A DNA stretch of 63,956 nucleotides, from IMG/VR virus record IMGVR_UViG_3300010397_000008, positions 1 to 63,956 of that record. The stretch is one strand, 5' to 3'. Source of the DNA: a virus. Its lineage: Duplodnaviria > Caudoviricetes. Below, piece after piece: positions 1 through 63,956 of the stretch. The translations under genes were made by a program, and so were the position numbers. The notes below the pieces were generated by a model that did no database searches, was not told the origin of the DNA, and saw only the letters and a program-made list of their open reading frames with translations. Every line of letters begins with the position of its first letter. The stretch's first letter is position 1.

Positions 1-156
1 CCGCCTGGGCCGCCGCCTGGGCCGCCGCCGGGGCCGCCGGGGCCGCCGCCAGGGCCGCCGCCGGGGCCGCCTGGGACGCCGCCAGGGCCGCCGCCTGGGC
101 CGCCGCCTGGGCCGCCGCCGGGGCCGCCGGGGCCGCCGCCAGGGCCGCCGCCGGGG
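1..156 (+). repeat. Coding GCC-rich tandem repeat with a 66-bp unit duplicated at 1-66 and 91-156
   Basis: Direct sequence comparison. Confidence 0.85.
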
Positions 157-215
157 ACGCCGCCTTTCAGCGCATGGCCGACAAGCTCATGGAGATCGTG
201 ACCGATGGCCGATGA
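1..215 (+). CDS. Ala/Trp-repeat phage protein, 3' part (AWAAAWAAAGAAGAAARAAA...FQRMADKLMEIVTDGR*)
   Basis: Same frame as 63593-63956; stop TGA at 213-215 overlaps the next gene. Confidence 0.7.
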   Translation, partial: AWAAAWAAAGAAGAAARAAAGAAWDAARAAAWAAAWAAAGAAGAAARAAAGDAAFQRMADKLMEIVTDGR

Positions 216-813
216 CCTCGCAGCCGCCGTCCAAGCGCTGCAAGACATCCTGCGCGAGCCTGCGCGCGCCAAGGAGATCGCCGAGGACGCCATAGCCGCG
301 ATGGTGCGCCGAAAGATGGGGCTTGTCGTGTGTCCCGAGGTTCGCGTGCCCGTCCGTATTCCGGCGCTTGCCGCTGGAACCGCCGGCTGGGCCAAATGGG
401 TTATCGGGACCGACCCCAAGGCCCGAGGCGGGTTCATGTTCGAGGGTCCGTTTCTGCCGCTCGGTCAGGCGTCGCCGCTGCCGCCCGGCGCTGTGGTGAT
501 GATCGCTGATGGCGATGCCGCGCACTCCGGAAAAAAGCACAACATCTATCGGGCGACCGCCTACATCGTGCAGCCCAATGGCGAGTTGGGCGGAAACCCT
601 TTCACCGCGCAACGGGCGTGCTGGGACGAGATGGCCGAGCGGATTGCCGCGTATCAGGAACGCACACGCGGATTGCCGTTGCTGAACGAGCGGCGGTTTC
701 CCCCACGGTCGCCGGCGCCGCCGCCTGTCCCGTATGGCCCGCCGATCCCGGTGGACATCGTGGTCGCCCCTATTTTGGCGACAGACCATCTCGACGGGCC
801 TCCGTCGCCGTAA
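205..813 (+). CDS. Hypothetical phage protein
   Basis: 202-aa ORF coupled to the upstream gene; globular-looking sequence (GWAKWVIGTDP...FEGPFL). Confidence 0.65.
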   Translation: MADDLAAAVQALQDILREPARAKEIAEDAIAAMVRRKMGLVVCPEVRVPVRIPALAAGTAGWAKWVIGTDPKARGGFMFEGPFLPLGQASPLPPGAVVMIADGDAAHSGKKHNIYRATAYIVQPNGELGGNPFTAQRACWDEMAERIAAYQERTRGLPLLNERRFPPRSPAPPPVPYGPPIPVDIVVAPILATDHLDGPPSP

Positions 814-1348
814 CGCCCATAGCGGCGGCGGTCAGCGGCGTCACCGCCGCGCGAAACCGCGACTTGGCAAAGATATCGTCAACGACCATGCTGTACGCGA
901 CGGCCCAAGACATCTTGTGCGCCGTCGCATAATCGTCGATGTCGTCATAGCCGCGCTCGACAGCCCAGCGGTTTACAATGTCGCGTCCCTCGCGCTGCAA
1001 TTCCGAGTGTCGTTCCTCGCGCCGCGCGAGCACGGCTTCCCGCGCCGCTCGGATCGCTTGGGTATCCGGCCCCTCCAAAGCCAGCCGATCGTTTTCCTCG
1101 CGCTGAATGTCAATCGCGAGCAACCGGACATTTGCCGGCGTCGGCCGGCGATCATTGGCGATCCGCCATCGGGCGCACGCCTCATTCACGATATCGGGGC
1201 CGAACTCCCGAAGGTCGATGATCCAGTCCTCGATCTGCGCCTCCCTGGTCTCCACCGGGTCGGCCGCTGTCCAATAGTGGGAAAGAAGCCGCGACACCAT
1301 TGCGGCGATGGCCCTGTTGGTCGATTTCGTCGAGCCTGTCTGCTGCAC
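770..1348 (-). CDS. Replication-associated protein (helicase-loader position)
   Basis: Directly downstream of the initiator; DW..DL.EF...ACARWR....RPTPA.VR pattern typical of phage loader/inhibitor-like proteins; SD aaggag. Confidence 0.55.
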   Translation of the reverse strand: MQQTGSTKSTNRAIAAMVSRLLSHYWTAADPVETREAQIEDWIIDLREFGPDIVNEACARWRIANDRRPTPANVRLLAIDIQREENDRLALEGPDTQAIRAAREAVLARREERHSELQREGRDIVNRWAVERGYDDIDDYATAHKMSWAVAYSMVVDDIFAKSRFRAAVTPLTAAAMGVTATEARRDGLSPK

Positions 1349-2027
1349 GCATCGCTCCTTCGTAGAGGTTTGTGACCGGGGATTGCTTGCCGTTAGCGTG
1401 TCCGTTGCCATTTGACCGGGCAAAACCCGGCGCATTGTTTACCCATGTTCGCCATGCCGCTTCTAGGTCGGCAAATAAGTTACCCTTACTGGCGTGATAA
1501 TCCCGGCATCTCTGCCCCTCACGCGATATCCATTCGGCGCTATTCCCTCGGTTGGCGGCGTAAGCGAAACCTTGATCGGATGGCTCCCAGTCCGGGGGAA
1601 AAGGTTGTCTCGCGCGCGCGCGTTTAACCAGAGGCGTAGCCTCTGTAGGTTCTTTCTGAGAGATTAGGGGTGTCTTCTGGGTTGACAGGGGGGTGTCTTC
1701 TGGGTTGACAGGGGGTGTCAGATTAGTTGACACCACCTTCCCAGCGGGTGCCGGATGATCTTCCATTTGAAGACGATACTGACATGATGCGGTCGAGCCA
1801 TTGGGTCGCTGTCTTGTGACCACCACAACCATTCCACATGCCGCCAAATCAGCTAAAACCTGATTGACGTATTGTCTTGTGAGACCGCAACGATCAGCGA
1901 TCCGCCCCTGTGAGGGCCAGCAAACGCCATCCTGGTCAGCCGCATCGGCCAAAGCCAAAAGGACAAGTTTAGCGGCCGGGGATGGGCACCTAGTATCGAA
2001 GGCCCACGCCAGCGCCGCGATTGTCAT
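1182..2027 (-). CDS. Phage replication initiator (N-terminal winged HTH, HTH_36-like)
   Basis: AKLVLLALADAAD..GVCWPSQ.RIA..CGL motif; C-terminal FPPDWEP...RDYH...D.EAAWRTW motif; internal iterons. Confidence 0.8.
   Translation of the reverse strand: MTIAALAWAFDTRCPSPAAKLVLLALADAADQDGVCWPSQGRIADRCGLTRQYVNQVLADLAACGMVVVVTRQRPNGSTASCQYRLQMEDHPAPAGKVVSTNLTPPVNPEDTPLSTQKTPLISQKEPTEATPLVKRARARQPFPPDWEPSDQGFAYAANRGNSAEWISREGQRCRDYHASKGNLFADLEAAWRTWVNNAPGFARSNGNGHANGKQSPVTNLYEGAMRAADRLDEIDQQGHRRNGVAASFPLLDSGRPGGDQGGADRGLDHRPSGVRPRYRE
1667..1734. repeat. Iterons / putative replication origin inside the initiator gene
   Basis: GGGGTGTCTTCTGGGTTGACAGG twice plus GGGGTGTCAGATTAGTTGACACC, each with a TGTC...GACA dyad; lambda O-like arrangement. 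Confidence 0.65.
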
Positions 2028-2377
2028 GTTGGGAAATCCCGATCTTGCGGTTGAACGTCGTAACCCAGCCGCAACGCTACATCCCAACACCATCGCTGAA
2101 TGACATAATCAGCAATCTCCGGGCGCAAATGGAACCATTCCCCATGCGCGCGAAAATTATTTAGGCGCTTGTGAGTAATTCTCTCAGCCGCCAGCGCCAC
2201 AGGCAAACTTCCGCAATCCCAAATAGAATATATTTTTAGAGGATATGGGCTTGATGTTTTTAGGTTACGTAGCCGTAACCTAACATTTTTACTTATTCCT
2301 ATCTTACATAAATTAAACGGGTAGTCATCATCGTCCGACCGTAATTTGGCCGCAATTATATAAAGGGAAACGGACAT
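2024..2377 (-). CDS. GIY-YIG/T5orf172-family nuclease-like protein
   Basis: LYII...CKIGISKN...RL..L.TSSPYPL...E...H........GEWF motifs; AT-rich relative to the genome. Confidence 0.8.
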   Translation of the reverse strand: MSVSLYIIAAKLRSDDDDYPFNLCKIGISKNVRLRLRNLKTSSPYPLKIYSIWDCGSLPVALAAERITHKRLNNFRAHGEWFHLRPEIADYVIQRWCWDVALRLGYDVQPQDRDFPT

Positions 2378-2485
2378 ATCGTTGCCAGCCCTTCAGCCCG
2401 AGGAATATCATCGAGCGCGGGCCAACGACCATGAAAGAGGCCGGGGCTGAAGCGGCGCAACCGGGTCAAATCTGAAGCCGTCGCC

Positions 2486-2734
2486 TCAGACTGGCCCGCG
2501 CTCGATTCGTATAATATGCGCAGAGGTTGCCGTGGGGCAAGCCTCCCAAACCCGCTGCACGATGCACGCAGCGCGTTCCCATGTCTCGTTGCGATCAGGG
2601 AAGCCCCCAACCGAGGCGACGACCTCGGCGGGCGTGAACCCGGCTGAGCGCGCCCACAGGACGTGCTCGATGCCGACCGCGAGCGGGTTACTCGATCCCG
2701 AGAAATCCACGCGCTGCTGCTCCGTTGAGTGCAT
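2486..2734 (-). CDS. Hypothetical protein
   Basis: ORF in a tightly packed minus-strand operon; start uncertain. Confidence 0.45.
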   Translation of the reverse strand: MHSTEQQRVDFSGSSNPLAVGIEHVLWARSAGFTPAEVVASVGGFPDRNETWERAACIVQRVWEACPTATSAHIIRIERGPV

Positions 2735-2939
2735 CGGCGATTGCGAACGCCGCCGCTTTGCAGTCTATATGTCCGGCGACGCCCTGCCCCGTCGCCATCG
2801 AGCGCACGACGTAGGGCCTCTCGTAGCCGTTGGGACCGAGGTAGAGGCTCACGACGAACGGCGGCGGCGGGAGCGGGTCATCATGCGCCAGCGAGCGCCG
2901 GGGCTCGGTGGGCGGCAACCACACCCCTGCCTCGGCCAC
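2688..2939 (-). CDS. Hypothetical protein
   Basis: ORF in operon. Confidence 0.5.
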   Translation of the reverse strand: MAEAGVWLPPTEPRRSLAHDDPLPPPPFVVSLYLGPNGYERPYVVRSMATGQGVAGHIDCKAAAFAIADALNGAAARGFLGIE

Positions 2940-2940
2940 G

Positions 2941-3153
2941 TCAGTACGCCAGCCAGCGGTCGAACTCGGGCATCGCCGTCACGTCCTGACCCGATTCCGC
3001 CGCCTCGCGCAGCGCGCGCAGACGGGCAATGCCCTCGTCGTGGCGCTGGCGGTCCTCGGTGCTGCGGGCGGCGATGCAGCCTGACCAGAACGCAGCCGAA
3101 TTAAAGGTGGCGGCCAGGCGTGCCTTGGCCTCGTCGCAGATGCCGCGGCTCAT
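2941..3153 (-). CDS. Hypothetical protein
   Basis: ATGA-coupled ORF in operon. Confidence 0.5.
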   Translation of the reverse strand: MSRGICDEAKARLAATFNSAAFWSGCIAARSTEDRQRHDEGIARLRALREAAESGQDVTAMPEFDRWLAY

Positions 3154-3596
3154 TGGGCTGCCTCCGCGTCGGTGAGGAAGCCGATGCCGAGTTTCGATAC
3201 GGCGGGCGTCTCGGTCGCAGGCGGCGGCAACGAGAACACCCCGTCGCGCTCGACCACCTTGCCGTCGCCAACCAGCGATGTCAGCGACCGAGCGAGCGCC
3301 GAATCGGTCAGTTCGCCGATGCGCTGCTCGACAAGGCTGCGAATCATCGGTGCCGACATTGGCGTCCCGCGCTCGGTGAGGATCGCAAGCACGGTGCCCC
3401 GAATGTCCCGTTTCTCGCGGCGTTCGGGCTCGGCGGGCGTCGGCGCCGGGTCAGTGGGCTCGGCCTGCGCCTGCCGGACGCGCGCGAGGACGTGCCGGAG
3501 CACCCCCAAGCGATCATTCAGCCGGTGTACCTGGCGCTCGGCCTCGGCGATGTCTTCCTCGATCTCGGCGCGCAGGATTTGAAGTTGGTCGGTCAC
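3150..3596 (-). CDS. Coiled-coil plus winged-helix protein
   Basis: N-terminal heptads; C-terminal wHTH-like VLAILTERG.PMS...LARSLTSLV.DGKV. Confidence 0.55.
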   Translation of the reverse strand: MTDQLQILRAEIEEDIAEAERQVHRLNDRLGVLRHVLARVRQAQAEPTDPAPTPAEPERREKRDIRGTVLAILTERGTPMSAPMIRSLVEQRIGELTDSALARSLTSLVGDGKVVERDGVFSLPPPATETPAVSKLGIGFLTDAEAAQ

Positions 3597-3597
3597 G

Positions 3598-3810
3598 CTA
3601 CCCTCCCCCATGCACAAGCCACGCTTCTGAGGCGGGCTGATTGTCCAGATCAACGATTTGGGTCGGAGCGTGCGGGTAAGCGCCATCCGCCCAATCGCAC
3701 TTCTCGGCGATCTTCGCGAACGCTGTTTCCAGATCGGGCGCGAGCGCCACGATCATCCCGTTCGTGTAATCGGAAAGCACACCCTCGCCTTCCCAGATGT
3801 ACAGCTTCAC
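3598..3810 (-). CDS. Hypothetical protein
   Basis: GTGA-coupled ORF KLYIWEGEGVLSDY...HGGG. Confidence 0.55.
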   Translation of the reverse strand: MKLYIWEGEGVLSDYTNGMIVALAPDLETAFAKIAEKCDWADGAYPHAPTQIVDLDNQPASEAWLVHGGG

Positions 3811-4241
3811 GATGGCCCCCTGTAATAAGGCTCGACCCAAATCGTCATGCCGGGCGTCTCCGAGTACCGTTTCAGCACCCGCGCATCGACGACCTGCTTG
3901 TCGTCCCGAAAGACGACCTCGTTGAGCGCGTCGCACAGCTTCAAGGTGTTGTCCGCGTCCGGCTTGACGGTGGGCATGGCCTCGCCGCTCAGCGCGCGGG
4001 CGCGGGCCTTCTTTGACCACGACGCGGGCACCGGAAAGCGAATGTCCATGACCACCGAGATAGGCCCCTCCAAAGGGGGGCGTCCCGCCATCGCCTGCGT
4101 CGCGGCGTGCCGCAACTGCCCCTCGTATTTGACGGTGGCGGGGTCTGAATAGACCCGCGCGCCGACGCCGGGGATCGACACCGCCCGGCCCCGACCCTTA
4201 CCGCGTGGAACCCCCGCCAAGGTGATCGTGATGAGGGTCAC
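3807..4241 (-). CDS. rusA: RusA-family Holliday junction resolvase
   Basis: GKGRGR...KPDADNTLKLCDALNEVVFRDDKQVV motif. Confidence 0.9.
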   Translation of the reverse strand: MTLITITLAGVPRGKGRGRAVSIPGVGARVYSDPATVKYEGQLRHAATQAMAGRPPLEGPISVVMDIRFPVPASWSKKARARALSGEAMPTVKPDADNTLKLCDALNEVVFRDDKQVVDARVLKRYSETPGMTIWVEPYYRGPS

Positions 4242-4786
4242 GCCGCAGCGTGGGTACGCCGCGTCGCGCCACCGAGCGCTTCGACAGCCGCCTTTTGCCC
4301 TTGGCTCCACCCGAGCGAATACGACTGGTATTCCTCGGATGCGACATCGTATCCGCAATTCGACATCGGACTGCCGGCCGTTCCGGCGGCGACGCCTTCC
4401 TCGAACGCGACGTTGTTCTCGTGCTTCTGGATCACCTCGGCGTCCGCGCCGTTGCCGGCCTCGCCCGCTTCGGTCGCGTCCTCGGGGTCGTCGGAAACCG
4501 TCTCGTCGGGATCGACCGGGGCGCTCAGCCAGCGCATATACAGCCGATACCGTTCCTCGTCGGTCTGCCGCTCGTTGGCCGCCTTGAGCGCGTCGTTGTG
4601 GGCGCGTTTCAGCGTCTTTCGGTCGAGCCCGGCGCTCTCGGCGCGCTTGTAGACGGCGGCGACCGCGCTATCCGCCGACGCCTTCACGCGCAGCGCCGTG
4701 GTCAGCATGTCGTTGTATTCGAGCAAAGTTGCTTGATTGACATTTCCGTGCGTCGTCGGCTCTTTCCTCGGGCGTCCTCGGGGCAT
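4238..4786 (-). CDS. AT-hook + GapR(DUF2312)-like + RMF-like fusion protein
   Basis: PRGRPRK; AVYKRAESAGLDRKTLKR...ERQ..E....LY..WL (GapR-like); AFEEGVAAG.AG.....C.Y.......Y..GW..G (ribosome modulation factor-like). Confidence 0.6.
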   Translation of the reverse strand: MPRGRPRKEPTTHGNVNQATLLEYNDMLTTALRVKASADSAVAAVYKRAESAGLDRKTLKRAHNDALKAANERQTDEERYRLYMRWLSAPVDPDETVSDDPEDATEAGEAGNGADAEVIQKHENNVAFEEGVAAGTAGSPMSNCGYDVASEEYQSYSLGWSQGQKAAVEALGGATRRTHAAA

Positions 4787-4813
4787 CTTCTCAGGTTCCT
4801 TTCGGGGTTAAAT

Positions 4814-5355
4814 CATGCTTATCCGGTTGTTACCCACGGCTACTGTCTCTAGACGCGGTTCCGAGGAAGCCGCTCGGGAAAGCCGTAGCGTTTCGACGTG
4901 GCGTTAAACTTCGTCACGACCTCATCAGCGAGGTTTATCCCGAGGCGACAGGCGAGCAAATTGAGATAGAGGAACGTGTCGGCAAGTTCTTCGCCAATTA
5001 CCGCTACCGCTTCTTCGCGTGTTGCCAACAGCCGCCCAGGATCGCTGATATTGGCAATGTCGTCTTCAACACGGCGTAGCTTCTTGATCGCGTTGCATGC
5101 CTCGCCCGCCTCGCCCATCATCGCGACGGCCCAATCAGATGGGGTCCAATCGTTGATGCCGCCTTTGTGCCAGCGGTCGCACCGCGCCACATTGGCTTCG
5201 GTCACGGCGGCGAAAGTCAGCAAACCAGAGGGTAGGCACTTGTGGGCGTGTCCGGCCCATCGTTCCTCACCGCATTCGGGGCAAGGTTTCATCGCGTCCA
5301 TGTAATCGTCAGCCATCAACATCTAGCTCCGTTGGGCGTTAACCGGATAAGCATG
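4814..5355. mobile_element. Non-autonomous IS1595-family-like cassette (ISSod11-type ends) carrying a MazG-like gene
   Basis: Perfect 15-bp TIR CATGCTTATCCGGTT/AACCGGATAAGCATG; flanking 8-mers GGTTAAAT (4806-4813) and GGTTAAAC (5356-5363); no transposase. Confidence 0.75.
4849..5322 (-). CDS. mazG: MazG-like nucleotide pyrophosphohydrolase
   Basis: GEAGEACNAIKK...EELADT..YL..LA...GI.L...V..KFN motif. Confidence 0.85.
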   Translation of the reverse strand: MLMADDYMDAMKPCPECGEERWAGHAHKCLPSGLLTFAAVTEANVARCDRWHKGGINDWTPSDWAVAMMGEAGEACNAIKKLRRVEDDIANISDPGRLLATREEAVAVIGEELADTFLYLNLLACRLGINLADEVVTKFNATSKRYGFPERLPRNRV

Positions 5356-5357
5356 GG

Positions 5358-5720
5358 TTAAACCAGTGGGATTTTAGGCAGATCACGCTTGCGCACCGGC
5401 CATTGCGGCTTGCGCTCTTTCGGCGGCGGCGGTGTCCGCGCGACCGAGGGATCGAAATCGGGCGGGATCAGCGTATAGAGCACCCGCAGCGTATCGCTCT
5501 TTGGTGCCCACGTCGGATCATTGAAGAAGCGCAGCGACGACCGGGGCAGTTGCGCGTGGTGCGCGAGGGTGTAGATCGCCCAGCCCTTGAACGCGACGTA
5601 GGCGCGGATGGCGGCGATGGCGTCGTCCACCGATGGCGCTACCCGGCCGATGTATTTCGGCTCGCGCGGCTGCGGGCGTTTGCGGGGCCGCTTGGTCGGC
5701 GGGGCGGTGTCTGTCGTCAT
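5358..5720 (-). CDS. Cro-like HTH transcriptional regulator
   Basis: LAHHAQLPRSSLR..NDPTWAPKSDTL HTH; first gene after a divergent promoter. Confidence 0.6.
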   Translation of the reverse strand: MTTDTAPPTKRPRKRPQPREPKYIGRVAPSVDDAIAAIRAYVAFKGWAIYTLAHHAQLPRSSLRFFNDPTWAPKSDTLRVLYTLIPPDFDPSVARTPPPPKERKPQWPVRKRDLPKIPLV

Positions 5721-5740
5721 TTTTTCTGCGAAACTTCCTC

Positions 5741-5782
5741 TTGACAGGCGTGCATCCTACGGCACGTAATGGGCGCACGCAA
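5741..5782. promoter_or_regulatory. Overlapping divergent sigma70 promoters with operator CGTGC-N8-GCACG (5749-5766)
   Basis: Rightward TTGACA(5741)...CGTAAT; leftward TTGCGT-N17-TAGGAT. Confidence 0.7.
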
Positions 5783-5803
5783 TAGGGTTCCTACCGACAG
5801 GGA

Positions 5804-6004
5804 ATGACGATGCCTGACGACCTGACTATCTGCGGGGAAGATGCGGCCTACCGCTACACGTGGCCCGGTCGAGACGAGTCGTTCGTTTGCGAGGAACACT
5901 CAAGAAAGATGCGGGCGGTGGCGGCCGCTATGGGTTTGCATCTTCAACTGATCCCAATCGAACCCGCAGTGGGCGAAGCCTGCCGCCAACAGGTTCGCCG
6001 ATGA
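5804..6004 (+). CDS. Small Cys-containing hypothetical protein
   Basis: First gene after the promoter; CCTACCGAC box before the RBS. Confidence 0.55.
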   Translation: MTMPDDLTICGEDAAYRYTWPGRDESFVCEEHSRKMRAVAAAMGLHLQLIPIEPAVGEACRQQVRR

Positions 6005-6162
6005 ACCCCGGCGAAGACCCGCGCCGTGCCGCGCTGAACGAGGCGCTTGACGCGGCGTGGGAAGCCCTCGGCAACGTGCCGCTCGACGACCCACGGCGCG
6101 GGAAGATCGCGCAACGTGTGCGGGCGATTGAGGATGCGCTGGGCGCGATGGAGGGGGAGTGA
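6001..6162 (+). CDS. Hypothetical protein
   Basis: ATGA-coupled ORF. Confidence 0.5.
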   Translation: MNPGEDPRRAALNEALDAAWEALGNVPLDDPRRGKIAQRVRAIEDALGAMEGE

Positions 6163-6447
6163 ATGGCGACCATAAATAGCATCTCGACCGCGATAGACCT
6201 CGACGATGTTTCGATCGACACCGTTCCCGGTCTGATTGATTCCGCCGTCGATCGTCTAGTCGCCGATCTTCTGACCGTACCCGCGTTGGCCCGAGGAAAC
6301 GCACCCGGATTCCGTGTACGGATCATCTCGACGCACCTCGTCCCGGTGAATTGCCACTACAGCGTACCGGAGGGAGGGGGTTCTTTCCGGGATTATCATT
6401 ACAACGAGCGTGGCCTAGTACTCACTATCGTCTACGAGGTTATCTGA
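6163..6447 (+). CDS. Hypothetical protein
   Basis: ORF with SD ggggag. Confidence 0.5.
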   Translation: MATINSISTAIDLDDVSIDTVPGLIDSAVDRLVADLLTVPALARGNAPGFRVRIISTHLVPVNCHYSVPEGGGSFRDYHYNERGLVLTIVYEVI

Positions 6448-6473
6448 CGCTCACCCGTCGAGGATGGATCAAC

Positions 6474-6704
6474 ATGAAGCTCACCGAATCCGAGCGCGGC
6501 GAGGCGTTCGAGGCGATGCGCCGCCGGCAAGAGATGCTGCGGCTTGATGACCATGTCCCGTTGCCCGAGTGGGCGCTGTCCCAATCGACGCCGGGGGAAA
6601 CCCTGCTGGTCGGGCTGTTCGCCGCGCTGGTGGTCGCCGCGCTGACCATTATGGGCGCGCTGGTGTGCCTGTACGGCTGGCGGGTGCTGATCGGGGGCGG
6701 GTGA
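6474..6704 (+). CDS. Small membrane protein
   Basis: Hydrophobic C-terminal segment. Confidence 0.55.
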   Translation: MKLTESERGEAFEAMRRRQEMLRLDDHVPLPEWALSQSTPGETLLVGLFAALVVAALTIMGALVCLYGWRVLIGGG

Positions 6705-7063
6705 TGAATTGTCGCCATTTCCCGACGTATCCGCACTGTTCGTGCGATCCGGTGTCGTGCGTCATGCTGCGATCAACGGCGAATCCTGCCGGGCTTGAGG
6801 CACTACATTCGCCGCCAGCCGCGCAATCCGGCTGGCGGCCGATCGAGACCGCGCCGAAGGATGGAAAACACAAGCCGGTGCTGCTCCATGTCAATTGGGA
6901 GCCGCTGACCGTCGTAGGCTATTGGGGTGCAGCGTCGGACGTTGGCGAGTTCCAAAGCGATGAAGAGACGTGGCGGGTGCTTTGGGACCAAGCGCCAATC
7001 CGAGACGGCTATGACGAGCCGACGCATTGGATGCCGCTGCCAGAACCGCCGGCAGATGGCTGA
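6704..7063 (+). CDS. DUF551-like phage protein
   Basis: GWRPIETAPKDG...PTHWMPLPEPP. Confidence 0.8.
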   Translation: MNCRHFPTYPHCSCDPVSCVMLRSTANPAGLEALHSPPAAQSGWRPIETAPKDGKHKPVLLHVNWEPLTVVGYWGAASDVGEFQSDEETWRVLWDQAPIRDGYDEPTHWMPLPEPPADG

Positions 7064-7472
7064 CCATGACCCTCGCCCGCGCGTGCTCGACCACCCCGAA
7101 CCGGGGCTGTGGCTAATCCGCTGCTGCCCGCGCTGTCCGTGGGTGCCGGCGCGGATCGTCATGGTGCAGGTTTCGCACGAGCCAGGGCAGCCGGACAACG
7201 ACATGAGGGGCACCCGGTCGCCGTTTCTCGCCGCGTTCATCAGCGGCCAGCCGGTCGCGGTCAGCGACGTGTGGGGTCGGCGCGGGCGGATCATCACCCG
7301 TTCAGAATATGAACGAGCGGTCGCCGAGATCGCGGCGGCGGTGCGCGAGAACCGATATGACCCCCGTTGCGCCCCGTTCAAAGCCGTCGAGATAGAGAGT
7401 CTGCCGCTGCCGTTTCAGGAGGAAGCCGATGCCCGACGACCAAGCGCCGCCCGACGTAGGCATAGGGCATAA
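7056..7472 (+). CDS. Hypothetical phage protein
   Basis: PEPGLW.....RCPWVPARI motif; coupled to neighbours. Confidence 0.6.
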   Translation: MADHDPRPRVLDHPEPGLWLIRCCPRCPWVPARIVMVQVSHEPGQPDNDMRGTRSPFLAAFISGQPVAVSDVWGRRGRIITRSEYERAVAEIAAAVRENRYDPRCAPFKAVEIESLPLPFQEEADARRPSAARRRHRA

Positions 7473-8199
7473 TCAGCCTCCGCTTTCCGAGGTCTTGGCC
7501 GAAAACACCAAGCCACTGCGCGAGCGCGCGGAGGCGCTGATCGCGTCCGTCAACGCTGCCCGCATTGACAGCCCCGAAACCGCCGCTCAGGTCACCACGC
7601 TCGGCGGCATGCTGCGCGACCTGCGCGAGAAGGCCGAGGCGGCGCGCAAGGAGTCGGCCAGGCCGTTCGACGACGGCAAGGCGGCGGTACAGTTGGCCTA
7701 CGCGCGCGGTATCCTGGACCCACTCGACGCGGCGATGACCGCGTGCCGGAAGATGCTCGACGCATGGCGGGCGCAACTGGATGCTGCCGCCGCGGCCGAG
7801 CGCCGCAAACGGGACGAGGAAGCCGCCGAAGCCCGCCGTGTCGCCGAGGACGCCGAGCAGCGCCAACGTGACGCCGAAGCCGCGGGTGATCCCGGTGCGG
7901 CGATCAAGGCCGAGATGGAGGCGATGCAGGCCGCCGAGCGCGCTGAGAAGTTGGCGAGCGACGCCGGCACGATCCGGCCATCCGAGCCGATTCGTACCCA
8001 GACGGGGATGGCGTCGGCAGCGACAACCCGAGTTCCGACCGTGACGAATATTGGGCTATGCCTGCGATGGATGCTCGAAAATCAGTCTGCCGCGCTGATC
8101 GAGGCAATCAGCCCGCTCGTCGCTCGGCTGACGCGGGCGAAGGTCGAGATACCGGGCGTCGAGGTCAAGGAAGTGGCGGCAACGAGGTTCCGGCGATGA
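7429..8199 (+). CDS. Coiled-coil phage protein (recombination region)
   Basis: IGHNQPP start, E/A/R-rich coiled coil, C-terminal EIPGVEV. Confidence 0.7.
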   Translation: MPDDQAPPDVGIGHNQPPLSEVLAENTKPLRERAEALIASVNAARIDSPETAAQVTTLGGMLRDLREKAEAARKESARPFDDGKAAVQLAYARGILDPLDAAMTACRKMLDAWRAQLDAAAAAERRKRDEEAAEARRVAEDAEQRQRDAEAAGDPGAAIKAEMEAMQAAERAEKLASDAGTIRPSEPIRTQTGMASAATTRVPTVTNIGLCLRWMLENQSAALIEAISPLVARLTRAKVEIPGVEVKEVAATRFRR

Positions 8200-8402
8200 G
8201 TGCCCCGCGCCGTCTCCCGCTCAAGGCCGCGTTCATGCGTGCCGACGTTTGCGAGTACGGCTGCCCCGTCGTCATCATGTGCGATCAGGACGGCAACACG
8301 ATCGCCGAGGCCCATCTTATGCCCGAGCACGTCGAGGCGTTCGTTGCCCAGGTTCGCGATGCTGCCGAGGTCGGCGCGGCTAAGCGGAGGCCGGTGGCGT
8401 GA
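8196..8402 (+). CDS. Hypothetical protein
   Basis: ATGA-coupled ORF. Confidence 0.5.
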   Translation: MSAPRRLPLKAAFMRADVCEYGCPVVIMCDQDGNTIAEAHLMPEHVEAFVAQVRDAAEVGAAKRRPVA

Positions 8403-8516
8403 AGGTGATGCTGGTCGAGATCGGCTATCGCAAATACGTCGTGGAGCCGCGCGACGCGATCCTGCTGCTTGAAATCGCATCCCGCGTCATCGAGGTCGAA
8501 CAGAAGCATTACAAAG

Positions 8517-9296
8517 GGGAATTATATAGATGACTTCCTCGCGCGTTGAACGGATCGGCGATGCGACGCTGTATCTCCGAGACTGTCGGGATTGTATCCA
8601 GCAGATCGGGCTGGCACAGGAACGCGCCCCTGATTTAGCGGTCATTAGCGACCCGCCCTACGGCATGGATTTCGATACCGACAGCCGGCGCTTCACGGGC
8701 GGCACGATTCGGCGGGGAACAGGGAGGGACGATCGGTCCATCGCCGGCGACGCCGCCTCCTTCGATCCGGCGCCATGGCTCACCTTTGATGAGGTCATCC
8801 TCTGGGGCGCAAATCACTACGCGCAAAAACTGCCGATCGGCTCGACGCTGATCTGGCTCAAGCGCTATCAGGAGCATTACGGCAGCTTCTTGTCGGATGC
8901 CGAGATCGGCTGGCAGCGGGGCGGGCATGGGGTCTATGCGCTGCATGCGCCCGATAGCAGCGGCCGCCGGCGCCTGGAATTCACCGGCAGCGCGTTCGGA
9001 GATGAGACCGCGCATCCGTTCCAGAAGCCGATCGCGCTGATGGCCTGGTGTATCGAGCGCGTTAAAGGCCGTGCAATCCTCGACCCCTTCATGGGCTCCG
9101 GCACCACTGGCGTTGCCGCCCTGCGCCTCGGCCGCAAATTCATCGGTATTGAGATCGAAGAGCGCTGGTTCGATATCGCCTGCAGGCGGATCGAAGCGGA
9201 GGCAAACCAACCACGCCTAGCAATCGGCAGCGCACCGCCGCGACCGGCGGCTTTGGAGCCGATGCTGTGACCGAGGAAGTTAAATATATAATTCCC
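8517..9296. mobile_element. Non-autonomous IS1595-family-like cassette (ISNwi1-type ends) carrying a DNA methyltransferase
   Basis: 25-bp TIR GGGAATTATATA-(GATG/TTTA)-ACTTCCTCG; perfect 8-bp TSD TTACAAAG (8509-8516, 9297-9304); no transposase. Confidence 0.9.
8530..9270 (+). CDS. Orphan N4-cytosine/N6-adenine DNA methyltransferase (beta class)
   Basis: DPPY, HP.QKP, and DPFMGSGTTG motifs. Confidence 0.9.
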   Translation: MTSSRVERIGDATLYLRDCRDCIQQIGLAQERAPDLAVISDPPYGMDFDTDSRRFTGGTIRRGTGRDDRSIAGDAASFDPAPWLTFDEVILWGANHYAQKLPIGSTLIWLKRYQEHYGSFLSDAEIGWQRGGHGVYALHAPDSSGRRRLEFTGSAFGDETAHPFQKPIALMAWCIERVKGRAILDPFMGSGTTGVAALRLGRKFIGIEIEERWFDIACRRIEAEANQPRLAIGSAPPRPAALEPML

Positions 9297-9434
9297 TTAC
9301 AAAGAGGCGTGGCGGCAAGCCGCCGAGCAAGAGCCGTTTATCAGCGAGGCTCACTTGGTCAATTATGATCCGCTGGCGCTGCCGGAATTGCCCCAAGACC
9401 CCGTTGCCGCCGTACCCGTTACGGAGATGCCGTT

Positions 9435-9935
9435 TTGACCATCACCATCCTCCCGCCCGAGGCAGACCCGATCAAGACGCTGCGCACGATGGCAGCGTTC
9501 GGCATGGACGAGGGGCGCGGCATCGCCGAGATAAAGCGCGGCGACATCACGTTTACCGGCGTCAACGCGCAGCCGGTCATCGGCCTCGCGATCCTGTGCA
9601 AGACACCCGAAAAGACGCCGATCCCGATTTACGACGTGGCGACGCGCGGTGTCGAGGTCACGATGCTGGCCGATTGGCTCAAGGCGCGCGGGTTCGAGGC
9701 GAGCGCGTGCCGGTGGAACCGGAACCGAATAATCGGCCCCCCCAACTCTGCCGCTCATCGTCCTGCGTGGGAGCTTGTGACCGGCCCGGCCGATGTCCCG
9801 GCGATGCCGCCGGAGTTCCCACAAGGGCCGGCCATGAGCCAAATTGAGGTTGCAATGCGGCAAGCCGAATTGCAACGGCGCATCAACGAGATGCAGATGC
9901 GTGTGCCACCGTCATACGAGTGCGAGAGGAAATGA
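9435..9935 (+). CDS. Hypothetical protein
   Basis: TTG start coupled to the restored upstream gene. Confidence 0.55.
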   Translation: MTITILPPEADPIKTLRTMAAFGMDEGRGIAEIKRGDITFTGVNAQPVIGLAILCKTPEKTPIPIYDVATRGVEVTMLADWLKARGFEASACRWNRNRIIGPPNSAAHRPAWELVTGPADVPAMPPEFPQGPAMSQIEVAMRQAELQRRINEMQMRVPPSYECERK

Positions 9936-11260
9936 CCATGCCTGACGACGTGAAATCGCAGCAGATCGAGAAGCGCATAGACCGCGAGGTTGCGGGTGGA
10001 CTGTCCATCGTCAGCGGTGCCGGCACCATGACAATCGCGCCCCGCAACATGGGCGAGTTGATGGAGTTCGCGAAGCTCATGGCCGTGGCCGGCGACTGCA
10101 TCCGTCCAGCCTTTCGGGGCAATGCGGGCGCGTGCCTGTCGCTGTGCCTCCAAGCCTTCCGCTGGGGCGCGGACCCGTTCGCGGTCGCCAACAAGGCGTA
10201 TATCACCACCGGCAAGGCCGGGACGCAGATCGCCTACGAGGCGCAGCTTATCAACGCCATCGTCCACAACTCGCCGATGCTCGCGCGGCGCCTGCGGTCC
10301 CGATACGAAGGCGCCGGCCAGCAGCGCAAATGCATCGTCACCGGATGGGTGCGCGGCGAGGACGAGCCGTTCGAGTACGAGTCCCCGACCATCGCGCAGA
10401 TCGCCGTCAAAAACTCGCCGCTCTGGCAGGGCGACCCCGACCAGCAACTCGCGTACTACAGCACCCGCGCGTGGGCGCGGCGGTATCTGCCCGAGGTTCT
10501 GCTCGGCATCTATTCGCCCGACGAAGTGCAAGGCGAGGTCATCGACATAACGCCCGCACAGGGCACTATCCAGGAGGCGGCACGCGCCGATCTCACCCAG
10601 CCGATCCCGTGGGAGGTATTCGACGCCGCCGGCGAGGTCTACGAGTTCGAGATGTCCGATAAGGCCGTCGAGGCGTGCCGCAAGATACTGATCGCGAGCG
10701 CCGCCGACCCGGCGATGCTGGCGACGGCGTGGGAGAACAACGCCGCCTTCATCGTGTCGCTCGGGCAGGATGGGCTTGAAGATGACGCGCGGGCCATCGA
10801 GCGGCTTTACGCCGAACTGGCACCGAAGCAAGAGGTCGGTCATCCGGGACAGACCCCGGATGGTATGGCGGCGGCGTCCGTCAAAGGGGGGGAGGAAGCC
10901 ACGCCGGGCACGCCTCCCCCCGCCGAAGCCACAACCGATTCTCCGCCGGTGCAGCAAACACAGGAGGACGCGAATGGGATTGACGGCCCTGTGCCGGCGG
11001 GGGATGCCGCATCACGTTCGGAGCCGCCCGCTGATCTACTCGGCAACCCGCGCCCCGAGAACCTGACCGTCCCACTGCCGCGCAAACCCGATCTGGATCA
11101 CGTCGCCCGGCAACTGCTCGCGATGATCGCCGAGGCACCGGGCGACGCCTTGCGCCGCAACCGGATCAAGATGGCGAACGAAAGCGCCCTACTCGTCCTC
11201 AAGGCTGGCGCGGTCGAGCGTTACGACGAGGTTCAGGCGGCGCTCCACCGGGGCGCGTAG
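9932..11260 (+). CDS. recT: RecT-family single-strand annealing protein with a long C-terminal extension
   Basis: QAFRWGADPFAVANK...YEAQL...NSPLW..DPDQQLAY...R.WARRY.PEVLLGIY. Confidence 0.85.
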   Translation: MTMPDDVKSQQIEKRIDREVAGGLSIVSGAGTMTIAPRNMGELMEFAKLMAVAGDCIRPAFRGNAGACLSLCLQAFRWGADPFAVANKAYITTGKAGTQIAYEAQLINAIVHNSPMLARRLRSRYEGAGQQRKCIVTGWVRGEDEPFEYESPTIAQIAVKNSPLWQGDPDQQLAYYSTRAWARRYLPEVLLGIYSPDEVQGEVIDITPAQGTIQEAARADLTQPIPWEVFDAAGEVYEFEMSDKAVEACRKILIASAADPAMLATAWENNAAFIVSLGQDGLEDDARAIERLYAELAPKQEVGHPGQTPDGMAAASVKGGEEATPGTPPPAEATTDSPPVQQTQEDANGIDGPVPAGDAASRSEPPADLLGNPRPENLTVPLPRKPDLDHVARQLLAMIAEAPGDALRRNRIKMANESALLVLKAGAVERYDEVQAALHRGA

Positions 11261-11393
11261 CCGCGTAGTCGGCCAGCATCGCCGCCGCCCCCTCGATCCC
11301 TAGCCCTGCCGTCAGCCGAGCGCGATCGGTCGGCGGCAGGCGCATGATGAAGCGGATCGCCTCGGCGTGTGGCGGGCTCGTCAAGTCAGCCAT
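11199..11393 (-). CDS. Small hypothetical protein (paralog of the ORF at 12499-12735)
   Basis: Shared HAEA.RFIMRLPP..RARLTAGLGIEGAA. Confidence 0.5.
   Translation of the reverse strand: MADLTSPPHAEAIRFIMRLPPTDRARLTAGLGIEGAAAMLADYAATRPGGAPPEPRRNARPRQP
11284..11369. repeat. 86-bp imperfect direct repeat, copy 1 (copy 2 at 12617-12702)
   Basis: Ungapped alignment by eye with about 10 mismatches. Confidence 0.85.
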
Positions 11394-11549
11394 TTAGCAA
11401 CCGTAGGGGTCACGGCCCACGATGCGGCCCACGCCAGCCCCACCGCGCCCGCGATCACCATCCTCGGGCAATAGCGTCAGCAGAATCGGGATCGCGAAAC
11501 AGAGCGCCACGCCGACCAGAATCCACCAGCAGGAGCGCGGGGTTCTCAC
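11394..11549 (-). CDS. Small membrane protein
   Basis: WWILVGVALCFAIPILLTLL transmembrane segment (not in the ORF track). Confidence 0.45.
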   Translation of the reverse strand: MRTPRSCWWILVGVALCFAIPILLTLLPEDGDRGRGGAGVGRIVGRDPYGC

Positions 11550-11615
11550 AGCGCATCCCCATCTTTTTTATCGGTAATCATCGTGTCTTCGGAAGACGAG
11601 CGAGCGTCATAGGGG

Positions 11616-11921
11616 TTAGGATTTCCGATCAGTCCCGCTTCGGATCGCTTCATCGCCGATCACCTGAATCGATTTCTCGTGCAGGAGCGCAGCACTAATA
11701 GCGGCACGGACGTCCGAGATTCGCATTCTCATCAGGTTGGAGCGAGGGATAGAAAAGCGCATAGTCCCTAACTCAATGAGTTCAGCCTTAGTCCTTAGGT
11801 CATCAGCGATAAATTCTTCGACCGCTTTTGCATCCATATTACGAAGCAGTTCAGGCTTTGATATCCTGTCCTGAATGGCGCGCCGCATGGCTCGCGGTCT
11901 TGCGCTGGCGTGCGTTGTCAT
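11616..11921 (-). CDS. Hypothetical protein coupled to the ParA remnant
   Basis: ATGA overlap with the ParA-like fragment; lower GC. Confidence 0.55.
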   Translation of the reverse strand: MTTHASARPRAMRRAIQDRISKPELLRNMDAKAVEEFIADDLRTKAELIELGTMRFSIPRSNLMRMRISDVRAAISAALLHEKSIQVIGDEAIRSGTDRKS

Positions 11922-12121
11922 AGCGCATCTATCCGCGTCTTGAGAGCATCGGTGAGATTGCGGTACATTTGGTCCAGACCACGGCCACCCACATTTTGAG
12001 TTCCGGACCGATCATATACCGGTACGCCCTGAGAAAGCGCCTGTGAAACTCCGGTCCCCTCTTCGATATATGGGGTAGCAAGGTTTGGTCCCCACCTTCG
12101 CTGAAGTGATCCGCGGTACAC
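11918..12121 (-). pseudogene. C-terminal remnant of a ParA-family ATPase
   Basis: PYIEEGTGVSQALSQGVPVY...YRNLTDAL resembles a ParA C-terminus; no Walker A part upstream. Confidence 0.55.
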
Positions 12122-12616
12122 ACTTGAGTTTTTGGGCTGAATGTGCGACTACGCTTCAGGTGGTGGGCACTTGAAGGATCTGGGATGTCGGAGCCACTCA
12201 ACGCTTACGGCCAGATATCCGTCTGACCGAAGCCCCCTATTTCGCACCCCTTATATCTGCCGCTCAGTAGAACGAAAATTCCTGTTCCGGCATCGTAATA
12301 AAATAATTTCTTAAGTTGATTGTGGCTAATTTCAAACATCAGCGTCTCCCATGAACGCTTCCATACTTCATGTATCGCCTTCCATTCTCTGTATAGCTGT
12401 AATTTGCATTTGCGTCCACTTCCTCGACCACCGCCATGCGGCCGAGGCAGGATTCCAAACCCTCCATCAGAACCCGGTAGAGCCCGCTTTCCGCCTCGTC
12501 ACCGAGGGAGCCGCCCTTCCCCAGCATGCGCGCATAGCCGCCGGCCAGCGCGTTCAGCGTCAGCTTCGCGCCCCGCGCGATCTGCACCGCCGGCATTGCG
12601 CTCGTCATCCGCCCGA

Positions 12617-12702
12617 GCCGCCCCCTCAATCCCTAATCCTGCCGTCAGCCTAGCGCGCTCGACCGGCGGCAGCCGCATGATGAAGCGGACGGCCTCGGCG
12701 TG
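12617..12702. repeat. 86-bp imperfect direct repeat, copy 2
   Basis: Matches 11284-11369. Confidence 0.85.
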
Positions 12703-12883
12703 ATCCGTCACCATTTCGGGATCGGACGCTGCCACGCCTCCATGAGACTGCCCCAGAGCGTTTTCGGCCGCGGCGCCGCGGCGATCCGCTCAAGCGCATC
12801 AACCGCCCGTTCTTCGAGAGTCGGCCGAGGCTTCGGGGCCGGCGGCAGGTAAGGCGATGGCCGCCAAGGACCGATGAAATCGG

Positions 12884-13264
12884 TCACAACAGCGACAGCA
12901 CTACCGGAAGCACCATGCCGGCGATCCGCGCCGCCATCTGGACATAGCCCAAGACTTGCGGCAACCAGGTCAGCGAGCTTTGGTCGGCATTTCCGGTCGA
13001 TCCGCTGAGCATCTGTTCGCAATAGGCGTAGGGGTAGACCGCGACATCCCGGACCATTTTCGGTGCCGCGGCGCCGGTCGCAGCGATCAGTGACGGGGCG
13101 GCGGCGACGCAGGTGTCCTTGATCGCCGCCAGATCGCCGGCCGATAGGTTGCGGACGCTGCCAACGGCGTAGTCTTGCGCCAGGTCGATGCCGGTCTGCT
13201 GGGCGCCACCTTGGCAACCCGCGAGGATGAGAGTGATGGCGGCGGCGGCGAGGATGCGGTTCAT
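12884..13264 (-). CDS. Lipoprotein (lysis region, possibly spanin-related)
   Basis: Signal peptide MNRILAAAAITLILAG-C with a lipobox. Confidence 0.65.
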   Translation of the reverse strand: MNRILAAAAITLILAGCQGGAQQTGIDLAQDYAVGSVRNLSAGDLAAIKDTCVAAAPSLIAATGAAAPKMVRDVAVYPYAYCEQMLSGSTGNADQSSLTWLPQVLGYVQMAARIAGMVLPVVLSLL

Positions 13265-13482
13265 GTCCGGGGGCTCCCGTCTGGATTGCGGGTGATCGCG
13301 ATGTTGGCCCACATGGCGCAATCGCGAAGCTGGCGCAACAGATAGGTCTTGTCGGGACCGTCCGGCACGATGCCGTCGATCTCGGTAGCAAGGCTCTCAA
13401 ATTCCGCTCGGACGTGCGCCATTATTTCAAGTTGCGCATCGGTCGGTTTGAGATATTGAAACGTCGAGGGGTGCAGGCTCAT
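13261..13482 (-). CDS. Acb2/Tad1-like helical-hairpin protein (candidate immune-signal sponge)
   Basis: FQYLKPT..Q......R..F..LA..I....PDG.DK...L..L....MWAN.AI pattern. Confidence 0.65.
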   Translation of the reverse strand: MSLHPSTFQYLKPTDAQLEIMAHVRAEFESLATEIDGIVPDGPDKTYLLRQLRDCAMWANIAITRNPDGSPRT

Positions 13483-13601
13483 TCAACAAACTCCTGTTGC
13501 GGTTCCGGCTGGTAGAAGATGATCGTGCATGTGGCGACTAGCGCGCAGGCGACCACGATCGCGAGGATCGTCGCCGAGCCGCGCGGAGTCCATACCCTCA
13601 C
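13479..13601 (-). CDS. Small membrane protein
   Basis: ATILAIVVACALVATCTIIF transmembrane segment, coupled at both ends (not in the ORF track). Confidence 0.45.
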   Translation of the reverse strand: MRVWTPRGSATILAIVVACALVATCTIIFYQPEPQQEFVE

Positions 13602-13924
13602 CTGATCGGCGCGCCGAACACGCCCCAGCCAAGAAGCCCGATCAGGATATAGACCAGCTGTCTGTCAATGTACCGGATGATGACCTTCTCGCGGGGAACG
13701 CGCTTTTTGTCCAGCTTCGTAAGAAGGTCGGGGAGGCCCCGCGCTTCTGCGCTTACATTTCCTTCAAAAACGGCCACCCATTTATACGGATGGTCATTGA
13801 TCATCCGGGGATGGTTGCTGGAAAGCACCTTCGCTGCTTCAACAAAAGAACGAAGCTCTCGATCAATTTGGGCTGCGGACCCGCCAAGATGCTCTAACGC
13901 CTCCGCTGTGGAAAATTTGGGCAT
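13598..13924 (-). CDS. DUF5678-like protein fused to the tail of a small membrane protein (chimera)
   Basis: HPYKWVAVFEGNVSAEA..L..L; abrupt switch to LVYILIGLLGWGVFGAPIR and to GC-rich codons. Confidence 0.55.
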   Translation of the reverse strand: MPKFSTAEALEHLGGSAAQIDRELRSFVEAAKVLSSNHPRMINDHPYKWVAVFEGNVSAEARGLPDLLTKLDKKRVPREKVIIRYIDRQLVYILIGLLGWGVFGAPIR

Positions 13925-14111
13925 GACATGATGACTCCTTTCCTGATAGCCTTACGGAGTCAATCTAATGACCTTGTTTTTAGTGACGAGATGGGTCTAA
14001 ACTTGATTATATTAATCAAGTTTTAAATCCATCTCTATATACCTAATGCTAAATTTGCGTGTGTCAAGTGCGTTTTTTGCATGGCTGGGATTCGTGCATT
14101 CTACCCCGTTA

Positions 14112-14348
14112 TTATTTCTTTAGTTTCCAACGCACTGCCTGTCCGTCTTTGATCCGCTCGACATGGCCACGGAGCGCCATCTGATCGAGGCGGACAAGGA
14201 ACCGACCGACGAAGGTAGCACGAACGCCAGCATCCTCAATTCGCTTCTCAGAGAGCGCGATGTCGGCCAGCTCGGCGGCCGACACCGTCTCGCGGATCCT
14301 ACAGTCGAGGTCGCGGCCACGCTGGACGCCGCCATTGAACAGAAACAC
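14112..14348 (-). pseudogene. C-terminal fragment of a winged-helix-like protein
   Basis: SAAELA...L....RGHVERI......WKL; the 5' part is missing. Confidence 0.4.
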
Positions 14349-14377
14349 ATCAGCATCGATTCCACGCGCCGCGGCGG

Positions 14378-14899
14378 TTGCTTTTTCCAGACCTTGAGGG
14401 ACGTGCGACGCTTTCCTTTTATAAGATTATTCGTGACTACATTCGGTCGCGATCGATGCGGATCGCCACGGAGTACGGCAAGCGGCTCGCCCTCAAGTCG
14501 CAGAACCTGAAGCCAGACACGCTAAAGGCGCTTGCGGAAACATACTCTTCACACTCGTTTGTTATTGATCAACACGAGGCCGAAAGCCTCTTTGAGAACG
14601 TTCGCGGGGCCAATGAGGCCGAACAGGAACTGGTGGCGGCGCTTGGCCGCTATGCCAGATTCGAGATGGCAAGACCTGCGGATCTGGTGTTTGAAGCGTT
14701 ATCTAAGGACGATGAAGTTCCAAAGGAGGCCACCGATGCCAAAAATCAGCAAGGCGGAAGCGCGGCGCCTGATGGACGAGATTCTGCGCGAGCAGATGGA
14801 GCGGCCAGCCCTGCGCCCAAGCGACAGCGACGCCGCCGCAGCCAATCCATTTCGGACGGAAACGGACGTGATCGTGCCGCGCCCGACGCCGGCTGCTGA
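14378..14899 (+). pseudogene. C-terminal remnant of an SDH/SppA-like (Clp-fold) serine protease
   Basis: RSMRIATEYG.RL.......L..L...Y.SH.FVID..EA..L; catalytic N-terminal part absent. Confidence 0.55.
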
Positions 14900-14976
14900 C
14901 GATCGTGACAACGCGCGGGTCTGATTGGCGCGCTGTCGCGATCGTTGGAGGGGCTGATGCCGATCACCGGGCATCT

Positions 14977-15351
14977 TTAGCGCCTCGCCACCGTCACAAG
15001 CGCCCCCGGCATCGGTGCCGCAGCGGTCGCGGCATCCGCCAGAGCGACCCCCTCGGCGGTCGGCATCGTCTCCACTTTCGCGACCTCCGGCATCTTCGCA
15101 ACCGTGGCGACCAGATTGGCCTGCTTGTGCGTGATGACGCCCCAGGTGCCGGATGCCGCCACGCCGAGCGAGCCGACGGCCATCAGCACCAGCGTCGTCG
15201 CGGTGCTGATAAACTGCTCATTTGACAAGATCGCCGTCACCTGTGCCTGGGAAATCCAGCCCTTCGCGACGGCCCATGTCGCGAGCGAGGAACCGGCCGC
15301 GGTAATGAGCGTGCGCCAAGCGCTGTTGATCTGTTCCTGTGACGGGTTCAT
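14977..15351 (-). CDS. Putative holin
   Basis: Small protein with 2-3 transmembrane segments at the end of the late operon. Confidence 0.55.
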   Translation of the reverse strand: MNPSQEQINSAWRTLITAAGSSLATWAVAKGWISQAQVTAILSNEQFISTATTLVLMAVGSLGVAASGTWGVITHKQANLVATVAKMPEVAKVETMPTAEGVALADAATAAAPMPGALVTVARR

Positions 15352-15593
15352 ATCGCCTCATCCTTTGCTGGCGCGTTGAGGATCATATCACGTTCCGCGC
15401 GAAACTCGGCGATCCGCGCGGAGATGGTTGCAGCATCCTCCACCGCGTATTCCCGACGCGCCGGCTCGGGCCGCAATGCCTCTTTCCCCCATTGCGGCAC
15501 GCACGGTTGAGCGACGCGCGCATGGTGGACAGAAGTGGTGCCGCAGTGGACGCAACGCTGGCTCAGCGGTTCAAACTCGTGCTCGTTCGTCAC
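15348..15593 (-). CDS. Small CxxC protein
   Basis: HEF.....RCVHCG; GTGA-coupled. Confidence 0.5.
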   Translation of the reverse strand: MTNEHEFEPLSQRCVHCGTTSVHHARVAQPCVPQWGKEALRPEPARREYAVEDAATISARIAEFRAERDMILNAPAKDEAI

Positions 15594-16096
15594 GGCGCCC
15601 GCCCCTTGAACGCGTTGAGGGCAAGGGTCGAGAGCGCGATCAGCAGCATCAACCCGGCGACGATCCACCCCAGCATGTCGCCCCGCCCGCCGCTCTGCCC
15701 GCCGCTCTCCCACCGGAATTGCTCTAACTTTGCTGTCCGTTCCGAGAGGTCGGTCTTGACCTCCTTCAACTGCGTCGCCAGCAGCATCGAGGATGCGTCC
15801 ACGTTCGCGCGGATGACCCTCGCCAGTTCCAGATCGAAAATCTGCTTCTGCGCGGCCAACTCGTTGAGCCGGCGCGTCTCGGCGTCCCGCATCGCGTTCT
15901 GATACTTGCCCTCGGCGGTCCGCAGGTCATCCTGCCGCTTGTTGGCCGCTTCGGAGAGCGCCTTCACGTTCTCGGTCGGGTCGATCACCTGACCGCCACG
16001 AGCATCAACGCCGATGCCAGGCCGCCCCGGCACGGGGTCTTGAGCGCCTGCCGGGATGCAGATCAACAGGAACAAGACGGCCCAAGCGGCGATCAT
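15590..16096 (-). CDS. Membrane-anchored coiled-coil protein (lysis region)
   Basis: Signal peptide, coiled coil and C-terminal transmembrane segment. Confidence 0.6.
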   Translation of the reverse strand: MIAAWAVLFLLICIPAGAQDPVPGRPGIGVDARGGQVIDPTENVKALSEAANKRQDDLRTAEGKYQNAMRDAETRRLNELAAQKQIFDLELARVIRANVDASSMLLATQLKEVKTDLSERTAKLEQFRWESGGQSGGRGDMLGWIVAGLMLLIALSTLALNAFKGRAP

Positions 16097-16299
16097 TGCC
16101 TGTTATCCTTCCTCTCCAACAGCAGACGCAGGCGACGGATTTCCAACAGCATGCTGTCGATCTGTCTCTGTCGCTCCTTGTGCGGGGGCTCTCTTTTGAC
16201 CGTCTCCGATCCAGCGCGCGTCGCGCTCGCTGGCGGCAGCGCGGGTTGCTCGCACGCAATCAGGACGGACAACAGGACGCAGCATGCCAGCATTCTCAT
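16093..16299 (-). CDS. Small lipoprotein (o-spanin-like)
   Basis: VLLSVLIA-C lipobox followed by a Pro-rich segment. Confidence 0.45.
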   Translation of the reverse strand: MRMLACCVLLSVLIACEQPALPPASATRAGSETVKREPPHKERQRQIDSMLLEIRRLRLLLERKDNRQ

Positions 16300-16598
16300 C
16301 GCTTCGTATTGGCCCGGTTCTCCCTGAAAATTTCAAGTTGCGTGTCGATCCGGGCGAGGGTCTTTGAGGCGTCAACCAAATTTTGCGTCACGACGCGCTG
16401 ATCCTGGCGCTGATCCGAAATGTCTTTTTCCTGGCGCTCCAAGCGGGTGAGTATCTGCGCCATCGTCGCGTTGGTGGTGATCGCCCAATACGCAAGGGGC
16501 AACCCGATCGTCGCAAGCAGCAGTAGCACTTGGATCGCGTGCCCGAGCCAATCGCGCTGCCGCACCATCATCCGAGGGTTTTCCCCGTGTGATGTCAT
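16296..16598 (-). CDS. TM plus coiled-coil protein (i-spanin/holin-like)
   Basis: One transmembrane segment followed by heptads. Confidence 0.55.
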   Translation of the reverse strand: MTSHGENPRMMVRQRDWLGHAIQVLLLLATIGLPLAYWAITTNATMAQILTRLERQEKDISDQRQDQRVVTQNLVDASKTLARIDTQLEIFRENRANTKR

Positions 16599-16641
16599 CG
16601 CTCAACCGCCCCGCACGCCGACGGACGGCCGGACATCTGCC

Positions 16642-16854
16642 TCAAACAACTCCCGAATAACTCTTACGACTGATGATCCGCCAAACCGTGTCTCGGGAGC
16701 AGCCCAAGATAAGAGCCAGTTCCGTTGTGCCTTGTCCTTGTTCCCGTTGGCGCCTGATACGGCGCACGGTGGCATTCGTAAAGCGGGCACGAGGATGCCG
16801 TTCGTCCTTTGAGGAAACATTGTCATTCACCACGCCCTCGCCGGTATCGCGCAT
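16642..16854 (-). CDS. Small HTH protein
   Basis: HPRARFT...VRRIR.......TELALILGCSRDTVWRII; resembles the HTH at HNH-nuclease C-termini. Confidence 0.55.
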   Translation of the reverse strand: MRDTGEGVVNDNVSSKDERHPRARFTNATVRRIRRQREQGQGTTELALILGCSRDTVWRIISRKSYSGVV

Positions 16855-17174
16855 TGTGTATTGCTCGAATAGACCCGCACTCGGCCGGTGTGCTTATCGG
16901 TCGTGAACACCGAACCCTGTGCGCCATTGGCTGAAGCCCCCGCCATCGGGTACGCCGTGGGAGTTCCCTTTTCCGCCGCATCATCCAGGACAAGAATTGC
17001 CCCGGCCGCGCAAGAAACCATAAGCTCAACACCGAGACGATGCTCATTCGCAGGGATAGTCACGACGAGCGCGAGACCAGCAAAAGACACTGGGTTGGCG
17101 CTGTAGTCGATACCATCATTACCTGCTAAACTAATAGTCGGAACGATGGCGGCGGCGAGAAAGAGAGCCCTCAC
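16827..17174 (-). CDS. Signal-peptide-bearing beta-rich protein
   Basis: MRALFLAAAIVPTISLA leader. Confidence 0.6.
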   Translation of the reverse strand: MRALFLAAAIVPTISLAGNDGIDYSANPVSFAGLALVVTIPANEHRLGVELMVSCAAGAILVLDDAAEKGTPTAYPMAGASANGAQGSVFTTDKHTGRVRVYSSNTQCAIPARAW

Positions 17175-17854
17175 GGCAAGTATCCATAGAGGGTAAACAC
17201 CCCTGCCACGATAGTTCCTCCCACCGGGGCGTTGACGTTGTAGGTGCCGCTCGGCAAAAACCGAAGTGTGGTGATCGGGGTGAAGGACGGAGCAACCGTC
17301 GCATTGGGGTTGAAGCCACCAGAAATCTCTCCGCTCGTCACCGTAAACACACTTGCTCCATCGAGATCAAAAGACCTTATCGGACCAGAAACCTTCGCCA
17401 GATCGGTCGCCGTACCAGGAACGATGGTCAACTCTCCCGTCATCCCGTGCTTTACCGCAGATTGCACACCTTGATACGGGAGTGGATCAATCACTGACTG
17501 ATTTGCGGTGTAATCACCATCGGCAACTGCCGATGTGCTAGGTTTAATAGTTTTCGCAACCAAACCCCCAAAGTAGCTGTCATGGTTCACCAGGTCATTT
17601 ACAAAGCTGACCCCGCCGTTCTGACTAAACGCCATGATGGGATAGTCCTCGGCGTCCAGAAACAGCCCGTGCCATTCCAGCTTGAAGTACGAATATCGCG
17701 CTGACAGTGGGAAGTCGATGTATGAGGCCGGCGTCGTAATCGTGACGGTGGATATTTTGACAATGCCGGGCGATCCGCCGGGGGTCGGTTGCGCGTCCGC
17801 TGCCCCGGACAGCAGCGTCAGAAACGCAAAAACGGCGGCGAACAGAGCGCGCAT
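17171..17854 (-). CDS. Signal-peptide-bearing beta-rich (tail-associated) protein
   Basis: MRALFAAVFAFLTLLSGAADA leader; ends G.FTLYG. Confidence 0.6.
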   Translation of the reverse strand: MRALFAAVFAFLTLLSGAADAQPTPGGSPGIVKISTVTITTPASYIDFPLSARYSYFKLEWHGLFLDAEDYPIMAFSQNGGVSFVNDLVNHDSYFGGLVAKTIKPSTSAVADGDYTANQSVIDPLPYQGVQSAVKHGMTGELTIVPGTATDLAKVSGPIRSFDLDGASVFTVTSGEISGGFNPNATVAPSFTPITTLRFLPSGTYNVNAPVGGTIVAGVFTLYGYLP

Positions 17855-17896
17855 CGGACGTTCCCCTCTATTTCCCCAGGTGAAAGGCGCGGGCCA

Positions 17897-20071
17897 TCAC
17901 ACGTCGAGGTCGATCAGCGATGCCCCGGTAGCGAGGAATGTGATGCCCGTGAGCGATGTCCAGGTGGCGTCGAAATCAGTGGCCGTGACGATGCCGGCCG
18001 TGTCGATTGATACCGAGCCAGCGGTCCCCGCCGCCTTCTGCACGGTGCTGACGATCGCGCCCGGCGGCCGGTAGCCAGCCGGCAGGACGAATACGGTGTC
18101 CGTGAGCGTGCCGTTCCTGACCGAGCCGCCGATCGTGACCTGGCCGGTCTTGGCGCGGGTGAAATAGGCGTGCTGCTGGATGACCTGTACACCCAGGACG
18201 GTCGCCACGCCGGGATCGGTGGTCATCACCGCGACCAGAGTGCTCCCGGCCGTTCCGGCAATCGTCACGAACGCCCCGTTGTAGCCGGTCGGCGTCATTC
18301 CGCCGATCACGAACCCGACGCCAACGCCGAGGCCGTGCGGGGTAGTGGTGGTGTACGTGACCTGACCGCCGCTGGTGCTGGCCCAACTGGCGGCGGTAAT
18401 CACGTCGTCCATGTTCTCCCAACTGTTTTCCAGCACCGGAGACCGGAAAATACCCATCGTCGCGACTGCGCCCGGAACACCCGGCGTCGCACCGTCAACC
18501 TCAACTACTTGGGCGGTAAACGTCGTCGCGCTGACCGCGATCTCATTCATGCCGACGTTGGTGTACTGAGCATTGTTCTCGATGTAGATGCCCGCGCCCG
18601 TTGGCGATCCATCGCCGCGGCCGGACCTGATCGTATTGTCGTCGATGTCCGCGCCGATGCAGCGGCCGATCCGCACAGCCTTGGTGACGGTCGCCGTGCC
18701 GAAAATGCCGATATGGTTGCCATGCAATTCGGGGAAGGGCATCGGCTGGCTCGACCCATCGAAATCGACGACCGCGCCGTTGACGGTCCCGGCGCCATGC
18801 GACTGCTCGATGTTGTTGTTGGTGAGCTTTGGCAGACGCCCGCTCGCCATGAAAAACGCGCCACCATCGGCGTCGATGTTGCAATCGTTCATGTGGAAAA
18901 GAGCGGCATTGCCGGATGTGTCCGCTTCGTAGACCTTGACGCCGGTGCGTCCGCTCCCGATTGTCGAACGGATGATCGTTTCGTCCAAGACAACGCTGTC
19001 GCCCGCCTCGGATAGCTCGATGCCCTCCCAAAAGGCGCAGTGATGGATTATCGAGTTCGATGGGTTTCCTTGAATGTTGATGGTCGGGTTGTTCTCGATC
19101 TTCATCGAGATATCGAGGCCGCCGGGCAGGCAATAGACCCCGTGCATGTCCAACTTGTTGAAATTTTGTGTCAGACCATCCTGACCGCCAAAGACGATGT
19201 GCATTGCTTTTCCGCAGCGCGCCGCCGCATTCTGGTCGAGCGGGGTCAGGATGATGTCGCCGACCTCCATAAATTCGAGATATGCGCCCGCGTCGGCCAC
19301 GATTTGCAACAGGGTCGCCGAACTGGATACCGTGGAGAGCGGCCCGAGCACCGTGAGGTTGCGGGTTTCCCCGACGAACGAGGCCCCGCGGTTACGGATG
19401 CAATACCCGCCGTCAGGGTGCTCGCCCACCCGGTACGTCTTGCCGAGGAAGCACAGTCGGAGTGCGTTCGAATAGGCGTACTCGAAGGCCGCCTGTATCT
19501 GCGACCGCTCATCGAGCCCGGTGCCGAGCGCCCCGTAGACATCGACGTACAGGTTTTGTTGCTGCGGCAATAGCTGCCACCGACCCGCCGAGCCAGGGTC
19601 GATGCTGGTCGGCTTGATGATAGCCCCACCGTCATCGGCCGCGGTGGAAGTCGCCTGGTAGCCATAAATCGAGGCCGCCTTGTCGCCGGCGACGTAATAT
19701 CCCGTCACCATGACAAACGAGATCGTGGTCGGGATCGTCGCCGCTCGGAGTTCCGCGATTGTCCCGAACCATGCCAGCGACGGCAGCGCGGGGGGCCAAA
19801 TCAAAAACGGTTGGCGCAGCCACGCGCCCGGCCCGCTCCCATTCGGGACGATAACGGACAGGTCGTCGTCAGCGGCGGTCGCCGCGGAGTTCCAATAAAA
19901 CCAGCCGCCGTTCCCGTCGCCGACTGCGGCGCCGCCCTTGACGACGACCGCCATGCCATCGACGCCGATAAAGGCGCGCATGTCGCTGAACGTATTGCAG
20001 ATTTGGGGGAACGTGTTGAGATTGTCGCCAGTTACCGATGGCCCCCCATCCACGTAGACGGCATTGGTCAT
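17897..20071 (-). CDS. Tailspike/tail fibre with a pectin-lyase-like beta-helix
   Basis: 724 aa; GY...GD.....Y...ST..DDGG.I modules; VDVYGALG.G.D....IQAA beta-helix start; LPAGYRP C-terminal domain. Confidence 0.8.
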   Translation of the reverse strand: MTNAVYVDGGPSVTGDNLNTFPQICNTFSDMRAFIGVDGMAVVVKGGAAVGDGNGGWFYWNSAATAADDDLSVIVPNGSGPGAWLRQPFLIWPPALPSLAWFGTIAELRAATIPTTISFVMVTGYYVAGDKAASIYGYQATSTAADDGGAIIKPTSIDPGSAGRWQLLPQQQNLYVDVYGALGTGLDERSQIQAAFEYAYSNALRLCFLGKTYRVGEHPDGGYCIRNRGASFVGETRNLTVLGPLSTVSSSATLLQIVADAGAYLEFMEVGDIILTPLDQNAAARCGKAMHIVFGGQDGLTQNFNKLDMHGVYCLPGGLDISMKIENNPTINIQGNPSNSIIHHCAFWEGIELSEAGDSVVLDETIIRSTIGSGRTGVKVYEADTSGNAALFHMNDCNIDADGGAFFMASGRLPKLTNNNIEQSHGAGTVNGAVVDFDGSSQPMPFPELHGNHIGIFGTATVTKAVRIGRCIGADIDDNTIRSGRGDGSPTGAGIYIENNAQYTNVGMNEIAVSATTFTAQVVEVDGATPGVPGAVATMGIFRSPVLENSWENMDDVITAASWASTSGGQVTYTTTTPHGLGVGVGFVIGGMTPTGYNGAFVTIAGTAGSTLVAVMTTDPGVATVLGVQVIQQHAYFTRAKTGQVTIGGSVRNGTLTDTVFVLPAGYRPPGAIVSTVQKAAGTAGSVSIDTAGIVTATDFDATWTSLTGITFLATGASLIDLDV

Positions 20072-20077
20072 GGCGGC

Positions 20078-20734
20078 TTAATCCATCCACTTGCAGGCAA
20101 AGGCTGTCGAGCCTGTTGCGCAGAAGATCGACACCTGGTCGGTCGGGCAGGCCGTGCCGTTGACGTAGTAGCTGCCGCCGCTCGACAGCACCCATATCCC
20201 CGACGTGGCGCTGGGGATCGCAGCCCCGATGGGGTCTCGCAGGTCGTTGGTCATAAAGACGTATGGCGCTGCGGCATAGCCGGCGCCGGGGTCTTCGATC
20301 TCGAACGATGTCACCGCGCCGCCGGTCAGCACCGCATGCGCCTTGGCGGGCTTTTTGCCCGAGAGGTCGGTCCACCGGCCCGACGTGTTGCCCGCATCGC
20401 CCGGCGCGGGGTAGCCCGCCTGGCCGACGCCGAGATACGACGGGTTGCCGCCGTCGCCACCGCCGAGCAGTTCGACGACCGGCGGCACGGTGTAGCCGAA
20501 GCCCGCGTTGGTGATCGAGAACCCCGTTACCTTGCCGTTGGTCAGCGAGCACGTCGCCCGCGCGGCGCCGAACTCGATGAACATCTCGGCGGTGCTGAGA
20601 TTCATCACCAGCAGCATCGAGCGGCTTTTGGCGACCGGCAACAGCAGTTGCGGCGTCCCGCCGGTGCCGATCGTCCCCGAGGCGTCATAGAACGGGTGGC
20701 GGGTCTGTTGGCCGCTGGCTCCGACGAGTTTCAT
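20078..20734 (-). CDS. Virion structural protein with G.GY..PP.V repeat module
   Basis: ITNAGFGYTVPPVV and IEDPGAGYAAAPYV repeats. Confidence 0.65.
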   Translation of the reverse strand: MKLVGASGQQTRHPFYDASGTIGTGGTPQLLLPVAKSRSMLLVMNLSTAEMFIEFGAARATCSLTNGKVTGFSITNAGFGYTVPPVVELLGGGDGGNPSYLGVGQAGYPAPGDAGNTSGRWTDLSGKKPAKAHAVLTGGAVTSFEIEDPGAGYAAAPYVFMTNDLRDPIGAAIPSATSGIWVLSSGGSYYVNGTACPTDQVSIFCATGSTAFACKWMD

Positions 20735-20750
20735 GGGGCTATCGCCTCCT

Positions 20751-21137
20751 TCAGCGGCGCCGACCGGAAAATTCGAGCCACACCAGCGGCGCGACCGCGC
20801 CGGCGCAGAACGCGACCAGCACGTAGAGCCCGGCCGCCGATTGCCACTGCATCGCCAGCACAGCGAGGACGAACGCACCGATCAGCGACAGCAGCAGTTG
20901 GAACCGCACGGCGAGGATGCGCGCGATGGCGACGAACGCGGCGTGCAGTTGGTCGCCGATGGTGGGCTTTTGGGGGACGTAGACGGTCTGTGGCGGCGGG
21001 GGCGGTGATCCCGCTATCGGGACAGGTTCGGTCGGCGGATCGACGGCACGCAACGGGGGGCGGCGCGGCCGGTCGGGGATCGCCTCAACGGCGACCCGTT
21101 CGGTTCTTGGGCCGAAGTCTTGTAACGAATCCGTCAA
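20751..21137 (-). CDS. Two-TM membrane protein
   Basis: Hydrophobic C-terminal half. Confidence 0.6.
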   Translation of the reverse strand: MTDSLQDFGPRTERVAVEAIPDRPRRPPLRAVDPPTEPVPIAGSPPPPPQTVYVPQKPTIGDQLHAAFVAIARILAVRFQLLLSLIGAFVLAVLAMQWQSAAGLYVLVAFCAGAVAPLVWLEFSGRRR

Positions 21138-21384
21138 TTTCGGCAGGCTCCTCGGGTTCGTCGTCCGGCGGCTTCTTGCCAGAACGCATCTGCATGTATT
21201 GGGTGCAGCTTTTCAGCAACGCGATCCGGGTCTCAAGAGACACCGCAGGGCGCGCCAAACCGGGGCCTTCCTCCGAGGGTTCCTGTGTATCACCTTTTGG
21301 CGCATCGCCGCAATCGGGGCGCTCGGCCTCGTCCAGCAGCGAAATCACGTATTTGTCGAGGCGGGCGAGCAGGGGGTCCGTCAC
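21085..21384 (-). CDS. Small helical protein (weak TerS-like candidate)
   Basis: GTGA-coupled, ~100 aa, helical; function is a guess. Confidence 0.45.
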   Translation of the reverse strand: MTDPLLARLDKYVISLLDEAERPDCGDAPKGDTQEPSEEGPGLARPAVSLETRIALLKSCTQYMQMRSGKKPPDDEPEEPAEIDGFVTRLRPKNRTGRR

Positions 21385-21662
21385 AGCCAACCCGCCGCAG
21401 CCATAACGGCGTCACGAAGGTCTGCGTTGGGCAAAGGGATGGCATTTCGGCATAAATTGTAGAGGTCTTGAAACGACGGAGCGCCGCTGCCCACGGACTC
21501 ATTGACGCCCCTAATTCTCTCGGCGACAACCCACTCCGGCTCGGCTTCCTGAAGGGCGAGCACCAGTTCCACAGATGCCGCGCGCCCAAGAGAGGGGAAC
21601 GCCCCTCTCACCCTCTCCGCGCGGGCCAGCGTCTGGGCGATGAACTCCGGTGATGCGGACAC
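21381..21662 (-). CDS. Hypothetical protein
   Basis: GTG start with SD gggaagg. Confidence 0.5.
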   Translation of the reverse strand: MSASPEFIAQTLARAERVRGAFPSLGRAASVELVLALQEAEPEWVVAERIRGVNESVGSGAPSFQDLYNLCRNAIPLPNADLRDAVMAAAGWL

Positions 21663-21961
21663 ACCTTCCCTTTCCGAATCCTTGCCTTGCGAGGGGCAAG
21701 GATACCAGCTTCGAGGGTATAGCTCCACTGCCCGATATCGGAGGCCACCCGCTTGTCCCGGCTTTATGACCGTTTGGCCGTTAAGCGCCGGACGCTCTGA
21801 AAGGCAAGGGTCGTCGTGGAGTTGCCCGAAATCCTAGCTGGCGTTGGAAATTCAGCGGTCGGAAAGCCCGTTGCCGGGAAAAGTGCCCGCCCCCGTGTGC
21901 GTTTGCTCCGCCGGCCTTCAAGGGCAGGAGGCCGGTACTGCGGGCGGCGATCGGCGATATT

Positions 21962-21996
21962 GGTGCGTTGTACGGCACGCTTTGATGTGCTATAGC
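21962..21996 (+). promoter_or_regulatory. sigma70-like promoter with overlapping operator GGTGC-N8-GCACG
   Basis: TTGTAC(21968)-N17-TATAGC(21991). Confidence 0.55.
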
Positions 21997-22001
21997 ACCA
22001 A

Positions 22002-22085
22002 CACGATGCTCAGGTCGCTACCACGACTGAGTATCCAGCGGCCGGTTGGGGGGTCTCACCCCGCCGGCCGCCGCGCGCCTTTTGT
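22002..22085 (+). ncRNA. Candidate two-hairpin small RNA antisense to the late operon
   Basis: Hairpins at 22005-22035 and 22038-22071 followed by a T-run; promoter immediately upstream. Confidence 0.4.
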
Positions 22086-22285
22086 ACCACCGATGCGAAA
22101 GGTCTCCAACAAATGATCGGCGGTTCTTGGCGCGAAGATTTGCCACCCCTCCCAAAGAAATCTTGGAAGCGCATTCGCAAGGTATTTCGTGAGACTGCCC
22201 TAAAGCCGGAGCCAGCCGCAGATGTGAGAGACAACCCACACGGGGGCGGTCTACCGGCGACCCAATCGATCCCCATTCGGGTCGA

Positions 22286-24097
22286 TCACCGCTGATACTC
22301 GAAGGCGCGGGATAGGCCGTCGTCCTCGTGCGGCATCGCCAACGCAGCAGCGGGAACAGCCGTGTTCGGATTCGCTCCGTGCGTCGGCCGGTTGAACATC
22401 CGGTTCTGCATCCAATCGCTGCGCAGAAGGCTTCGGGCAGGATAACGCCCCGCGATGATCCCGCCGGCCAGCGGATGCCCCGCCCCGACCGCCGTTGCGC
22501 CAGCAACGAGGTCCAGTATGCTGAAAGCCTCCACCCCGCCGAACGCCGCCGGCGACTGCATGTTCCTGGTGAACGAATCGTATGCGTCCGCGATCGACTT
22601 CATTTCGCCGGTGAGGGGGCGGTCCCGCGTCCTGCGGAGCGCGGAAACCCGACGGGCGAGAACGTCGCCGTTTGCCAGATTGGTCGCATCCTCAAGGTCA
22701 TAGATTTTGGCGAACAACTGGCGAGCGTTCTGAAACTTCTTGATCGTCGCCTGCGCGGCGGCGGTATCGGCCGGGGTCAGCGTCCCCATCTTCGCCTTCA
22801 AATCCGCCTCGGCCGCCGCGAGCGCCGCCTGTGCGGCCGGCATGCCGATTGTCTGAACATTTCTCTGGCCGGCGAGAACCGCCTTCGCGTTCTCGACCGC
22901 CTGCGTTGCCTCGCTGACCTTGGCGAACGCCGCCGTGCGCTCAGGGCCGTAGCCAATTGACCGCTCGATCGCGTCCTCAAGGACATTCGCCGCCTGGCGC
23001 TGAGCTAAGCCAAGCTGGTGCATTTGGGGGTCGTTTTCCTTGCGGAAATTCCGCCCGGCATCAGCGCGCAGGTCGGCGATCTTCTTCATCACCGCGTCAG
23101 TTGAGGTGATGGGGTTGCGCAGCAGCGTCGCCTTCAGGTCCGCGACGTGAGGGTTCGGGACAGCCTCGGGGAAGGCGCGTTCCATCTCGGCGTTTCGAAT
23201 ACCGACGCCCTCAACCGCACTGCGAAACGCAGGGTCCGCGCTCAGCACCGTCTCGGGGGTTCCGGTCTTGACTGCATCGTATGCCTCGATGGCCGGCTTC
23301 TTGGCGGTTTCATAGGCCGCTTCGGTCAACATGGTGCCGGGCTTCAGCCCCACTGCTTTCGCCGCGAGTGCGTTGGTGTTCTTCTGGTTGTCCACCGAAA
23401 ACGACTGGTTTTTCTTGATCTTCCCGGAGTCGCCCGACAGCAGGCGCGACGTTGCGCTCGGGGACTCGCTGATTTCCTCGGGCGGCAGCCTGTACCCGGC
23501 AGACCGGGCGGAGACCGCCGCCGGGGTCGCCGCACTGGCACCGGGGATCGTACGCCTCCGCATTGCCGTCGCCGCACCACCCGCGAACGGCAGCACGTCG
23601 CCGGCAATCGTCGCGGCCGGCCCGAGCGTTTCGCGGGTTCCGGTCAGGTCGCCGATCCCGCCCGCCACCGCACCTATCGCCTGTCCGGGGATGCCAAGCG
23701 CCGCCGCCAGCCGGTCGCCGCTCTCGGTCTGTGGCAACCGCAGGCCCGACGTGCCTTCAAGCGATTTGTCGCGTTCCTCCCAAAACCCCTCGCGACCACC
23801 CTCGCTAATCGGCGGCGACCGGACGGCACCGACGACATCGGCCGCAAGGTTCCGCACCGGGTCAGCCACGAGCGTATTGTAGAGCGGCGGCCCGATGTTC
23901 TTCGTCAGGCTGTAGATCGGAGAATAGGACAGCACGTCATCGGCGATTGAGGTCAGTGTGGGCTTCTTGGGCGCGGCGACGGTCGGGCCGATGGGCGCGG
24001 TATCTTTCGGGACGGTCACAATATCCGGTGGCAGCGCAGCGACCTTTTGGGACGACGCGGCATCAACAGGGACCAGATCAGCGGGAAGATCGCTCAT
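22286..24097 (-). CDS. Internal virion / DNA-ejection protein
   Basis: 603 aa, Ala-rich and helical; last of three large ORFs after the tail genes. Confidence 0.65.
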   Translation of the reverse strand: MSDLPADLVPVDAASSQKVAALPPDIVTVPKDTAPIGPTVAAPKKPTLTSIADDVLSYSPIYSLTKNIGPPLYNTLVADPVRNLAADVVGAVRSPPISEGGREGFWEERDKSLEGTSGLRLPQTESGDRLAAALGIPGQAIGAVAGGIGDLTGTRETLGPAATIAGDVLPFAGGAATAMRRRTIPGASAATPAAVSARSAGYRLPPEEISESPSATSRLLSGDSGKIKKNQSFSVDNQKNTNALAAKAVGLKPGTMLTEAAYETAKKPAIEAYDAVKTGTPETVLSADPAFRSAVEGVGIRNAEMERAFPEAVPNPHVADLKATLLRNPITSTDAVMKKIADLRADAGRNFRKENDPQMHQLGLAQRQAANVLEDAIERSIGYGPERTAAFAKVSEATQAVENAKAVLAGQRNVQTIGMPAAQAALAAAEADLKAKMGTLTPADTAAAQATIKKFQNARQLFAKIYDLEDATNLANGDVLARRVSALRRTRDRPLTGEMKSIADAYDSFTRNMQSPAAFGGVEAFSILDLVAGATAVGAGHPLAGGIIAGRYPARSLLRSDWMQNRMFNRPTHGANPNTAVPAAALAMPHEDDGLSRAFEYQR

Positions 24098-25860
24098 TGC
24101 GCGGGCGCACCGTTCTTGTCATACGCCTTGCCAGCGTCGTCGTAGAACCGCTGCGTGCTCGGCGACCACCCTTTGAGCGTCATGCCCTTCAACGCCTCGG
24201 GCACAGGGGGTGGCGCGCTCGGCTGTCCGGCTGGCGCGGTGGTGGCAGGGGATGGAGACGATGGCACAGGCGACGGCTTCTCCGAATCAGCCTCACGCCT
24301 CGCCAGCATGCGTTCGGCGAACGTATTGACCGACTCCTTGAACTTCTTTTTGCCGCCGAACGCCAGTTGGTTGACATCGTGCACGCTGTACGGGACCGCC
24401 TTTTCGATCTCTTTTTGCAAGTTCCGCAGCAGTTCTTTTTGCGGCTCCTTCACGGCGTCCGACGACAGCATGGCGCGGATATTGGCCTCTGCGATCTGCC
24501 TAATCTCGGCATAGGATCGCATGACGGCGGTTCCAGACCAGCCTTTTTGCGGGACCAGAACATTGTTGGCCGTCGTGAGCCCGACCAGCCCTTGCGCGGC
24601 GCCCTGCGATTCGATGGTCGCCAGTTGCCGTTGAAGGCCGGTGAATTGCTGTGTCACGGCCAATGCCTGTTCACCGACAAGATGCGTCGCAGCCACGCGC
24701 CCGATTGCCGCCTTGAGGCTGTCCGGCTGTATCGACTGCAAACCCATGAACGCACCGGCATTTGAATCAATCGGCAACTCGACTAGGTTTTTCAGCGACG
24801 CCGCCAGTTCGCTGGTCGCGCCGATCAGCCTGTTGGCCTGCGACGCCGCCTGCCGGCCCTCGCTGCCGGGCGGCGCAGAATGGATCGTTTGCCCTGGTTG
24901 CAGTTGGATCGGCTGGTTATTGTCGGTTCGGACGATCTTGTTCTCACCGCGCATGCTTTCGCGGCCCATGACCCGCTCAACTTCTTTCCCTTGGGCGTCC
25001 CGGATGACGAACTCCTTGCTCGCGTGAAACTCCGGGGCGTTGGCGGCAGAGGCGTTCGAGGCTAGGTCATGCTGTGCCGCTCGGGCGTTCTTGTACCGCA
25101 ACTGCGCTTCGGGGTCGTTAGGGTTCTCCCGGAGCGCATTGCCAGCATCCAGAACCTCCTGGTTGACTTCGCCCGTTCGCCGCGCGGCCGCTGTCTGCGT
25201 TATCATCTGATCGGTGCGCGCCTTGCGCTCATTAGCGAGCGCCACGGCTTCGGTTAACTTCTCCCCCTTCGCAAACTGTTCCATCGGGCTATCGCCGAGC
25301 GCTACCGCCTTCGCGTTGAACAGCGCCAGCGCGCCCTTCGAGTCGGTCGCGATCATATCCAGCGCGTCCTTGTAGGACTCGTGCTGGTATTCGTAGAGCT
25401 TGAGGCTGTAGTCGCTCTCGGCCTTCCACTTGTCGAACGCCGTCTTGTACGCAGAGGCGTCCTTCGCCTGGTACGCCTTCATCACGTCAGCGGCGGCGTT
25501 GAGCGAGTTGAGCAGAGGGCGTTTGGTGAAGGCGCTGCCCAGCATCGCCATCGACATAGCGAGCGAGCCCCACGCCTCGACCGGGTTGGTATTCTGCATC
25601 GTCGGCGCGGGCTGCGGAGGCGGCATGGGAGGCTTTTGGAGCATCAGCGCGTGACGCGCGGCGTTCGATGCCTCCGTACTCTTGACCAGTTCGTCGCCGG
25701 CCGCTTTCAGCTTTTCTTGATGCGCCGCGCTCTCGCCCTTGACCTTGGCGATCTCGCCCGGCGTCGGCCCGGCCCCCATCGCGTTCGCAAAGCCGCTTGG
25801 CCCCGGCGGGATCGCCGATGGCACCGATGGCGGCTCGTCCCGCGTGGCGAGGTCGGACAC
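24094..25860 (-). CDS. Internal virion / DNA-ejection protein
   Basis: 588 aa, helical; position typical of podovirus ejection proteins. Confidence 0.65.
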   Translation of the reverse strand: MSDLATRDEPPSVPSAIPPGPSGFANAMGAGPTPGEIAKVKGESAAHQEKLKAAGDELVKSTEASNAARHALMLQKPPMPPPQPAPTMQNTNPVEAWGSLAMSMAMLGSAFTKRPLLNSLNAAADVMKAYQAKDASAYKTAFDKWKAESDYSLKLYEYQHESYKDALDMIATDSKGALALFNAKAVALGDSPMEQFAKGEKLTEAVALANERKARTDQMITQTAAARRTGEVNQEVLDAGNALRENPNDPEAQLRYKNARAAQHDLASNASAANAPEFHASKEFVIRDAQGKEVERVMGRESMRGENKIVRTDNNQPIQLQPGQTIHSAPPGSEGRQAASQANRLIGATSELAASLKNLVELPIDSNAGAFMGLQSIQPDSLKAAIGRVAATHLVGEQALAVTQQFTGLQRQLATIESQGAAQGLVGLTTANNVLVPQKGWSGTAVMRSYAEIRQIAEANIRAMLSSDAVKEPQKELLRNLQKEIEKAVPYSVHDVNQLAFGGKKKFKESVNTFAERMLARREADSEKPSPVPSSPSPATTAPAGQPSAPPPVPEALKGMTLKGWSPSTQRFYDDAGKAYDKNGAPAQ

Positions 25861-25861
25861 G

Positions 25862-27217
25862 TCACGCGGCCTTCAACGTGATCGTCCCGGCTCCCCCACC
25901 GCCAGCGCCGGCGAGCGCGCCAGCGAAATTGCCGATCGCGGACCCGAGCGCCTGGTCCTGGGCGAGCGCATCCCGACTTATGGCCTGGTAGATTTGGGCC
26001 GCCAGCCCCTCGGTGTTGACCGCCTGCCCGACCATCGCCGAACCCTGCGAGAGAAGCTGTAGCGCGATCTGCGCCGCGGCGTTGTGGGCGCGCTCGTGCG
26101 CTGCGGCGATGTCCTGCTGTTCCGCCGACGATCCCGACATGCCGCGATTCGCGTACCCGGACCTGATCTGCGCCTCGGCCGCGGCGGTCGCCGTCTTGAG
26201 GCCGTCCGAAAGCCCCGGCGGCAGCGTGCCGGTGTTTACGAACGATTCGAGTTGCTGCCCCTTGTTGGCCTGCGCGCCAGCCGTCGCCGCGAGGCTGTTC
26301 GCTGCGTTCCGAGTCTGCGCCTCGCCGGGGATCGGCTGGTTGCCTTTGAGCAGGTTCATGCCGAGGCCGCCCAAGGAAGCCGCAAGGCCGAGGTCTTTGC
26401 TGTTCAGCGCGCCGCCGGTGATGCTGCCGATCGCCTTGTCGAACCCGCTGGTCAAACCGCCGCCGGCGCTCGACGCGGAACTTGCGTCGCCGACACCGCC
26501 GGCCGTGGTCGCCCCCGTGGCGGGGTCAAAGCTCAAGACGCTGGTGCCGGGGCCGGCCTCGAACGTGTTGGTGAAGGTGCCCGTGGCCGCTGGCGACAAC
26601 TCCCCTATGCTGGACGGCACCGCTGACGCCGCCGCGCTGGGCAACGCGCTCGCGCCGACCGGCGACGCCGCGCTGGCCGGGACCGCCGGATTGGCAAGGT
26701 TCGCCAGCGGCGTGACGCCCTCGATGCCTGGAACCGAACCCGCCGGCACCGCGCCGGGGATGATGCCGCTGCTGCCGCCGCCGAGCGCCAAGTCCAATCC
26801 GCCGGAACCCGCGCCAGCAAAGTCAAGCGCACCGGCCCCTAGATCGAGCGCCCCCGCCCCGGCCGCACCCGCGCCAGCGCCGCCCAACGAAATCGCTTCG
26901 GGGATCGTGCTCGCCGCGCTGCCGGCTAGTTCGCCGGCCCCCAACAGGCCACCGCCCGCCAGAAGGTCGCCGGTGAACGCGCCGCCCGCCGCAGCCTCCC
27001 CCGCACCGATACCAGCGGCGGCAGCCTCGCCAGCCCCGATGCCAGCAGCGGCCTCACCAGCGCCAAAGAGGCCAGCCAACGCCTCACCGCCCAAGAGAAT
27101 GTCTCCAAGGGCAAAAATAGCGGAAAATGGGTCATGAAGGGTGGTGGGCGATCCCCACCGGAAAAATACGGCGCGGAATAGAGCCAAGATCAGCATTATC
27201 AGGACAAATTCGGGCAT
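25862..27217 (-). CDS. Gly/Ala-rich DNA-ejection (pilot) protein
   Basis: Gly/Ala-rich N-terminus; YANRGMSGSS.E motif. Confidence 0.65.
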   Translation of the reverse strand: MPEFVLIMLILALFRAVFFRWGSPTTLHDPFSAIFALGDILLGGEALAGLFGAGEAAAGIGAGEAAAAGIGAGEAAAGGAFTGDLLAGGGLLGAGELAGSAASTIPEAISLGGAGAGAAGAGALDLGAGALDFAGAGSGGLDLALGGGSSGIIPGAVPAGSVPGIEGVTPLANLANPAVPASAASPVGASALPSAAASAVPSSIGELSPAATGTFTNTFEAGPGTSVLSFDPATGATTAGGVGDASSASSAGGGLTSGFDKAIGSITGGALNSKDLGLAASLGGLGMNLLKGNQPIPGEAQTRNAANSLAATAGAQANKGQQLESFVNTGTLPPGLSDGLKTATAAAEAQIRSGYANRGMSGSSAEQQDIAAAHERAHNAAAQIALQLLSQGSAMVGQAVNTEGLAAQIYQAISRDALAQDQALGSAIGNFAGALAGAGGGGAGTITLKAA

Positions 27218-27666
27218 CTCCGGCTGATCTCCATCAGGCTGCCGTGGCGGCCGAAAGCCTCGCGGTCGCCGACCTTAACAAATCCCAGCCATTTCAGCCA
27301 CCGCAACGATTTTACCCAGCGATCATCCACAGCACATTGCAGCGTCGGCCATCGGGACAGGATTTCGCCGAGTTCGGCACGGGTTGTCCGCAGGAATCCT
27401 TTTTTGTCTCGCGCCACCGCTCCGGCGGCCGCCATCATCCAAAGGTACGGAGGATCGTCGAGCATCACGCCACCGACGAACACCACATGATTGCGATCGT
27501 CGCGGGCGCAAAACGAATAGGTCGAGCGGTCAAGGACGCGCAACAGCGCTCGGATCGGGTTGCCTTGCGAAAGACACGCCAATTCGGCTAGGTCATCATC
27601 GGCCAATGCGGATAGGAGTTCGGCAAGAGCCGCCGCAGATGCCGGGTGGTCAATGTGCATCAACAA
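27199..27666 (-). CDS. T7 gp13/DUF2833-like internal virion protein (GNAT-like fold)
   Basis: D.AEL...; YLWM; V......SLRWLKWLGF motif. Confidence 0.7.
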   Translation of the reverse strand: MLMHIDHPASAAALAELLSALADDDLAELACLSQGNPIRALLRVLDRSTYSFCARDDRNHVVFVGGVMLDDPPYLWMMAAAGAVARDKKGFLRTTRAELGEILSRWPTLQCAVDDRWVKSLRWLKWLGFVKVGDREAFGRHGSLMEISRRCPNLS

Positions 27667-27720
27667 GCGGGATGATGTCGGCGAGCGCCGCGACGAAGCC
27701 CTCGACTTGGCAGGTGACGG

Positions 27721-28266
27721 TCATCCCGCCAGCACCGCCGGGCTCTCCGGGTGCGTGTCGATAATCAGGTGAATCCTGGCCGCATCCCCCTCGTTCGCGC
27801 CCGAGTGCGCCACCTTGTTGTCGAGGGCGTAACAGACCCCCGCCGCAAGATGGTATTTCTCGCCGTCCACCGTCAGCCACGCCTTCGGGTTCGTTAAGAT
27901 CGGGACGTGAAAGCGCTCCGTGTTCGTGAAGTAGATGCCGGTGTCCGTGTGCTCGGCGATGACCCCGCCCGGCGACAGCCGCACCAGCATCGCCCGCGCC
28001 GGTCGGCCCTCCGTCCGAACGCAAATCTCGTCGATCGCCACGGCCAGCGCGCCGATGTGATGCCGCGTCGCCACCGAGGCCAACTGGTGCAGAATGTCGC
28101 GTGGCCTTGACCCAGGTTGTCGCCTCAAATGGATAACTTCGGAGTTCTTGTGCGGGGAGAACGGCAGCGTTTGTCTTAGCCGATCCTCGCCCCACAGGTC
28201 GTCAAAGGCCGGCAGCATATCGAGGATCGGCGTGATGTCGTAGGGGAACAGCTTGACGACTGACAA
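27721..28266 (-). CDS. Aspartyl/asparaginyl beta-hydroxylase-like 2OG-Fe(II) oxygenase
   Basis: L.PGG.I.EHTD...RFHVPI.TN...N...HS..N.G...RIHLI.D; TTG start with SD GGAGG. Confidence 0.85.
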   Translation of the reverse strand: MSVVKLFPYDITPILDMLPAFDDLWGEDRLRQTLPFSPHKNSEVIHLRRQPGSRPRDILHQLASVATRHHIGALAVAIDEICVRTEGRPARAMLVRLSPGGVIAEHTDTGIYFTNTERFHVPILTNPKAWLTVDGEKYHLAAGVCYALDNKVAHSGANEGDAARIHLIIDTHPESPAVLAG

Positions 28267-28307
28267 CGCAGCCTCCGAATTGGTGCGTTGCACCGTACCA
28301 CGGATCG

Positions 28308-28646
28308 TCAGATTTTCAACATCCCCCGCGCGGCGTTGATTTCGGTGAAAACCTGCCAGACCCACGCCTGCCGCTCGCGCTCGTCCTGTAAATCGACCGT
28401 CTCGATGTCGGCGCTCTGGACGTTCAACTCTTGGCAGATGTCACCGATGACGCCCGACACCCGCTCAAGCCACTCGCCGACCGCAGCCTCGGGGATCGGA
28501 AAAATCTGATATTCGACGAGGCTGACGCCCCGCTGCATGCGGAGCGCCTGGGTGATGTCCCTGACGTTTTGGTCGAGTTGGAAGCTCCACGAGGCCCAAT
28601 CGGATTGCTCGTGCGGGACGTTGAGCAGCGGTGCGGCGCTGGTCAC
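28308..28646 (-). CDS. Virion-module protein
   Basis: 112-aa ORF in the tail operon. Confidence 0.6.
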   Translation of the reverse strand: MTSAAPLLNVPHEQSDWASWSFQLDQNVRDITQALRMQRGVSLVEYQIFPIPEAAVGEWLERVSGVIGDICQELNVQSADIETVDLQDERERQAWVWQVFTEINAARGMLKI

Positions 28647-28649
28647 GCC

Positions 28650-28874
28650 TCACCAGTCGTGGACAGCCCCAGAATTGTCCTCGGAGTCGCGGTCCAGTTG
28701 CCCCCACCGCTCGGTATTGGGGTTCTCGGGCCGCCTGTACGGGCCACGGCTACCGCTCGGCGGCCCCTGCGTCGGATCGCGGCTGACGCCGCCGCCGCCG
28801 GCCTGCCCTGGCACCACGGCGCGGAAACGAGGGTTAGGCCCCTCGGCAGGGTATTTGCGGAATGCCATCGTCAA
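28650..28874 (-). CDS. Small disordered protein
   Basis: SD GGAGG; Gly/Pro-rich. Confidence 0.5.
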   Translation of the reverse strand: MTMAFRKYPAEGPNPRFRAVVPGQAGGGGVSRDPTQGPPSGSRGPYRRPENPNTERWGQLDRDSEDNSGAVHDW

Positions 28875-28883
28875 TCCTCCGTG

Positions 28884-29600
28884 TTATGGGGCGGCTTTGA
28901 ACGTCGCGATCCCGGTCGCGAGATCGTTTGTGATCCCGTTGTTCCACGTCGCGTTGCGCGTCGTTGCTGTGGTCTGCGCTTCGTAGGCAAGCGCGACACC
29001 GTATTTGCAGCCAGCCGGGCAGGTAACGGCGATCTGATCCACTATCGCCCCAACATTGGTGGTCGGGGCACTCGCGTAGACCCCAACCATGTGAACGACA
29101 AGCTCTGAATTTTCTGTCGGCGTAACAGAGCCGGTCGTAAGGGTGTTGACGCTCGCTGCCGCGTTGCTGTTGTGCTGGTCGTAGGGAGATGACGTTTTGA
29201 CCCCGGAGAAGGCCGCCGCAACAATCGCCGGAGCCGCTAGAGTAGTCGCAGTAATCGAGAACGTGTGCGACGCCCCGACAGTGCAAGGCGAGCAGTACCA
29301 CAACTCGCCATATTCATAGAGACCGATGAGGCCGGAAGATGCGTTAAGCCAGGTATTGCTCTTGCTGTCCGAAAGCGTCGGGAACCCACCATTTGCGTTG
29401 TAGGCGATCCCGAGGACGATCAAGCCATAGCCGGACGTGTCGATGGCCGGGGTAGTGGTGTTCTGGAACCCCTGAGAGGCGATGTGCGGCCCCAGGACGA
29501 ATTTCTGCGGCACCCCCGATCCACCAATCAACCATGCGTCGGCGCTCCCGCCGCCTAACGCGAGGCAGATCGCGAGCGTAAGTGCAAGTCGGAGCATCAT
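28884..29600 (-). CDS. Signal-peptide-bearing beta-sandwich tail/adhesion protein
   Basis: Leader MMLRLALTLAICLALGG; SDSKSNTW...FSGV..S.P.D. Confidence 0.65.
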   Translation of the reverse strand: MMLRLALTLAICLALGGGSADAWLIGGSGVPQKFVLGPHIASQGFQNTTTPAIDTSGYGLIVLGIAYNANGGFPTLSDSKSNTWLNASSGLIGLYEYGELWYCSPCTVGASHTFSITATTLAAPAIVAAAFSGVKTSSPYDQHNSNAAASVNTLTTGSVTPTENSELVVHMVGVYASAPTTNVGAIVDQIAVTCPAGCKYGVALAYEAQTTATTRNATWNNGITNDLATGIATFKAAP

Positions 29601-30484
29601 GGCGTCGGGGCCAGAAACACGGTGATCGTCCCGATGCCGGTGCCGCCGGTCCACGCCGTCGTGCCGGTTGTCTGCAAGCACAGCCGCTCCCCGGCCGCGA
29701 TCGTCGAGGTCGTTACGGTCAGCGTTTGGTTGGTCGCCGCGGTCCCGTTCGCGTTGAACGAACCGGAATGCAGCACGGTGCCGGCCGAACATGCAGTCCC
29801 GCTCGGGGCCTTGTAGACCGAGACCGTCGCCGCGCTCCCGGTAGCCGTCTCAACCGAGCCGATGATAGCGCTGATCGTGGACGCTTGGTTGATGACTGCC
29901 AGGATCGTGTCGTTCGGATTGAGGGCCGCCGGCCAGCCGATCGCAATCGGGACGTTGTGCAGCTTGGCGATCCCGGCCGTCGAGGTCGAGGCGGCGGCAA
30001 GAGCCGGCGCGCCGTCCGACCGCATGAACGTCGTGGCCGAACCGTTGACGGCTGATGCGCCAGCGGTCGCGGTCGGATTGGCTCCGACAGCCGACGCCGA
30101 GCCGGAACAGCCCGTGCCGGCATCGCTCAAATCCGCACATGCCGCGGTCGTGCCGCCTGTAACCTGCCCCTTGGCGTTGAATGTGATTTTGAGCGCGGTT
30201 CCGGCGGTGGTGAGGTTCGGTAGCGTTGCCACAACCGATCCCACACCAGGGCCGGCCGCGATGTCCCCGGTTAGTTGCGTGATACCGGCGTTTGGCAGCG
30301 AAGCCCCGAGGGAGTTCACCGTCAATTTCTTGGTCACGCCGCCTTGAACCAATACGATCTGCTCGGAACCGGAGAGGGGCGTGCTCGCGGTCGGGCAATC
30401 GGTGATCTTGCCGCACGCGGCTTCGGCACCCCACGGGAGCGCGATAGCTGTGATCGCGAGAAGCGGGGCGATCCATCGGTTCAT
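29597..30484 (-). CDS. Tail fibre-like protein with signal-peptide-like N-terminus
   Basis: KITD.P.A..LSGSE...VQGG.TKK and KITFNAKGQVT fibre motifs. Confidence 0.7.
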   Translation of the reverse strand: MNRWIAPLLAITAIALPWGAEAACGKITDCPTASTPLSGSEQIVLVQGGVTKKLTVNSLGASLPNAGITQLTGDIAAGPGVGSVVATLPNLTTAGTALKITFNAKGQVTGGTTAACADLSDAGTGCSGSASAVGANPTATAGASAVNGSATTFMRSDGAPALAAASTSTAGIAKLHNVPIAIGWPAALNPNDTILAVINQASTISAIIGSVETATGSAATVSVYKAPSGTACSAGTVLHSGSFNANGTAATNQTLTVTTSTIAAGERLCLQTTGTTAWTGGTGIGTITVFLAPTP

Positions 30485-30882
30485 GGCTGTTGCCCCAAAA
30501 GGAAATTGCCGTCCTCGGCCCGCAAAGGACAGGTTTCTGGGCCAACAATCGCCTGCTTGTACGTGTTCTTGACGAACGTGTTGTAGCGCTGATCGGCCGA
30601 GGCCAGGCTCGTAAACGGCTGCGCGACCGACAGCGGGACGTTGATATGGAAGTGGAACTCGCCGCTAAAATACGCCACCGCAAACAACTTCTGGCCCATG
30701 AAGTAACTGGTGAACTGGATCGTCCCCTGCGAGTACGGGGTGGACCAGTCAGCGGGCGGGTCGATGCACCCGGCGGGTTGCGCGTTGGCCGCGGCGGTCA
30801 GGGCGACGAGAGCGATCACGCCACCGTGAAGGGCGCGACGAAGGTGTATCGCTGGCCGGTTGCTGTGCCGACGCTGATCCAT
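30481..30882 (-). CDS. KTSC-like small protein with signal peptide
   Basis: L..V.Y.SG..H....VP.SV...F....S....YN..VK..Y resembles KTSC; probable start near 30819. Confidence 0.45.
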   Translation of the reverse strand: MDQRRHSNRPAIHLRRALHGGVIALVALTAAANAQPAGCIDPPADWSTPYSQGTIQFTSYFMGQKLFAVAYFSGEFHFHINVPLSVAQPFTSLASADQRYNTFVKNTYKQAIVGPETCPLRAEDGNFLLGQQP

Positions 30883-31307
30883 GCGACATACTGTCCCCCG
30901 GCGACAAGGTTTACAAGCACCTGCCGGATGGCCTGTCGCGTCCGAGGTCGCACGTCGATGATCGTCGCTTGCCCGAATAGCCGCGAGCCCGGCGTGGCGT
31001 CCGCGCCGTTCGCCGATAGAAGGCTGACCGCAGCTTGAGAGATAGCGGCGCTTTGGCCGAGCCGCGTCGAAAGGTCAATCACCAAGGCGATACCGATATC
31101 GGGCTCTGTGGGGATCGCGATCCCGGCAAAATTAGAGACGTTCAGTTCCTCGCCGCTCGGGCTCAAAAATGGGAATGGCGGCGGGAAACTTGGCTGTCGC
31201 GGAGACGGAGCGCGTACATAAAGCGTCCGCGCAATGACCGGGGGGCGAAGCGACCCCCAACTGCCGGACCATGCCACCCCCCATGAGGTGCCCCAACTGC
31301 TACTCAT
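30816..31307 (-). CDS. Tail-associated protein
   Basis: SWG.SWG repeats followed by an Ig-like beta-rich part. Confidence 0.55.
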   Translation of the reverse strand: MSSSWGTSWGVAWSGSWGSLRPPVIARTLYVRAPSPRQPSFPPPFPFLSPSGEELNVSNFAGIAIPTEPDIGIALVIDLSTRLGQSAAISQAAVSLLSANGADATPGSRLFGQATIIDVRPRTRQAIRQVLVNLVAGGQYVAWISVGTATGQRYTFVAPFTVA

Positions 31308-33280
31308 GGACCCCAGGGAGCCGACGCCGAGCCAGTTCCGCTCACGGTGATGCTGTTGACCGATCTGATATTCGTGTCCACCTGGCCGCTCACGGTGAAG
31401 GTCAAGGCGTCGGTTTGCGCTCTGATCGCGGCGATGGCGGTGTTATCCGGGGCGGCATATGACGCGCTGGCAAGGCGGGTCGAAACTGCAACGTCGAGGT
31501 TTCCTGGCGTCAATCCAACGACGCTCCCCACCGAGCCATCGACATTGCCGGTCACGCTCGCGACTGCGCCTCCGGCATAGGTCGAGCGCGTCAGCACGTC
31601 AGCGTCGATCGTCGCCAGTTGCGTGTCGAGATTGGCCGTCGCGACGCCGAGCGCGGTTCTCACGTTGGCCTCGCTGATGTCGTTCAGCCCCGTCAACCCG
31701 GTCCCTTTGGCGAGCACGATATTGGTGCCCGCGGTCAGGATTCGCGCCGCCGTTGACCATACAGCGTCGAGCGCATTTGCGGCGAAACTGGCGGCCGAGA
31801 TTGCCGCCGCCGCCACCGCTCCCACACTCGCGTCGATCCGGCCGCCGACGAGCGCCGCAGGAAGACGCAATTGAATATCGTCGGTGTCGGCCTGTACCGT
31901 GGCGAGCGCCGTGGACGTGGCGAGGCCGGCCTGAATTTCGGTCACGGCCGTCGCGGCGAGTTGATCCGATCCGATCGCGTCCGTCGCGATGACGGTTGCG
32001 TTGATGGCACCGGCCGCAAAGGAGGCCGTCGCGATCCCGCCAGCCGCTACGCTGCCGACCGAGCCTGCGACATTGCCTGCCACGCTACCGACAGCGCCAG
32101 TGACCGTCGTGATCGTCCCCGCCGTGATATTGGTCGGGCTCGCCACGGAGGACGGGAATGTGACGCCGGCCGCCGCCGTCACGGTTTGCCCGGCAAGTTG
32201 ATCGGCGTTCGCCGTCACGCGGTTAGTCACGGTCGCGATGGTGCCCGCCGTCAAATTCGTCGTGTTGGCGATCGTGCCGCTCGGGAATGTCGCCGACAGG
32301 AACCCGGTCGGTTGCGTGTACGTCGCCATGCGCGTCGTGACGGCTGCGTCTAGGTTGGCAATCCGAGTGTCGCCCAGGGCGGTCAACCCGGCCCCCGCCG
32401 CGCCAATCCGGGCGAACGAATCCCCGGTCTGCACCGTGTTTCCTGTGTACGTGGTCAGGGTCGCCAGCGTGCCGGTGATGTTGCCGGTCATGTTCGCGCG
32501 GAAATCGACCCCGCCGGTGCCGGCCGCCGCCTTGATCCCGTCGCTGGTCCCACCGTTGCCCCCGGTGGCGAGGAAGCCGTGCATGCTCGTGCCGACCGGG
32601 GCAGAGTTGATGCCGTGCCCCGAGGTCGTGGTGATCTTCAATCCGTCGCCCGATGTCGCGCCGCCGACAATGCTGAACCCAACGCCGGTCGCGCCGCCCG
32701 TCGCGCTCAAGCCGGCTCCTGTACCGTTCCCGGCGATACTCAACCCGGCCCGATTGAGCGTGCTGGGGGCTGAGATGGTCAGGCCATCGGAGAGAACCAC
32801 GTTCCCGGTGTATGTTGTCGCCCCGGTGACTGTTAAAGCAGCCAGAGTTGTCGTTCCGGCGTTGCTTCCGCTGATGAGTAGACCCGCGGATGCGCCTGCA
32901 ACCGCATTGGGAATCGCCCCGCCGCTGGCGGCAAACAGCGCGTCCCACAGCGCCGTGTTGACCACCATAAAATCCATGAATATCGGACAGAATGCCGCAG
33001 CGTTGGCATACTGCATGCGCAGCGTCCCGAGGGTGTTGGTGTCCGTCGTGTCGAGCGGCACAAGATAATTGCCGAAGGCGTCGTAGTTGCTCGCCCCGGC
33101 CGTGGCATGCCTGGCAGCGAACGCGCCACCGTTTTTCGATAGCCGGATGCCGGTCGAGGTATTTTCGGTCTGGTTGGCTCCGGTCCCGGTCAGGTTCGTC
33201 ACGAGGGTCACGCCGTCCGTATTGGCGACGGCTGGCCCGAATGAAACCGTCACGGCGGTCGATTGCCGGAGCCACAACAT
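31304..33280 (-). CDS. Long Thr/Ala/Gly-rich tail fibre-like protein
   Basis: MLWLRQST...G.Y...L.TTDTNTLG N-terminal domain; VGSV.GNV.G repeats. Confidence 0.7.
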   Translation of the reverse strand: MLWLRQSTAVTVSFGPAVANTDGVTLVTNLTGTGANQTENTSTGIRLSKNGGAFAARHATAGASNYDAFGNYLVPLDTTDTNTLGTLRMQYANAAAFCPIFMDFMVVNTALWDALFAASGGAIPNAVAGASAGLLISGSNAGTTTLAALTVTGATTYTGNVVLSDGLTISAPSTLNRAGLSIAGNGTGAGLSATGGATGVGFSIVGGATSGDGLKITTTSGHGINSAPVGTSMHGFLATGGNGGTSDGIKAAAGTGGVDFRANMTGNITGTLATLTTYTGNTVQTGDSFARIGAAGAGLTALGDTRIANLDAAVTTRMATYTQPTGFLSATFPSGTIANTTNLTAGTIATVTNRVTANADQLAGQTVTAAAGVTFPSSVASPTNITAGTITTVTGAVGSVAGNVAGSVGSVAAGGIATASFAAGAINATVIATDAIGSDQLAATAVTEIQAGLATSTALATVQADTDDIQLRLPAALVGGRIDASVGAVAAAAISAASFAANALDAVWSTAARILTAGTNIVLAKGTGLTGLNDISEANVRTALGVATANLDTQLATIDADVLTRSTYAGGAVASVTGNVDGSVGSVVGLTPGNLDVAVSTRLASASYAAPDNTAIAAIRAQTDALTFTVSGQVDTNIRSVNSITVSGTGSASAPWGP

Positions 33281-33281
33281 C

Positions 33282-33998
33282 CTACGCTCCCCTCTGCTGC
33301 GCCTGGTGCATACAGACCATCGGGACAACCGATTGCGGCGCGGCCTTGAACGACATGGTGAACTCGACCGCGCCGTTGAAGGTGCCCGACGCGCAGGTGA
33401 ACGCCGGTACGACGCTGGTTGTCGCTGCGACCACCTGATACCCGATCGCGGCGCAACAACTGTTCGCCGCATTGGCGGCGGCCGAGGCTGCGTTGACGGC
33501 GAGCAGGTTTGGCGATGTCGCCGCCGTATTCGTTTGCCCGCGAGTAAGGGCAAATCCCGCTATGACGAGTTCCGCCGCTTGTGCGAGCGTCCCGGTTGCT
33601 GTGCATGTGAAGGGAGAGGTCGCGTCAGTCGCATTGGCCGGCGACGTATCGAGGGGCGATGCGGTAAAAGCACCGGAGAACGCCGCGGCGGCTATAGCAA
33701 AGTCGTTACTACTGGCCGTGCCCGTCCCGGTAACGCTCGTCAACGTACCACCAGCGGTCGCGATGAACCAAAAGGCCCGGCCTCCGACCGTACTGAGCGA
33801 TCCTGCGTTCTGCGCGGTGTACGTGTGACCGAGGCTGTCGGTAACGCCCGTCACGGTGTTGGCCCCGACTTCGGCGACAACCGCGACAAGGAGATCGCCC
33901 ACCGAAACCGAGACCGACCCGCTTGCGGCCATCGCGCCGCCGACCGGAATCGCCGTGGCCCCGCCGCTTAATGTGCCCCTGAGTCCCCCGAACGCCAT
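33282..33998 (-). CDS. Beta-sandwich tail/adhesion protein (paralogous to 28884-29600)
   Basis: GDLLV..V; VTDSLGHTYT...FSGA....P.D...A.ELV. Confidence 0.65.
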   Translation of the reverse strand: MAFGGLRGTLSGGATAIPVGGAMAASGSVSVSVGDLLVAVVAEVGANTVTGVTDSLGHTYTAQNAGSLSTVGGRAFWFIATAGGTLTSVTGTGTASSNDFAIAAAAFSGAFTASPLDTSPANATDATSPFTCTATGTLAQAAELVIAGFALTRGQTNTAATSPNLLAVNAASAAANAANSCCAAIGYQVVAATTSVVPAFTCASGTFNGAVEFTMSFKAAPQSVVPMVCMHQAQQRGA

Positions 33999-34004
33999 CC
34001 CTGC

Positions 34005-36557
34005 CTACCCGAAGATGGCGTCAACGTCTTCGGTCGCGATCATCAGGTTGTAAACCGCATGGTCGGCCCCCGTCGAACGCAGCGTCACGCCGATCTGCGC
34101 GCCTGGTATGTCGTCGGTCGTCGCCATCAGCACCGGACACGCGACGGTCGGTGCCACGGCAGTCGCCGGCAATGGCGCATTCGGCGGGAACGCGATCTGC
34201 GGCGAGGCGGCCGGAAAGCTCGCGTATTCGGTATCGACGGTCAACCCAAACAGCGGCGCGCTGTTCACGTCGGCGAAGTTCTCGGCTTGGACGTAAACCA
34301 CGCGCCCCTGCTTGACCATGTACGGCTGCTGCGCGCCATAGAGCTTCGTGCTCCACGTCTTTTGGAGCGTCGTCGATGGCGTTGTCATCAGCGGGTAGAG
34401 GCGCACCCCGTCCGTGCCCCAGGCCGCGAGTTGGCTGTTGATCTCTTGCGTCCCGATATAGGTCAGCGGGTTCATGGACGATTGGCTGACGATCGACCAG
34501 TCCTGCTCGTTCCAGCACACCATTGCGTTGCGAAACGTCAGCGTGAACGGGTCTTTGATGCTCATCAGCATCAGGTAGACCTTGCGATTGTAGAGGTTCG
34601 CCACCGCCGAACTCGGCGTTACCGGAGCCCCCGCAGCGCGCGGATCATCGCCGGTCGGCAAATCGGCCTGCTCGAACACGCGATCCATCTTGCCGCTGAG
34701 CTTCGTCACCGCGCCGCCGAACAGCCCATAAATCCCGAAGGTGTTTCCAAAGACGATCGTGCGCGAGAAATCTTGGATCGAGTCGCGCCAGTTGGTGCCG
34801 GTCTGCGGGTCCGTGTTCTGGCTGGTCAGGCTCTTGGTCGGCGGATTGCCCTGCACCTGGACGTTACTGATGACGCCGACCGACGAATCGCCGAACGGAT
34901 AGAGGAAGCCGTTGGCCTGCCGGATCGCCGTGTATTCGCCGCGCAAGAAGCGATCGGTGTTGTTTTCCGCAAGCCCGCCGGCCGACGTGGCGAAGTTGCT
35001 GATGCTCCCCGGCGCCGACGACAGCCGGACCCCGCCTGTCGGGATTGTCCCCTGCTGGTAGGGGTGCTGTAGCCAAACCTGCGACTGGTAGGTTTCGATG
35101 TTCGACCCCGACACCCCGTAGGGCATCAATTGAATGATGCCGGACGCCGCGCTGTTGAGCCCGGCCTGGACGATCACGGTCGGCGCATCGGTGTATCCGA
35201 CGCCCGCGGTCGTCAGCGACGTGCCGACGATCGAGCCCGCGCCGATGTTGCCCGTGGCGGTCGCCGCCCCGCTGGAAAACGTGATGATCGGCCCGGTGTA
35301 ATCGCTGCCGCCGGCCGTCACGGTGACTTCGGTGATGACCCCATCGACGAGCCCGGTCACAAGCGCCGTCGCGCCGGTGCCGGACCCGGAATCGGTGATC
35401 GTCACGCCGGGCACCGAGGCGTACCCCGATCCGCCATTGGTGACGGTGATCGTCTCGACCGGACCCGGCCCGCCGAGGATGGCAAACCCTGTCGCCCCAG
35501 ACCCGCCGCCGCCGGTGATCGTCAGCGTCGGGATGCCGAAGAAATTGGTGCCGCCGTCCTGAATGCCGATGACCGACACGCTGCTGGCAACCAACGTCGC
35601 CTGCGCGATGGCGCCGCTGCCGCCGCTCACCGGCGTCAAGGTGATCGCGGGCGCCGACGTGTACCCGGTCCCGCCGCTCGTCAGCGTGATCGACGTGACG
35701 ACATTGCCGGTGAGCACCGCCGTCGCGGCCGCGCCGGAGCCGCCCCCGCCGACAAACCCCACCGTGGGCGGGGCCAGATAGCCGCTGCCGCCGGCCAGCA
35801 CGACAATCTGGTTGACCGCAGCAGGAACCAGCGCCGTGCCCAGCGCCGCACCGTTGTCCGAGCCGCCGCCCTGGAACACCGCCTGCACGATGTCGCCGAC
35901 GATATAGCCCGTGCCCGGCGACACCACGTCAACCGATGTCACCACGCCGTTCGCGACATTGGCAGCCAGCGCGATCCCCGAGCCATGCCCCCCGAAGGCG
36001 ATCACCGTTGGCGTGGCGATGTAGTTCTGGCCGCCGCTGGTCAACGTGATCTGCGGGCCGATCGAACCCGCCGTGTAGAGGACGTTCCCATCCCACGCCC
36101 AATAATCGTTGGGCCTGTTGTTGTTCGAGATCAGGAGATACGTGCTACCCCATTGCACCGTCGCAGGAAGTTGCCCGCCGGCGTAATAGAATGACCGGGT
36201 TCCCGCCGGCACGATGTTGGTGACGGCACCCTGCCGATCGACCTGCACCGCCGAGCCGTCGTCGAAGAACACGGCGCAGTAATAGGTGAGGCCGATGTTG
36301 AACCAAGCGAAATTGACGATTTGCCGGCCGCCGGTCGCGGCGTACAGCCACGGCCCGAGGTCCGGCACCGTGCGGACGTTGCCGTCGCCGATCTTGATGT
36401 AATTCTCAAGCCACCACGCCTCGTTGTCCGCGATGAACAGGCGTGAGGCTTGGGTGTTCATGCCGGCGAACGGAGCCGGCGACTTGAACTGGATCGTGTC
36501 GGGCAGGCCGAACCGGGTCTGCACCGCGCGCGAGAGCCGGCCGTCGTTGCCCTGCAT
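34005..36557 (-). CDS. Tail nozzle / head-closure protein (P22 gp10/T7 gp12 position) with an inserted Gly-rich repeat domain
   Basis: F.GMNT..SR..I.D.E..WLEN start; central G.GYT.AP.....GGGG.GA repeats. Confidence 0.7.
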   Translation of the reverse strand: MQGNDGRLSRAVQTRFGLPDTIQFKSPAPFAGMNTQASRLFIADNEAWWLENYIKIGDGNVRTVPDLGPWLYAATGGRQIVNFAWFNIGLTYYCAVFFDDGSAVQVDRQGAVTNIVPAGTRSFYYAGGQLPATVQWGSTYLLISNNNRPNDYWAWDGNVLYTAGSIGPQITLTSGGQNYIATPTVIAFGGHGSGIALAANVANGVVTSVDVVSPGTGYIVGDIVQAVFQGGGSDNGAALGTALVPAAVNQIVVLAGGSGYLAPPTVGFVGGGGSGAAATAVLTGNVVTSITLTSGGTGYTSAPAITLTPVSGGSGAIAQATLVASSVSVIGIQDGGTNFFGIPTLTITGGGGSGATGFAILGGPGPVETITVTNGGSGYASVPGVTITDSGSGTGATALVTGLVDGVITEVTVTAGGSDYTGPIITFSSGAATATGNIGAGSIVGTSLTTAGVGYTDAPTVIVQAGLNSAASGIIQLMPYGVSGSNIETYQSQVWLQHPYQQGTIPTGGVRLSSAPGSISNFATSAGGLAENNTDRFLRGEYTAIRQANGFLYPFGDSSVGVISNVQVQGNPPTKSLTSQNTDPQTGTNWRDSIQDFSRTIVFGNTFGIYGLFGGAVTKLSGKMDRVFEQADLPTGDDPRAAGAPVTPSSAVANLYNRKVYLMLMSIKDPFTLTFRNAMVCWNEQDWSIVSQSSMNPLTYIGTQEINSQLAAWGTDGVRLYPLMTTPSTTLQKTWSTKLYGAQQPYMVKQGRVVYVQAENFADVNSAPLFGLTVDTEYASFPAASPQIAFPPNAPLPATAVAPTVACPVLMATTDDIPGAQIGVTLRSTGADHAVYNLMIATEDVDAIFG

Positions 36558-36563
36558 CGACGC

Positions 36564-37163
36564 TTATCCGCCGTCAGCGTCGCGGCGTCGGTTCCTCTGG
36601 GCGATGGCGATCTTTTCCGCGCGATCCCCCAAACAGGACATTAAATAAATGCTCCGCGGATCATCCTGCAAAAATACAGCGTCCGCGATTTGGCCGTATG
36701 GAATGGCCGACGCGATGAAAGCCCCGTCCGTCTCAAACGGGGGAAGTGGATAACCCGCAGGAAGCGCTCGGCGCACGCACTCTCCCCACTTCGGGATATC
36801 GTCGTCGAAAAGACCCTCCGGCACCAGATAAACCGCCTCGGAGATAATCCCCAACGGCTGAAACCCCGGCAGCGCACGAGCGGCAGTAAGCGTTGGCGCT
36901 TCAACAACGAACAGCAGCATGGCGCCGAAACACCCGTTTCCGTCCTGAACCCCCGCCCCATAGATGCGCACTGGCATCCCAAGGTCGCGTTCGATCATAT
37001 CCTTGTCACACCCGTCCATCGAAATTCCGGCAAGCACGCCGAGGGGTGCCGGATTGATCGCCGATGGCTCCGGCCTCGGATACGCCCCCGCGAAATCGTT
37101 TATTTGTCCCGCGCTCTGCGGAACGCAGACGTAAATCGGATATGTCATAGCGGTCTCCTTCAC
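36564..37163 (-). CDS. Hypothetical protein
   Basis: 199-aa ORF with lower GC. Confidence 0.55.
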   Translation of the reverse strand: MKETAMTYPIYVCVPQSAGQINDFAGAYPRPEPSAINPAPLGVLAGISMDGCDKDMIERDLGMPVRIYGAGVQDGNGCFGAMLLFVVEAPTLTAARALPGFQPLGIISEAVYLVPEGLFDDDIPKWGECVRRALPAGYPLPPFETDGAFIASAIPYGQIADAVFLQDDPRSIYLMSCLGDRAEKIAIAQRNRRRDADGG

Positions 37164-37471
37164 TGGTTGTCAGCGGCGTCAAGGTCGTCGGCCGCCTTCC
37201 TCACCCAATACGCGAGGTTCGGGTTGCCGGCCACGTCGAGCATCGCGCCGTCGTCCACGGCCGGCGGCGCGGGCAGCGGCGGTCGGTTGAGCGCGTCGCA
37301 CAGGCTCGTCAACAGCATTTCCAGCGTAGCGGTCGGGACGGACGTGTTGAGGCTGTCGCGGTCGAGGTCCATCAGCATTTGCCGCGCCAGCGCGCGAACC
37401 GTCCCGTCCTCGTTGTGGATCGCTTTCGGGACGACGCGCAGCGACGGCGCCGGTCGCGGCAGACCGAGCAT
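37160..37471 (-). CDS. Hypothetical protein
   Basis: Coupled ORF. Confidence 0.55.
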   Translation of the reverse strand: MLGLPRPAPSLRVVPKAIHNEDGTVRALARQMLMDLDRDSLNTSVPTATLEMLLTSLCDALNRPPLPAPPAVDDGAMLDVAGNPNLAYWVRKAADDLDAADNQ

Positions 37472-37758
37472 CAGGGCCTCGGCGTATTCGGGACGCGCCC
37501 GACACCCATCGTCTCGGCGAGCACCGCGTCCATCGCTGCATGAAGGGCGTCCATGCGCTCGAACACCGTGCTCGGCGGGCGGTAGCTCTCCGGCTCACCG
37601 AACCGCGACCAGATGCCGGCGACGACGTTTTTGCTGACGCCGAACCGCGCCGCGACGGCTTGCTGTTTCATGCCGTCCTTGAGCAGTTCCAGTGCCTTTT
37701 CCTGTTGCTCGACGGTAAGCCGCCCAGAGCCGCGGCTCGCCCGCGACAACTTCGACAT
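37471..37758 (-). CDS. GcrA-like HTH protein
   Basis: LT.EQ......L..DG.....VAARFGVSKNVVAGIWSR resembles the GcrA N-terminal HTH. Confidence 0.55.
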   Translation of the reverse strand: MSKLSRASRGSGRLTVEQQEKALELLKDGMKQQAVAARFGVSKNVVAGIWSRFGEPESYRPPSTVFERMDALHAAMDAVLAETMGVGRVPNTPRP

Positions 37759-37804
37759 GACCGCCCCATTCACACGTATCATTTTCAAATCACCCCTACA
37801 GCAC

Positions 37805-38554
37805 TCACACGTAGAATGAGGGGACTTTCCCCCTGTCGGTAGCGGCCCGGTCGATCCCAAGATGCCGCAGATACTCGCCCTCCATCAATTCGGCCGAGCC
37901 GAACCGCTGCGAGGCCATGTAGACGTAGTTCGCCGCCTTGAACTTGATCGCGTCCCGAAACGGTGCCGGGATCGCTTCGAGGTCGTTGTTGTTGTAGAGC
38001 GGCTTCGGCGTGCAGGAGCAATCCCACTCCATTTCGAGCGCCTGACCGGGCACCGGGAACAGGTACAAAATCTGATTGATCCCATCGCCTTGCAGCGCGG
38101 CCTTGAACGGATAGGTGAACACGCCGGCCGAGTAGATGCGGGCGAGCGCCTGCAACTCGGCGAAGTCCATCCATTCCATCACCGGGCGCGCGGCCGATCC
38201 CCACGAGACCGCGACGCTCATCAGATCGACGACGTTATCGTACCCCGCCCACTGCGCTTGAAGGTAGAGCCGGGCATAGCCGAAATGGTAGTGCTCGACC
38301 CCCGGCAGCGTGGCGAACGTCGTGACGGTCGTGTCGGGGATGCCCGGCGTAAACCCGCCCGGCACCATGAGGCCTGGCGTCGAGCCGCTGCCGAACGGGG
38401 CATTCCCGGCGACCAGCGCGCGCAGGCATGCCGTGAGCAGGCACACGTCGTTGCGGGCCATGTTGATGTAGGAGATCAGTTCGTCGCGGGGCGTCGAGAT
38501 ATTCGCCCTGTCCCGAATGAGGCGGCTGGTCTCCAAGATATATCGGTCGAGCAT
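37805..38554 (-). CDS. Head-to-tail adaptor protein
   Basis: L..YIN.AR...; LYLFPVP...Y.....D.E.IP.PF..AI motif; position after the capsid genes. Confidence 0.7.
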   Translation of the reverse strand: MLDRYILETSRLIRDRANISTPRDELISYINMARNDVCLLTACLRALVAGNAPFGSGSTPGLMVPGGFTPGIPDTTVTTFATLPGVEHYHFGYARLYLQAQWAGYDNVVDLMSVAVSWGSAARPVMEWMDFAELQALARIYSAGVFTYPFKAALQGDGINQILYLFPVPGQALEMEWDCSCTPKPLYNNNDLEAIPAPFRDAIKFKAANYVYMASQRFGSAELMEGEYLRHLGIDRAATDRGKVPSFYV

Positions 38555-39912
38555 CAGGCGGCCCTCACACGCTGCAACCGCAGCGCGCTTATTTCCCGGC
38601 TGTGCTCCGCGGTCTCGTAACTCAGCCGGGCCGCCAGAGCGCCGAGAAGGTCTTGCTGCTCCCGAGCGTGACGCATCAGGTAGCCTATCTGCGAAACGGT
38701 GTGCTTGTACATGAAGTAGATGGTCGGCTTCGGCATCGTGGTCGGCGTCTCGCTGACGCTCAACAGGCTGATCGGATCGTTCGGCGAGTCCGCGTAGCGA
38801 TCGGCCGGCAGCGCAGGCCGCACATGACCGCCGCGCGACATAATCACGTCGTCCAGCGCTTCCTCGACGGCATCGACGAACGCCGCATAGGTGTACCGGC
38901 CCGCCGCGATCAGATGTCGCCACGCGCGCTCGGCCATCTCCTGCAATTCCTGCGGCCGGTTGAGCCGGTCGAGCACCGCGGGCACGTTCGCGAAGTCCTT
39001 GCGCAGCGCAACATAGTGCGTCTCGGGTTCGAGGATGCCGCTATAGCGCCCCTCGAACAGCACCATCGGCGTGTGGCAGGCGGCGGCCTCGAATACCCGC
39101 GGGCTGATCTGCCCGATGTCCCATTCCGCCTCGCGCTCTGCGAGCCACGGCAGGAACTCGGCGTAGGACGGCCCGCCGCGCCTGCGGTATTCGTCCAAAA
39201 CCTCGCCGTCCCAATCGAACACGTTGGACCCGCTCTCGGTGCCCAGCACCGCGCGGCAACTGCCGAGGAAGTCGTACCAGGCGTCGCCATAGACCCGCTT
39301 GTCCTCGGTCCACTCGATGTCGTGCCGGATGCACAGCCGCTCGCACTCGACCTTCATGCGGCGGCCGATTTCGAACTTGTCAAACGCGAGGCGGCCGTAT
39401 CGGGGGCCGATGTCCCGCCCACGATAGCCGAGCAGGACGTTGCGGGCGGCAAGCGGCGTGAACCCGGTGCGCGCGGCAAGGCTCTCAGGGACATATCCGG
39501 TCAGGACCGGCACGAATCGGGTATTGGGGAACATCTCGGGCGGGTAGACCCGCGCCACCTGATCCTCGGGGATACAGGTCAGGACGATATCGTAGCCAAT
39601 CTCCGCCAGCCGTGACCGCAGGCGGTTCGTGTTATCGTACTCATCTTGGATTGCGATGACCTTGACGCCGCGGTAGGCGGCCATGGCTCGGCAGAAAGCG
39701 TCGCTGGCGCTGCCATCGACCGGGAGACGGGCGCAGTAGCTTTGCAGCACTGCGTCGAACTCTCCAAGATCGGTCGCCAGTTCCGCACCATGCGTCACAT
39801 GCAGGTAGCGCACGTCCCAGCGCGAGTGCCGCGCGAACGAGGCGAGGTACTCCGCCGTCGTCGGGACGTAGTTGCTGGAATTACTGTAACAGACAAGGAG
39901 CCTCCCACTCAT
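38554..39912 (-). CDS. Glycosyltransferase (GT-B)
   Basis: IQDEYD, GYRGR, LGTESG, ISPRVFEAAAC.T..VL.EG.YSGIL.P..HY motifs. Confidence 0.8.
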   Translation of the reverse strand: MSGRLLVCYSNSSNYVPTTAEYLASFARHSRWDVRYLHVTHGAELATDLGEFDAVLQSYCARLPVDGSASDAFCRAMAAYRGVKVIAIQDEYDNTNRLRSRLAEIGYDIVLTCIPEDQVARVYPPEMFPNTRFVPVLTGYVPESLAARTGFTPLAARNVLLGYRGRDIGPRYGRLAFDKFEIGRRMKVECERLCIRHDIEWTEDKRVYGDAWYDFLGSCRAVLGTESGSNVFDWDGEVLDEYRRRGGPSYAEFLPWLAEREAEWDIGQISPRVFEAAACHTPMVLFEGRYSGILEPETHYVALRKDFANVPAVLDRLNRPQELQEMAERAWRHLIAAGRYTYAAFVDAVEEALDDVIMSRGGHVRPALPADRYADSPNDPISLLSVSETPTTMPKPTIYFMYKHTVSQIGYLMRHAREQQDLLGALAARLSYETAEHSREISALRLQRVRAA

Positions 39913-40223
39913 GCGGACACCCAAAACCCATCCCGCAGCCACCCATGCCACCGACAATCAGTGGTGCGCTGGATGCTCGGCGAGAGCGTTGGGCTTTCCC
40001 GATTGCCGTCCCATTCCCATGACGGATGGCTTTGATCGTAGGCGTTTGCCCTGAACTGTACCGCGCCGTGCGCCCCGCACCCGCAAGGACAGATAAAATG
40101 CAGGCCACGCGGCGGCGCATCTTCGGGGTCGCTCAGGCCGGTGGTGAAATTGAAACTTCCCGCCACCCCCGGCGTGCAGGGCATTTCCGCTTTCAGGGGA
40201 GGACGGCCGGACATGCCGGCCAT
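39909..40223 (-). CDS. DUF6527-like Cys/His protein
   Basis: CPCGCG...W.WDG....PTLSPSI.....C.WHGW..DG. Confidence 0.75.
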   Translation of the reverse strand: MAGMSGRPPLKAEMPCTPGVAGSFNFTTGLSDPEDAPPRGLHFICPCGCGAHGAVQFRANAYDQSHPSWEWDGNRESPTLSPSIQRTTDCRWHGWLRDGFWVSA

Positions 40224-40238
40224 CCTAGCACCGAACGG

Positions 40239-41303
40239 TCAGACCGGGTAAAGCTGCGTGAAGTCCTGGTTCCCGCCCATCGCCAGCGTCGCGGTCGTCG
40301 CCGATGGGTAGAGGCCGCTGTTCTGGATAATCAGCGCGGTCGGCACGTTCTGGTAGATGCCGCCGTCGATGACAACTTCGCCGGTCGAGGTTGGCGCACC
40401 CGTCGCCGTGGTCGGCACGTAGATGACCGCCTGCCGCATGCGGACAAGGCGCAACTGCGTGTCGGGGTTGGTGTAGATCGGCGTCGCCGCCGTCAGCATC
40501 GGGACATACGACATCTCGAACGCCCCGGCGCCGACCGTGTAGCCGGTGCCGCCCGAGAACGTGATCCCGGTGATCGACCAACACATGATCGCGGTCGCCG
40601 CCGCGGCCGACCCGCCGCCGCCCGAGAAAGCCAGCGTCGGCACCGAAGTCAGTGGCGTGCCGTGGTCGGTCGCGAGAAGCCCGGTGATCGTCCCCGATCC
40701 GGTCAGCACGCACGTCCCCTGCGCGTTGCTTCCGGTCGAATCGCGCGCATCGTTGATGAAGCTGATGGTCGGCGCGAACGTGTAGCCCGCACCCTGGTTC
40801 GTGACCGTGACGCCGGTAACGACGCCGCCCGAGATCGTCGCGTAGCCGGTGGCTTGGATGCCCGGCGTCGGCGGGGCCGAGAACGCGACCTCCGGCGGGT
40901 AGACGTAATTGGTGCCGCCGTTCGTCACCGTTACGCTGGTGTTGACGGCACCGCCGACAATCGCCTGCCACACGCTCGACCCGGACGAAGGCGTGACGGT
41001 CGGGGCCGACGTATACCCGGTGCCGGCGTTGGTGATGACCGCGCCGACCGTGCCGCCGGTCTGGTTGCACAGCCGATGGTTCACCCCATCCGACTCGATG
41101 CGAACCGTGATCCCGCCGTCGCCGACGTTCCGCCAGATGCCCGTAACCGTGTCGAGCACCTGATAGTTGGTGTACAGCCCGAGCTTGCCGAGCCAAGAAC
41201 CGGCCGGGACCAACTTCGCCTCGCACGGCTGAAGCTGGTAGACGTTGGAGGGCTGGCCGCGCAGCGTCGGGCCGAGGCCGCTTCCGCCAAAAACAACAGG
41301 CAT
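40239..41303 (-). CDS. Capsid decoration / minor structural protein with G.GY..AP repeats
   Basis: Directly after the MCP; NAGTGYTSAPTV-type repeats. Confidence 0.65.
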   Translation of the reverse strand: MPVVFGGSGLGPTLRGQPSNVYQLQPCEAKLVPAGSWLGKLGLYTNYQVLDTVTGIWRNVGDGGITVRIESDGVNHRLCNQTGGTVGAVITNAGTGYTSAPTVTPSSGSSVWQAIVGGAVNTSVTVTNGGTNYVYPPEVAFSAPPTPGIQATGYATISGGVVTGVTVTNQGAGYTFAPTISFINDARDSTGSNAQGTCVLTGSGTITGLLATDHGTPLTSVPTLAFSGGGGSAAAATAIMCWSITGITFSGGTGYTVGAGAFEMSYVPMLTAATPIYTNPDTQLRLVRMRQAVIYVPTTATGAPTSTGEVVIDGGIYQNVPTALIIQNSGLYPSATTATLAMGGNQDFTQLYPV

Positions 41304-41315
41304 CGTATCCCTCCG

Positions 41316-42383
41316 TTACAGGACGGCCGGCGGGCCAGGCGTGTTCGCCCACGCCGCGCCAGTGAGGCCGGTTAGATGCGCGCCCGAACTGGGTTTGGCG
41401 CATACCAGGTTGAGCGCGCTGATGAGCACGCCGATTTCGGCGATCTGGCCCTGCGGGATCGCGCTCTCGAAGCCCGAGAACACCATCGGGGCCGTGTACT
41501 CGCTGACGAACAGGCTGAGGTAGCGGCTGTTGATCGCGTACATCTCGCCGCGCGGGCAGAACGGGTCGGGGAAGATCGGCGTGTCGAGCACCCGCAGCGC
41601 GCGGAAGCCGGCATTGACCGGATCGTCCTTGCCGTACATCGACCGGGGCCGAGACTGGTACATCTCGTAGCCCATGAAGTCGGCGAGCACCGCCGACCAG
41701 TCGGCCGGGTTCATCACCGCAAAATCGGGCGCGTCGCCGCCGGCCCCGGTCGCGATCCGGGTCAGCGCGATCGCCATCCCCGTCCGGTTGCTGATGCCGG
41801 CGCTGTTCGGCAGGTATTGGCCCTGCCACCACGCATTCCCGGCCCGCGTGATCCCGCCATACGCCGGCACGTTCGCGCCCGCGTCATAGGCTTGCACGAG
41901 GCTGTCGAGCGCGTTCGGCGTCGCGTAGTTGTTCGAGTAGAGCGATTGCGCGAACGCCTGCTTGATGACGACCGCAGCGTCGCTCGTCACCGCCCGCAGC
42001 TTCGGGATGATGACCTCGCTCGACTGGGCCAGCGCCTCGAACCCGAAGAAGCCGATCGGGATCATGCCGATCTTGAGGTTGAACGTCGCGTTCTGAAGCG
42101 CGGCCACGTCCTCCGGCATTGGGAAGTCGCCGGCGAAGCTGCCCCACGAGAACGATACGAACGAGGCGCCCTGCGTCGGGATGGATATTTGGCCGACGCC
42201 GCCTTTTGCGCGCTGCGAGTTGGCCCACAGCAGGGAGAGCAAAGGGTGACTTTGGTAAATCTGGACAAATACGCTGGGGATAACTGCGCGCCGCGTGATA
42301 GCTGACAGTTGAGCCCCGAGTTGACCGCCAGGAGTCAAACCTCCGACAGTAGCCGGGGCCTGAAACGTCGAAGGATACGCCAT
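41316..42383 (-). CDS. Major capsid protein
   Basis: 355 aa after the scaffold gene; YGGITR, PIFPDPFCP.G.MY.INS.YL motifs; strongly biased codons. Confidence 0.85.
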   Translation of the reverse strand: MAYPSTFQAPATVGGLTPGGQLGAQLSAITRRAVIPSVFVQIYQSHPLLSLLWANSQRAKGGVGQISIPTQGASFVSFSWGSFAGDFPMPEDVAALQNATFNLKIGMIPIGFFGFEALAQSSEVIIPKLRAVTSDAAVVIKQAFAQSLYSNNYATPNALDSLVQAYDAGANVPAYGGITRAGNAWWQGQYLPNSAGISNRTGMAIALTRIATGAGGDAPDFAVMNPADWSAVLADFMGYEMYQSRPRSMYGKDDPVNAGFRALRVLDTPIFPDPFCPRGEMYAINSRYLSLFVSEYTAPMVFSGFESAIPQGQIAEIGVLISALNLVCAKPSSGAHLTGLTGAAWANTPGPPAVL

Positions 42384-42416
42384 CTACTCGGCCTCCCGTT
42401 TACGGTGTCCGCGCGA

Positions 42417-43028
42417 TCACGCGGCGGCCTGGTCGAACTCAGCCATAATTTCGCTGATTTCTTGGTCCTGCCAGCGAATCGGATCTTCATGAAGACGCTT
42501 CATCGACGCGTCTTCCGACTTCCCGTCCATGCCGAGCACGTTCAGATCGGCGGGGCCGAAATTCGTCCCGTTGACGACCTTGGGCGGCTCGATCTCGGAG
42601 GCGACGAGCGCGGCGGCGGCGTGCGGGTCGGCGATGTTGCGCTCGACCATGATCTTCTTGACCTCGGCCATGCCTTCGTCGGTCAGGCGATAGCGGGACT
42701 GTGCCGAGGACAGGTTCTTGACCAGATCGCCGGTCGCCGCAGCATCGGCACGCGCCTGGCGGTCGGCCTCCAATTCCTCGCGGAGCTTCTTGTTCTCGGC
42801 GTCGAGGGCTTCCTGGCGCTCGCGCAGCGGCGTCAGCGCCGGTTCGAGCACGTCAAGTTCGGGGATACGCATGGTCGGGCGCACGTCTTTCATCGCCTTC
42901 TTGATGGCGAGGCCGTGCGTCGGATGGTCGAAAAGCTCGGCTTGGAGCTTCCATGCGTTTTGCAGGGTTGCCAGATCGGCCTTGGTGATCGTGACCAGAT
43001 CGGGATTGGGCTGCGGATCGTCGGGCAT
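42417..43028 (-). CDS. Capsid scaffolding protein
   Basis: Acidic coiled coil immediately upstream of the MCP. Confidence 0.65.
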   Translation of the reverse strand: MPDDPQPNPDLVTITKADLATLQNAWKLQAELFDHPTHGLAIKKAMKDVRPTMRIPELDVLEPALTPLRERQEALDAENKKLREELEADRQARADAAATGDLVKNLSSAQSRYRLTDEGMAEVKKIMVERNIADPHAAAALVASEIEPPKVVNGTNFGPADLNVLGMDGKSEDASMKRLHEDPIRWQDQEISEIMAEFDQAAA

Positions 43029-43031
43029 CGG

Positions 43032-43205
43032 TTACGATCCCTGCTTGCCGCTGTCGCCGACGTGACTGATCGAGGGCATCCCGTCCATCGTCTTCGGCAT
43101 GCCGGACGGGCGCGAGCCGATCTCGGCGTGTTCGAGGTTGACTCGCTTCATCATCGGGTCCGACGCTTTCGGGTCATGCTGGCCCGCCCGAGGGAACTTC
43201 GCCAT
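43032..43205 (-). CDS. 57-aa head-operon peptide
   Basis: SD aggag; MAKFPRAGQHDPKASDPMMKRV... (not in the ORF track). Confidence 0.55.
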   Translation of the reverse strand: MAKFPRAGQHDPKASDPMMKRVNLEHAEIGSRPSGMPKTMDGMPSISHVGDSGKQGS

Positions 43206-43217
43206 GTCGGTCTCCTG

Positions 43218-43709
43218 TTATGCGGCCATCGGCATCGGCGGCGCTTCGCCGCCCGGCGCAGCACCCGGCATCGCGGGCGGCTGGCCCTGCGGTGCCATCA
43301 TTTTCGACAGCGCGGCCATCGGCGAGGACTGCGACGCCTGCCGGGCGCTCTGCAAAAGGGACATCAGGTCGATACCCTTTTCGCCGCCGCCGCTGCCGCC
43401 TGAGAAGGTCTTGGTCAGCTTCGAGAGGGTGCCGAGAATTTCGGTGTGCGCCGGGGTTCCCATCGGGATCATCGGCAGCGCTTCTTCGAGCATCGTGATC
43501 GCGTTGCGGACCTTGCTCATCCCGGCCGCCGCGTTGCCGGCGTTCGGCTGCGGCGTGGTAACGGGTCCGACGTTGGGCCTGGCTGCGCCCATCGGGGGTG
43601 CGCCGGGCATCGGCGGTGCGCCACCGGGCGCGGCTCCGCCGGGGGGTGCGCCACCTGGGGGCGCGCCACCGGGCAATCGGGACAATAATGAGGCGATGTC
43701 TGCTGGCAT
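43218..43709 (-). CDS. Pro/Gly/Met-rich head-assembly protein
   Basis: GGAPP repeats around a helical core. Confidence 0.65.
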   Translation of the reverse strand: MPADIASLLSRLPGGAPPGGAPPGGAAPGGAPPMPGAPPMGAARPNVGPVTTPQPNAGNAAAGMSKVRNAITMLEEALPMIPMGTPAHTEILGTLSKLTKTFSGGSGGGEKGIDLMSLLQSARQASQSSPMAALSKMMAPQGQPPAMPGAAPGGEAPPMPMAA

Positions 43710-43778
43710 GTTCTTGGTGGTCGCGCGGCCGGGGCAAACCTCGGAGGAAGGCCCCGGCCTACGCTTAGACCATCGGGC

Positions 43779-43835
43779 CTACTTGCGCCGGCCCCTGCGG
43801 TGCTTGCGCATGCGCTTTCCGGTAACTTCGATCAT
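43779..43835 (-). CDS. 18-aa basic peptide MIEVTGKRMRKHRRGRRK
   Basis: SD GGAGG 5 nt upstream; first ORF of the head operon. Confidence 0.5.
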   Translation of the reverse strand: MIEVTGKRMRKHRRGRRK

Positions 43836-44004
43836 AGCGACCTCCAAGCTGCGTTTCGACCCGAGAACCAATTTCGCGGGTTTGCAACGCGCGAAGCATA
43901 CGGGAGACTGACGGTTGTTTCGCGCGGCTGTTATTGCCGCTTGGTTGTGCGCGGGCGCATTTTTCTTGCTCGCCCTCGGCGTTTCTGATAGCGCCCCTTT
44001 CTCA

Positions 44005-44209
44005 AATGCAGAACCGCGATACGCTGTTTCATCGGTGGCGCAGGCGAATGGGCCTGACGCAAATGGCCGCAGCGGATCGGCTTGGCTACAGCATTCGACG
44101 AATACGGGCATTCGACAACGGCGAGGAAACCCCACCGCTGCGCACGCTGGTCGCCATGCAGGCGATCCGACACAATCTCCCGCCCTATTCCCTTGAGGAC
44201 GCAGCATGA
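44005..44209 (+). CDS. XRE-family HTH regulator
   Basis: WRRRMGLTQMAAADRLGYSIRRI..FDNG. Confidence 0.75.
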
Positions 44210-44562
44210 TCTACGAGACCAGCGAGATCGCGCGCATGGCGCACGAGGTCAACCGGGCCTATTGCGAGGCTTTGGGCGATCACAGCCAGAAGCCGTGGGA
44301 AGACGCGCCCGATTGGCAGCGCGCATCCGCGCTGAAAGGCGTCGATTTCCATCTGGCGAACCCGAGCGCCACGCCGGCAGCCTCACACGAAAGCTGGCTT
44401 CAGGAAAAGGCCGCCGCCGGATGGAAGTGGGGGCCGGAGAAGGATGAGGCGGCAAAAACGCACCCATGCTTCATGCCGTACACCGATCTGCCAATCGACC
44501 AGCGCGCCAAGGACTTTCTGTTCCGGGGCGTAGTTCGCGCCATGTCGGGAGACGCAGCATGA
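44206..44562 (+). CDS. RyR-domain protein
   Basis: HESW...K...GW.WG..KD...KTHPC..PY..LP..Q..KD. Confidence 0.85.
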   Translation: MIYETSEIARMAHEVNRAYCEALGDHSQKPWEDAPDWQRASALKGVDFHLANPSATPAASHESWLQEKAAAGWKWGPEKDEAAKTHPCFMPYTDLPIDQRAKDFLFRGVVRAMSGDAA

Positions 44563-45035
44563 AGGTTTCCGAGCATCCCGCGCGCCTGCCGCCCGGCGTA
44601 CAGCCGCCGTTCGAGGATGCGGAGACGCGGCGCGGGCGCGGACAGGCCGAGCGACCGCCGCCACCGTTCCAAGCGGCCGTTCAGGACGACGACGACACTC
44701 ACGAAGATTTAGGCGATGGGCTAAAGTTAGCCTCGGGCCTAACAGACACTAATTTCCCCGCTCCGACCCGCGAGCCCATCGACACCGCGCCGCAGGACGG
44801 CCGCGACGTGCTGGTGTTCTGGGGCGACGACGACGCCGAGGGCCGCGTCGTGCGCTGGAAGCAGGGCCGCTATTTCACCGGACGCCGATGGATGCAGGGC
44901 GGGCGCTGGGCGCCGTCCGATGGCACCACGCCGCTCGTCGCCGACGCGCCGACGCATTGGCTGAAGCCGCCCGGCAGCGAGGATGCCGCCGCCGAGGGCG
45001 CTCCCGAGGCCGAAGACGAGTCGGCCGCCGCCTGA
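44559..45035 (+). CDS. DUF551-like protein
   Basis: PIDTAPQDGRDVLV...PTHW. Confidence 0.6.
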   Translation: MKVSEHPARLPPGVQPPFEDAETRRGRGQAERPPPPFQAAVQDDDDTHEDLGDGLKLASGLTDTNFPAPTREPIDTAPQDGRDVLVFWGDDDAEGRVVRWKQGRYFTGRRWMQGGRWAPSDGTTPLVADAPTHWLKPPGSEDAAAEGAPEAEDESAAA

Positions 45036-45556
45036 TGGCGCGCTTCAAGATCACCTGTCGGTGCTTGACGTGCGGAAACGTGTGGAAATTCACGACCAAA
45101 GACCCAGAGGCCCCCGACCCGCCGTGTCCGCGTCCCGTCCGGTTTGACGCCGCCGGGAAGGTGGTCGAGACGTGCGGCCACGAGAACCGGGTGCGCGGCA
45201 TGGACCTATCCTCGAACCGCGCGCCGGGGATCGGCGGCGAGAATATCCACAACAAGGCGATCGACGAGACCGCCGCGATGGTCATGCACGATTACGGGAT
45301 GACCGATCTGAGCAGCGACGTTCGCGAGGGCGAGACCGCCGCGCCGAAGCTGCCGCCGCGTCAGCAAGCGATGGCCGACAATTATTTTGGCGGGGCAGGC
45401 GGTCGCCGGCCGCGCATGGGCGTCAACCTTGCCGGCCACGCCGCCGCAGCGCTGAGCGGGCGGCTGTCCGACCCGGCTTCGACCAATCGTTCGATCGGCG
45501 CTGTCCACGCGAACCGCGTGCGACCGCCGGTGCACATCGTCAACCGGCAGGGATAG
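45035..45556 (+). CDS. Zn-ribbon protein preceding the portal
   Basis: C..CG...CP...CG motifs. Confidence 0.65.
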   Translation: MARFKITCRCLTCGNVWKFTTKDPEAPDPPCPRPVRFDAAGKVVETCGHENRVRGMDLSSNRAPGIGGENIHNKAIDETAAMVMHDYGMTDLSSDVREGETAAPKLPPRQQAMADNYFGGAGGRRPRMGVNLAGHAAAALSGRLSDPASTNRSIGAVHANRVRPPVHIVNRQG

Positions 45557-47398
45557 ATGCCCTTAAACATCCCGACATCGACGGACCGATTGGCAAATTG
45601 GGCATCAGAACTGGTGACGGCCTGCCAATCGTCGCTGCAAAAGCGCCGTCAGCGTGGCGCGTCCTTTCGCAACCTCTACCTGACCGGCAGCGAGGACGGC
45701 CAGCCGCAGACATACCGCAAGACCTATACCTACGTCCAAACGCTCGCCTCGATGCTCTATTCGCCGGTGGAACTGCGGTTCACCGTCGCGCCGCATGGTC
45801 CCGCCGGGCCGCGCGACCGGGCAATGGGACACGCCGCTGCGACGACGCTGCTCGAATACATGCGCGGCGGCAACGCCGATACGACCGTCGAGGATGCCGT
45901 CGAGTGGTCGCTCGTCAAGGGCAAGACGTTCATTCAGCTTGAATGGTCTCGTCGCGGGATCGAGGCCCACATGGTTCAGCCCGAGACGATGGGGGTGCTG
46001 CGCGACGACATCACCCGGCTCGACCGGCAGGATGCGTTCGTGCATTCGACGTGGTTGACCGAGGCGCGCTTCGCCGATCACGTCGCGGACCATCCGAACC
46101 GCGCCAAGATCATGCACGACATCGAGAACCTTGCCGGCACCGACGACGACCGGCCGGACACCGCCGACAACGCTCGGCAGGTAATGATCGGCGGGCAGCT
46201 TTATCCGTTCCGCGCGCAGAACACCCCCGGCTCCGGCCAGGGCCGCGGCATCGTCAACTGGCTGCAAGCCCCGATCCCCGAACTCGACTCGAAGACGATG
46301 GCGAGCCTCGTGCGCCTCGACGAGCTTTGGGTGTGGGATCGCACCCGCGACGATTGGACGACAATCCAGCTTGTCGGCAACGTCCTCATCGAGCCGACCG
46401 GGCAGTTCCGCAACGCCTTCGCGGCCGGCGCACACTACGACAAGAGCGGCAAGCGCATCGCTCGCGGCGAACCCGGCGACGATCGCAACCCGCTTTCGGG
46501 ACACCACCCGTTCATCGAAATCTGCGCCAACCCGCTTCCCGACTATTTCTGGGGCTGGTCGGAGATGCTGAACGTCGGCGCGATCCAGATGCAAATCAAC
46601 AAGCTGGTGGACGACATCAACTTTCTGCTGCGCCGCCAACTCGACCCGAGCCACATCTTCACCGGCACCAGCCAGACCGCGGCAAAGGTGCGGTCGGCCC
46701 TGCGGCGACCGGGCGGATACCTCGTCGATTCGAGCCCGCAGTTCAAGCATGAGGAAGTCGCCCCCAAACTGCCCGAGGGCGCGTGGCAAAGCCTCCACGA
46801 ACACGAGGCGATGTTCGACACGATGGCCGGGTTCCCGCCGGTCATGCAGGGCCAGGGAGATTCCGGGGTGCGGGCGCAAGGCCACGCCGAGACGCTGGTG
46901 CGAATGGCGAGCCCCCGGTTCAAAGATCGGGCGCTGGGGATCGAGCGCCAAGTCGAGGAAGTCGGCGGGCTCGCGCTCGACATGCTGCGCGCCCACTGCG
47001 CCGACATGCTTCCCTATTGGGTCAAGGAAAAGGACGTTGGCCCGTTCAAGGGCAAGGAACTGGACGCGCTGATCTACGAGGCCCCGGCGCCGGGCATGGT
47101 CCCGCTGCCGTTCCTCATGCACCAGGTCAGCGACCGTTTCCGCGTCGCGGTAGACAGCCACTCGGCATCGCCGGCGTTCAGCCACGACGCCCGCGAACTG
47201 GCAATCCTGCTCTTGAAGGCTGGCGCGCTCGGGCCGGAGGAACTGATCCGGCAGACTTCGCCGGCGAACGAGGAAGAACTGATCGCCGATCTGCAAACCC
47301 GCGAGGCGGCGAAGGCCGCCGCGATCGCCTCGCTACCGCCCGAACTGCGGGCGAAGGCGATGGGTGCCGGCGGTGGGCGTTCGCGCAGCCACCACTAG
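45557..47398 (+). CDS. Portal protein
   Basis: 613 aa; HPFI...NP..DYFWG.S...Q..IN; G.P....G.G.SGVR pattern typical of podovirus portals. Confidence 0.75.
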   Translation: MPLNIPTSTDRLANWASELVTACQSSLQKRRQRGASFRNLYLTGSEDGQPQTYRKTYTYVQTLASMLYSPVELRFTVAPHGPAGPRDRAMGHAAATTLLEYMRGGNADTTVEDAVEWSLVKGKTFIQLEWSRRGIEAHMVQPETMGVLRDDITRLDRQDAFVHSTWLTEARFADHVADHPNRAKIMHDIENLAGTDDDRPDTADNARQVMIGGQLYPFRAQNTPGSGQGRGIVNWLQAPIPELDSKTMASLVRLDELWVWDRTRDDWTTIQLVGNVLIEPTGQFRNAFAAGAHYDKSGKRIARGEPGDDRNPLSGHHPFIEICANPLPDYFWGWSEMLNVGAIQMQINKLVDDINFLLRRQLDPSHIFTGTSQTAAKVRSALRRPGGYLVDSSPQFKHEEVAPKLPEGAWQSLHEHEAMFDTMAGFPPVMQGQGDSGVRAQGHAETLVRMASPRFKDRALGIERQVEEVGGLALDMLRAHCADMLPYWVKEKDVGPFKGKELDALIYEAPAPGMVPLPFLMHQVSDRFRVAVDSHSASPAFSHDARELAILLLKAGALGPEELIRQTSPANEEELIADLQTREAAKAAAIASLPPELRAKAMGAGGGRSRSHH

Positions 47399-47583
47399 GG
47401 CCGCACTCGGCCCCGTGCTCTGTCGATCAGCTTGAAATAAGCGTCGCGGGTCGCCCAACGGATTTTCCACAGATAATTTCGGCACGCCCGGCAGGTTCTG
47501 TCCCGATGACCCCTGCCATCGACGCTGAACTGGAAGAGAACTTTATCCTCCCCACACCGGACGCACTTGGCTGTTTCAGACAC
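47395..47583 (-). CDS. Small Zn-finger protein
   Basis: C..C...K....F...........C..C. Confidence 0.55.
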   Translation of the reverse strand: MSETAKCVRCGEDKVLFQFSVDGRGHRDRTCRACRNYLWKIRWATRDAYFKLIDRARGRVRP

Positions 47584-48157
47584 GGCCTACCGCAACCTCG
47601 GCGAGACGGTCCATTGCGAAGGCAATCACCCGTTCCTCGTGGTAGCGAATGTTCGCCGGGCGGCGCTTGAAGAACAGAAACCGCGCGGATTGGCAAACAG
47701 CCGGCAGCACCCCGCTTTTTACAGCAAGGGTGCCGGCATGTGCGCGCCACATACATGAGCGTGCAATTCCCGGCGCGATCCCACGAGAAGACCTCAAAAA
47801 ATAAGCAACCGCCTCCCCCTCGGGCAGCGCCACAGTGAACACCGCGTCGGTTCCACTCCACGCCGACGAGCGGTCATCCTCGCGGCCGGTGTAGACATTG
47901 AACACGACATCGCCGGACGCCATCGCGTCGCGCAGCGCGGCTTCGGCCGGTGCGGCGGGGTCGTCGAGAATGCGCCTCGATGCGCGGCGCTTCTTGCCTT
48001 GTATCCGCACCGCATCGAACATCAGTATTCGCATTGGGACAGGCGACACACGGTAGTCGAGGGTCAGCCGCTCATCGCCGAGTTTTTCGGACCATGCCGC
48101 GGCGGCGCGCGCCTCGTCAGGCGTGATCGGTCGGTAGAGGATCAGGCGGCGGATCAT
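47576..48157 (-). CDS. Hypothetical protein
   Basis: ATGA-coupled ORF. Confidence 0.55.
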   Translation of the reverse strand: MIRRLILYRPITPDEARAAAAWSEKLGDERLTLDYRVSPVPMRILMFDAVRIQGKKRRASRRILDDPAAPAEAALRDAMASGDVVFNVYTGREDDRSSAWSGTDAVFTVALPEGEAVAYFLRSSRGIAPGIARSCMWRAHAGTLAVKSGVLPAVCQSARFLFFKRRPANIRYHEERVIAFAMDRLAEVAVGRV

Positions 48158-48612
48158 GCCGGAGGGTGCGCGGCGTTGAAAATCGCCTGCAACACCGGAT
48201 GCGTGCGGTAGATTTGGACCATCGCTGACGGTAAGAATGCGCGGCGCGTGATATTGACAAGCTCGTCCCAAATTGGCGCTGGCTCGGGGAACGCGCGCGC
48301 AACATCGGGCCGCTCGCTGATCTTGACGCTCTCATAACCCCGCTCCGGCGACCATACCGCGGCCACGCCTTCCTGCATGGGAATGGCGATCAGCACGCAA
48401 ATCTGCTTGCCGTTCCAGAGTGGCGACGGCGCGGGCACCTTATCCTTGCCGACGTTCATCGCCATCATGTGCTGAATTTTGAGCACCTTGGCAGCGGCAT
48501 CGAAACTGGCGGCGCGCTCATCTAGCCATTGCTGATACCGAGCACGCTCAGCCGCAGACGGCCGGCGACGCTGCCGGTCAGCCCAAGACTCATGATCGTG
48601 TTTGCGCTTCAC
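48154..48612 (-). CDS. Hypothetical protein whose C-terminus resembles the MCP N-terminus
   Basis: ITRRAFLPSAMVQIYRTHPVL versus MCP ITRRAVIPSVFVQIYQSHPLL. Confidence 0.7.
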   Translation of the reverse strand: MKRKHDHESWADRQRRRPSAAERARYQQWLDERAASFDAAAKVLKIQHMMAMNVGKDKVPAPSPLWNGKQICVLIAIPMQEGVAAVWSPERGYESVKISERPDVARAFPEPAPIWDELVNITRRAFLPSAMVQIYRTHPVLQAIFNAAHPPA

Positions 48613-49463
48613 CCGAACATGCTCCCGAACGGTCGGCGACGGCCGGCGAGGATCGCCGACAGCGCGTCAGCATAGCCCTGTCGCAAGTTGGGGGCCTGGA
48701 TCGGCGCGATCGGGGCGAGTTGCAGCGGCGGCGACGGCGCGGCGACCGCGGGCGCGGCGGCGGCCGGTGCCACCTGTATCGGGACACCGGGGGCCTCGGC
48801 CGCCGTCAGCGCGCGCCGCAACCCGCTCGGTGCGGCGACCGCCGGTGCGGGTGCGTCATCACCACCCGGCACCAGCGGTCCCATCCCGCCGAATCGGCCG
48901 GGCATCCTGCGTCCTGCTGCTTGACCTGCACCGCCCGCACTTTGCTGGCCCGCCTGCACCCCGCCAGCCGAGCGCTCGAAATACTTGTCCCACAGCTTCG
49001 CCGCCGTCGCGCGGTCGGGGGCCGCGAGGATTTCTGCCCAATGCTTCGTCGCGATTGGATCGCCGCCCGTGACCTCGCTGTAAGCGTGCTGGTGCTGAAC
49101 AAGCGGGTTCTGCCAGTTCGGGCGCTGCATGAGCGCGGCCTTGCGATCGGCGTGGTGCTGGTAGAGGCCGATGCTGGTGCCCTTGTCGCCGGGCACGGTC
49201 GGATTGAACCCGCTCTCCGCTTGCACCCGGTCGGCAATGCCCTCCGCGACGTGAGGCGGGGCACCCTTGCTCGTCCAGAACGCGACGGTTTGGGCGCGCG
49301 GGTCCGGTGCGACCGTCGCAACGGCCTTGGCAAGAGGGGACGACGACGCGAAGCGTGCGCCCGATGGGTCCGCTTGTTCCTGCGCGTCAACAGCAAGCCG
49401 CCATGCGCGCGGGCTGCTGTAGACTTTGCCGTCAACGGTGATCGGCGCGCCCGGTTCGGCCAT
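48609..49463 (-). CDS. Phage tail lysozyme-like (Phage_lysozyme2) muramidase with a Pro/Ala-rich tail
   Basis: GI.....AESGFNP...GD.GTSIGLYQ....R...L...YFER motif. Confidence 0.8.
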   Translation of the reverse strand: MAEPGAPITVDGKVYSSPRAWRLAVDAQEQADPSGARFASSSPLAKAVATVAPDPRAQTVAFWTSKGAPPHVAEGIADRVQAESGFNPTVPGDKGTSIGLYQHHADRKAALMQRPNWQNPLVQHQHAYSEVTGGDPIATKHWAEILAAPDRATAAKLWDKYFERSAGGVQAGQQSAGGAGQAAGRRMPGRFGGMGPLVPGGDDAPAPAVAAPSGLRRALTAAEAPGVPIQVAPAAAAPAVAAPSPPLQLAPIAPIQAPNLRQGYADALSAILAGRRRPFGSMFG

Positions 49464-51371
49464 TTACATCAACCCCCGTTCCTGCCGCCACGGATCGCCG
49501 GCCCACGCCGGCGGCTCGTCGTCGTCATCCTCGGCCTCACGACGCGAAAAGTACGAGTAAACGAGCCGGTCCATCATGCGCTCCGCGACCGTGTTGCGGC
49601 CAGCCGCTTCGTTCATCACCCGGTCGTAGGTCGCCCCAGCGGCGATCAGCGGCATCCGCAGCCACTCGTTCCACGCCCACACCGCGAGCGCCGCGGCGAA
49701 CGGGCGATCATCCTTGAGGCTGCCCGGCGCGGCTGGAGCAAGGTCGGGCTTTTCCTGAACCATGTCGTTCATTTCTTCCAGCATGGGCATGCTGTTCACA
49801 ATCAGCGTGTCGGTCTGATAGGCGTTGCGGAACCCCTCGAACAAGGCAACCTTGTTGGAAGCTGACGTTTTGAAGTTGTACACGAATCCCGCGCCCAGGC
49901 TGTCAACGCGCCGATAGAGGAACCACCGCGCCGTGGACATAAAGTCGTCGTCCCAGGCGTTGTCGCGGTTCTGCGTCGCGTACATCTCCTGGCGAAGTTG
50001 CGCGCGGATCGCGTCAAATTCGTTCATCACTACGGCGCCGCCGCCCCACAACTCCAAGTTCACCATGCAATTCCGGTAGGCACCGGCAAGCCCGGCCAGC
50101 ACCCACGCGCACTGGTTGGACTGGAAGCGGTTGCCGGCGTACTCGGCAACCTGAACCATCTTGTCGGCAAAACAACGCCACACGCTGATGCAAAAATTGT
50201 TGGTTTTCTCGCCCTGCCCGCCGGCCGGGTCGGCACCGATCACGTACTGCGCCTCGATGATCGGGTCTTCCCAAATCTTCAACTCGATCTGGTCGCGGTA
50301 GGCCGGGTCGGTGATTCGCTCAAGCCGCATCGCCCAAAAGCTGTTTCCCATCTCGAAGCGATACGCTTTGAACTTGATGTCCTGCTCGACGATCTCGCGG
50401 TAGCGGTTCTGCAAGAGGCGGGTCTGAAAGAACGAATAGCCCGACAGTACGAACGCCTGCCGTGCGGTCCACGGCTGATTCTGTTCCTGCGATTGCTGGT
50501 CGCTCAGCGACAGCCGCCAGCGCCACCACGCCAGTTGCTCCATCGTGACGACGTGGCCGTATTCCTCCAAGACCTCGTTGCAAAGCTGGTGTTCCTCGCC
50601 GTTGGGCGGGGTCAGCCCAAACCGGCGATAGTTCGGGGAATTGCGCGGGAGGTAGTTCATCTCCGACGCCCACCATCCGAGGAAGATGCGGTTGATCGAC
50701 AACTCGTCCTCGGCCGATTCCCACATGTCGTGCCAGGCGTTCGCGACACCTTTTGCCGTACTTTCAAACAAGAACAAGCGATCTTCGTTGGATTGCGCCA
50801 GAGCCTCCATGAAGCTCTTGATGCCCTTGTCGCTGCCGTAGCTGGCGACCTCCGTGCACAGGCACGCGCTATAGCCGCGCGACTCACCCCAATTCTCCTT
50901 GCGCTTCCCGGCGACGAGGTAGTCGATGCGCGAGCCGTTGCTGAACAGGAAATGCCGCTCGTTGTGGCGTTGCTTGACGAAGCTCGATCCGAAGAAATTG
51001 GGCGGAAACGACTTCATGTAGCGGTCGAGCGTGTCCCGGAAGGCGTTGCGGACTTCCTCGTCGTTACACACCAGCGCGGCGATCGTGCGCGGATGCACCG
51101 CGACCCAGAACAGCAAGAGCGCGGTGGTGATTGTAGAAATGCCCAATTGGCGAGACTTAAGTACGTAAATCATGCGCTGGTTCTTGAGGAACCCGTCGCC
51201 GACCTGTTCGAGAAACATGCGCTGCGAGCGCCACATATCGAGCGGGCTGCCGCGGTCGTCCTCGGCCTGGACCTCCTTCGAGTCGATGCGCAGCTTGTCG
51301 ATGAACTTGATGAACAGCGACAGCCACGGCTGCCGGCGCGCGAGGGTCGAGAGGCGGTCAGGTGGCGGCAT
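49464..51371 (-). CDS. terL: Terminase large subunit
   Basis: LKSRQLGIST Walker A; TEVA Walker B; FESTAKG; YVIGADPA.G nuclease; DDRPFA. Confidence 0.95.
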   Translation of the reverse strand: MPPPDRLSTLARRQPWLSLFIKFIDKLRIDSKEVQAEDDRGSPLDMWRSQRMFLEQVGDGFLKNQRMIYVLKSRQLGISTITTALLLFWVAVHPRTIAALVCNDEEVRNAFRDTLDRYMKSFPPNFFGSSFVKQRHNERHFLFSNGSRIDYLVAGKRKENWGESRGYSACLCTEVASYGSDKGIKSFMEALAQSNEDRLFLFESTAKGVANAWHDMWESAEDELSINRIFLGWWASEMNYLPRNSPNYRRFGLTPPNGEEHQLCNEVLEEYGHVVTMEQLAWWRWRLSLSDQQSQEQNQPWTARQAFVLSGYSFFQTRLLQNRYREIVEQDIKFKAYRFEMGNSFWAMRLERITDPAYRDQIELKIWEDPIIEAQYVIGADPAGGQGEKTNNFCISVWRCFADKMVQVAEYAGNRFQSNQCAWVLAGLAGAYRNCMVNLELWGGGAVVMNEFDAIRAQLRQEMYATQNRDNAWDDDFMSTARWFLYRRVDSLGAGFVYNFKTSASNKVALFEGFRNAYQTDTLIVNSMPMLEEMNDMVQEKPDLAPAAPGSLKDDRPFAAALAVWAWNEWLRMPLIAAGATYDRVMNEAAGRNTVAERMMDRLVYSYFSRREAEDDDDEPPAWAGDPWRQERGLM

Positions 51372-51383
51372 AGGACTCGTTCA

Positions 51384-51614
51384 TTATGGGCGAACCCCGA
51401 TAACGCGCAGCCGGTGGGCCGACATCAAGATCGCCTTTGCTGCCGTGATTTCCGCCCGCCGCCGCGCCCTCGCTCGATTGCGCCGACGCTGCGCGTTTCG
51501 CGTGCCCTTCCATCGCTTATAGTACGCCTTCTTGTACTCGTTCCGGCACACCTTGCAATGGCCGCTCGCATCGCGGCCGGCGTCGTGTCCCCGCAGGCAG
51601 GGGGTCGTCATCAC
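51384..51614 (-). CDS. Small Cys/His basic protein
   Basis: C.RGH.......C..C. Confidence 0.55.
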   Translation of the reverse strand: MMTTPCLRGHDAGRDASGHCKVCRNEYKKAYYKRWKGTRNAQRRRNRARARRRAEITAAKAILMSAHRLRVIGVRP

Positions 51615-52252
51615 GATACCGCGAAGATGTTGACCATCCCGAACGCACCCTGCGCCGGATGCGGCTGATCGCGGTCAAACGAATAATCCGCCAGCATCGC
51701 CACGGCGCGATCGAGTTTCGCGATCTCGCGCTCCATCAGGGCGATGTTGGCCTGTTGCGCGGCGATTCGCTGGTCGAGCAGCGCCGCGATGCGGTTGCCC
51801 CCGGTCTTGCCCTTTTTGACCTTGAACCGCCCGCGCAGCTTTTCCGATTGCGCCAGGTGGCCGGCGACCTCGTGCTTGCGCTGGGACATGCCGGATTTCG
51901 CCTCGACTGCGGTGCGGGTCATCATACCGAGCAGGTCCATGCTGGTCGGGTCGCGGCCGCTCTGCGCGCATTGTACCATCGCCGCGTCGAGCAACTGGCT
52001 GATCGCCACCAGCGCATCGGCCAGCGCGTTGTCGGGGGCCTCATCGTCGATCACCCCGTCGCGGTCGAACCGGGCGCGCCTCGCCGGGTCGAGCAGCACC
52101 ATGCTCGCGCGCTTCGTCCGCTGGAACGCCACCGGATCGCCACCGTGGTCGGGGTGCGTCGCCTTGGCGCGGGCGCGGTACGCGCGGCGCACGGCCGCGG
52201 TGTCGGCGCCGGGCGCAATCCCGAGTTCGGCGTAGGGGTCAAGTTGGGGCAA
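51611..52252 (-). CDS. J-domain (DnaJ-like) protein with coiled coil
   Basis: DPYAELG...VRRAYR..AK.THPD.GG...F......L.DP..RARFD. Confidence 0.9.
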   Translation of the reverse strand: MPQLDPYAELGIAPGADTAAVRRAYRARAKATHPDHGGDPVAFQRTKRASMVLLDPARRARFDRDGVIDDEAPDNALADALVAISQLLDAAMVQCAQSGRDPTSMDLLGMMTRTAVEAKSGMSQRKHEVAGHLAQSEKLRGRFKVKKGKTGGNRIAALLDQRIAAQQANIALMEREIAKLDRAVAMLADYSFDRDQPHPAQGAFGMVNIFAVS

Positions 52253-52436
52253 TCGGGCCGTCCATCAGGTCGCCGTATCCGCAGTCGCAATCGTCGCAGC
52301 GCGGATCGGCTTCGGTCATCGTCATCCGGCGCACGCTGCCATCTTTGCAGAACCACCACACGGCTTCGGGCGGGTCACCGCCGGCAGTCTGCGTTGCACG
52401 CTGAAGGAGCCGCGACATTTCGTCGCGCGCCATCAC
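52239..52436 (-). CDS. Hypothetical protein
   Basis: Coupled ORF. Confidence 0.45.
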   Translation of the reverse strand: MMARDEMSRLLQRATQTAGGDPPEAVWWFCKDGSVRRMTMTEADPRCDDCDCGYGDLMDGPIAPT

Positions 52437-52639
52437 TGCACCTTCCCCGAAAACAAGTCAGCCGGCAGCAGCGCCCACGACCTGCCCGGCGGAAGCGTGA
52501 CCTTCACCAGCCGCGATCCATCCCCCATCCGCTCAAGCGTACAATTCTCGCTGAGTTGAATCGGCAACGGGGGATTGTGCTCATCCCCAGGCAATACTCG
52601 GATTTCGGCGTCTTCGTAGAGCAGAGGGATCGTAATCAC
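52433..52639 (-). CDS. Hypothetical protein
   Basis: GTGA-coupled; start reassigned to VITIPLLY. Confidence 0.5.
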   Translation of the reverse strand: MITIPLLYEDAEIRVLPGDEHNPPLPIQLSENCTLERMGDGSRLVKVTLPPGRSWALLPADLFSGKVQ

Positions 52640-52959
52640 TGCACCCGCCCCACACCCTCGGGGATCAGCACCCCGCCCGGCGTCCGCATCCGCGCCTCGA
52701 CGTGCCGGTTCAGCACGCCCGGCAGGTTGTGCCGAATCTCCCCAAGGATGCTGTTGCGCAACTGCTCGGGCTCGACCAGCGCCAGCAGCTTCCCGATGTG
52801 CTCGCACAACACGTTCATCACGTCGGTCGCCGGCACCGGGATCGTCAGCATCAGCGCGACGTGCGCGGTGAGGCCGGCGTTCAACAGGCCCAACGCCACG
52901 GTGGCGGGGTCGATCGTCGGCGCAGAGCCGCGCGCGGGCTGGTTATTGTTCTCGGCCAT
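52636..52959 (-). CDS. Hypothetical protein, first gene of the terminase operon
   Basis: SD GGAGG preceded by the variant box GTCCTGCCGAT. Confidence 0.6.
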   Translation of the reverse strand: MAENNNQPARGSAPTIDPATVALGLLNAGLTAHVALMLTIPVPATDVMNVLCEHIGKLLALVEPEQLRNSILGEIRHNLPGVLNRHVEARMRTPGGVLIPEGVGRVQ

Positions 52960-52971
52960 CAGGCATCCTCC

Positions 52972-53100
52972 ATCGGCAGGACGTGCATCCTATGGCACGA
53001 AGCCGCCTTGCCGCAAGCCGGAAACGAAACACCCCCGCGCTTGGGGCTACGGGGGTGATCGCGCAATCCTTGTTGACGCCGGCGCGGCATTCGCTAGGAT
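52972..53100. promoter_or_regulatory. Divergent promoters with operator CGTGC-N8-GCACG (52982-52999)
   Basis: Leftward TTGCGG-N18-TAGGAT; rightward TTGACG(53073)-N16-TAGGAT; hairpin at 53032-53057 between them. Confidence 0.6.
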
Positions 53101-53162
53101 CACTTCTCGACGGTGTGACGAGCACCGGAGCCTGCCTTACATGGAGGCATTGCGTGAAAACT

Positions 53163-54277
53163 ATGTCACCCAATACGGAATTGCAAGCGGACGATCCAAC
53201 CGTCCTCGCGGTGGCGCGCGCAATGTGCGGCAACCGCACCCCTTGCACGTACCATGTGCGGCTGGCGCGCATCGCAATCCCCGCTTACGAGGCCGCGGCC
53301 AACATCGTTCTCTCGCACGAGGGAACCGTCCGATGAGCGGCCCCCGCGTTGATGGCAAGGGCAGCGCCGCGTGCTCGCACATCCCCGAGGCGCACGTCGT
53401 CTACGAGGCACCGACCGGCCGCTATCGTGCCGTGCTGACCTGCGCATGCCGCAAGGTATCGGTCGATTCGCCAAAGACGCGCCCCACGCTCGTTGCCGCC
53501 AACGCCGATGCGCGGGCGCTGACCGTCCTGGCCCGAGGAATTACCGCATGACGCGGCCCGCATCGATCGTGACCCATGCGTGGGGCCTCGTCTTCCCGGC
53601 CGATGGCACCGAGCGTCCCCCGGTGCTCGGCACCCTGCACAAAACCGCCTTCGCCGGCCCTGACCAACTCGGCGGGTATCAGGTTCTCGCGTTCAAGACC
53701 CGCGAGGCCGCGCGCTCGTTCGTCCACCGCTATTACGCCGGCCGCACCGATATCCGGGTGCCCGAGGTCGTGCGGCTGCGGATCACGGTCGAGGGTGGCG
53801 AGGAATGAGCGACCTGCCTATGATGGTCGTTTTCGACGCACCACCCGAACTGAACCACGCCTTCCTCGAAAACGGCTTCCTGCCTCACGGGCGGCAAGCC
53901 GGCGCATGGCATATCCGCATCGACCCCGACAGCACCGAAGCCCGCGACCTCGCTTACGAACTGAAGGGCGTGGGGCTGACCGCGAAATGGTGGACGCCGC
54001 AATGAGCGACCGGGCGCAGGAGGAAGCCGCGATGGCCGAGTGGCTTGCGGCCAACAAGCCTAAGCGCTTACCCAAGCGCAGCGCCTCCGCACCCCCTATC
54101 CTCGCTATCCGTGCCGCCCTCAGTCGCGGGCGCGATATCGAGTTCAAGCGCGGCAAACGCCGCACCGTCATCTTCAAATCAGCCTCCGTAGGCGCCGAAA
54201 AGATTGTCCACGATGAGGGCATGAACCGGCGCCGCCGCCACAAAGCGGCCGGCAAGAGAAACAACCGCCAGCGATAG
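53163..54277 (+). other. Cluster of five short coupled hypothetical ORFs (53163-53336, 53333-53551, 53548-53808, 53805-54005, 54002-54277)
   Basis: Chain of ATGA overlaps. Confidence 0.6.
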
Positions 54278-54315
54278 GGCCCCGAGAAGGCTCCCCGTCG
54301 TGAGACGCGGGGCCG
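54278..54315. terminator. GC-rich hairpin after the small-ORF cluster
   Basis: ggccccg...cggggcc stem; no clear U-tract. Confidence 0.35.
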
Positions 54316-55080
54316 CACGCCAGGCTTGATCGCGACGATGTAAGTCCCCCTCATAGTCCGAATTATGTCCGCAATCTGGACACGTCTTCCCACGATACGG
54401 GAGGGTGCGCCGCAGCCTCACCACCTGCGGCCGGTGGATGGGCGATGGGATGCAGGGGGCGATGGTGTGCCCGAAGGGCATGCTTCCGAAGGCAAGGACG
54501 GATGAACGCCCTACCGCTTCCGTCGCCGCTCACGCGGCGCCGCATCCGAGAGACGATGACATCAACGACAGGCTCTCAATCAGCCAGCAACGCAATCGGT
54601 CATCGACAAGCGCGCGCTGAGCCGCCGCAGCAAAACCTTCACCATCACCAGACGCGAAAAAAAGAGCGGGGGTAGACCGGAAAAACGCCAGAAACTAAAA
54701 AAAAGTTTCGAAGCGGGGCGCTCCAACGCCCCCGATCCACCGTCCCGATGCCGAATCAAAACCTTCGATCCCGCAGCGGGACCGCCTGGGGCGCTCCGTC
54801 CCACCAGGGGACACCGTCCCGTATGGTGCGCTGCAACAGCCTGTTCCGCTGTTCTATTTTCCATAATACACGTTGCGCGACGTTCACGCTTCTTCCCAAA
54901 GCACGCAATATCAGATGGTTATGTCCTATCGGGACGACATCGCAAGCTCATACCGCGACGCAGCATCAATATCTTGTGTCGAGCCTGTCGAAGCATGCTG
55001 CGCTGCAACGCCGGGAAGCACGCGCTTCCATGCGCTTCGATGGATGCCGCGCGCGAGGCTTTCGGGACAGTTTCGGGACG

Positions 55081-55560
55081 CTATCGGGACCGCTTGTCCA
55101 ACAACGAGCGCGAGGGCGTTTCGCCGATCATCCCTGGTACAGACTGCGCAGCCGGGCGCACGACGCCAGCCGTGGCGTAATCCTGAGCAATGAGCGCTGT
55201 CCGGTAATCGAGTTGGGCGGCATGGGCTCTCGCGGCCAGGTCTCGCATCTCCGACGCGGTGCGAGCGCGAACGTCGGTTTTCCCGTCGTCGAAATGGTCG
55301 GGCTTTCGCCGGACCATGAACCGGCGCAGTTGCTCGGGAATTTGCCGCTCGATCGGGATTACCGTTGGTAAGACCTGATTGAGTGCCCAGCGGACAAAAT
55401 CGGAGCGGCAGTAGCCTTTTGCGGCGGCCGCAGCGTCGATCATCGCCATCTCGTCGGCGTTGACGCGGCAATTGAGGATAGGACGGGGATCGTGTTTTTT
55501 TGGCTTTGACGCCAGCAATTCCGCTACCTTTGCGGCGAGCGCGTCGAGGTCTGTTGCCAT
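55081..55560 (-). CDS. Ribbon-helix-helix (CopG/MobC-like) DNA-binding protein
   Basis: ILNCRVNADEMAMIDAAA...G..RSDFVR.AL. Confidence 0.7.
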   Translation of the reverse strand: MATDLDALAAKVAELLASKPKKHDPRPILNCRVNADEMAMIDAAAAAKGYCRSDFVRWALNQVLPTVIPIERQIPEQLRRFMVRRKPDHFDDGKTDVRARTASEMRDLAARAHAAQLDYRTALIAQDYATAGVVRPAAQSVPGMIGETPSRSLLDKRSR

Positions 55561-55609
55561 AGGGACACGGTTTTAGCGGATAACGGGACAAAATGCGAGC
55601 GGCGGTAAA

Positions 55610-55680
55610 CGTACGCTTGACGGCACGCGCATATCAACGAGATTAGCGTTCCTACCGATACGCAACCTACCGACACGGAG
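55610..55680 (+). promoter_or_regulatory. Promoter with operator variant CGTAC-N8-GCACG and two CCTACCGA(C/T) boxes
   Basis: TTGACG at 55617; boxes at 55651 and 55666 before SD GGAG. Confidence 0.6.
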
Positions 55681-55686
55681 CGAGCG

Positions 55687-55893
55687 ATGTACACAATCGA
55701 GACACGGCGGACTTACGGCTCGGGCTGGCTACAACTTGGTCAGCGGAGATCGCGCGAGGATGCGCAATGGCTGGCAATCGACATTTCCCGCGAGCTTGAT
55801 CGGACAACCCGCGTTGTCCGCTACGGTAAACGATTTGAGCTTATCTCCGAGCATGACGCACTTGGCGGTAGCATCCCGAAGCGGGAGGGCTAA
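55687..55893 (+). CDS. Hypothetical early protein
   Basis: SD GGAG; first gene after the promoter. Confidence 0.55.
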   Translation: MYTIETRRTYGSGWLQLGQRRSREDAQWLAIDISRELDRTTRVVRYGKRFELISEHDALGGSIPKREG

Positions 55894-55896
55894 ACC

Positions 55897-57117
55897 ATGC
55901 GAGTTTCCTCCTACGATGCGGCTGCGCTTGAGGCGCAGATTGGCGCGCGCGGCGCCGCTGCGGTGAACAGCGGCAATCGCGCGCTGGTGCAAAACTGGCT
56001 CGTTGCCAATGGCGTCCCGAGCGTGCGCGCGAAGGCCATGAAGGTCACGACGCTTTGGAAATGCTACAACAAGCCGCGGTATCTCTCGGCAGTGCTGGCC
56101 TATGTCGAATCGCATGGCGCGGCGCCGGATATCGACACGCGGATTGACGACATGCCGGCGCCAGTTGATGCGCCGCTGCTCGACGATCCGGCGCCCGCGA
56201 TCACCACACCAGCCTACGCAACAGCGTTGCCGGCAGTCGCGCCCAACGACGCAGGCGCCCAGCTTGCCGCGCTGATAACCTCGCTGGCCGCTGGGGCGAT
56301 CAACGAGGCTCGTGTGATCGAATTGATCGCCGAGCATGCGCCACGGCCGCGGCAACATGAAATCGTCGTCGTCGATACTGTTGGCGAGCGCCGCGCGATC
56401 GGGACGCAGCATCGGCAGTTCGAACAACTGTTGCGGGCATGCGCGGCGCGCGATCATAGCGGCAATCGGCTCAATATCTGGCTTGCGGGTCCGGCCGGGA
56501 GTGGGAAGACGACAGCGGCCGAGAATGTCGCGAAAGCGCTCGGCCTCGCGTTTCACTTCAACGGCGCCATCGACAACGAGTACAAGCTGCTCGGCTTCAC
56601 GGACGCCAACGGCCGCATCGTGTCGCGGCCGTTCCGGGAAGCCTATCAGAATGGTGGCGTGTACCTGTTTGACGAGGTGGATCGCTCGTTGCCGGGCGCC
56701 CTGTTGGCGTTCAATGCGGCGCTCGCGAATGGTGTTTGCGACTTCCCGGACGGGACGATCGCGCGGCATCCCGATTGCGTCATCATCGCGGCCGGCAACA
56801 CTTGGGGCTTGGGCGGCACGACGCAGTATGTCGGCGCCATGAAGCAGGATGCGGCATTCGTTGATCGCTTCGCGTTCCTGCTATGGGAAATCGACGAAGC
56901 GCTAGAAACCGCTGCCTGCCCGAATGCGGAATGGTGCAGCTACGTGCAGCGGGTCCGGGAGCGCGTCGTCGCCAATGGCGTGCAAGGCGTCATGGTGTCG
57001 CCCCGCGCGTCGTTTATCGGCGCCTCGCTGTTGGCGGCAGGGCTCGACCGCGACACGGTTATCGCGATGACGATCCGCAAAGGTATGAGCGCCGAGCAAT
57101 GGGGAGCGGTAGCATGA
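55897..57117 (+). CDS. MoxR/CbbQ(CobS)-type AAA+ ATPase
   Basis: GPAGSGKT; YLFDEVD; AAGNT.G.G....YVG....D.A..DRF; SPRAS. Confidence 0.9.
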   Translation: MRVSSYDAAALEAQIGARGAAAVNSGNRALVQNWLVANGVPSVRAKAMKVTTLWKCYNKPRYLSAVLAYVESHGAAPDIDTRIDDMPAPVDAPLLDDPAPAITTPAYATALPAVAPNDAGAQLAALITSLAAGAINEARVIELIAEHAPRPRQHEIVVVDTVGERRAIGTQHRQFEQLLRACAARDHSGNRLNIWLAGPAGSGKTTAAENVAKALGLAFHFNGAIDNEYKLLGFTDANGRIVSRPFREAYQNGGVYLFDEVDRSLPGALLAFNAALANGVCDFPDGTIARHPDCVIIAAGNTWGLGGTTQYVGAMKQDAAFVDRFAFLLWEIDEALETAACPNAEWCSYVQRVRERVVANGVQGVMVSPRASFIGASLLAAGLDRDTVIAMTIRKGMSAEQWGAVA

Positions 57118-57923
57118 TCCGGCGCTATGACTGCATCGCGGCCGTGGCGCGCGATGCAAAATCTCGGGCAGTGCTGCGCTCGCCGAGCGGCCGCAGCGAT
57201 TGGTTCAGCGGCGAAACTGGCTTGGAAAGCGTATCGCTGGCGCTGCGTGGCGATACGCGATTGGTCCCCGACGCCGAGCGGCTGCTGTCGCAGATTGACG
57301 CTGCAATTGACGTGCAGCACCGGGAATTGATCGCCGATCGCGTCGGCGCCTACCCTTGCGTCCCGGAATACCTGCAAGGCGTCCCTGACTGCATGCGGCG
57401 CCGGGCGCCCGTGGAGAATGAAGCGGCGCCGGTGGCGATCTATGTCGTGCTGGCATGCTCGGCGAGCATTGATGCGGCAACGCTGTTGCGGCGCGGTGTC
57501 GCGATACTGGCGCTGGCAATGGCGCTGGCGCGGCATCGGCCGATCGAATTGAACATCGTTCATATCGGCGACAGCAACACGGCCGGCGAAACCGAAAGCG
57601 TCATGGTGGCGCCGATCAATACCCGGCCGCTCGATTTGGCGAGCGCGGCCTACGTGCTGACATCGGCCGGTTTCGTGCGCCATGTCTGTTTCGGGCTGCA
57701 AATGGCCGATCGCGGGTTCACCGGCGGCTGGCCCGCCGATTGGCGCGTCAACAAGCCAGCTTACTTCGCAGGGCTGTTGCGGCGGCTCGGCGGCGATCCG
57801 GCGCGCGACATCATCATCGGCTCGGCCGATCATGGCGACGAATTGTTGGCCGATCCGGTGGCATGGGTAAACGGACAGATCGCCCGCTTTCGGGACGGTG
57901 CCGAGATGGGAGTCGCAGCATGA
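57114..57923 (+). CDS. Divergent vWA-like partner of the AAA+ ATPase
   Basis: G..P.VP.YL.G.P..M; ACSAS MIDAS-like site; RG.AI.AL. Confidence 0.65.
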   Translation: MIRRYDCIAAVARDAKSRAVLRSPSGRSDWFSGETGLESVSLALRGDTRLVPDAERLLSQIDAAIDVQHRELIADRVGAYPCVPEYLQGVPDCMRRRAPVENEAAPVAIYVVLACSASIDAATLLRRGVAILALAMALARHRPIELNIVHIGDSNTAGETESVMVAPINTRPLDLASAAYVLTSAGFVRHVCFGLQMADRGFTGGWPADWRVNKPAYFAGLLRRLGGDPARDIIIGSADHGDELLADPVAWVNGQIARFRDGAEMGVAA

Positions 57924-58354
57924 GCGCCGCACGCTGGCTCGCCAATGCCCGAGCGGCGCACACGCGCGCGCTCGGGAGCACGCAAGCCTTCCCGCTGTTC
58001 GGCGATGGCGATCACGTCGCCGGCATCCTGACGGGACAGGTCGAGCGCGACCCCGACGTTGCCGGCGCGGCGCTGGCCGAGGCGCGCTATCGGGACTGGC
58101 AGCACGCGCGCATGACCGGCGCGGCCGACACCAGCGCATTCGGGACAGCGGGCGCCTACACGTCGCCGCCGCCGCTGGCGTTGACGCCGGATGACGTGCC
58201 TGCGGTTCAGACCCGGCTTACCCTGCCCTCGCGCCAGCGCACGCGCACGCCGCTGGACGACGCTGCGGCGATCATCAAGGGCCTGGTGGACGAGTTCGGC
58301 GACCTGTTCCCGGACGAGTGCGCAGCGGCCGTGGCGTGGCTGGCGCGGCAATGA
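57920..58354 (+). CDS. Hypothetical protein
   Basis: ATGA-coupled ORF. Confidence 0.5.
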   Translation: MSAARWLANARAAHTRALGSTQAFPLFGDGDHVAGILTGQVERDPDVAGAALAEARYRDWQHARMTGAADTSAFGTAGAYTSPPPLALTPDDVPAVQTRLTLPSRQRTRTPLDDAAAIIKGLVDEFGDLFPDECAAAVAWLARQ

Positions 58355-58683
58355 CCGAGCCCGCGCCGCCGCTGATCGTCCTGACCGAGCGCGAGGCGCT
58401 GGCGGCGCTGTTCACCGTCGCGGCGATGCACCAAGGCTGGTACGTGTACAGGATGAACGAATTTTACCCGCGCACGTCTGACCCGCTGCCCTTTGTCGGA
58501 TATGCGGCTTTTGATGGCTTGACGAGACCTGTCGCCCCGCTTTGGGCGTGGCGCGCAGGCGATGGGGCGTATGGGCTGATGTTGCCGGACGATATGGCGA
58601 TCCACGTCGTCGCCACCGGGCGCGTTGACCGCGGCCTCGGGGCGATCACCCCACATAAGACCGCCCCGGACGCCAGCGCGTGA
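58351..58683 (+). CDS. Hypothetical protein
   Basis: ATGA-coupled ORF. Confidence 0.5.
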   Translation: MTEPAPPLIVLTEREALAALFTVAAMHQGWYVYRMNEFYPRTSDPLPFVGYAAFDGLTRPVAPLWAWRAGDGAYGLMLPDDMAIHVVATGRVDRGLGAITPHKTAPDASA

Positions 58684-58689
58684 ACGCGG

Positions 58690-58728
58690 CGAAACCGGGG
58701 CGGAATGTCCTACCGACTAGGAACCCCG
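58690..58728 (-). ncRNA. Candidate trans-acting antisense sRNA (seed GUCGGUAGGAC)
   Basis: Leftward promoter CTTGCA(58760-58755)-N17-CTATGT(58737-58732); nested stems CGGGG/CCCCG and UCCUA/UAGGA; complementary to leader boxes. Confidence 0.5.
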
Positions 58729-58731
58729 CAC

Positions 58732-58796
58732 ACATAGGGCACGACGAAAATAAATGCAAGCGTGCCGTTGACAGCACGAAACGCAGGGATTACGAT
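58732..58796. promoter_or_regulatory. Back-to-back promoters with operator CGTGC-N8-GCACG (58761-58778)
   Basis: Rightward TTGACA(58768)-N17-TACGAT(58791). Confidence 0.75.
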
Positions 58797-58833
58797 TGTT
58801 TTCGTTACCTACCGACACCGACAGGAGCACACC

Positions 58834-58977
58834 ATGTCAGCCTTTATCGTCTCTCACGACCACATCGACGCGATCGCTCGCAGCCTCGAAAGTCGGATGC
58901 CAGCGGCGATATTTCACCCAAGGCATGCCACCATCGACGGCCCCGACCTCGGGCGCGATGGGAGGACCATCCCATGA
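58834..58977 (+). CDS. 47-aa leader ORF (MSAFIVSHDHIDAIA...), possibly a truncated gene
   Basis: SD AGGAG; ATGA-coupled to the ATPase. Confidence 0.5.
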   Translation: MSAFIVSHDHIDAIARSLESRMPAAIFHPRHATIDGPDLGRDGRTIP

Positions 58978-59993
58978 AAATCAGCGCCCTGATCGAGACG
59001 ATCAAATCGCAGTACCGGCAACCGCCCGAGCGGCGGCGCCCGATCTTCGCGCAAGGCGTGCCAGGCGTCGGCAAGAGCCAGGCCGCCGAGACCGCCGCCG
59101 CCGACCTCGGCATAGGGTTCATGTCGCTGCAAGCCACGATTGAAGACCCGATTACGCTCTCGGGGCTGCCGGCGCGCGACGTGTACGTTGACGGCATGCA
59201 ATCGGTGCCGACCAACGAGGCGGTGTTCCTGCCTTTTCGCGACAAGCTCCCCTCGCGCGGTGAGGGTGTGCTGTGCATCGACGAAATCAACACCGCCGCC
59301 CCGATGGTACAGGCCGGGCTTTATGACCTGTTTCTGCACGGCAAGCTCGGCTCGTACCGCCTTCCGACCGGCTGGTACGTGATGGCGACCGGCAATCGGG
59401 ACGAGGATCGCGCCGCGACGCAGCGTATTCCGATGCCGCTCATCGGCCGCTGGACGCGGGTTGTCGTCGAAGTGGACCTCGCCGACTGGACGAAATGGGC
59501 GCTGGTCAATGCGATCCGAACCGAGATGATCGCGTTTTTCCAGTTCCGCCCCGAGCTTTTCCACACGTTCGACCCCAAGAAGGCCGAGCCCTATTGTTGC
59601 CCGCGCACGGCGGTTTTCGCCTCGCACATCATCGATTCTGCCCCGCCGGGACTTGAGCACGAACTGCTCTGCGGGACGATCGGCGAGGGCGTGGCAACCG
59701 AACTGGTCGCGTTCATGCGGGTGTTTCGGGAGATGATTTCGCCCGACGCGATCCTACTCAATCCGGCCACTGCACCTGTCCCGACCGAACCGGCTGCCGC
59801 CTGCGCCATCGCTGCGGCGCTTGCGCACAAGGCAACGGAGTCGAACTTCGGGCGGGTGCTGACCTACGCGAACCGGATGCCGGCCGAATACGGCGTGTTG
59901 ATCGTCAAGTTGGCGACGCACCGCGATATCCGGTTGAACGCGACCCGCGCGTTTATCGAGTGGGCGGCGGCGAATACGGATGTTGTGCTGTGA
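58974..59993 (+). CDS. MoxR-type AAA+ ATPase
   Basis: GVPGVGKS; LCIDEIN; ATGNR..DRA; PRT. Confidence 0.9.
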   Translation: MKISALIETIKSQYRQPPERRRPIFAQGVPGVGKSQAAETAAADLGIGFMSLQATIEDPITLSGLPARDVYVDGMQSVPTNEAVFLPFRDKLPSRGEGVLCIDEINTAAPMVQAGLYDLFLHGKLGSYRLPTGWYVMATGNRDEDRAATQRIPMPLIGRWTRVVVEVDLADWTKWALVNAIRTEMIAFFQFRPELFHTFDPKKAEPYCCPRTAVFASHIIDSAPPGLEHELLCGTIGEGVATELVAFMRVFREMISPDAILLNPATAPVPTEPAAACAIAAALAHKATESNFGRVLTYANRMPAEYGVLIVKLATHRDIRLNATRAFIEWAAANTDVVL

Positions 59994-60349
59994 GCGCCGT
60001 GAAACCTGGCTTCGCGTTGGTGATCCAATGCGACGAATGCCCTTGGCGCCGTGATGTCCCGACCGGGAATTTCCCGCCGGAGCGGTATGCGGCCCTCGCC
60101 AACAGTTGCCGGCAAGGCTATCCGCCAGCGCCGATGTTCGCTTGCCACAAGACCCCGGAGGGCAAAGAGCAAGCGTGTGTTGGCTATCTGCTTCGCAACG
60201 GCACCAACAACATTGCCGTGCGGATTGCCGCAGCAGAGGGCCGCGTCAAGTTGCGCGCCCTACAGGTTCGTGGCCCGCTCTATGACGGATTTCGGGCGAT
60301 GGCGGTCGCTAACGGGTACGACCCCGGCGACGATTCAGATTTGGCATAA
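59990..60349 (+). CDS. DUF6283-like Cys-rich protein
   Basis: C..CPWRRD...F.CH......C.G.L. Confidence 0.7.
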   Translation: MSAVKPGFALVIQCDECPWRRDVPTGNFPPERYAALANSCRQGYPPAPMFACHKTPEGKEQACVGYLLRNGTNNIAVRIAAAEGRVKLRALQVRGPLYDGFRAMAVANGYDPGDDSDLA

Positions 60350-60375
60350 TCCACCTACCGACAGGAGAAATCACA

Positions 60376-61266
60376 ATGACCCTCACCACGAAAGCCATGC
60401 TCTGCCGCATGCAAATCCGCATGTGGACCGCTCGCCGATTTGATCGGGACACGTCGGAGGAAATCGCCGACCTGCACGGGGCGACCGACGCGGGCCGCTT
60501 CAATAAGCTGCTCCTGCCCAAGACGGCGCTCGCCGGCATGCAGTCGGCTGCAACCGCGCTGCGTACCCACCACGCGGCCAACACGCTGCCGTGGACGCTT
60601 GACGGCGTGGGGCTGCTGCCTGCCACCAACTACTTCCCGTACATGGCCGAGCACAAGCGGCTCGCGATCATGTTCGACCTCGCTAAAGAGGCGTTCCTTG
60701 AGGGCTTCGCCGCGGCAAAGGGCTCGGCCAAGGTGAGCCTGGGCGACCTCTACCGCGAGGATGAGTACCCGACCGCCGACGACCTCGCCGGGCGCATCGG
60801 GTGCGCGGTCAATGTGTGGCCGCTGCCCGACGCCGGCGACTTCCGGGTGGACCTCGGGAACGCCGAGGAAGCCCGCATCCGCGCCGACATCGAGGCGTCG
60901 GTCAACGATGCCGTGGGGGCGGCGGTGCGCTCGCTGTGGCAGCGGGTGCACGACACGGTGTCCGCGATGCACGAGCGGTTGACCAAATTCCACCGGGACG
61001 ACGACGGCAAGGTCAAGAACCCCTTTCGGGACAGCCTTGTTACGAACATGCGCGAGTTGGTGGACCTGATGGCACGCTTGAACGTCACCGACGACGCTGC
61101 GCTCGAATCGATGCGGCGGCGGCTGGCCGAAAAGTTGTGCCCCATTGATCCCGACGACCTGCGCGCGAATGACGAACTTCGGGCGATCCAAGCAGCCGAG
61201 TGCGCTGCCGTGCTCGATTTGATGGCCGCGTATACCGGCGCGGCTCCCGCGCTCGCTGCGGAGTGA
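60376..61266 (+). CDS. DUF3150-like helical phage protein
   Basis: W...R.D; KLL; TLPW...G..LLP; Y...EYP motifs. Confidence 0.65.
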   Translation: MTLTTKAMLCRMQIRMWTARRFDRDTSEEIADLHGATDAGRFNKLLLPKTALAGMQSAATALRTHHAANTLPWTLDGVGLLPATNYFPYMAEHKRLAIMFDLAKEAFLEGFAAAKGSAKVSLGDLYREDEYPTADDLAGRIGCAVNVWPLPDAGDFRVDLGNAEEARIRADIEASVNDAVGAAVRSLWQRVHDTVSAMHERLTKFHRDDDGKVKNPFRDSLVTNMRELVDLMARLNVTDDAALESMRRRLAEKLCPIDPDDLRANDELRAIQAAECAAVLDLMAAYTGAAPALAAE

Positions 61267-61271
61267 CGGCG

Positions 61272-61583
61272 ATGACCCTATCCATCGCCGAAATGGCGAA
61301 GATCGCCGAACTGCATGGCAGGCTGACTATCAGATTGACCCAACTCGATGACGCCCGGCGGCGGCTCGCGTTGATGGTCAAGTCAGCGAAAGTAGCCCCG
61401 ATCGTCACTGTCATTTACACGCACGGATCGGAAAATCGCAACGAATCCTATTTTACCGAGCGCGGCGAGTTTCCGGCTGCTGTCATCATCCAGCAGCAAA
61501 TCTATAAGTGCGCTCGGCTTGAGCGAGAGGTTATCGCGCTCGGTGGCACCGTGCCGATGGATAAGTGGAGAGCGAATCCATGA
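61272..61583 (+). CDS. Hypothetical protein
   Basis: ORF in operon. Confidence 0.5.
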   Translation: MTLSIAEMAKIAELHGRLTIRLTQLDDARRRLALMVKSAKVAPIVTVIYTHGSENRNESYFTERGEFPAAVIIQQQIYKCARLEREVIALGGTVPMDKWRANP

Positions 61584-61841
61584 TCCGGCGCAAGCGGAGC
61601 GACCCGCAGGCCAAGGCCGAGCGGCGGAAGGCGGTGGCTGAAAAGGCCGTCGCCGAGTTGACCAAGCACCAAGGGCAAGGTGAAGCGCCGCTACGCGCTG
61701 GCGGTGATGATGCCCGAGGGCCGGTGTCTCGTGTGGGACTTTCGGGACGGCTTCAAAACCGGCGCGTGGGCCGACCTCGAGAACCGCAGGGCGCTGCACA
61801 CGCCGTCGCAACCCGTCGAGTTCTTGGAGGCAGCGGAATGA
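61580..61841 (+). pseudogene. Gene frameshifted by a 7-nt duplication (ACCAAG-C-ACCAAG, 61661-61673)
   Basis: Removing 7 nt gives an 84-aa ORF coupled by ATGA at both ends. Confidence 0.6.
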
Positions 61842-62128
61842 CCCTAGACCAAATGCGCAAGCTGTGGCCCATCGCGAAGTTGCTGCACGAGGCGCGGCAG
61901 CAGATCGCCCCCACGGCGCTCGGCGGGCAGGCGTGGCCCGAGTGGACCCCGGCCTACCCGCACAACCCGATCGCGTTCGTGGACATTGCGCTCGCGCAGG
62001 CGGCGGCGGTGGAGCCGGTGGTTGATGCGCTGGCAGCGATTGAGAGAAGCACCGATTACGGCGGTGACGGCGATGATCGACCTCTGATGCGTGCGGCCCG
62101 CGCTGCTTTAGCCAAGGTGACGCCATGA
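61838..62128 (+). CDS. Hypothetical protein
   Basis: SD GGAGG; ATGA-coupled. Confidence 0.55.
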   Translation: MTLDQMRKLWPIAKLLHEARQQIAPTALGGQAWPEWTPAYPHNPIAFVDIALAQAAAVEPVVDALAAIERSTDYGGDGDDRPLMRAARAALAKVTP

Positions 62129-63288
62129 CCCCGACCGAAACCGCTCGCGCGCGGATATCGAAGGCCCGCGCTGCTTTAATTTTGTCCCAGCCCTTCTGGG
62201 CCGCGCTCGCGCTGCGCCTCGACGTGCAGCCGATGCCGGCGAACGTCGCGTGCTCCACGATGGCAACCGATGGAAAATACCTTTGGTTCAACGCTGACTT
62301 TGTGCTCGACCAAAAACCCGAGCATCTTGTCACCATCGTTGCGCACGAGGCCGGGCATTGTGCCCTGCAACACCCGATGCGCCGGCAGGGGCGCGACCCG
62401 GCGCGCAGTAATATTGCCGAAGATCACGCGGTAAATCTGCTGCTCAAGGGCTCGGGATTCCCAATGCCGAAAGGTGCCTACTGCGACCCGCAGTACACCG
62501 ATTGGGCGTTCGAGCGGATTTACCCGCTGATCCCCGAGCAACCGCCGGCGCGTGGCGGCAACTACGGTGGCATGGGGTGCGTGGTGGACGCCTCGGGCGA
62601 CGGCGGCCAAGCGCTCTCGCAGGCCGACCGCGAGGCGATGGAGCGGGAATGGAAGATCGCGCTCATACAGGCCGCACAGGCGGCCAAGGCGCAGGGGAAG
62701 TTGCCGGGGTGCCTGGAAGGGCTGATCGAGTCGGTTCGCGCGCCTGCGGTGGACTGGCGCGCCGTTCTGCGGGAGTTCGTGCGCTCGGTCGCCGCCAACG
62801 ACTATTCGTGGCGTCGGGCTAATCCGCGCTTCCTCGCCACCGGCGATTACCTGCCGAGCCTGTGGAGCGAGGAAATCGGCCCGCTGGCGATCGGGGTGGA
62901 CACCAGCGGCTCGGTGAGCCAAGCCGAATTGGAGGCGGTGTGCTCGGAGTTGAACGGCATCCTCGATACCGTCAAGCCCGAGTTTGTCGCTGTTGCCTAT
63001 GCCGACGCTCGCGTGCATTCGCACGAGGTTTTTAAGCCCGACGATTGGCCGGTTAAGATGGCGGTGCAAGGCCGCGGCGGGACAGATTTGCGGGGTCTGT
63101 GGCCGTATTTCGATAAACACGACATAACGCCATGCTGCGCGATCGTTTGTACCGACATGGAACTGCGTGTCGCTGACCTCGGCGAAGAACCGCCCTATCC
63201 CGTCCTGATCTGCACCACCGGACGCATGGAGCCGATGGACGGGCCGGTTGCCTTTGGTCAAGTCATCAAGGTCGAGTTGTCGCCGTGA
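62125..63288 (+). CDS. DUF2201-type HExxH metallopeptidase-like + vWA protein
   Basis: TMATDG, HEAGH...H..R, N.A.D..VN; vWA DTSGS...GRGGTD...TD. Confidence 0.9.
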   Translation: MTPTETARARISKARAALILSQPFWAALALRLDVQPMPANVACSTMATDGKYLWFNADFVLDQKPEHLVTIVAHEAGHCALQHPMRRQGRDPARSNIAEDHAVNLLLKGSGFPMPKGAYCDPQYTDWAFERIYPLIPEQPPARGGNYGGMGCVVDASGDGGQALSQADREAMEREWKIALIQAAQAAKAQGKLPGCLEGLIESVRAPAVDWRAVLREFVRSVAANDYSWRRANPRFLATGDYLPSLWSEEIGPLAIGVDTSGSVSQAELEAVCSELNGILDTVKPEFVAVAYADARVHSHEVFKPDDWPVKMAVQGRGGTDLRGLWPYFDKHDITPCCAIVCTDMELRVADLGEEPPYPVLICTTGRMEPMDGPVAFGQVIKVELSP

Positions 63289-63596
63289 CTCGCCTCATCT
63301 GGGCAGACTTGGCGACGGTCCAGGCCGAGGCCGAGCGATGGGAGCGGCGGGTACGCTACGCGCGCCGCGAGAGCGCCCGCCGCCGCGCCCTGTTCACCAA
63401 AGCCGAAAGGGTGTTGGCGACCGCAGCGGCGATGGCCGGCAGCAAAGCGCCGCTGATCGCGGTGCAGGCGTGGCATGACGCCTACGGGCGGCGGCAAGGG
63501 CTCTACATCATCCTGCCGGGCGACCGGGAAATGGCGTGGACGCCGCGCGGTGGGTTCAACGTCGGCGAAATCTCCTACGGGAAGATACCGTTTTGA
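63285..63596 (+). CDS. Hypothetical protein
   Basis: GTGA-coupled ORF. Confidence 0.5.
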   Translation: MTRLIWADLATVQAEAERWERRVRYARRESARRRALFTKAERVLATAAAMAGSKAPLIAVQAWHDAYGRRQGLYIILPGDREMAWTPRGGFNVGEISYGKIPF

Positions 63597-63956
63597 TCCA
63601 ACCCGAATTGACCGATCGGCAGCGGTTCATCGGTGCCGTCGTCGCCGCGCGCCTGCACGATGACCAGCAAGCATATGGGACGATCCTCGACGACATGCGG
63701 TTGCCGCCGCAGTTGACCGCGCTCGCACGCGAAATCGGAGAGCACGTTCCGGCGTTCTTGCCGCGTTTTCTCGTTGCCGTTGATCCGAGTGCCGACCTGA
63801 CGACCGCATGGCCGCGCTTCGCCGTGTGGCTGCTGCGCGATGTGTGTCTGCCGGCGATCACGGTGGATTGCTGGAAGTGTCGCGAGGCGGTTGAAACCGT
63901 CGCTCGGCTATATGAGGATGACGTTCCCGCCTGGGCCGCCGCCTGGGCCGCCGCCG
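63593..63956 (+). CDS. Ala/Trp-repeat phage protein, 5' part (continues at 1-215; ~182 aa in total)
   Basis: TTG start overlaps the upstream stop; frame ...WPRFAVWLLRDVCLPA...ARLYEDDVPAWAAAWAAA stays open to the end of the window. Confidence 0.7.
   Translation, partial: MIQPELTDRQRFIGAVVAARLHDDQQAYGTILDDMRLPPQLTALAREIGEHVPAFLPRFLVAVDPSADLTTAWPRFAVWLLRDVCLPAITVDCWKCREAVETVARLYEDDVPAWAAAWAAA
63927..63956. repeat. 30-nt terminal overlap identical to positions 1-30 (circular assembly)
   Basis: ccgcctgggccgccgcctgggccgccgccg at both ends; the reading frame continues across the join. Confidence 0.85.

Follow-up and report, generated by a model that had tools for sequence, protein, structure and literature searches.

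A box beside ribosome-binding sites of a soil phage, and a gene-less copy that may encode an antisense RNA against several operons

Results

A repeated box directly upstream of Shine-Dalgarno sequences

Why would a phage carry, at a place where no gene starts, a sequence that elsewhere in its genome stands just before ribosome-binding sites? The question is raised by one short box in the window, that is, the whole stretch of 63,956 nucleotides that was analysed. An earlier note had picked out five copies of CCTACCGAC by eye, and an exact count on both strands returned the same five (5790, 55666, 58709, 58808 and 60354), all on the plus strand and none on the minus strand. Shuffled windows contained 0.31 copies on average, and none of 100 shuffles had five. 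All five copies lay outside crude gene calls, by which 18% of the genome is non-coding, so that the intergenic placement described earlier holds. Within the 4.2-Mb MAG that includes the contig, the 64-kb phage contig accounted for five occurrences and the other ~4.1 Mb for six, versus 36 matches of a reversed-pattern control in the same MAG.

Four of the copies had been reported to precede a Shine-Dalgarno (SD) sequence and a start codon. This is the case, with ATG at 5810, 55687, 58834 and 60376 and a distance from box end to ATG of 11–17 nt. The two variant boxes of the earlier note, CCTACCGAT and CCTGCCGAT, were found as well. The gene-linked boxes of the window are as follows.

5790..5798, plus strand: leader box before ORF 5810..6004
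55651-55659 and 55666-55674, plus strand: tandem boxes CCTACCGAT and CCTACCGAC before the small ORF 55687..55893
58808..58816, plus strand: leader box before the small ORF 58834..58977
60354..60362, plus strand: intercistronic box, 4 nt past the stop of gene 59990..60349
52972..52980, minus strand: variant box CCTGCCGAT, directly abutting GGAGGA, with ATG at 52959
3168..3177, minus strand: possible degenerate extra box CCTCACCGAC, 2 nt before GGAGG, ahead of the leftward gene 3153..2941

The small ORF behind the tandem boxes is followed by a CobS-like ATPase gene (55897..57117). That at 58834..58977 overlaps the start of a MoxR-like ATPase gene (58974..59993), and in its leader the ACCGAC core is present in tandem duplicate (58811-58822). 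The box at 60354..60362 precedes a DUF3150-like gene (60376..61266), and CCTGCCGAT heads the first gene (52959..52636) of the leftward late (terminase/structural) operon.

When the boxes of the related phage G001, described below, are added, every gene-linked box (11/11, six in the window and five in G001) is sense-oriented and 0–8 nt from its SD. The window box at 60354 and the G001 boxes at 17818 and 20005 come directly after a stop codon, without a promoter, and therefore the element acts in the mRNA. These observations support a strand-specific, SD-adjacent element working at the RNA level.

A reading at the level of transcription was weighed against this one, in which the box, with or without AGGA, is a promoter or leader cassette or an element for a phage-modified RNA polymerase, and the gene-less copy is what is left of such a cassette, or one more rightward promoter, ahead of the MoxR operon. 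In its favour, 4/6 window boxes are 1–25 nt downstream of sigma-70-like hexamers, the AGGA-to-ATG spacing of 5–8 nt is also usual between a -10 element and the start of transcription, the -10-like hexamer TAGGAT recurs in this genome, and a relative (L144) carries long repeated operator-hairpin-RBS cassettes. However, conservation among the copies is confined to the 9-mer and does not extend to surrounding promoter sequence, the three intercistronic boxes have no upstream hexamers, and the promoter-to-box distance varies (3–60 nt) whereas the box-to-SD distance is tight. Moreover, a transcript starting downstream of the box would lose the SD that is kept at every site, and no RNA polymerase or sigma-factor family was matched among the 49 proteins screened. 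We regard this reading as improbable.

Two other actions on the ribosome-binding site were also rejected. The earlier note had proposed that CCT and AGG around the core can fold over the SD; the fold is indeed predicted, but it is marginal (-2.2 to -5.1 kcal/mol) and no better than in shuffles, which argues against an SD-sequestering mini-hairpin as the mechanism. The box as a longer SD/anti-SD pairing was discarded by reasoning only, as it is 5' of the SD and so past the 3' end of 16S rRNA.

The gene-less copy and its surroundings

The fifth copy, hereafter the orphan, is surrounded by the following elements.

58709..58717, plus strand: orphan box CCTACCGAC, then SD-like AGGAAC (58719-58724) without a start codon
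58661..58703: hairpin rich in GC, built of an inner stem and a 9-bp outer one, CCGCCCCGG/CCGGGGCGG
58653..58724, minus strand: predicted ~72-nt antisense RNA, with inferred ends
58731..58759, minus strand: leftward promoter-like element, TTGCAT (58759-58754), 17-nt spacer, TATGTG (58736-58731)
58761-58778: palindrome CGTGCCGTTGACAGCACG, overlapping the rightward promoter
58768-58796, plus strand: rightward promoter TTGACA-17-TACGAT, back to back with the leftward element

That this copy serves no gene, as first suggested, was borne out: the nearest ATG, GTG or TTG in any frame is 36 nt past the box, and no conserved ORF underlies it on either strand, except the end of the plus-strand gene 58351..58683. 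A small peptide gene was considered and rejected, as ATG 58705 opens 10 codons versus 22 in G001 and is not conserved. The SD of this mini-ORF is buried in a hairpin, and ATGCAA mini-ORFs at the orphan begin ~30 nt from AGGAA. A conserved minus-strand ORF was likewise rejected (tblastn E 0.55 or worse; the plus-strand gene has a homologue). A comparison with G001 shows the orphan as an island of conservation, ATGTCC-box-AGGAAC, where the intergenic DNA around it cannot be aligned; the orthologous copy is CCCACCGA followed by AGGAAC.

Because the box is present five times on the plus strand and never on the minus strand, its complement could come only from the orphan, transcribed in antisense. 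The predicted RNA would read, from its 5' end, GUUCCUAGUCGGUAGGACAU (anti-SD and anti-box), the long GC hairpin and UCUUAUGU. Its fold has an energy of -38.3 kcal/mol (z -4.2), and that of the G001 equivalent -41.6 (z -3.3). In both phages the plus strand folds about equally well, so that the fold assigns no strand and the energies reveal no hairpin strand asymmetry. The placement of the orphan inside a hairpin agrees with a predicted 5-bp hairpin, TCCTA/TAGGA, around the box, and the seed of the candidate RNA would be partly buried in it.

The GC-rich hairpin, whose loop contains the stop codon of the gene 58351..58683, may serve as a terminator of the leftward RNA, of the rightward operon or of both. 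The G001 hairpin differs in sequence and has the same architecture (CCCCCGCGC/GCGCGGGGG). The U-tract past the hairpin is 5/8 in the window and 3/8 in G001, and the tail is more U-rich on the minus than on the plus strand. A consensus scan, which is blind to loops >8 nt, flagged no terminator at the orphan in either phage. A search of sequencing runs for the phage returned one DNA run, from a soil metagenome that may be the source, and no RNA run. Taken together, these sequences support, as a coherent model, a small RNA read from the minus strand that carries the anti-SD and anti-box seed at its 5' end.

Promoters and operator-like palindromes

The letters of the leftward promoter that had been proposed, CTTGCA-N17-CTATGT, are present on the minus strand at 58760-58732. 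The label "alphaproteobacterial-type" attached to it has no such backing, the contig being binned with a MAG labelled Ramlibacter. From TTGCAT to TTCCT (the anti-SD) the distance is exactly 30 nt in both the window and G001. The element contains CGTGCCCTATG (58743-58733), and the pattern CGTGCCNTAKG has three matches in the window, all on the minus strand, the other two preceding leftward genes. In G001, a 15-mer at the orphan recurs on the minus strand only, including a place directly before the late leader, with three matches versus 0.08 in shuffles; both motifs were defined after the sites had been seen, which inflates these statistics. The shared 15-mer would have the role of a -10 region at the late promoter and that of a -35 region at the orphan. 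TATGTG is without the usual final T, and a scan with an E. coli-type consensus flagged no leftward promoter at the orphan, in the window or in G001. By its motif, the leftward element is of the same class as the gene-linked leftward promoters.

The palindrome CGTGC-N8-GCACG has three exact copies versus 0.39 expected, at three box-linked promoters, and its one-mismatch class was not enriched (10 versus 10.25 expected). Since such operator-like palindromes sit at the same promoters, a DNA-binding regulator very likely exists, to judge from sequence. A weak RHH-like ORF (55560..55081, minus strand) scored under the Pfam cut-off. An inverted repeat around the rightward promoter, ACGAAAATAA/TTGTTTTCGT, was dropped, as it is not kept in G001. 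These sites bear on two suggestions of the earlier note. That the phage has no evident CI protein is not established, given the palindromes, and a role in immunity is likewise unsupported, no integrase having been found among the 49 proteins screened.

Could the box itself be a double-stranded DNA operator, for a repressor or activator, acting as a roadblock or promoter-proximal site? Several boxes are promoter-proximal, and the palindromes and the RHH-like ORF make a regulator probable. Yet the box is non-palindromic and sense to the downstream gene in all 11 cases, its spacing is tied to the SD and not to promoter hexamers, some boxes are between cistrons, and the palindromes already offer a conventional operator. 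Such an operator is therefore very unlikely.

Concerted change of the boxes in a related phage

G001 shares 59–74% amino acid identity with the window in this module. Its layout is kept, and the box is changed to CCCACCGAA at four places, including the gene-less one. At the orphan, the MoxR leader and the DUF3150 leader alike, CCTACCGAC in the window corresponds to CCCACCGAA in G001. The degenerate pattern CCYACCGA occurs in G001 seven times on the window-like strand and once on the other (controls, 1 and 1), and the G001 orphan and the next leader have 12 identical nt in common. As the box co-varies between window and G001, these sequences imply a putative phage-specific trans-acting reader.

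If this reader were the candidate RNA, seed and targets should pair. Matches of 9 bp were found at six window and five G001 boxes. For the two variant boxes of the window, G-U compatibility had been claimed, and the three positions at which they depart from the 58709 copy are all of this kind. Overall, measured against the orphan copy, 5/6 box substitutions change C to U or A to G and still pair with the predicted RNA (rough binomial 0.006–0.036, from two informative genomes, window and G001, with L002 a duplicate or fragment of G001, and hence with low statistical power). The single T-retaining target of G001 forms a G-U pair. The sixth substitution, at position 1 of the G001 late leader, is a mismatch, and position 9 of the box changes from C to A between the phages without a neutral path. 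When each leader was paired in silico with its own and with the other phage's RNA, the own RNA was predicted to pair better at 10/10 leaders. The predictions are asymmetric: the G001 RNA would pair with window leaders almost equally well, by G-U pairs, and the window RNA would meet A-C mismatches in the G001 leaders.

Predicted duplexes with the candidate RNA were ranked over 90 translation-initiation regions of the window. The five box leaders took ranks 1–5, with -23.0 to -27.1 kcal/mol versus a median of -12.9 for the 90 regions, a ranking that is partly circular since the leaders were picked by the box. The best duplex was that of the 5790 leader (-27.1 kcal/mol, rank 1 of 90). Pairing of CCTCACCGAC requires one bulged base and ranks 8 of 90 (-19.7). 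With shuffled seeds, the fifth-best duplex was, at the extreme, as low as -23.0.

Searches for further relatives

No match to the window was found by blastn among 50,697 phage records, and the ATPase, terminase and DUF3150-like proteins, used as tblastn queries, had matches of at most 31–34% identity. Genome contigs returned only the window's own record, and metagenome contigs one 36% relative, with 42% GC and without a related motif. In scans of viral contigs the box was seen only in G001 and its fragment L002; another contig, G017, bears a leader hairpin of a different kind. For the capsid protein there are 105 relatives. The MoxR-like ATPase was absent from 15/15 longer capsid-relative contigs tested, and CCYACCGA occurs 45 times in 922 kb of 80 capsid loci, nearly all coding, with at most two near an SD. 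Among 300 other genomes of the MAG's family there were three distant ATPase homologues (34–38% identity), and no match to the orphan-locus pattern was obtained in 400 other genomes of the MAG's order.

More distant phages that share modules proved to have SD-adjacent signatures of their own: CTCACGAAAGGAA five times in L133, ACTCGAAAGGAC in G005 and, in G017, hairpins with loop CUGGAAAC. Because no gene-less copy of the signature was seen in these three, an antisense RNA is not needed for such motifs. This favours another reading of the box, as an operator that, with the SD, is recognized in the mRNA by the ribosome itself, to which it would serve as an enhancer or standby site, or by a protein such as a translational repressor or activator of the phage or an endoribonuclease. 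The orphan would then be a decoy, processing or autoregulatory site in read-through RNA of the upstream operon, and no antisense RNA would take part. The sense orientation and SD adjacency of 11/11 boxes fit it equally well, the concerted change of the box could reflect co-evolution with a protein, and the tandem boxes at 55651/55666 and the duplicated ACCGAC core would suit a multimeric protein. It leaves unexplained, however, the orphan's AGGAAC without start codon and the constant 30 nt that separate the orphan, in both phages, from a leftward element of the promoter class, and it does not predict the wobble-only substitution pattern. Besides, the 49 predicted proteins screened gave no Hfq, ProQ, CsrA, KH or S1-like match, a weak objection as most of them belong to no family. 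This reading, although the strongest of the alternatives, seems to us unlikely.

Discussion

Comparison with known systems

The small RNA c4 of phages P1 and P7 is released by processing of the transcript that also contains its single target (ant/icd). In contrast, the candidate RNA would be divergently transcribed, with at least five separate leaders as targets, and the complement of the box is absent from the sense strand of any operon. As described in the review PMC12197685, c4 (immI) pairs around a ribosome-binding site by short loop or seed sequences and blocks translation, with a specificity that differs between related phages. Rfam gave no match over the whole genome at the gathering threshold; at E<=10 the sole match in 58560-58900 was unrelated and due to chance (E=4), and the C4 model was not among the matches. 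The earlier comparison with P1 c4 and P4 CI does not extend to family membership, for there is no Rfam match and the candidate is divergent and not processed from a target transcript.

In P4, CI RNA confers immunity (seqA/seqB/seqC) without a protein repressor, through premature termination of transcription inside the operon to which it belongs, and the boxes with which it pairs are away from ribosome-binding sites. The candidate RNA resembles it in that it would act via short repeated complementary leader boxes; unlike in P4, these boxes abut the SDs of several operons, and protein operators (palindromes) are also present. RNAs of the RybB/OmrA type have a 5'-end seed, a terminator hairpin and several mRNA targets. 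The predicted seed at the extreme 5' end, the single strong 3' hairpin and the multiple SD-near targets are similar, whereas the candidate is phage-encoded and aimed at the phage's own operons. To our knowledge, known phage small RNAs (c4, CI, OOP, sar) have one target or one operon each.

A close analogue of the box itself is the start-associated sequence (SAS) of Cluster K mycobacteriophages. As described in PMC3203893 and PMC12699233, it is a 13-bp sequence, GGGATAGGAGCCC, with the SD core inside, 3–7 bp from the start codon, in 11–19 copies upstream of non-structural genes, and it is rare in the host genome. By the same accounts, members may have at most two deviations from the consensus, and K1 phages have a single SAS copy away from a gene start, in the opposite orientation. 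Whether its reader is "either RNA or protein" has been open since 2011 (Pope et al. 2011, PMC3203893), and is still so in PMC12699233. The analogy lends weight to the protein or ribosome reading given above.

The box with its variable SD is unrelated in sequence to GGGATAGGAGCCC and falls outside the permitted deviations. In organization it behaves as the SAS is described there: it is asymmetric, in one orientation, multi-copy upstream of starts (11/11, 11–17 nt), rare in the host genome, and kept across related phages at genes of different families. It differs from the SAS of these accounts in being 9 nt long and 5' of the SD, in having 6–7 copies instead of 11–19, and in heading, at one place, a late operon. 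In contrast to the odd K1 copy as reported there, the orphan has the same orientation as the other boxes and is preceded by a leftward promoter-like element. The SAS hosts named are Actinobacteria, whereas the box is found in a GC-rich proteobacterial-type soil phage.

A proposed mechanism

The best single explanation of these data is, in our estimate, an RNA of ~72 nt from the minus strand that opens with the anti-SD/anti-box seed and closes with a hairpin; to this explanation we assign a probability of roughly 0.45 on the sequences compared. The box would be an mRNA element directly 5' of the SD in five or more transcription units (the CobS-like, MoxR-like and DUF3150-like modules, ORF 5810 and the first late gene), and the orphan at 58709 the gene for its trans-acting reader. 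The leftward promoter TTGCAT-N17-TATGTG (58759-58731), which faces away from the adjoining rightward promoter of the MoxR operon, would start a non-coding RNA at ~58724, whose first ~20 nt (5'-GUUCCUAGUCGGUAGGACAU) are the complement of box and SD and whose end would be at the GC hairpin 58703-58661. Pairing of seed and leader, over 9 bp and the SD purines and with G-U pairs permitted, would block access to the ribosome-binding site and reduce translation, and in operons opening with small overlapping ORFs the coupled downstream genes would be lowered too. What the sequences show is the motif statistics, the orientation and SD adjacency of the boxes, their concerted change in G001, the conserved spacing, the hairpin and the complementarity; that the RNA is transcribed, where it ends, that it pairs in vivo and which way it regulates are what we infer in this scheme. 

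Extended to its full scope, the proposal is that one ~70-nt phage RNA silences translation of at least five of the phage's own operons via a shared 9-nt box at ribosome-binding sites, its specificity drifting through G-U intermediates; this we hold tentatively, as somewhat less than an even chance. The promoter of this RNA would be of the late class, adjoining an early promoter that points the other way. Specificity would drift between phages by a change of the seed from A to G first, followed by changes of the targets from U to C one at a time, with one G001 target still U. An early-to-late temporal switch appears more likely as the role of the RNA than lysogenic immunity, because the orphan promoter resembles the leftward late and 5720 promoters.

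If the proposal is true, a phage RNA coordinating several operons by a leader box that they share would amount to a new layout of regulation, in which an RNA defines a regulon and a timing or exclusion code, and such an RNA could be the long-sought reader for SAS-type motifs in other phages. Even with a protein reader, the box would mark a co-regulated and otherwise unannotated gene set, comprising the CobS-like/DUF7192, MoxR-like/DUF6283, DUF3150-like and late-operon leaders, and would provide, from a lineage of uncultured soil phages, a portable and orthogonal element for the control of translation.

The window phage

The window is a tailed-phage genome (64% GC over the whole 63,956 bp record), in which a structural and terminase block is read leftward, at about 17–53 kb, and is flanked on both sides by rightward and leftward non-structural blocks. 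The same contig also belongs to a public MAG from soil that bears the label Ramlibacter sp.; the label results from binning and is no host assignment. There it measures 63,977 bp, 21 bp more than the window; the surplus resembles an assembly overlap that was trimmed, in which case the genome would be complete and either circular or terminally redundant. A blastn search of 50,697 phage records found no match to the window, tblastn identities reached at most 31–34%, and the phage is by these comparisons distant from every isolate. The 49 proteins screened, of about 92 predicted, gave no match to an integrase, repressor, sigma-factor, RNA-polymerase or RNA-chaperone family.

Genes adjoining the box system, with family assignments
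55897..57117, CobS-like AAA protein (phrog_249)
57114..57923, DUF7192
58974..59993, MoxR-like ATPase (phrog_1297)
59990..60349, DUF6283
60376..61266, DUF3150-like protein
62125..63288, DUF2201 metallopeptidase/VWA protein

A 73-aa ORF (13261–13482, minus strand) matches the Acb2/Tad1 hairpin domain (PF24729, E 1.4e-8, 35.2 bits, cut-off 27). Members of this family are sponges with which phages capture CBASS/Thoeris signalling nucleotides, which makes the ORF a probable anti-defence gene. A 118-aa ORF with a RyR domain (44206–44562, plus strand; PF02026, E 1.4e-10) sits on a rightward island within the leftward structural block.

A box adjoins ribosome-binding sites

An exact count on both strands returned the five copies of a 9-nt box, CCTACCGAC, that the earlier note had located, all on the plus strand. 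The shuffled window gave 0.31 expected, five being reached in 0 of 100 shuffles. As an overall explanation, chance or something not considered is improbable. In the 4.2-Mb MAG the 9-mer occurred five times in the phage contig and six times elsewhere, versus 36 for the reversed control. Four copies do precede genes, ending 11–17 nt before an ATG with a Shine-Dalgarno sequence (SD) directly 3′ (AGGGA, GGAG, AGGAG and AGGAG). The fifth, hereafter the orphan (58709–58717, plus strand), is indeed gene-less: AGGAAC follows, but ATG, GTG or TTG first appears, over all frames, at a distance of 36 nt. Both reported variants exist, CCTACCGAT (55651, plus strand) and CCTGCCGAT (52972–52980, minus strand), the latter contiguous with the first late gene's GGAGGA. 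One degenerate candidate was added:

3168–3177, minus strand, seventh box candidate CCTCACCGAC, 2 nt before the SD of gene 3153..2941

In the MoxR-operon leader (58811–58822) the core ACCGAC stands twice in tandem, and the CobS-operon leader (55651–55674) holds two whole boxes 15 nt apart. Such tandems may offer two registers for binding or accommodate two molecules of the reader. Two box-led operons open with small, poorly conserved ORFs of 47 aa (58834–58977) and 68 aa (55687–55893). The stop of the first overlaps the ATPase gene start at 58974 and that of the second lies 3 nt before the ATPase gene start at 55897, so that control of the small ORFs could reach the ATPases via translational coupling.

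A relative keeps the layout and alters the box

G001, a 22,224 bp IMG/VR contig (L001 is a portion of it, L002 a duplicate fragment), is syntenic with window positions 40239–61266, at amino-acid identities of 41 to 92%. It carries CCYACCGA seven times on the window-like strand, five of these being regulatory copies, and once on the opposite strand (controls, 1 and 1).

Box copies in G001
CCTACCGAA, leader of the small ORF that precedes the CobS-like gene
CCCACCGAA, leader of a gene particular to G001
CCCACCGAA, leader of the small ORF that precedes the MoxR-like gene
CCCACCGAA, leader of the DUF3150-like gene, immediately behind the stop codon of the ATPase
CCCACCGA+AGGAAC, gene-less, behind a GC hairpin at the orthologous position
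ACCACCGAG+AGGA, late leader box

From window to G001, box position 3 changes from T to C at four of five orthologous sites and position 9 is altered at all of them, a comparison that comprises only two informative lineages. The G001 gene-less copy and the next leader have 12 identical nt in common. Parallel change at dispersed sites implies a phage-specific trans-acting reader, or gene conversion, and shows selection on the gene-less copy as well. The intergenic DNA around the orphan is unalignable between the two phages except for three blocks, ATGTCC-box-AGGAAC, AAAATAA(A)TGCAA and the leader box.

All 11 gene-linked boxes (six in the window, five in G001) are sense-oriented and lie 0–8 nt from the SD; upstream promoter-like hexamers stand at variable distances from them, about 3 to 60 nt, and three are intercistronic, without a promoter. 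Judged from these features, it is well supported that the box acts in RNA, as a phage-specific control element. An orientation-free DNA operator is hard to reconcile with the sense orientation, the tie to the SD and the intercistronic boxes, and we regard it as very improbable. A promoter cassette, which ranks above it, is improbable as well.

The putative major capsid protein (41316–42242, minus strand), 92% identical in G001, has 105 relatives in IMG/VR (L016–L095 among them) at 64–92% identity. Of these, a single one was found to carry the early region that holds the box system, which is strong modular mosaicism.

Predicted pairing with a candidate antisense RNA

The best single explanation, to which we give a probability of about 0.45, would be a candidate antisense small RNA from the orphan, predicted as a 72-nt minus-strand transcript (58653..58724) with an anti-SD and anti-box seed at its 5′ end. 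In the window, every one of the six boxes can pair with the seed, through Watson-Crick or G-U pairs. The G001 seed pairs likewise with four of five boxes, the exception being one edge mismatch in the late leader. Relative to the orphan, five of six substitutions belong to the single class that preserves pairing (rough binomial 0.006–0.036, by assumed transition bias). The single T-retaining G001 target pairs as G-U with the changed seed, which suggests a neutral route for specificity change.

With RNAduplex, in a ranking that is partly circular, the five box leaders took ranks 1–5 of 90 initiation regions (−23.0 to −27.1; median −12.9), and with shuffled seeds the fifth-best duplex hit −23.0 only at the extreme. 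A phage's own RNA outpaired that of the other phage in 10 of 10 leaders of the window and G001, an asymmetry that agrees with the prediction of the G-U rule. The CCT/AGG fold over the SD, also proposed earlier, proved energetically marginal.

Predicted leftward transcription of the orphan

On the window minus strand, TTGCAT (58759–58754) is followed by 17 nt, TATGTG, 7 nt and TTCCTAGTCGGTAGGACAT, then by a 43-nt GC hairpin (58703–58661) and TCTTATGT. The G001 orphan has TTGCAT, 17 nt, TAGGCT, 7 nt and TTCCTTCGGTGGGGACAT, then a hairpin of other sequence but the same architecture, and CTTCCGCTTTTAGGG. TTGCAT-to-TTCCT spacing is 30 nt in both, despite a differing 30-nt sequence. The −10 region of the window orphan, CGTGCCCTATG, fits CGTGCCNTAKG, a pattern defined post hoc, once the sites had been seen, with three genome copies, all on the minus strand; the remaining two stand ahead of gene 5720..5358 and of the late operon, both of which are read leftward. 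In G001, the orphan 15-mer TTGCATTATTTTGCG has two further matches (≤3 mismatches; shuffles 0.08), both on the minus strand, one immediately preceding the late leader box. This orientation-consistent likeness to gene-linked leftward promoters is the best available evidence for the predicted leftward transcription of the orphan.

TTGCNN-N10/11-CGTGCCNTAKG defines a putative class of leftward promoters. Its copies in the window number exactly three, all on the minus strand (5756–5766, 52989–52999, 58733–58743); the last points towards the gene-less box, and the first two would serve leftward genes. TAGGAT is a recurrent −10-like hexamer in the window.

Consensus scans flagged neither a leftward promoter nor a terminator at the orphan in either phage, and a search of sequencing runs returned no RNA run containing the window phage. 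Also counting against an antisense RNA, TATGTG is without the canonical final T, the U-tract after the hairpin is poor in G001, and folding favours neither strand. The predicted RNAs fold at −38.3 kcal/mol (z −4.2) in the window and −41.6 kcal/mol (z −3.3) in G001. No conserved minus-strand ORF was found at the orphan between window and G001, and the plus-strand gene ending inside its hairpin has a G001 homologue.

A separate palindrome, probably an operator

The palindrome CGTGC-N8-GCACG has three exact copies in the window against 0.39 expected, and 0 of 100 shuffles reached three.

Palindromes in the window
5749–5766, exact, in promoter region beside a box
52982–52999, exact, in promoter region beside a box
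58761–58778, exact, in promoter region beside a box
55610–55627, one mismatch, at the fourth box-adjacent promoter

From their position, they probably serve as an operator at which a dimeric regulator binds DNA. Candidates are an RHH-like ORF (55560..55081, minus strand), whose match is weak and below the Pfam cut-off, and ORF 5720..5358 (minus strand), which had no family match. Because this probable conventional operator lies separately from the boxes, at the box-adjacent promoters, the earlier premise of "no evident CI protein" is unsafe; the immunity interpretation is not supported.

Start-associated signatures in other phages

P4 CI RNA has a working logic like the antisense model of the window. 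So has P1/P7 c4 RNA (review PMC12197685). Rfam returned no match and the candidate RNA lies outside its target transcripts, two counts on which membership of either family fails.

Contig G017 (L113), a more distant phage with a CobS-like/DUF7192 cassette (CobS-like 58%), has 5-bp hairpins at three leaders, whose stems differ in sequence while the loop is constant, CUGGAAAC, followed by AAAGGAAAC and ATG:

L113 7958–8003, hairpin leader
L113 10456–10506, hairpin leader
L113 10964–11013, hairpin leader

At orthologous positions, then, this lineage has a leader signature of its own, unlike that of the window. Among phages with a DUF3150-like gene or a related capsid, L133 has CTCACGAAAGGAA five times before ATG (6141, 6801, 7949, 8911, 11948), G005 has ACTCGAAAGGAC fused to the SD (minus strand, 25381–28640), and L144 has long operator-hairpin-RBS cassettes, with CACTTACTTAGGAG beside an upstream hairpin and palindrome (1258, 3431, 6145). 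These phages and G017 share only modules with the window, and no gene-less copy was seen with their signatures, which shows that motifs beside the SD occur commonly and do not depend on an orphan. Start-associated motifs therefore look widespread in this loose group. The absence of a gene-less copy counts against the antisense RNA and in favour of its main rival, an operator read by a protein or the ribosome, which we consider the less likely of the two and less likely than not.

In Cluster K mycobacteriophages, start-associated sequences are asymmetric, in a single orientation and at gene starts, and their reader, "RNA or protein", is still unknown (PMC3203893 section 15; PMC12699233). They contain the SD, whereas the window box sits 5′ of it and is unrelated in sequence; they are the closest described phenomenon to the box.
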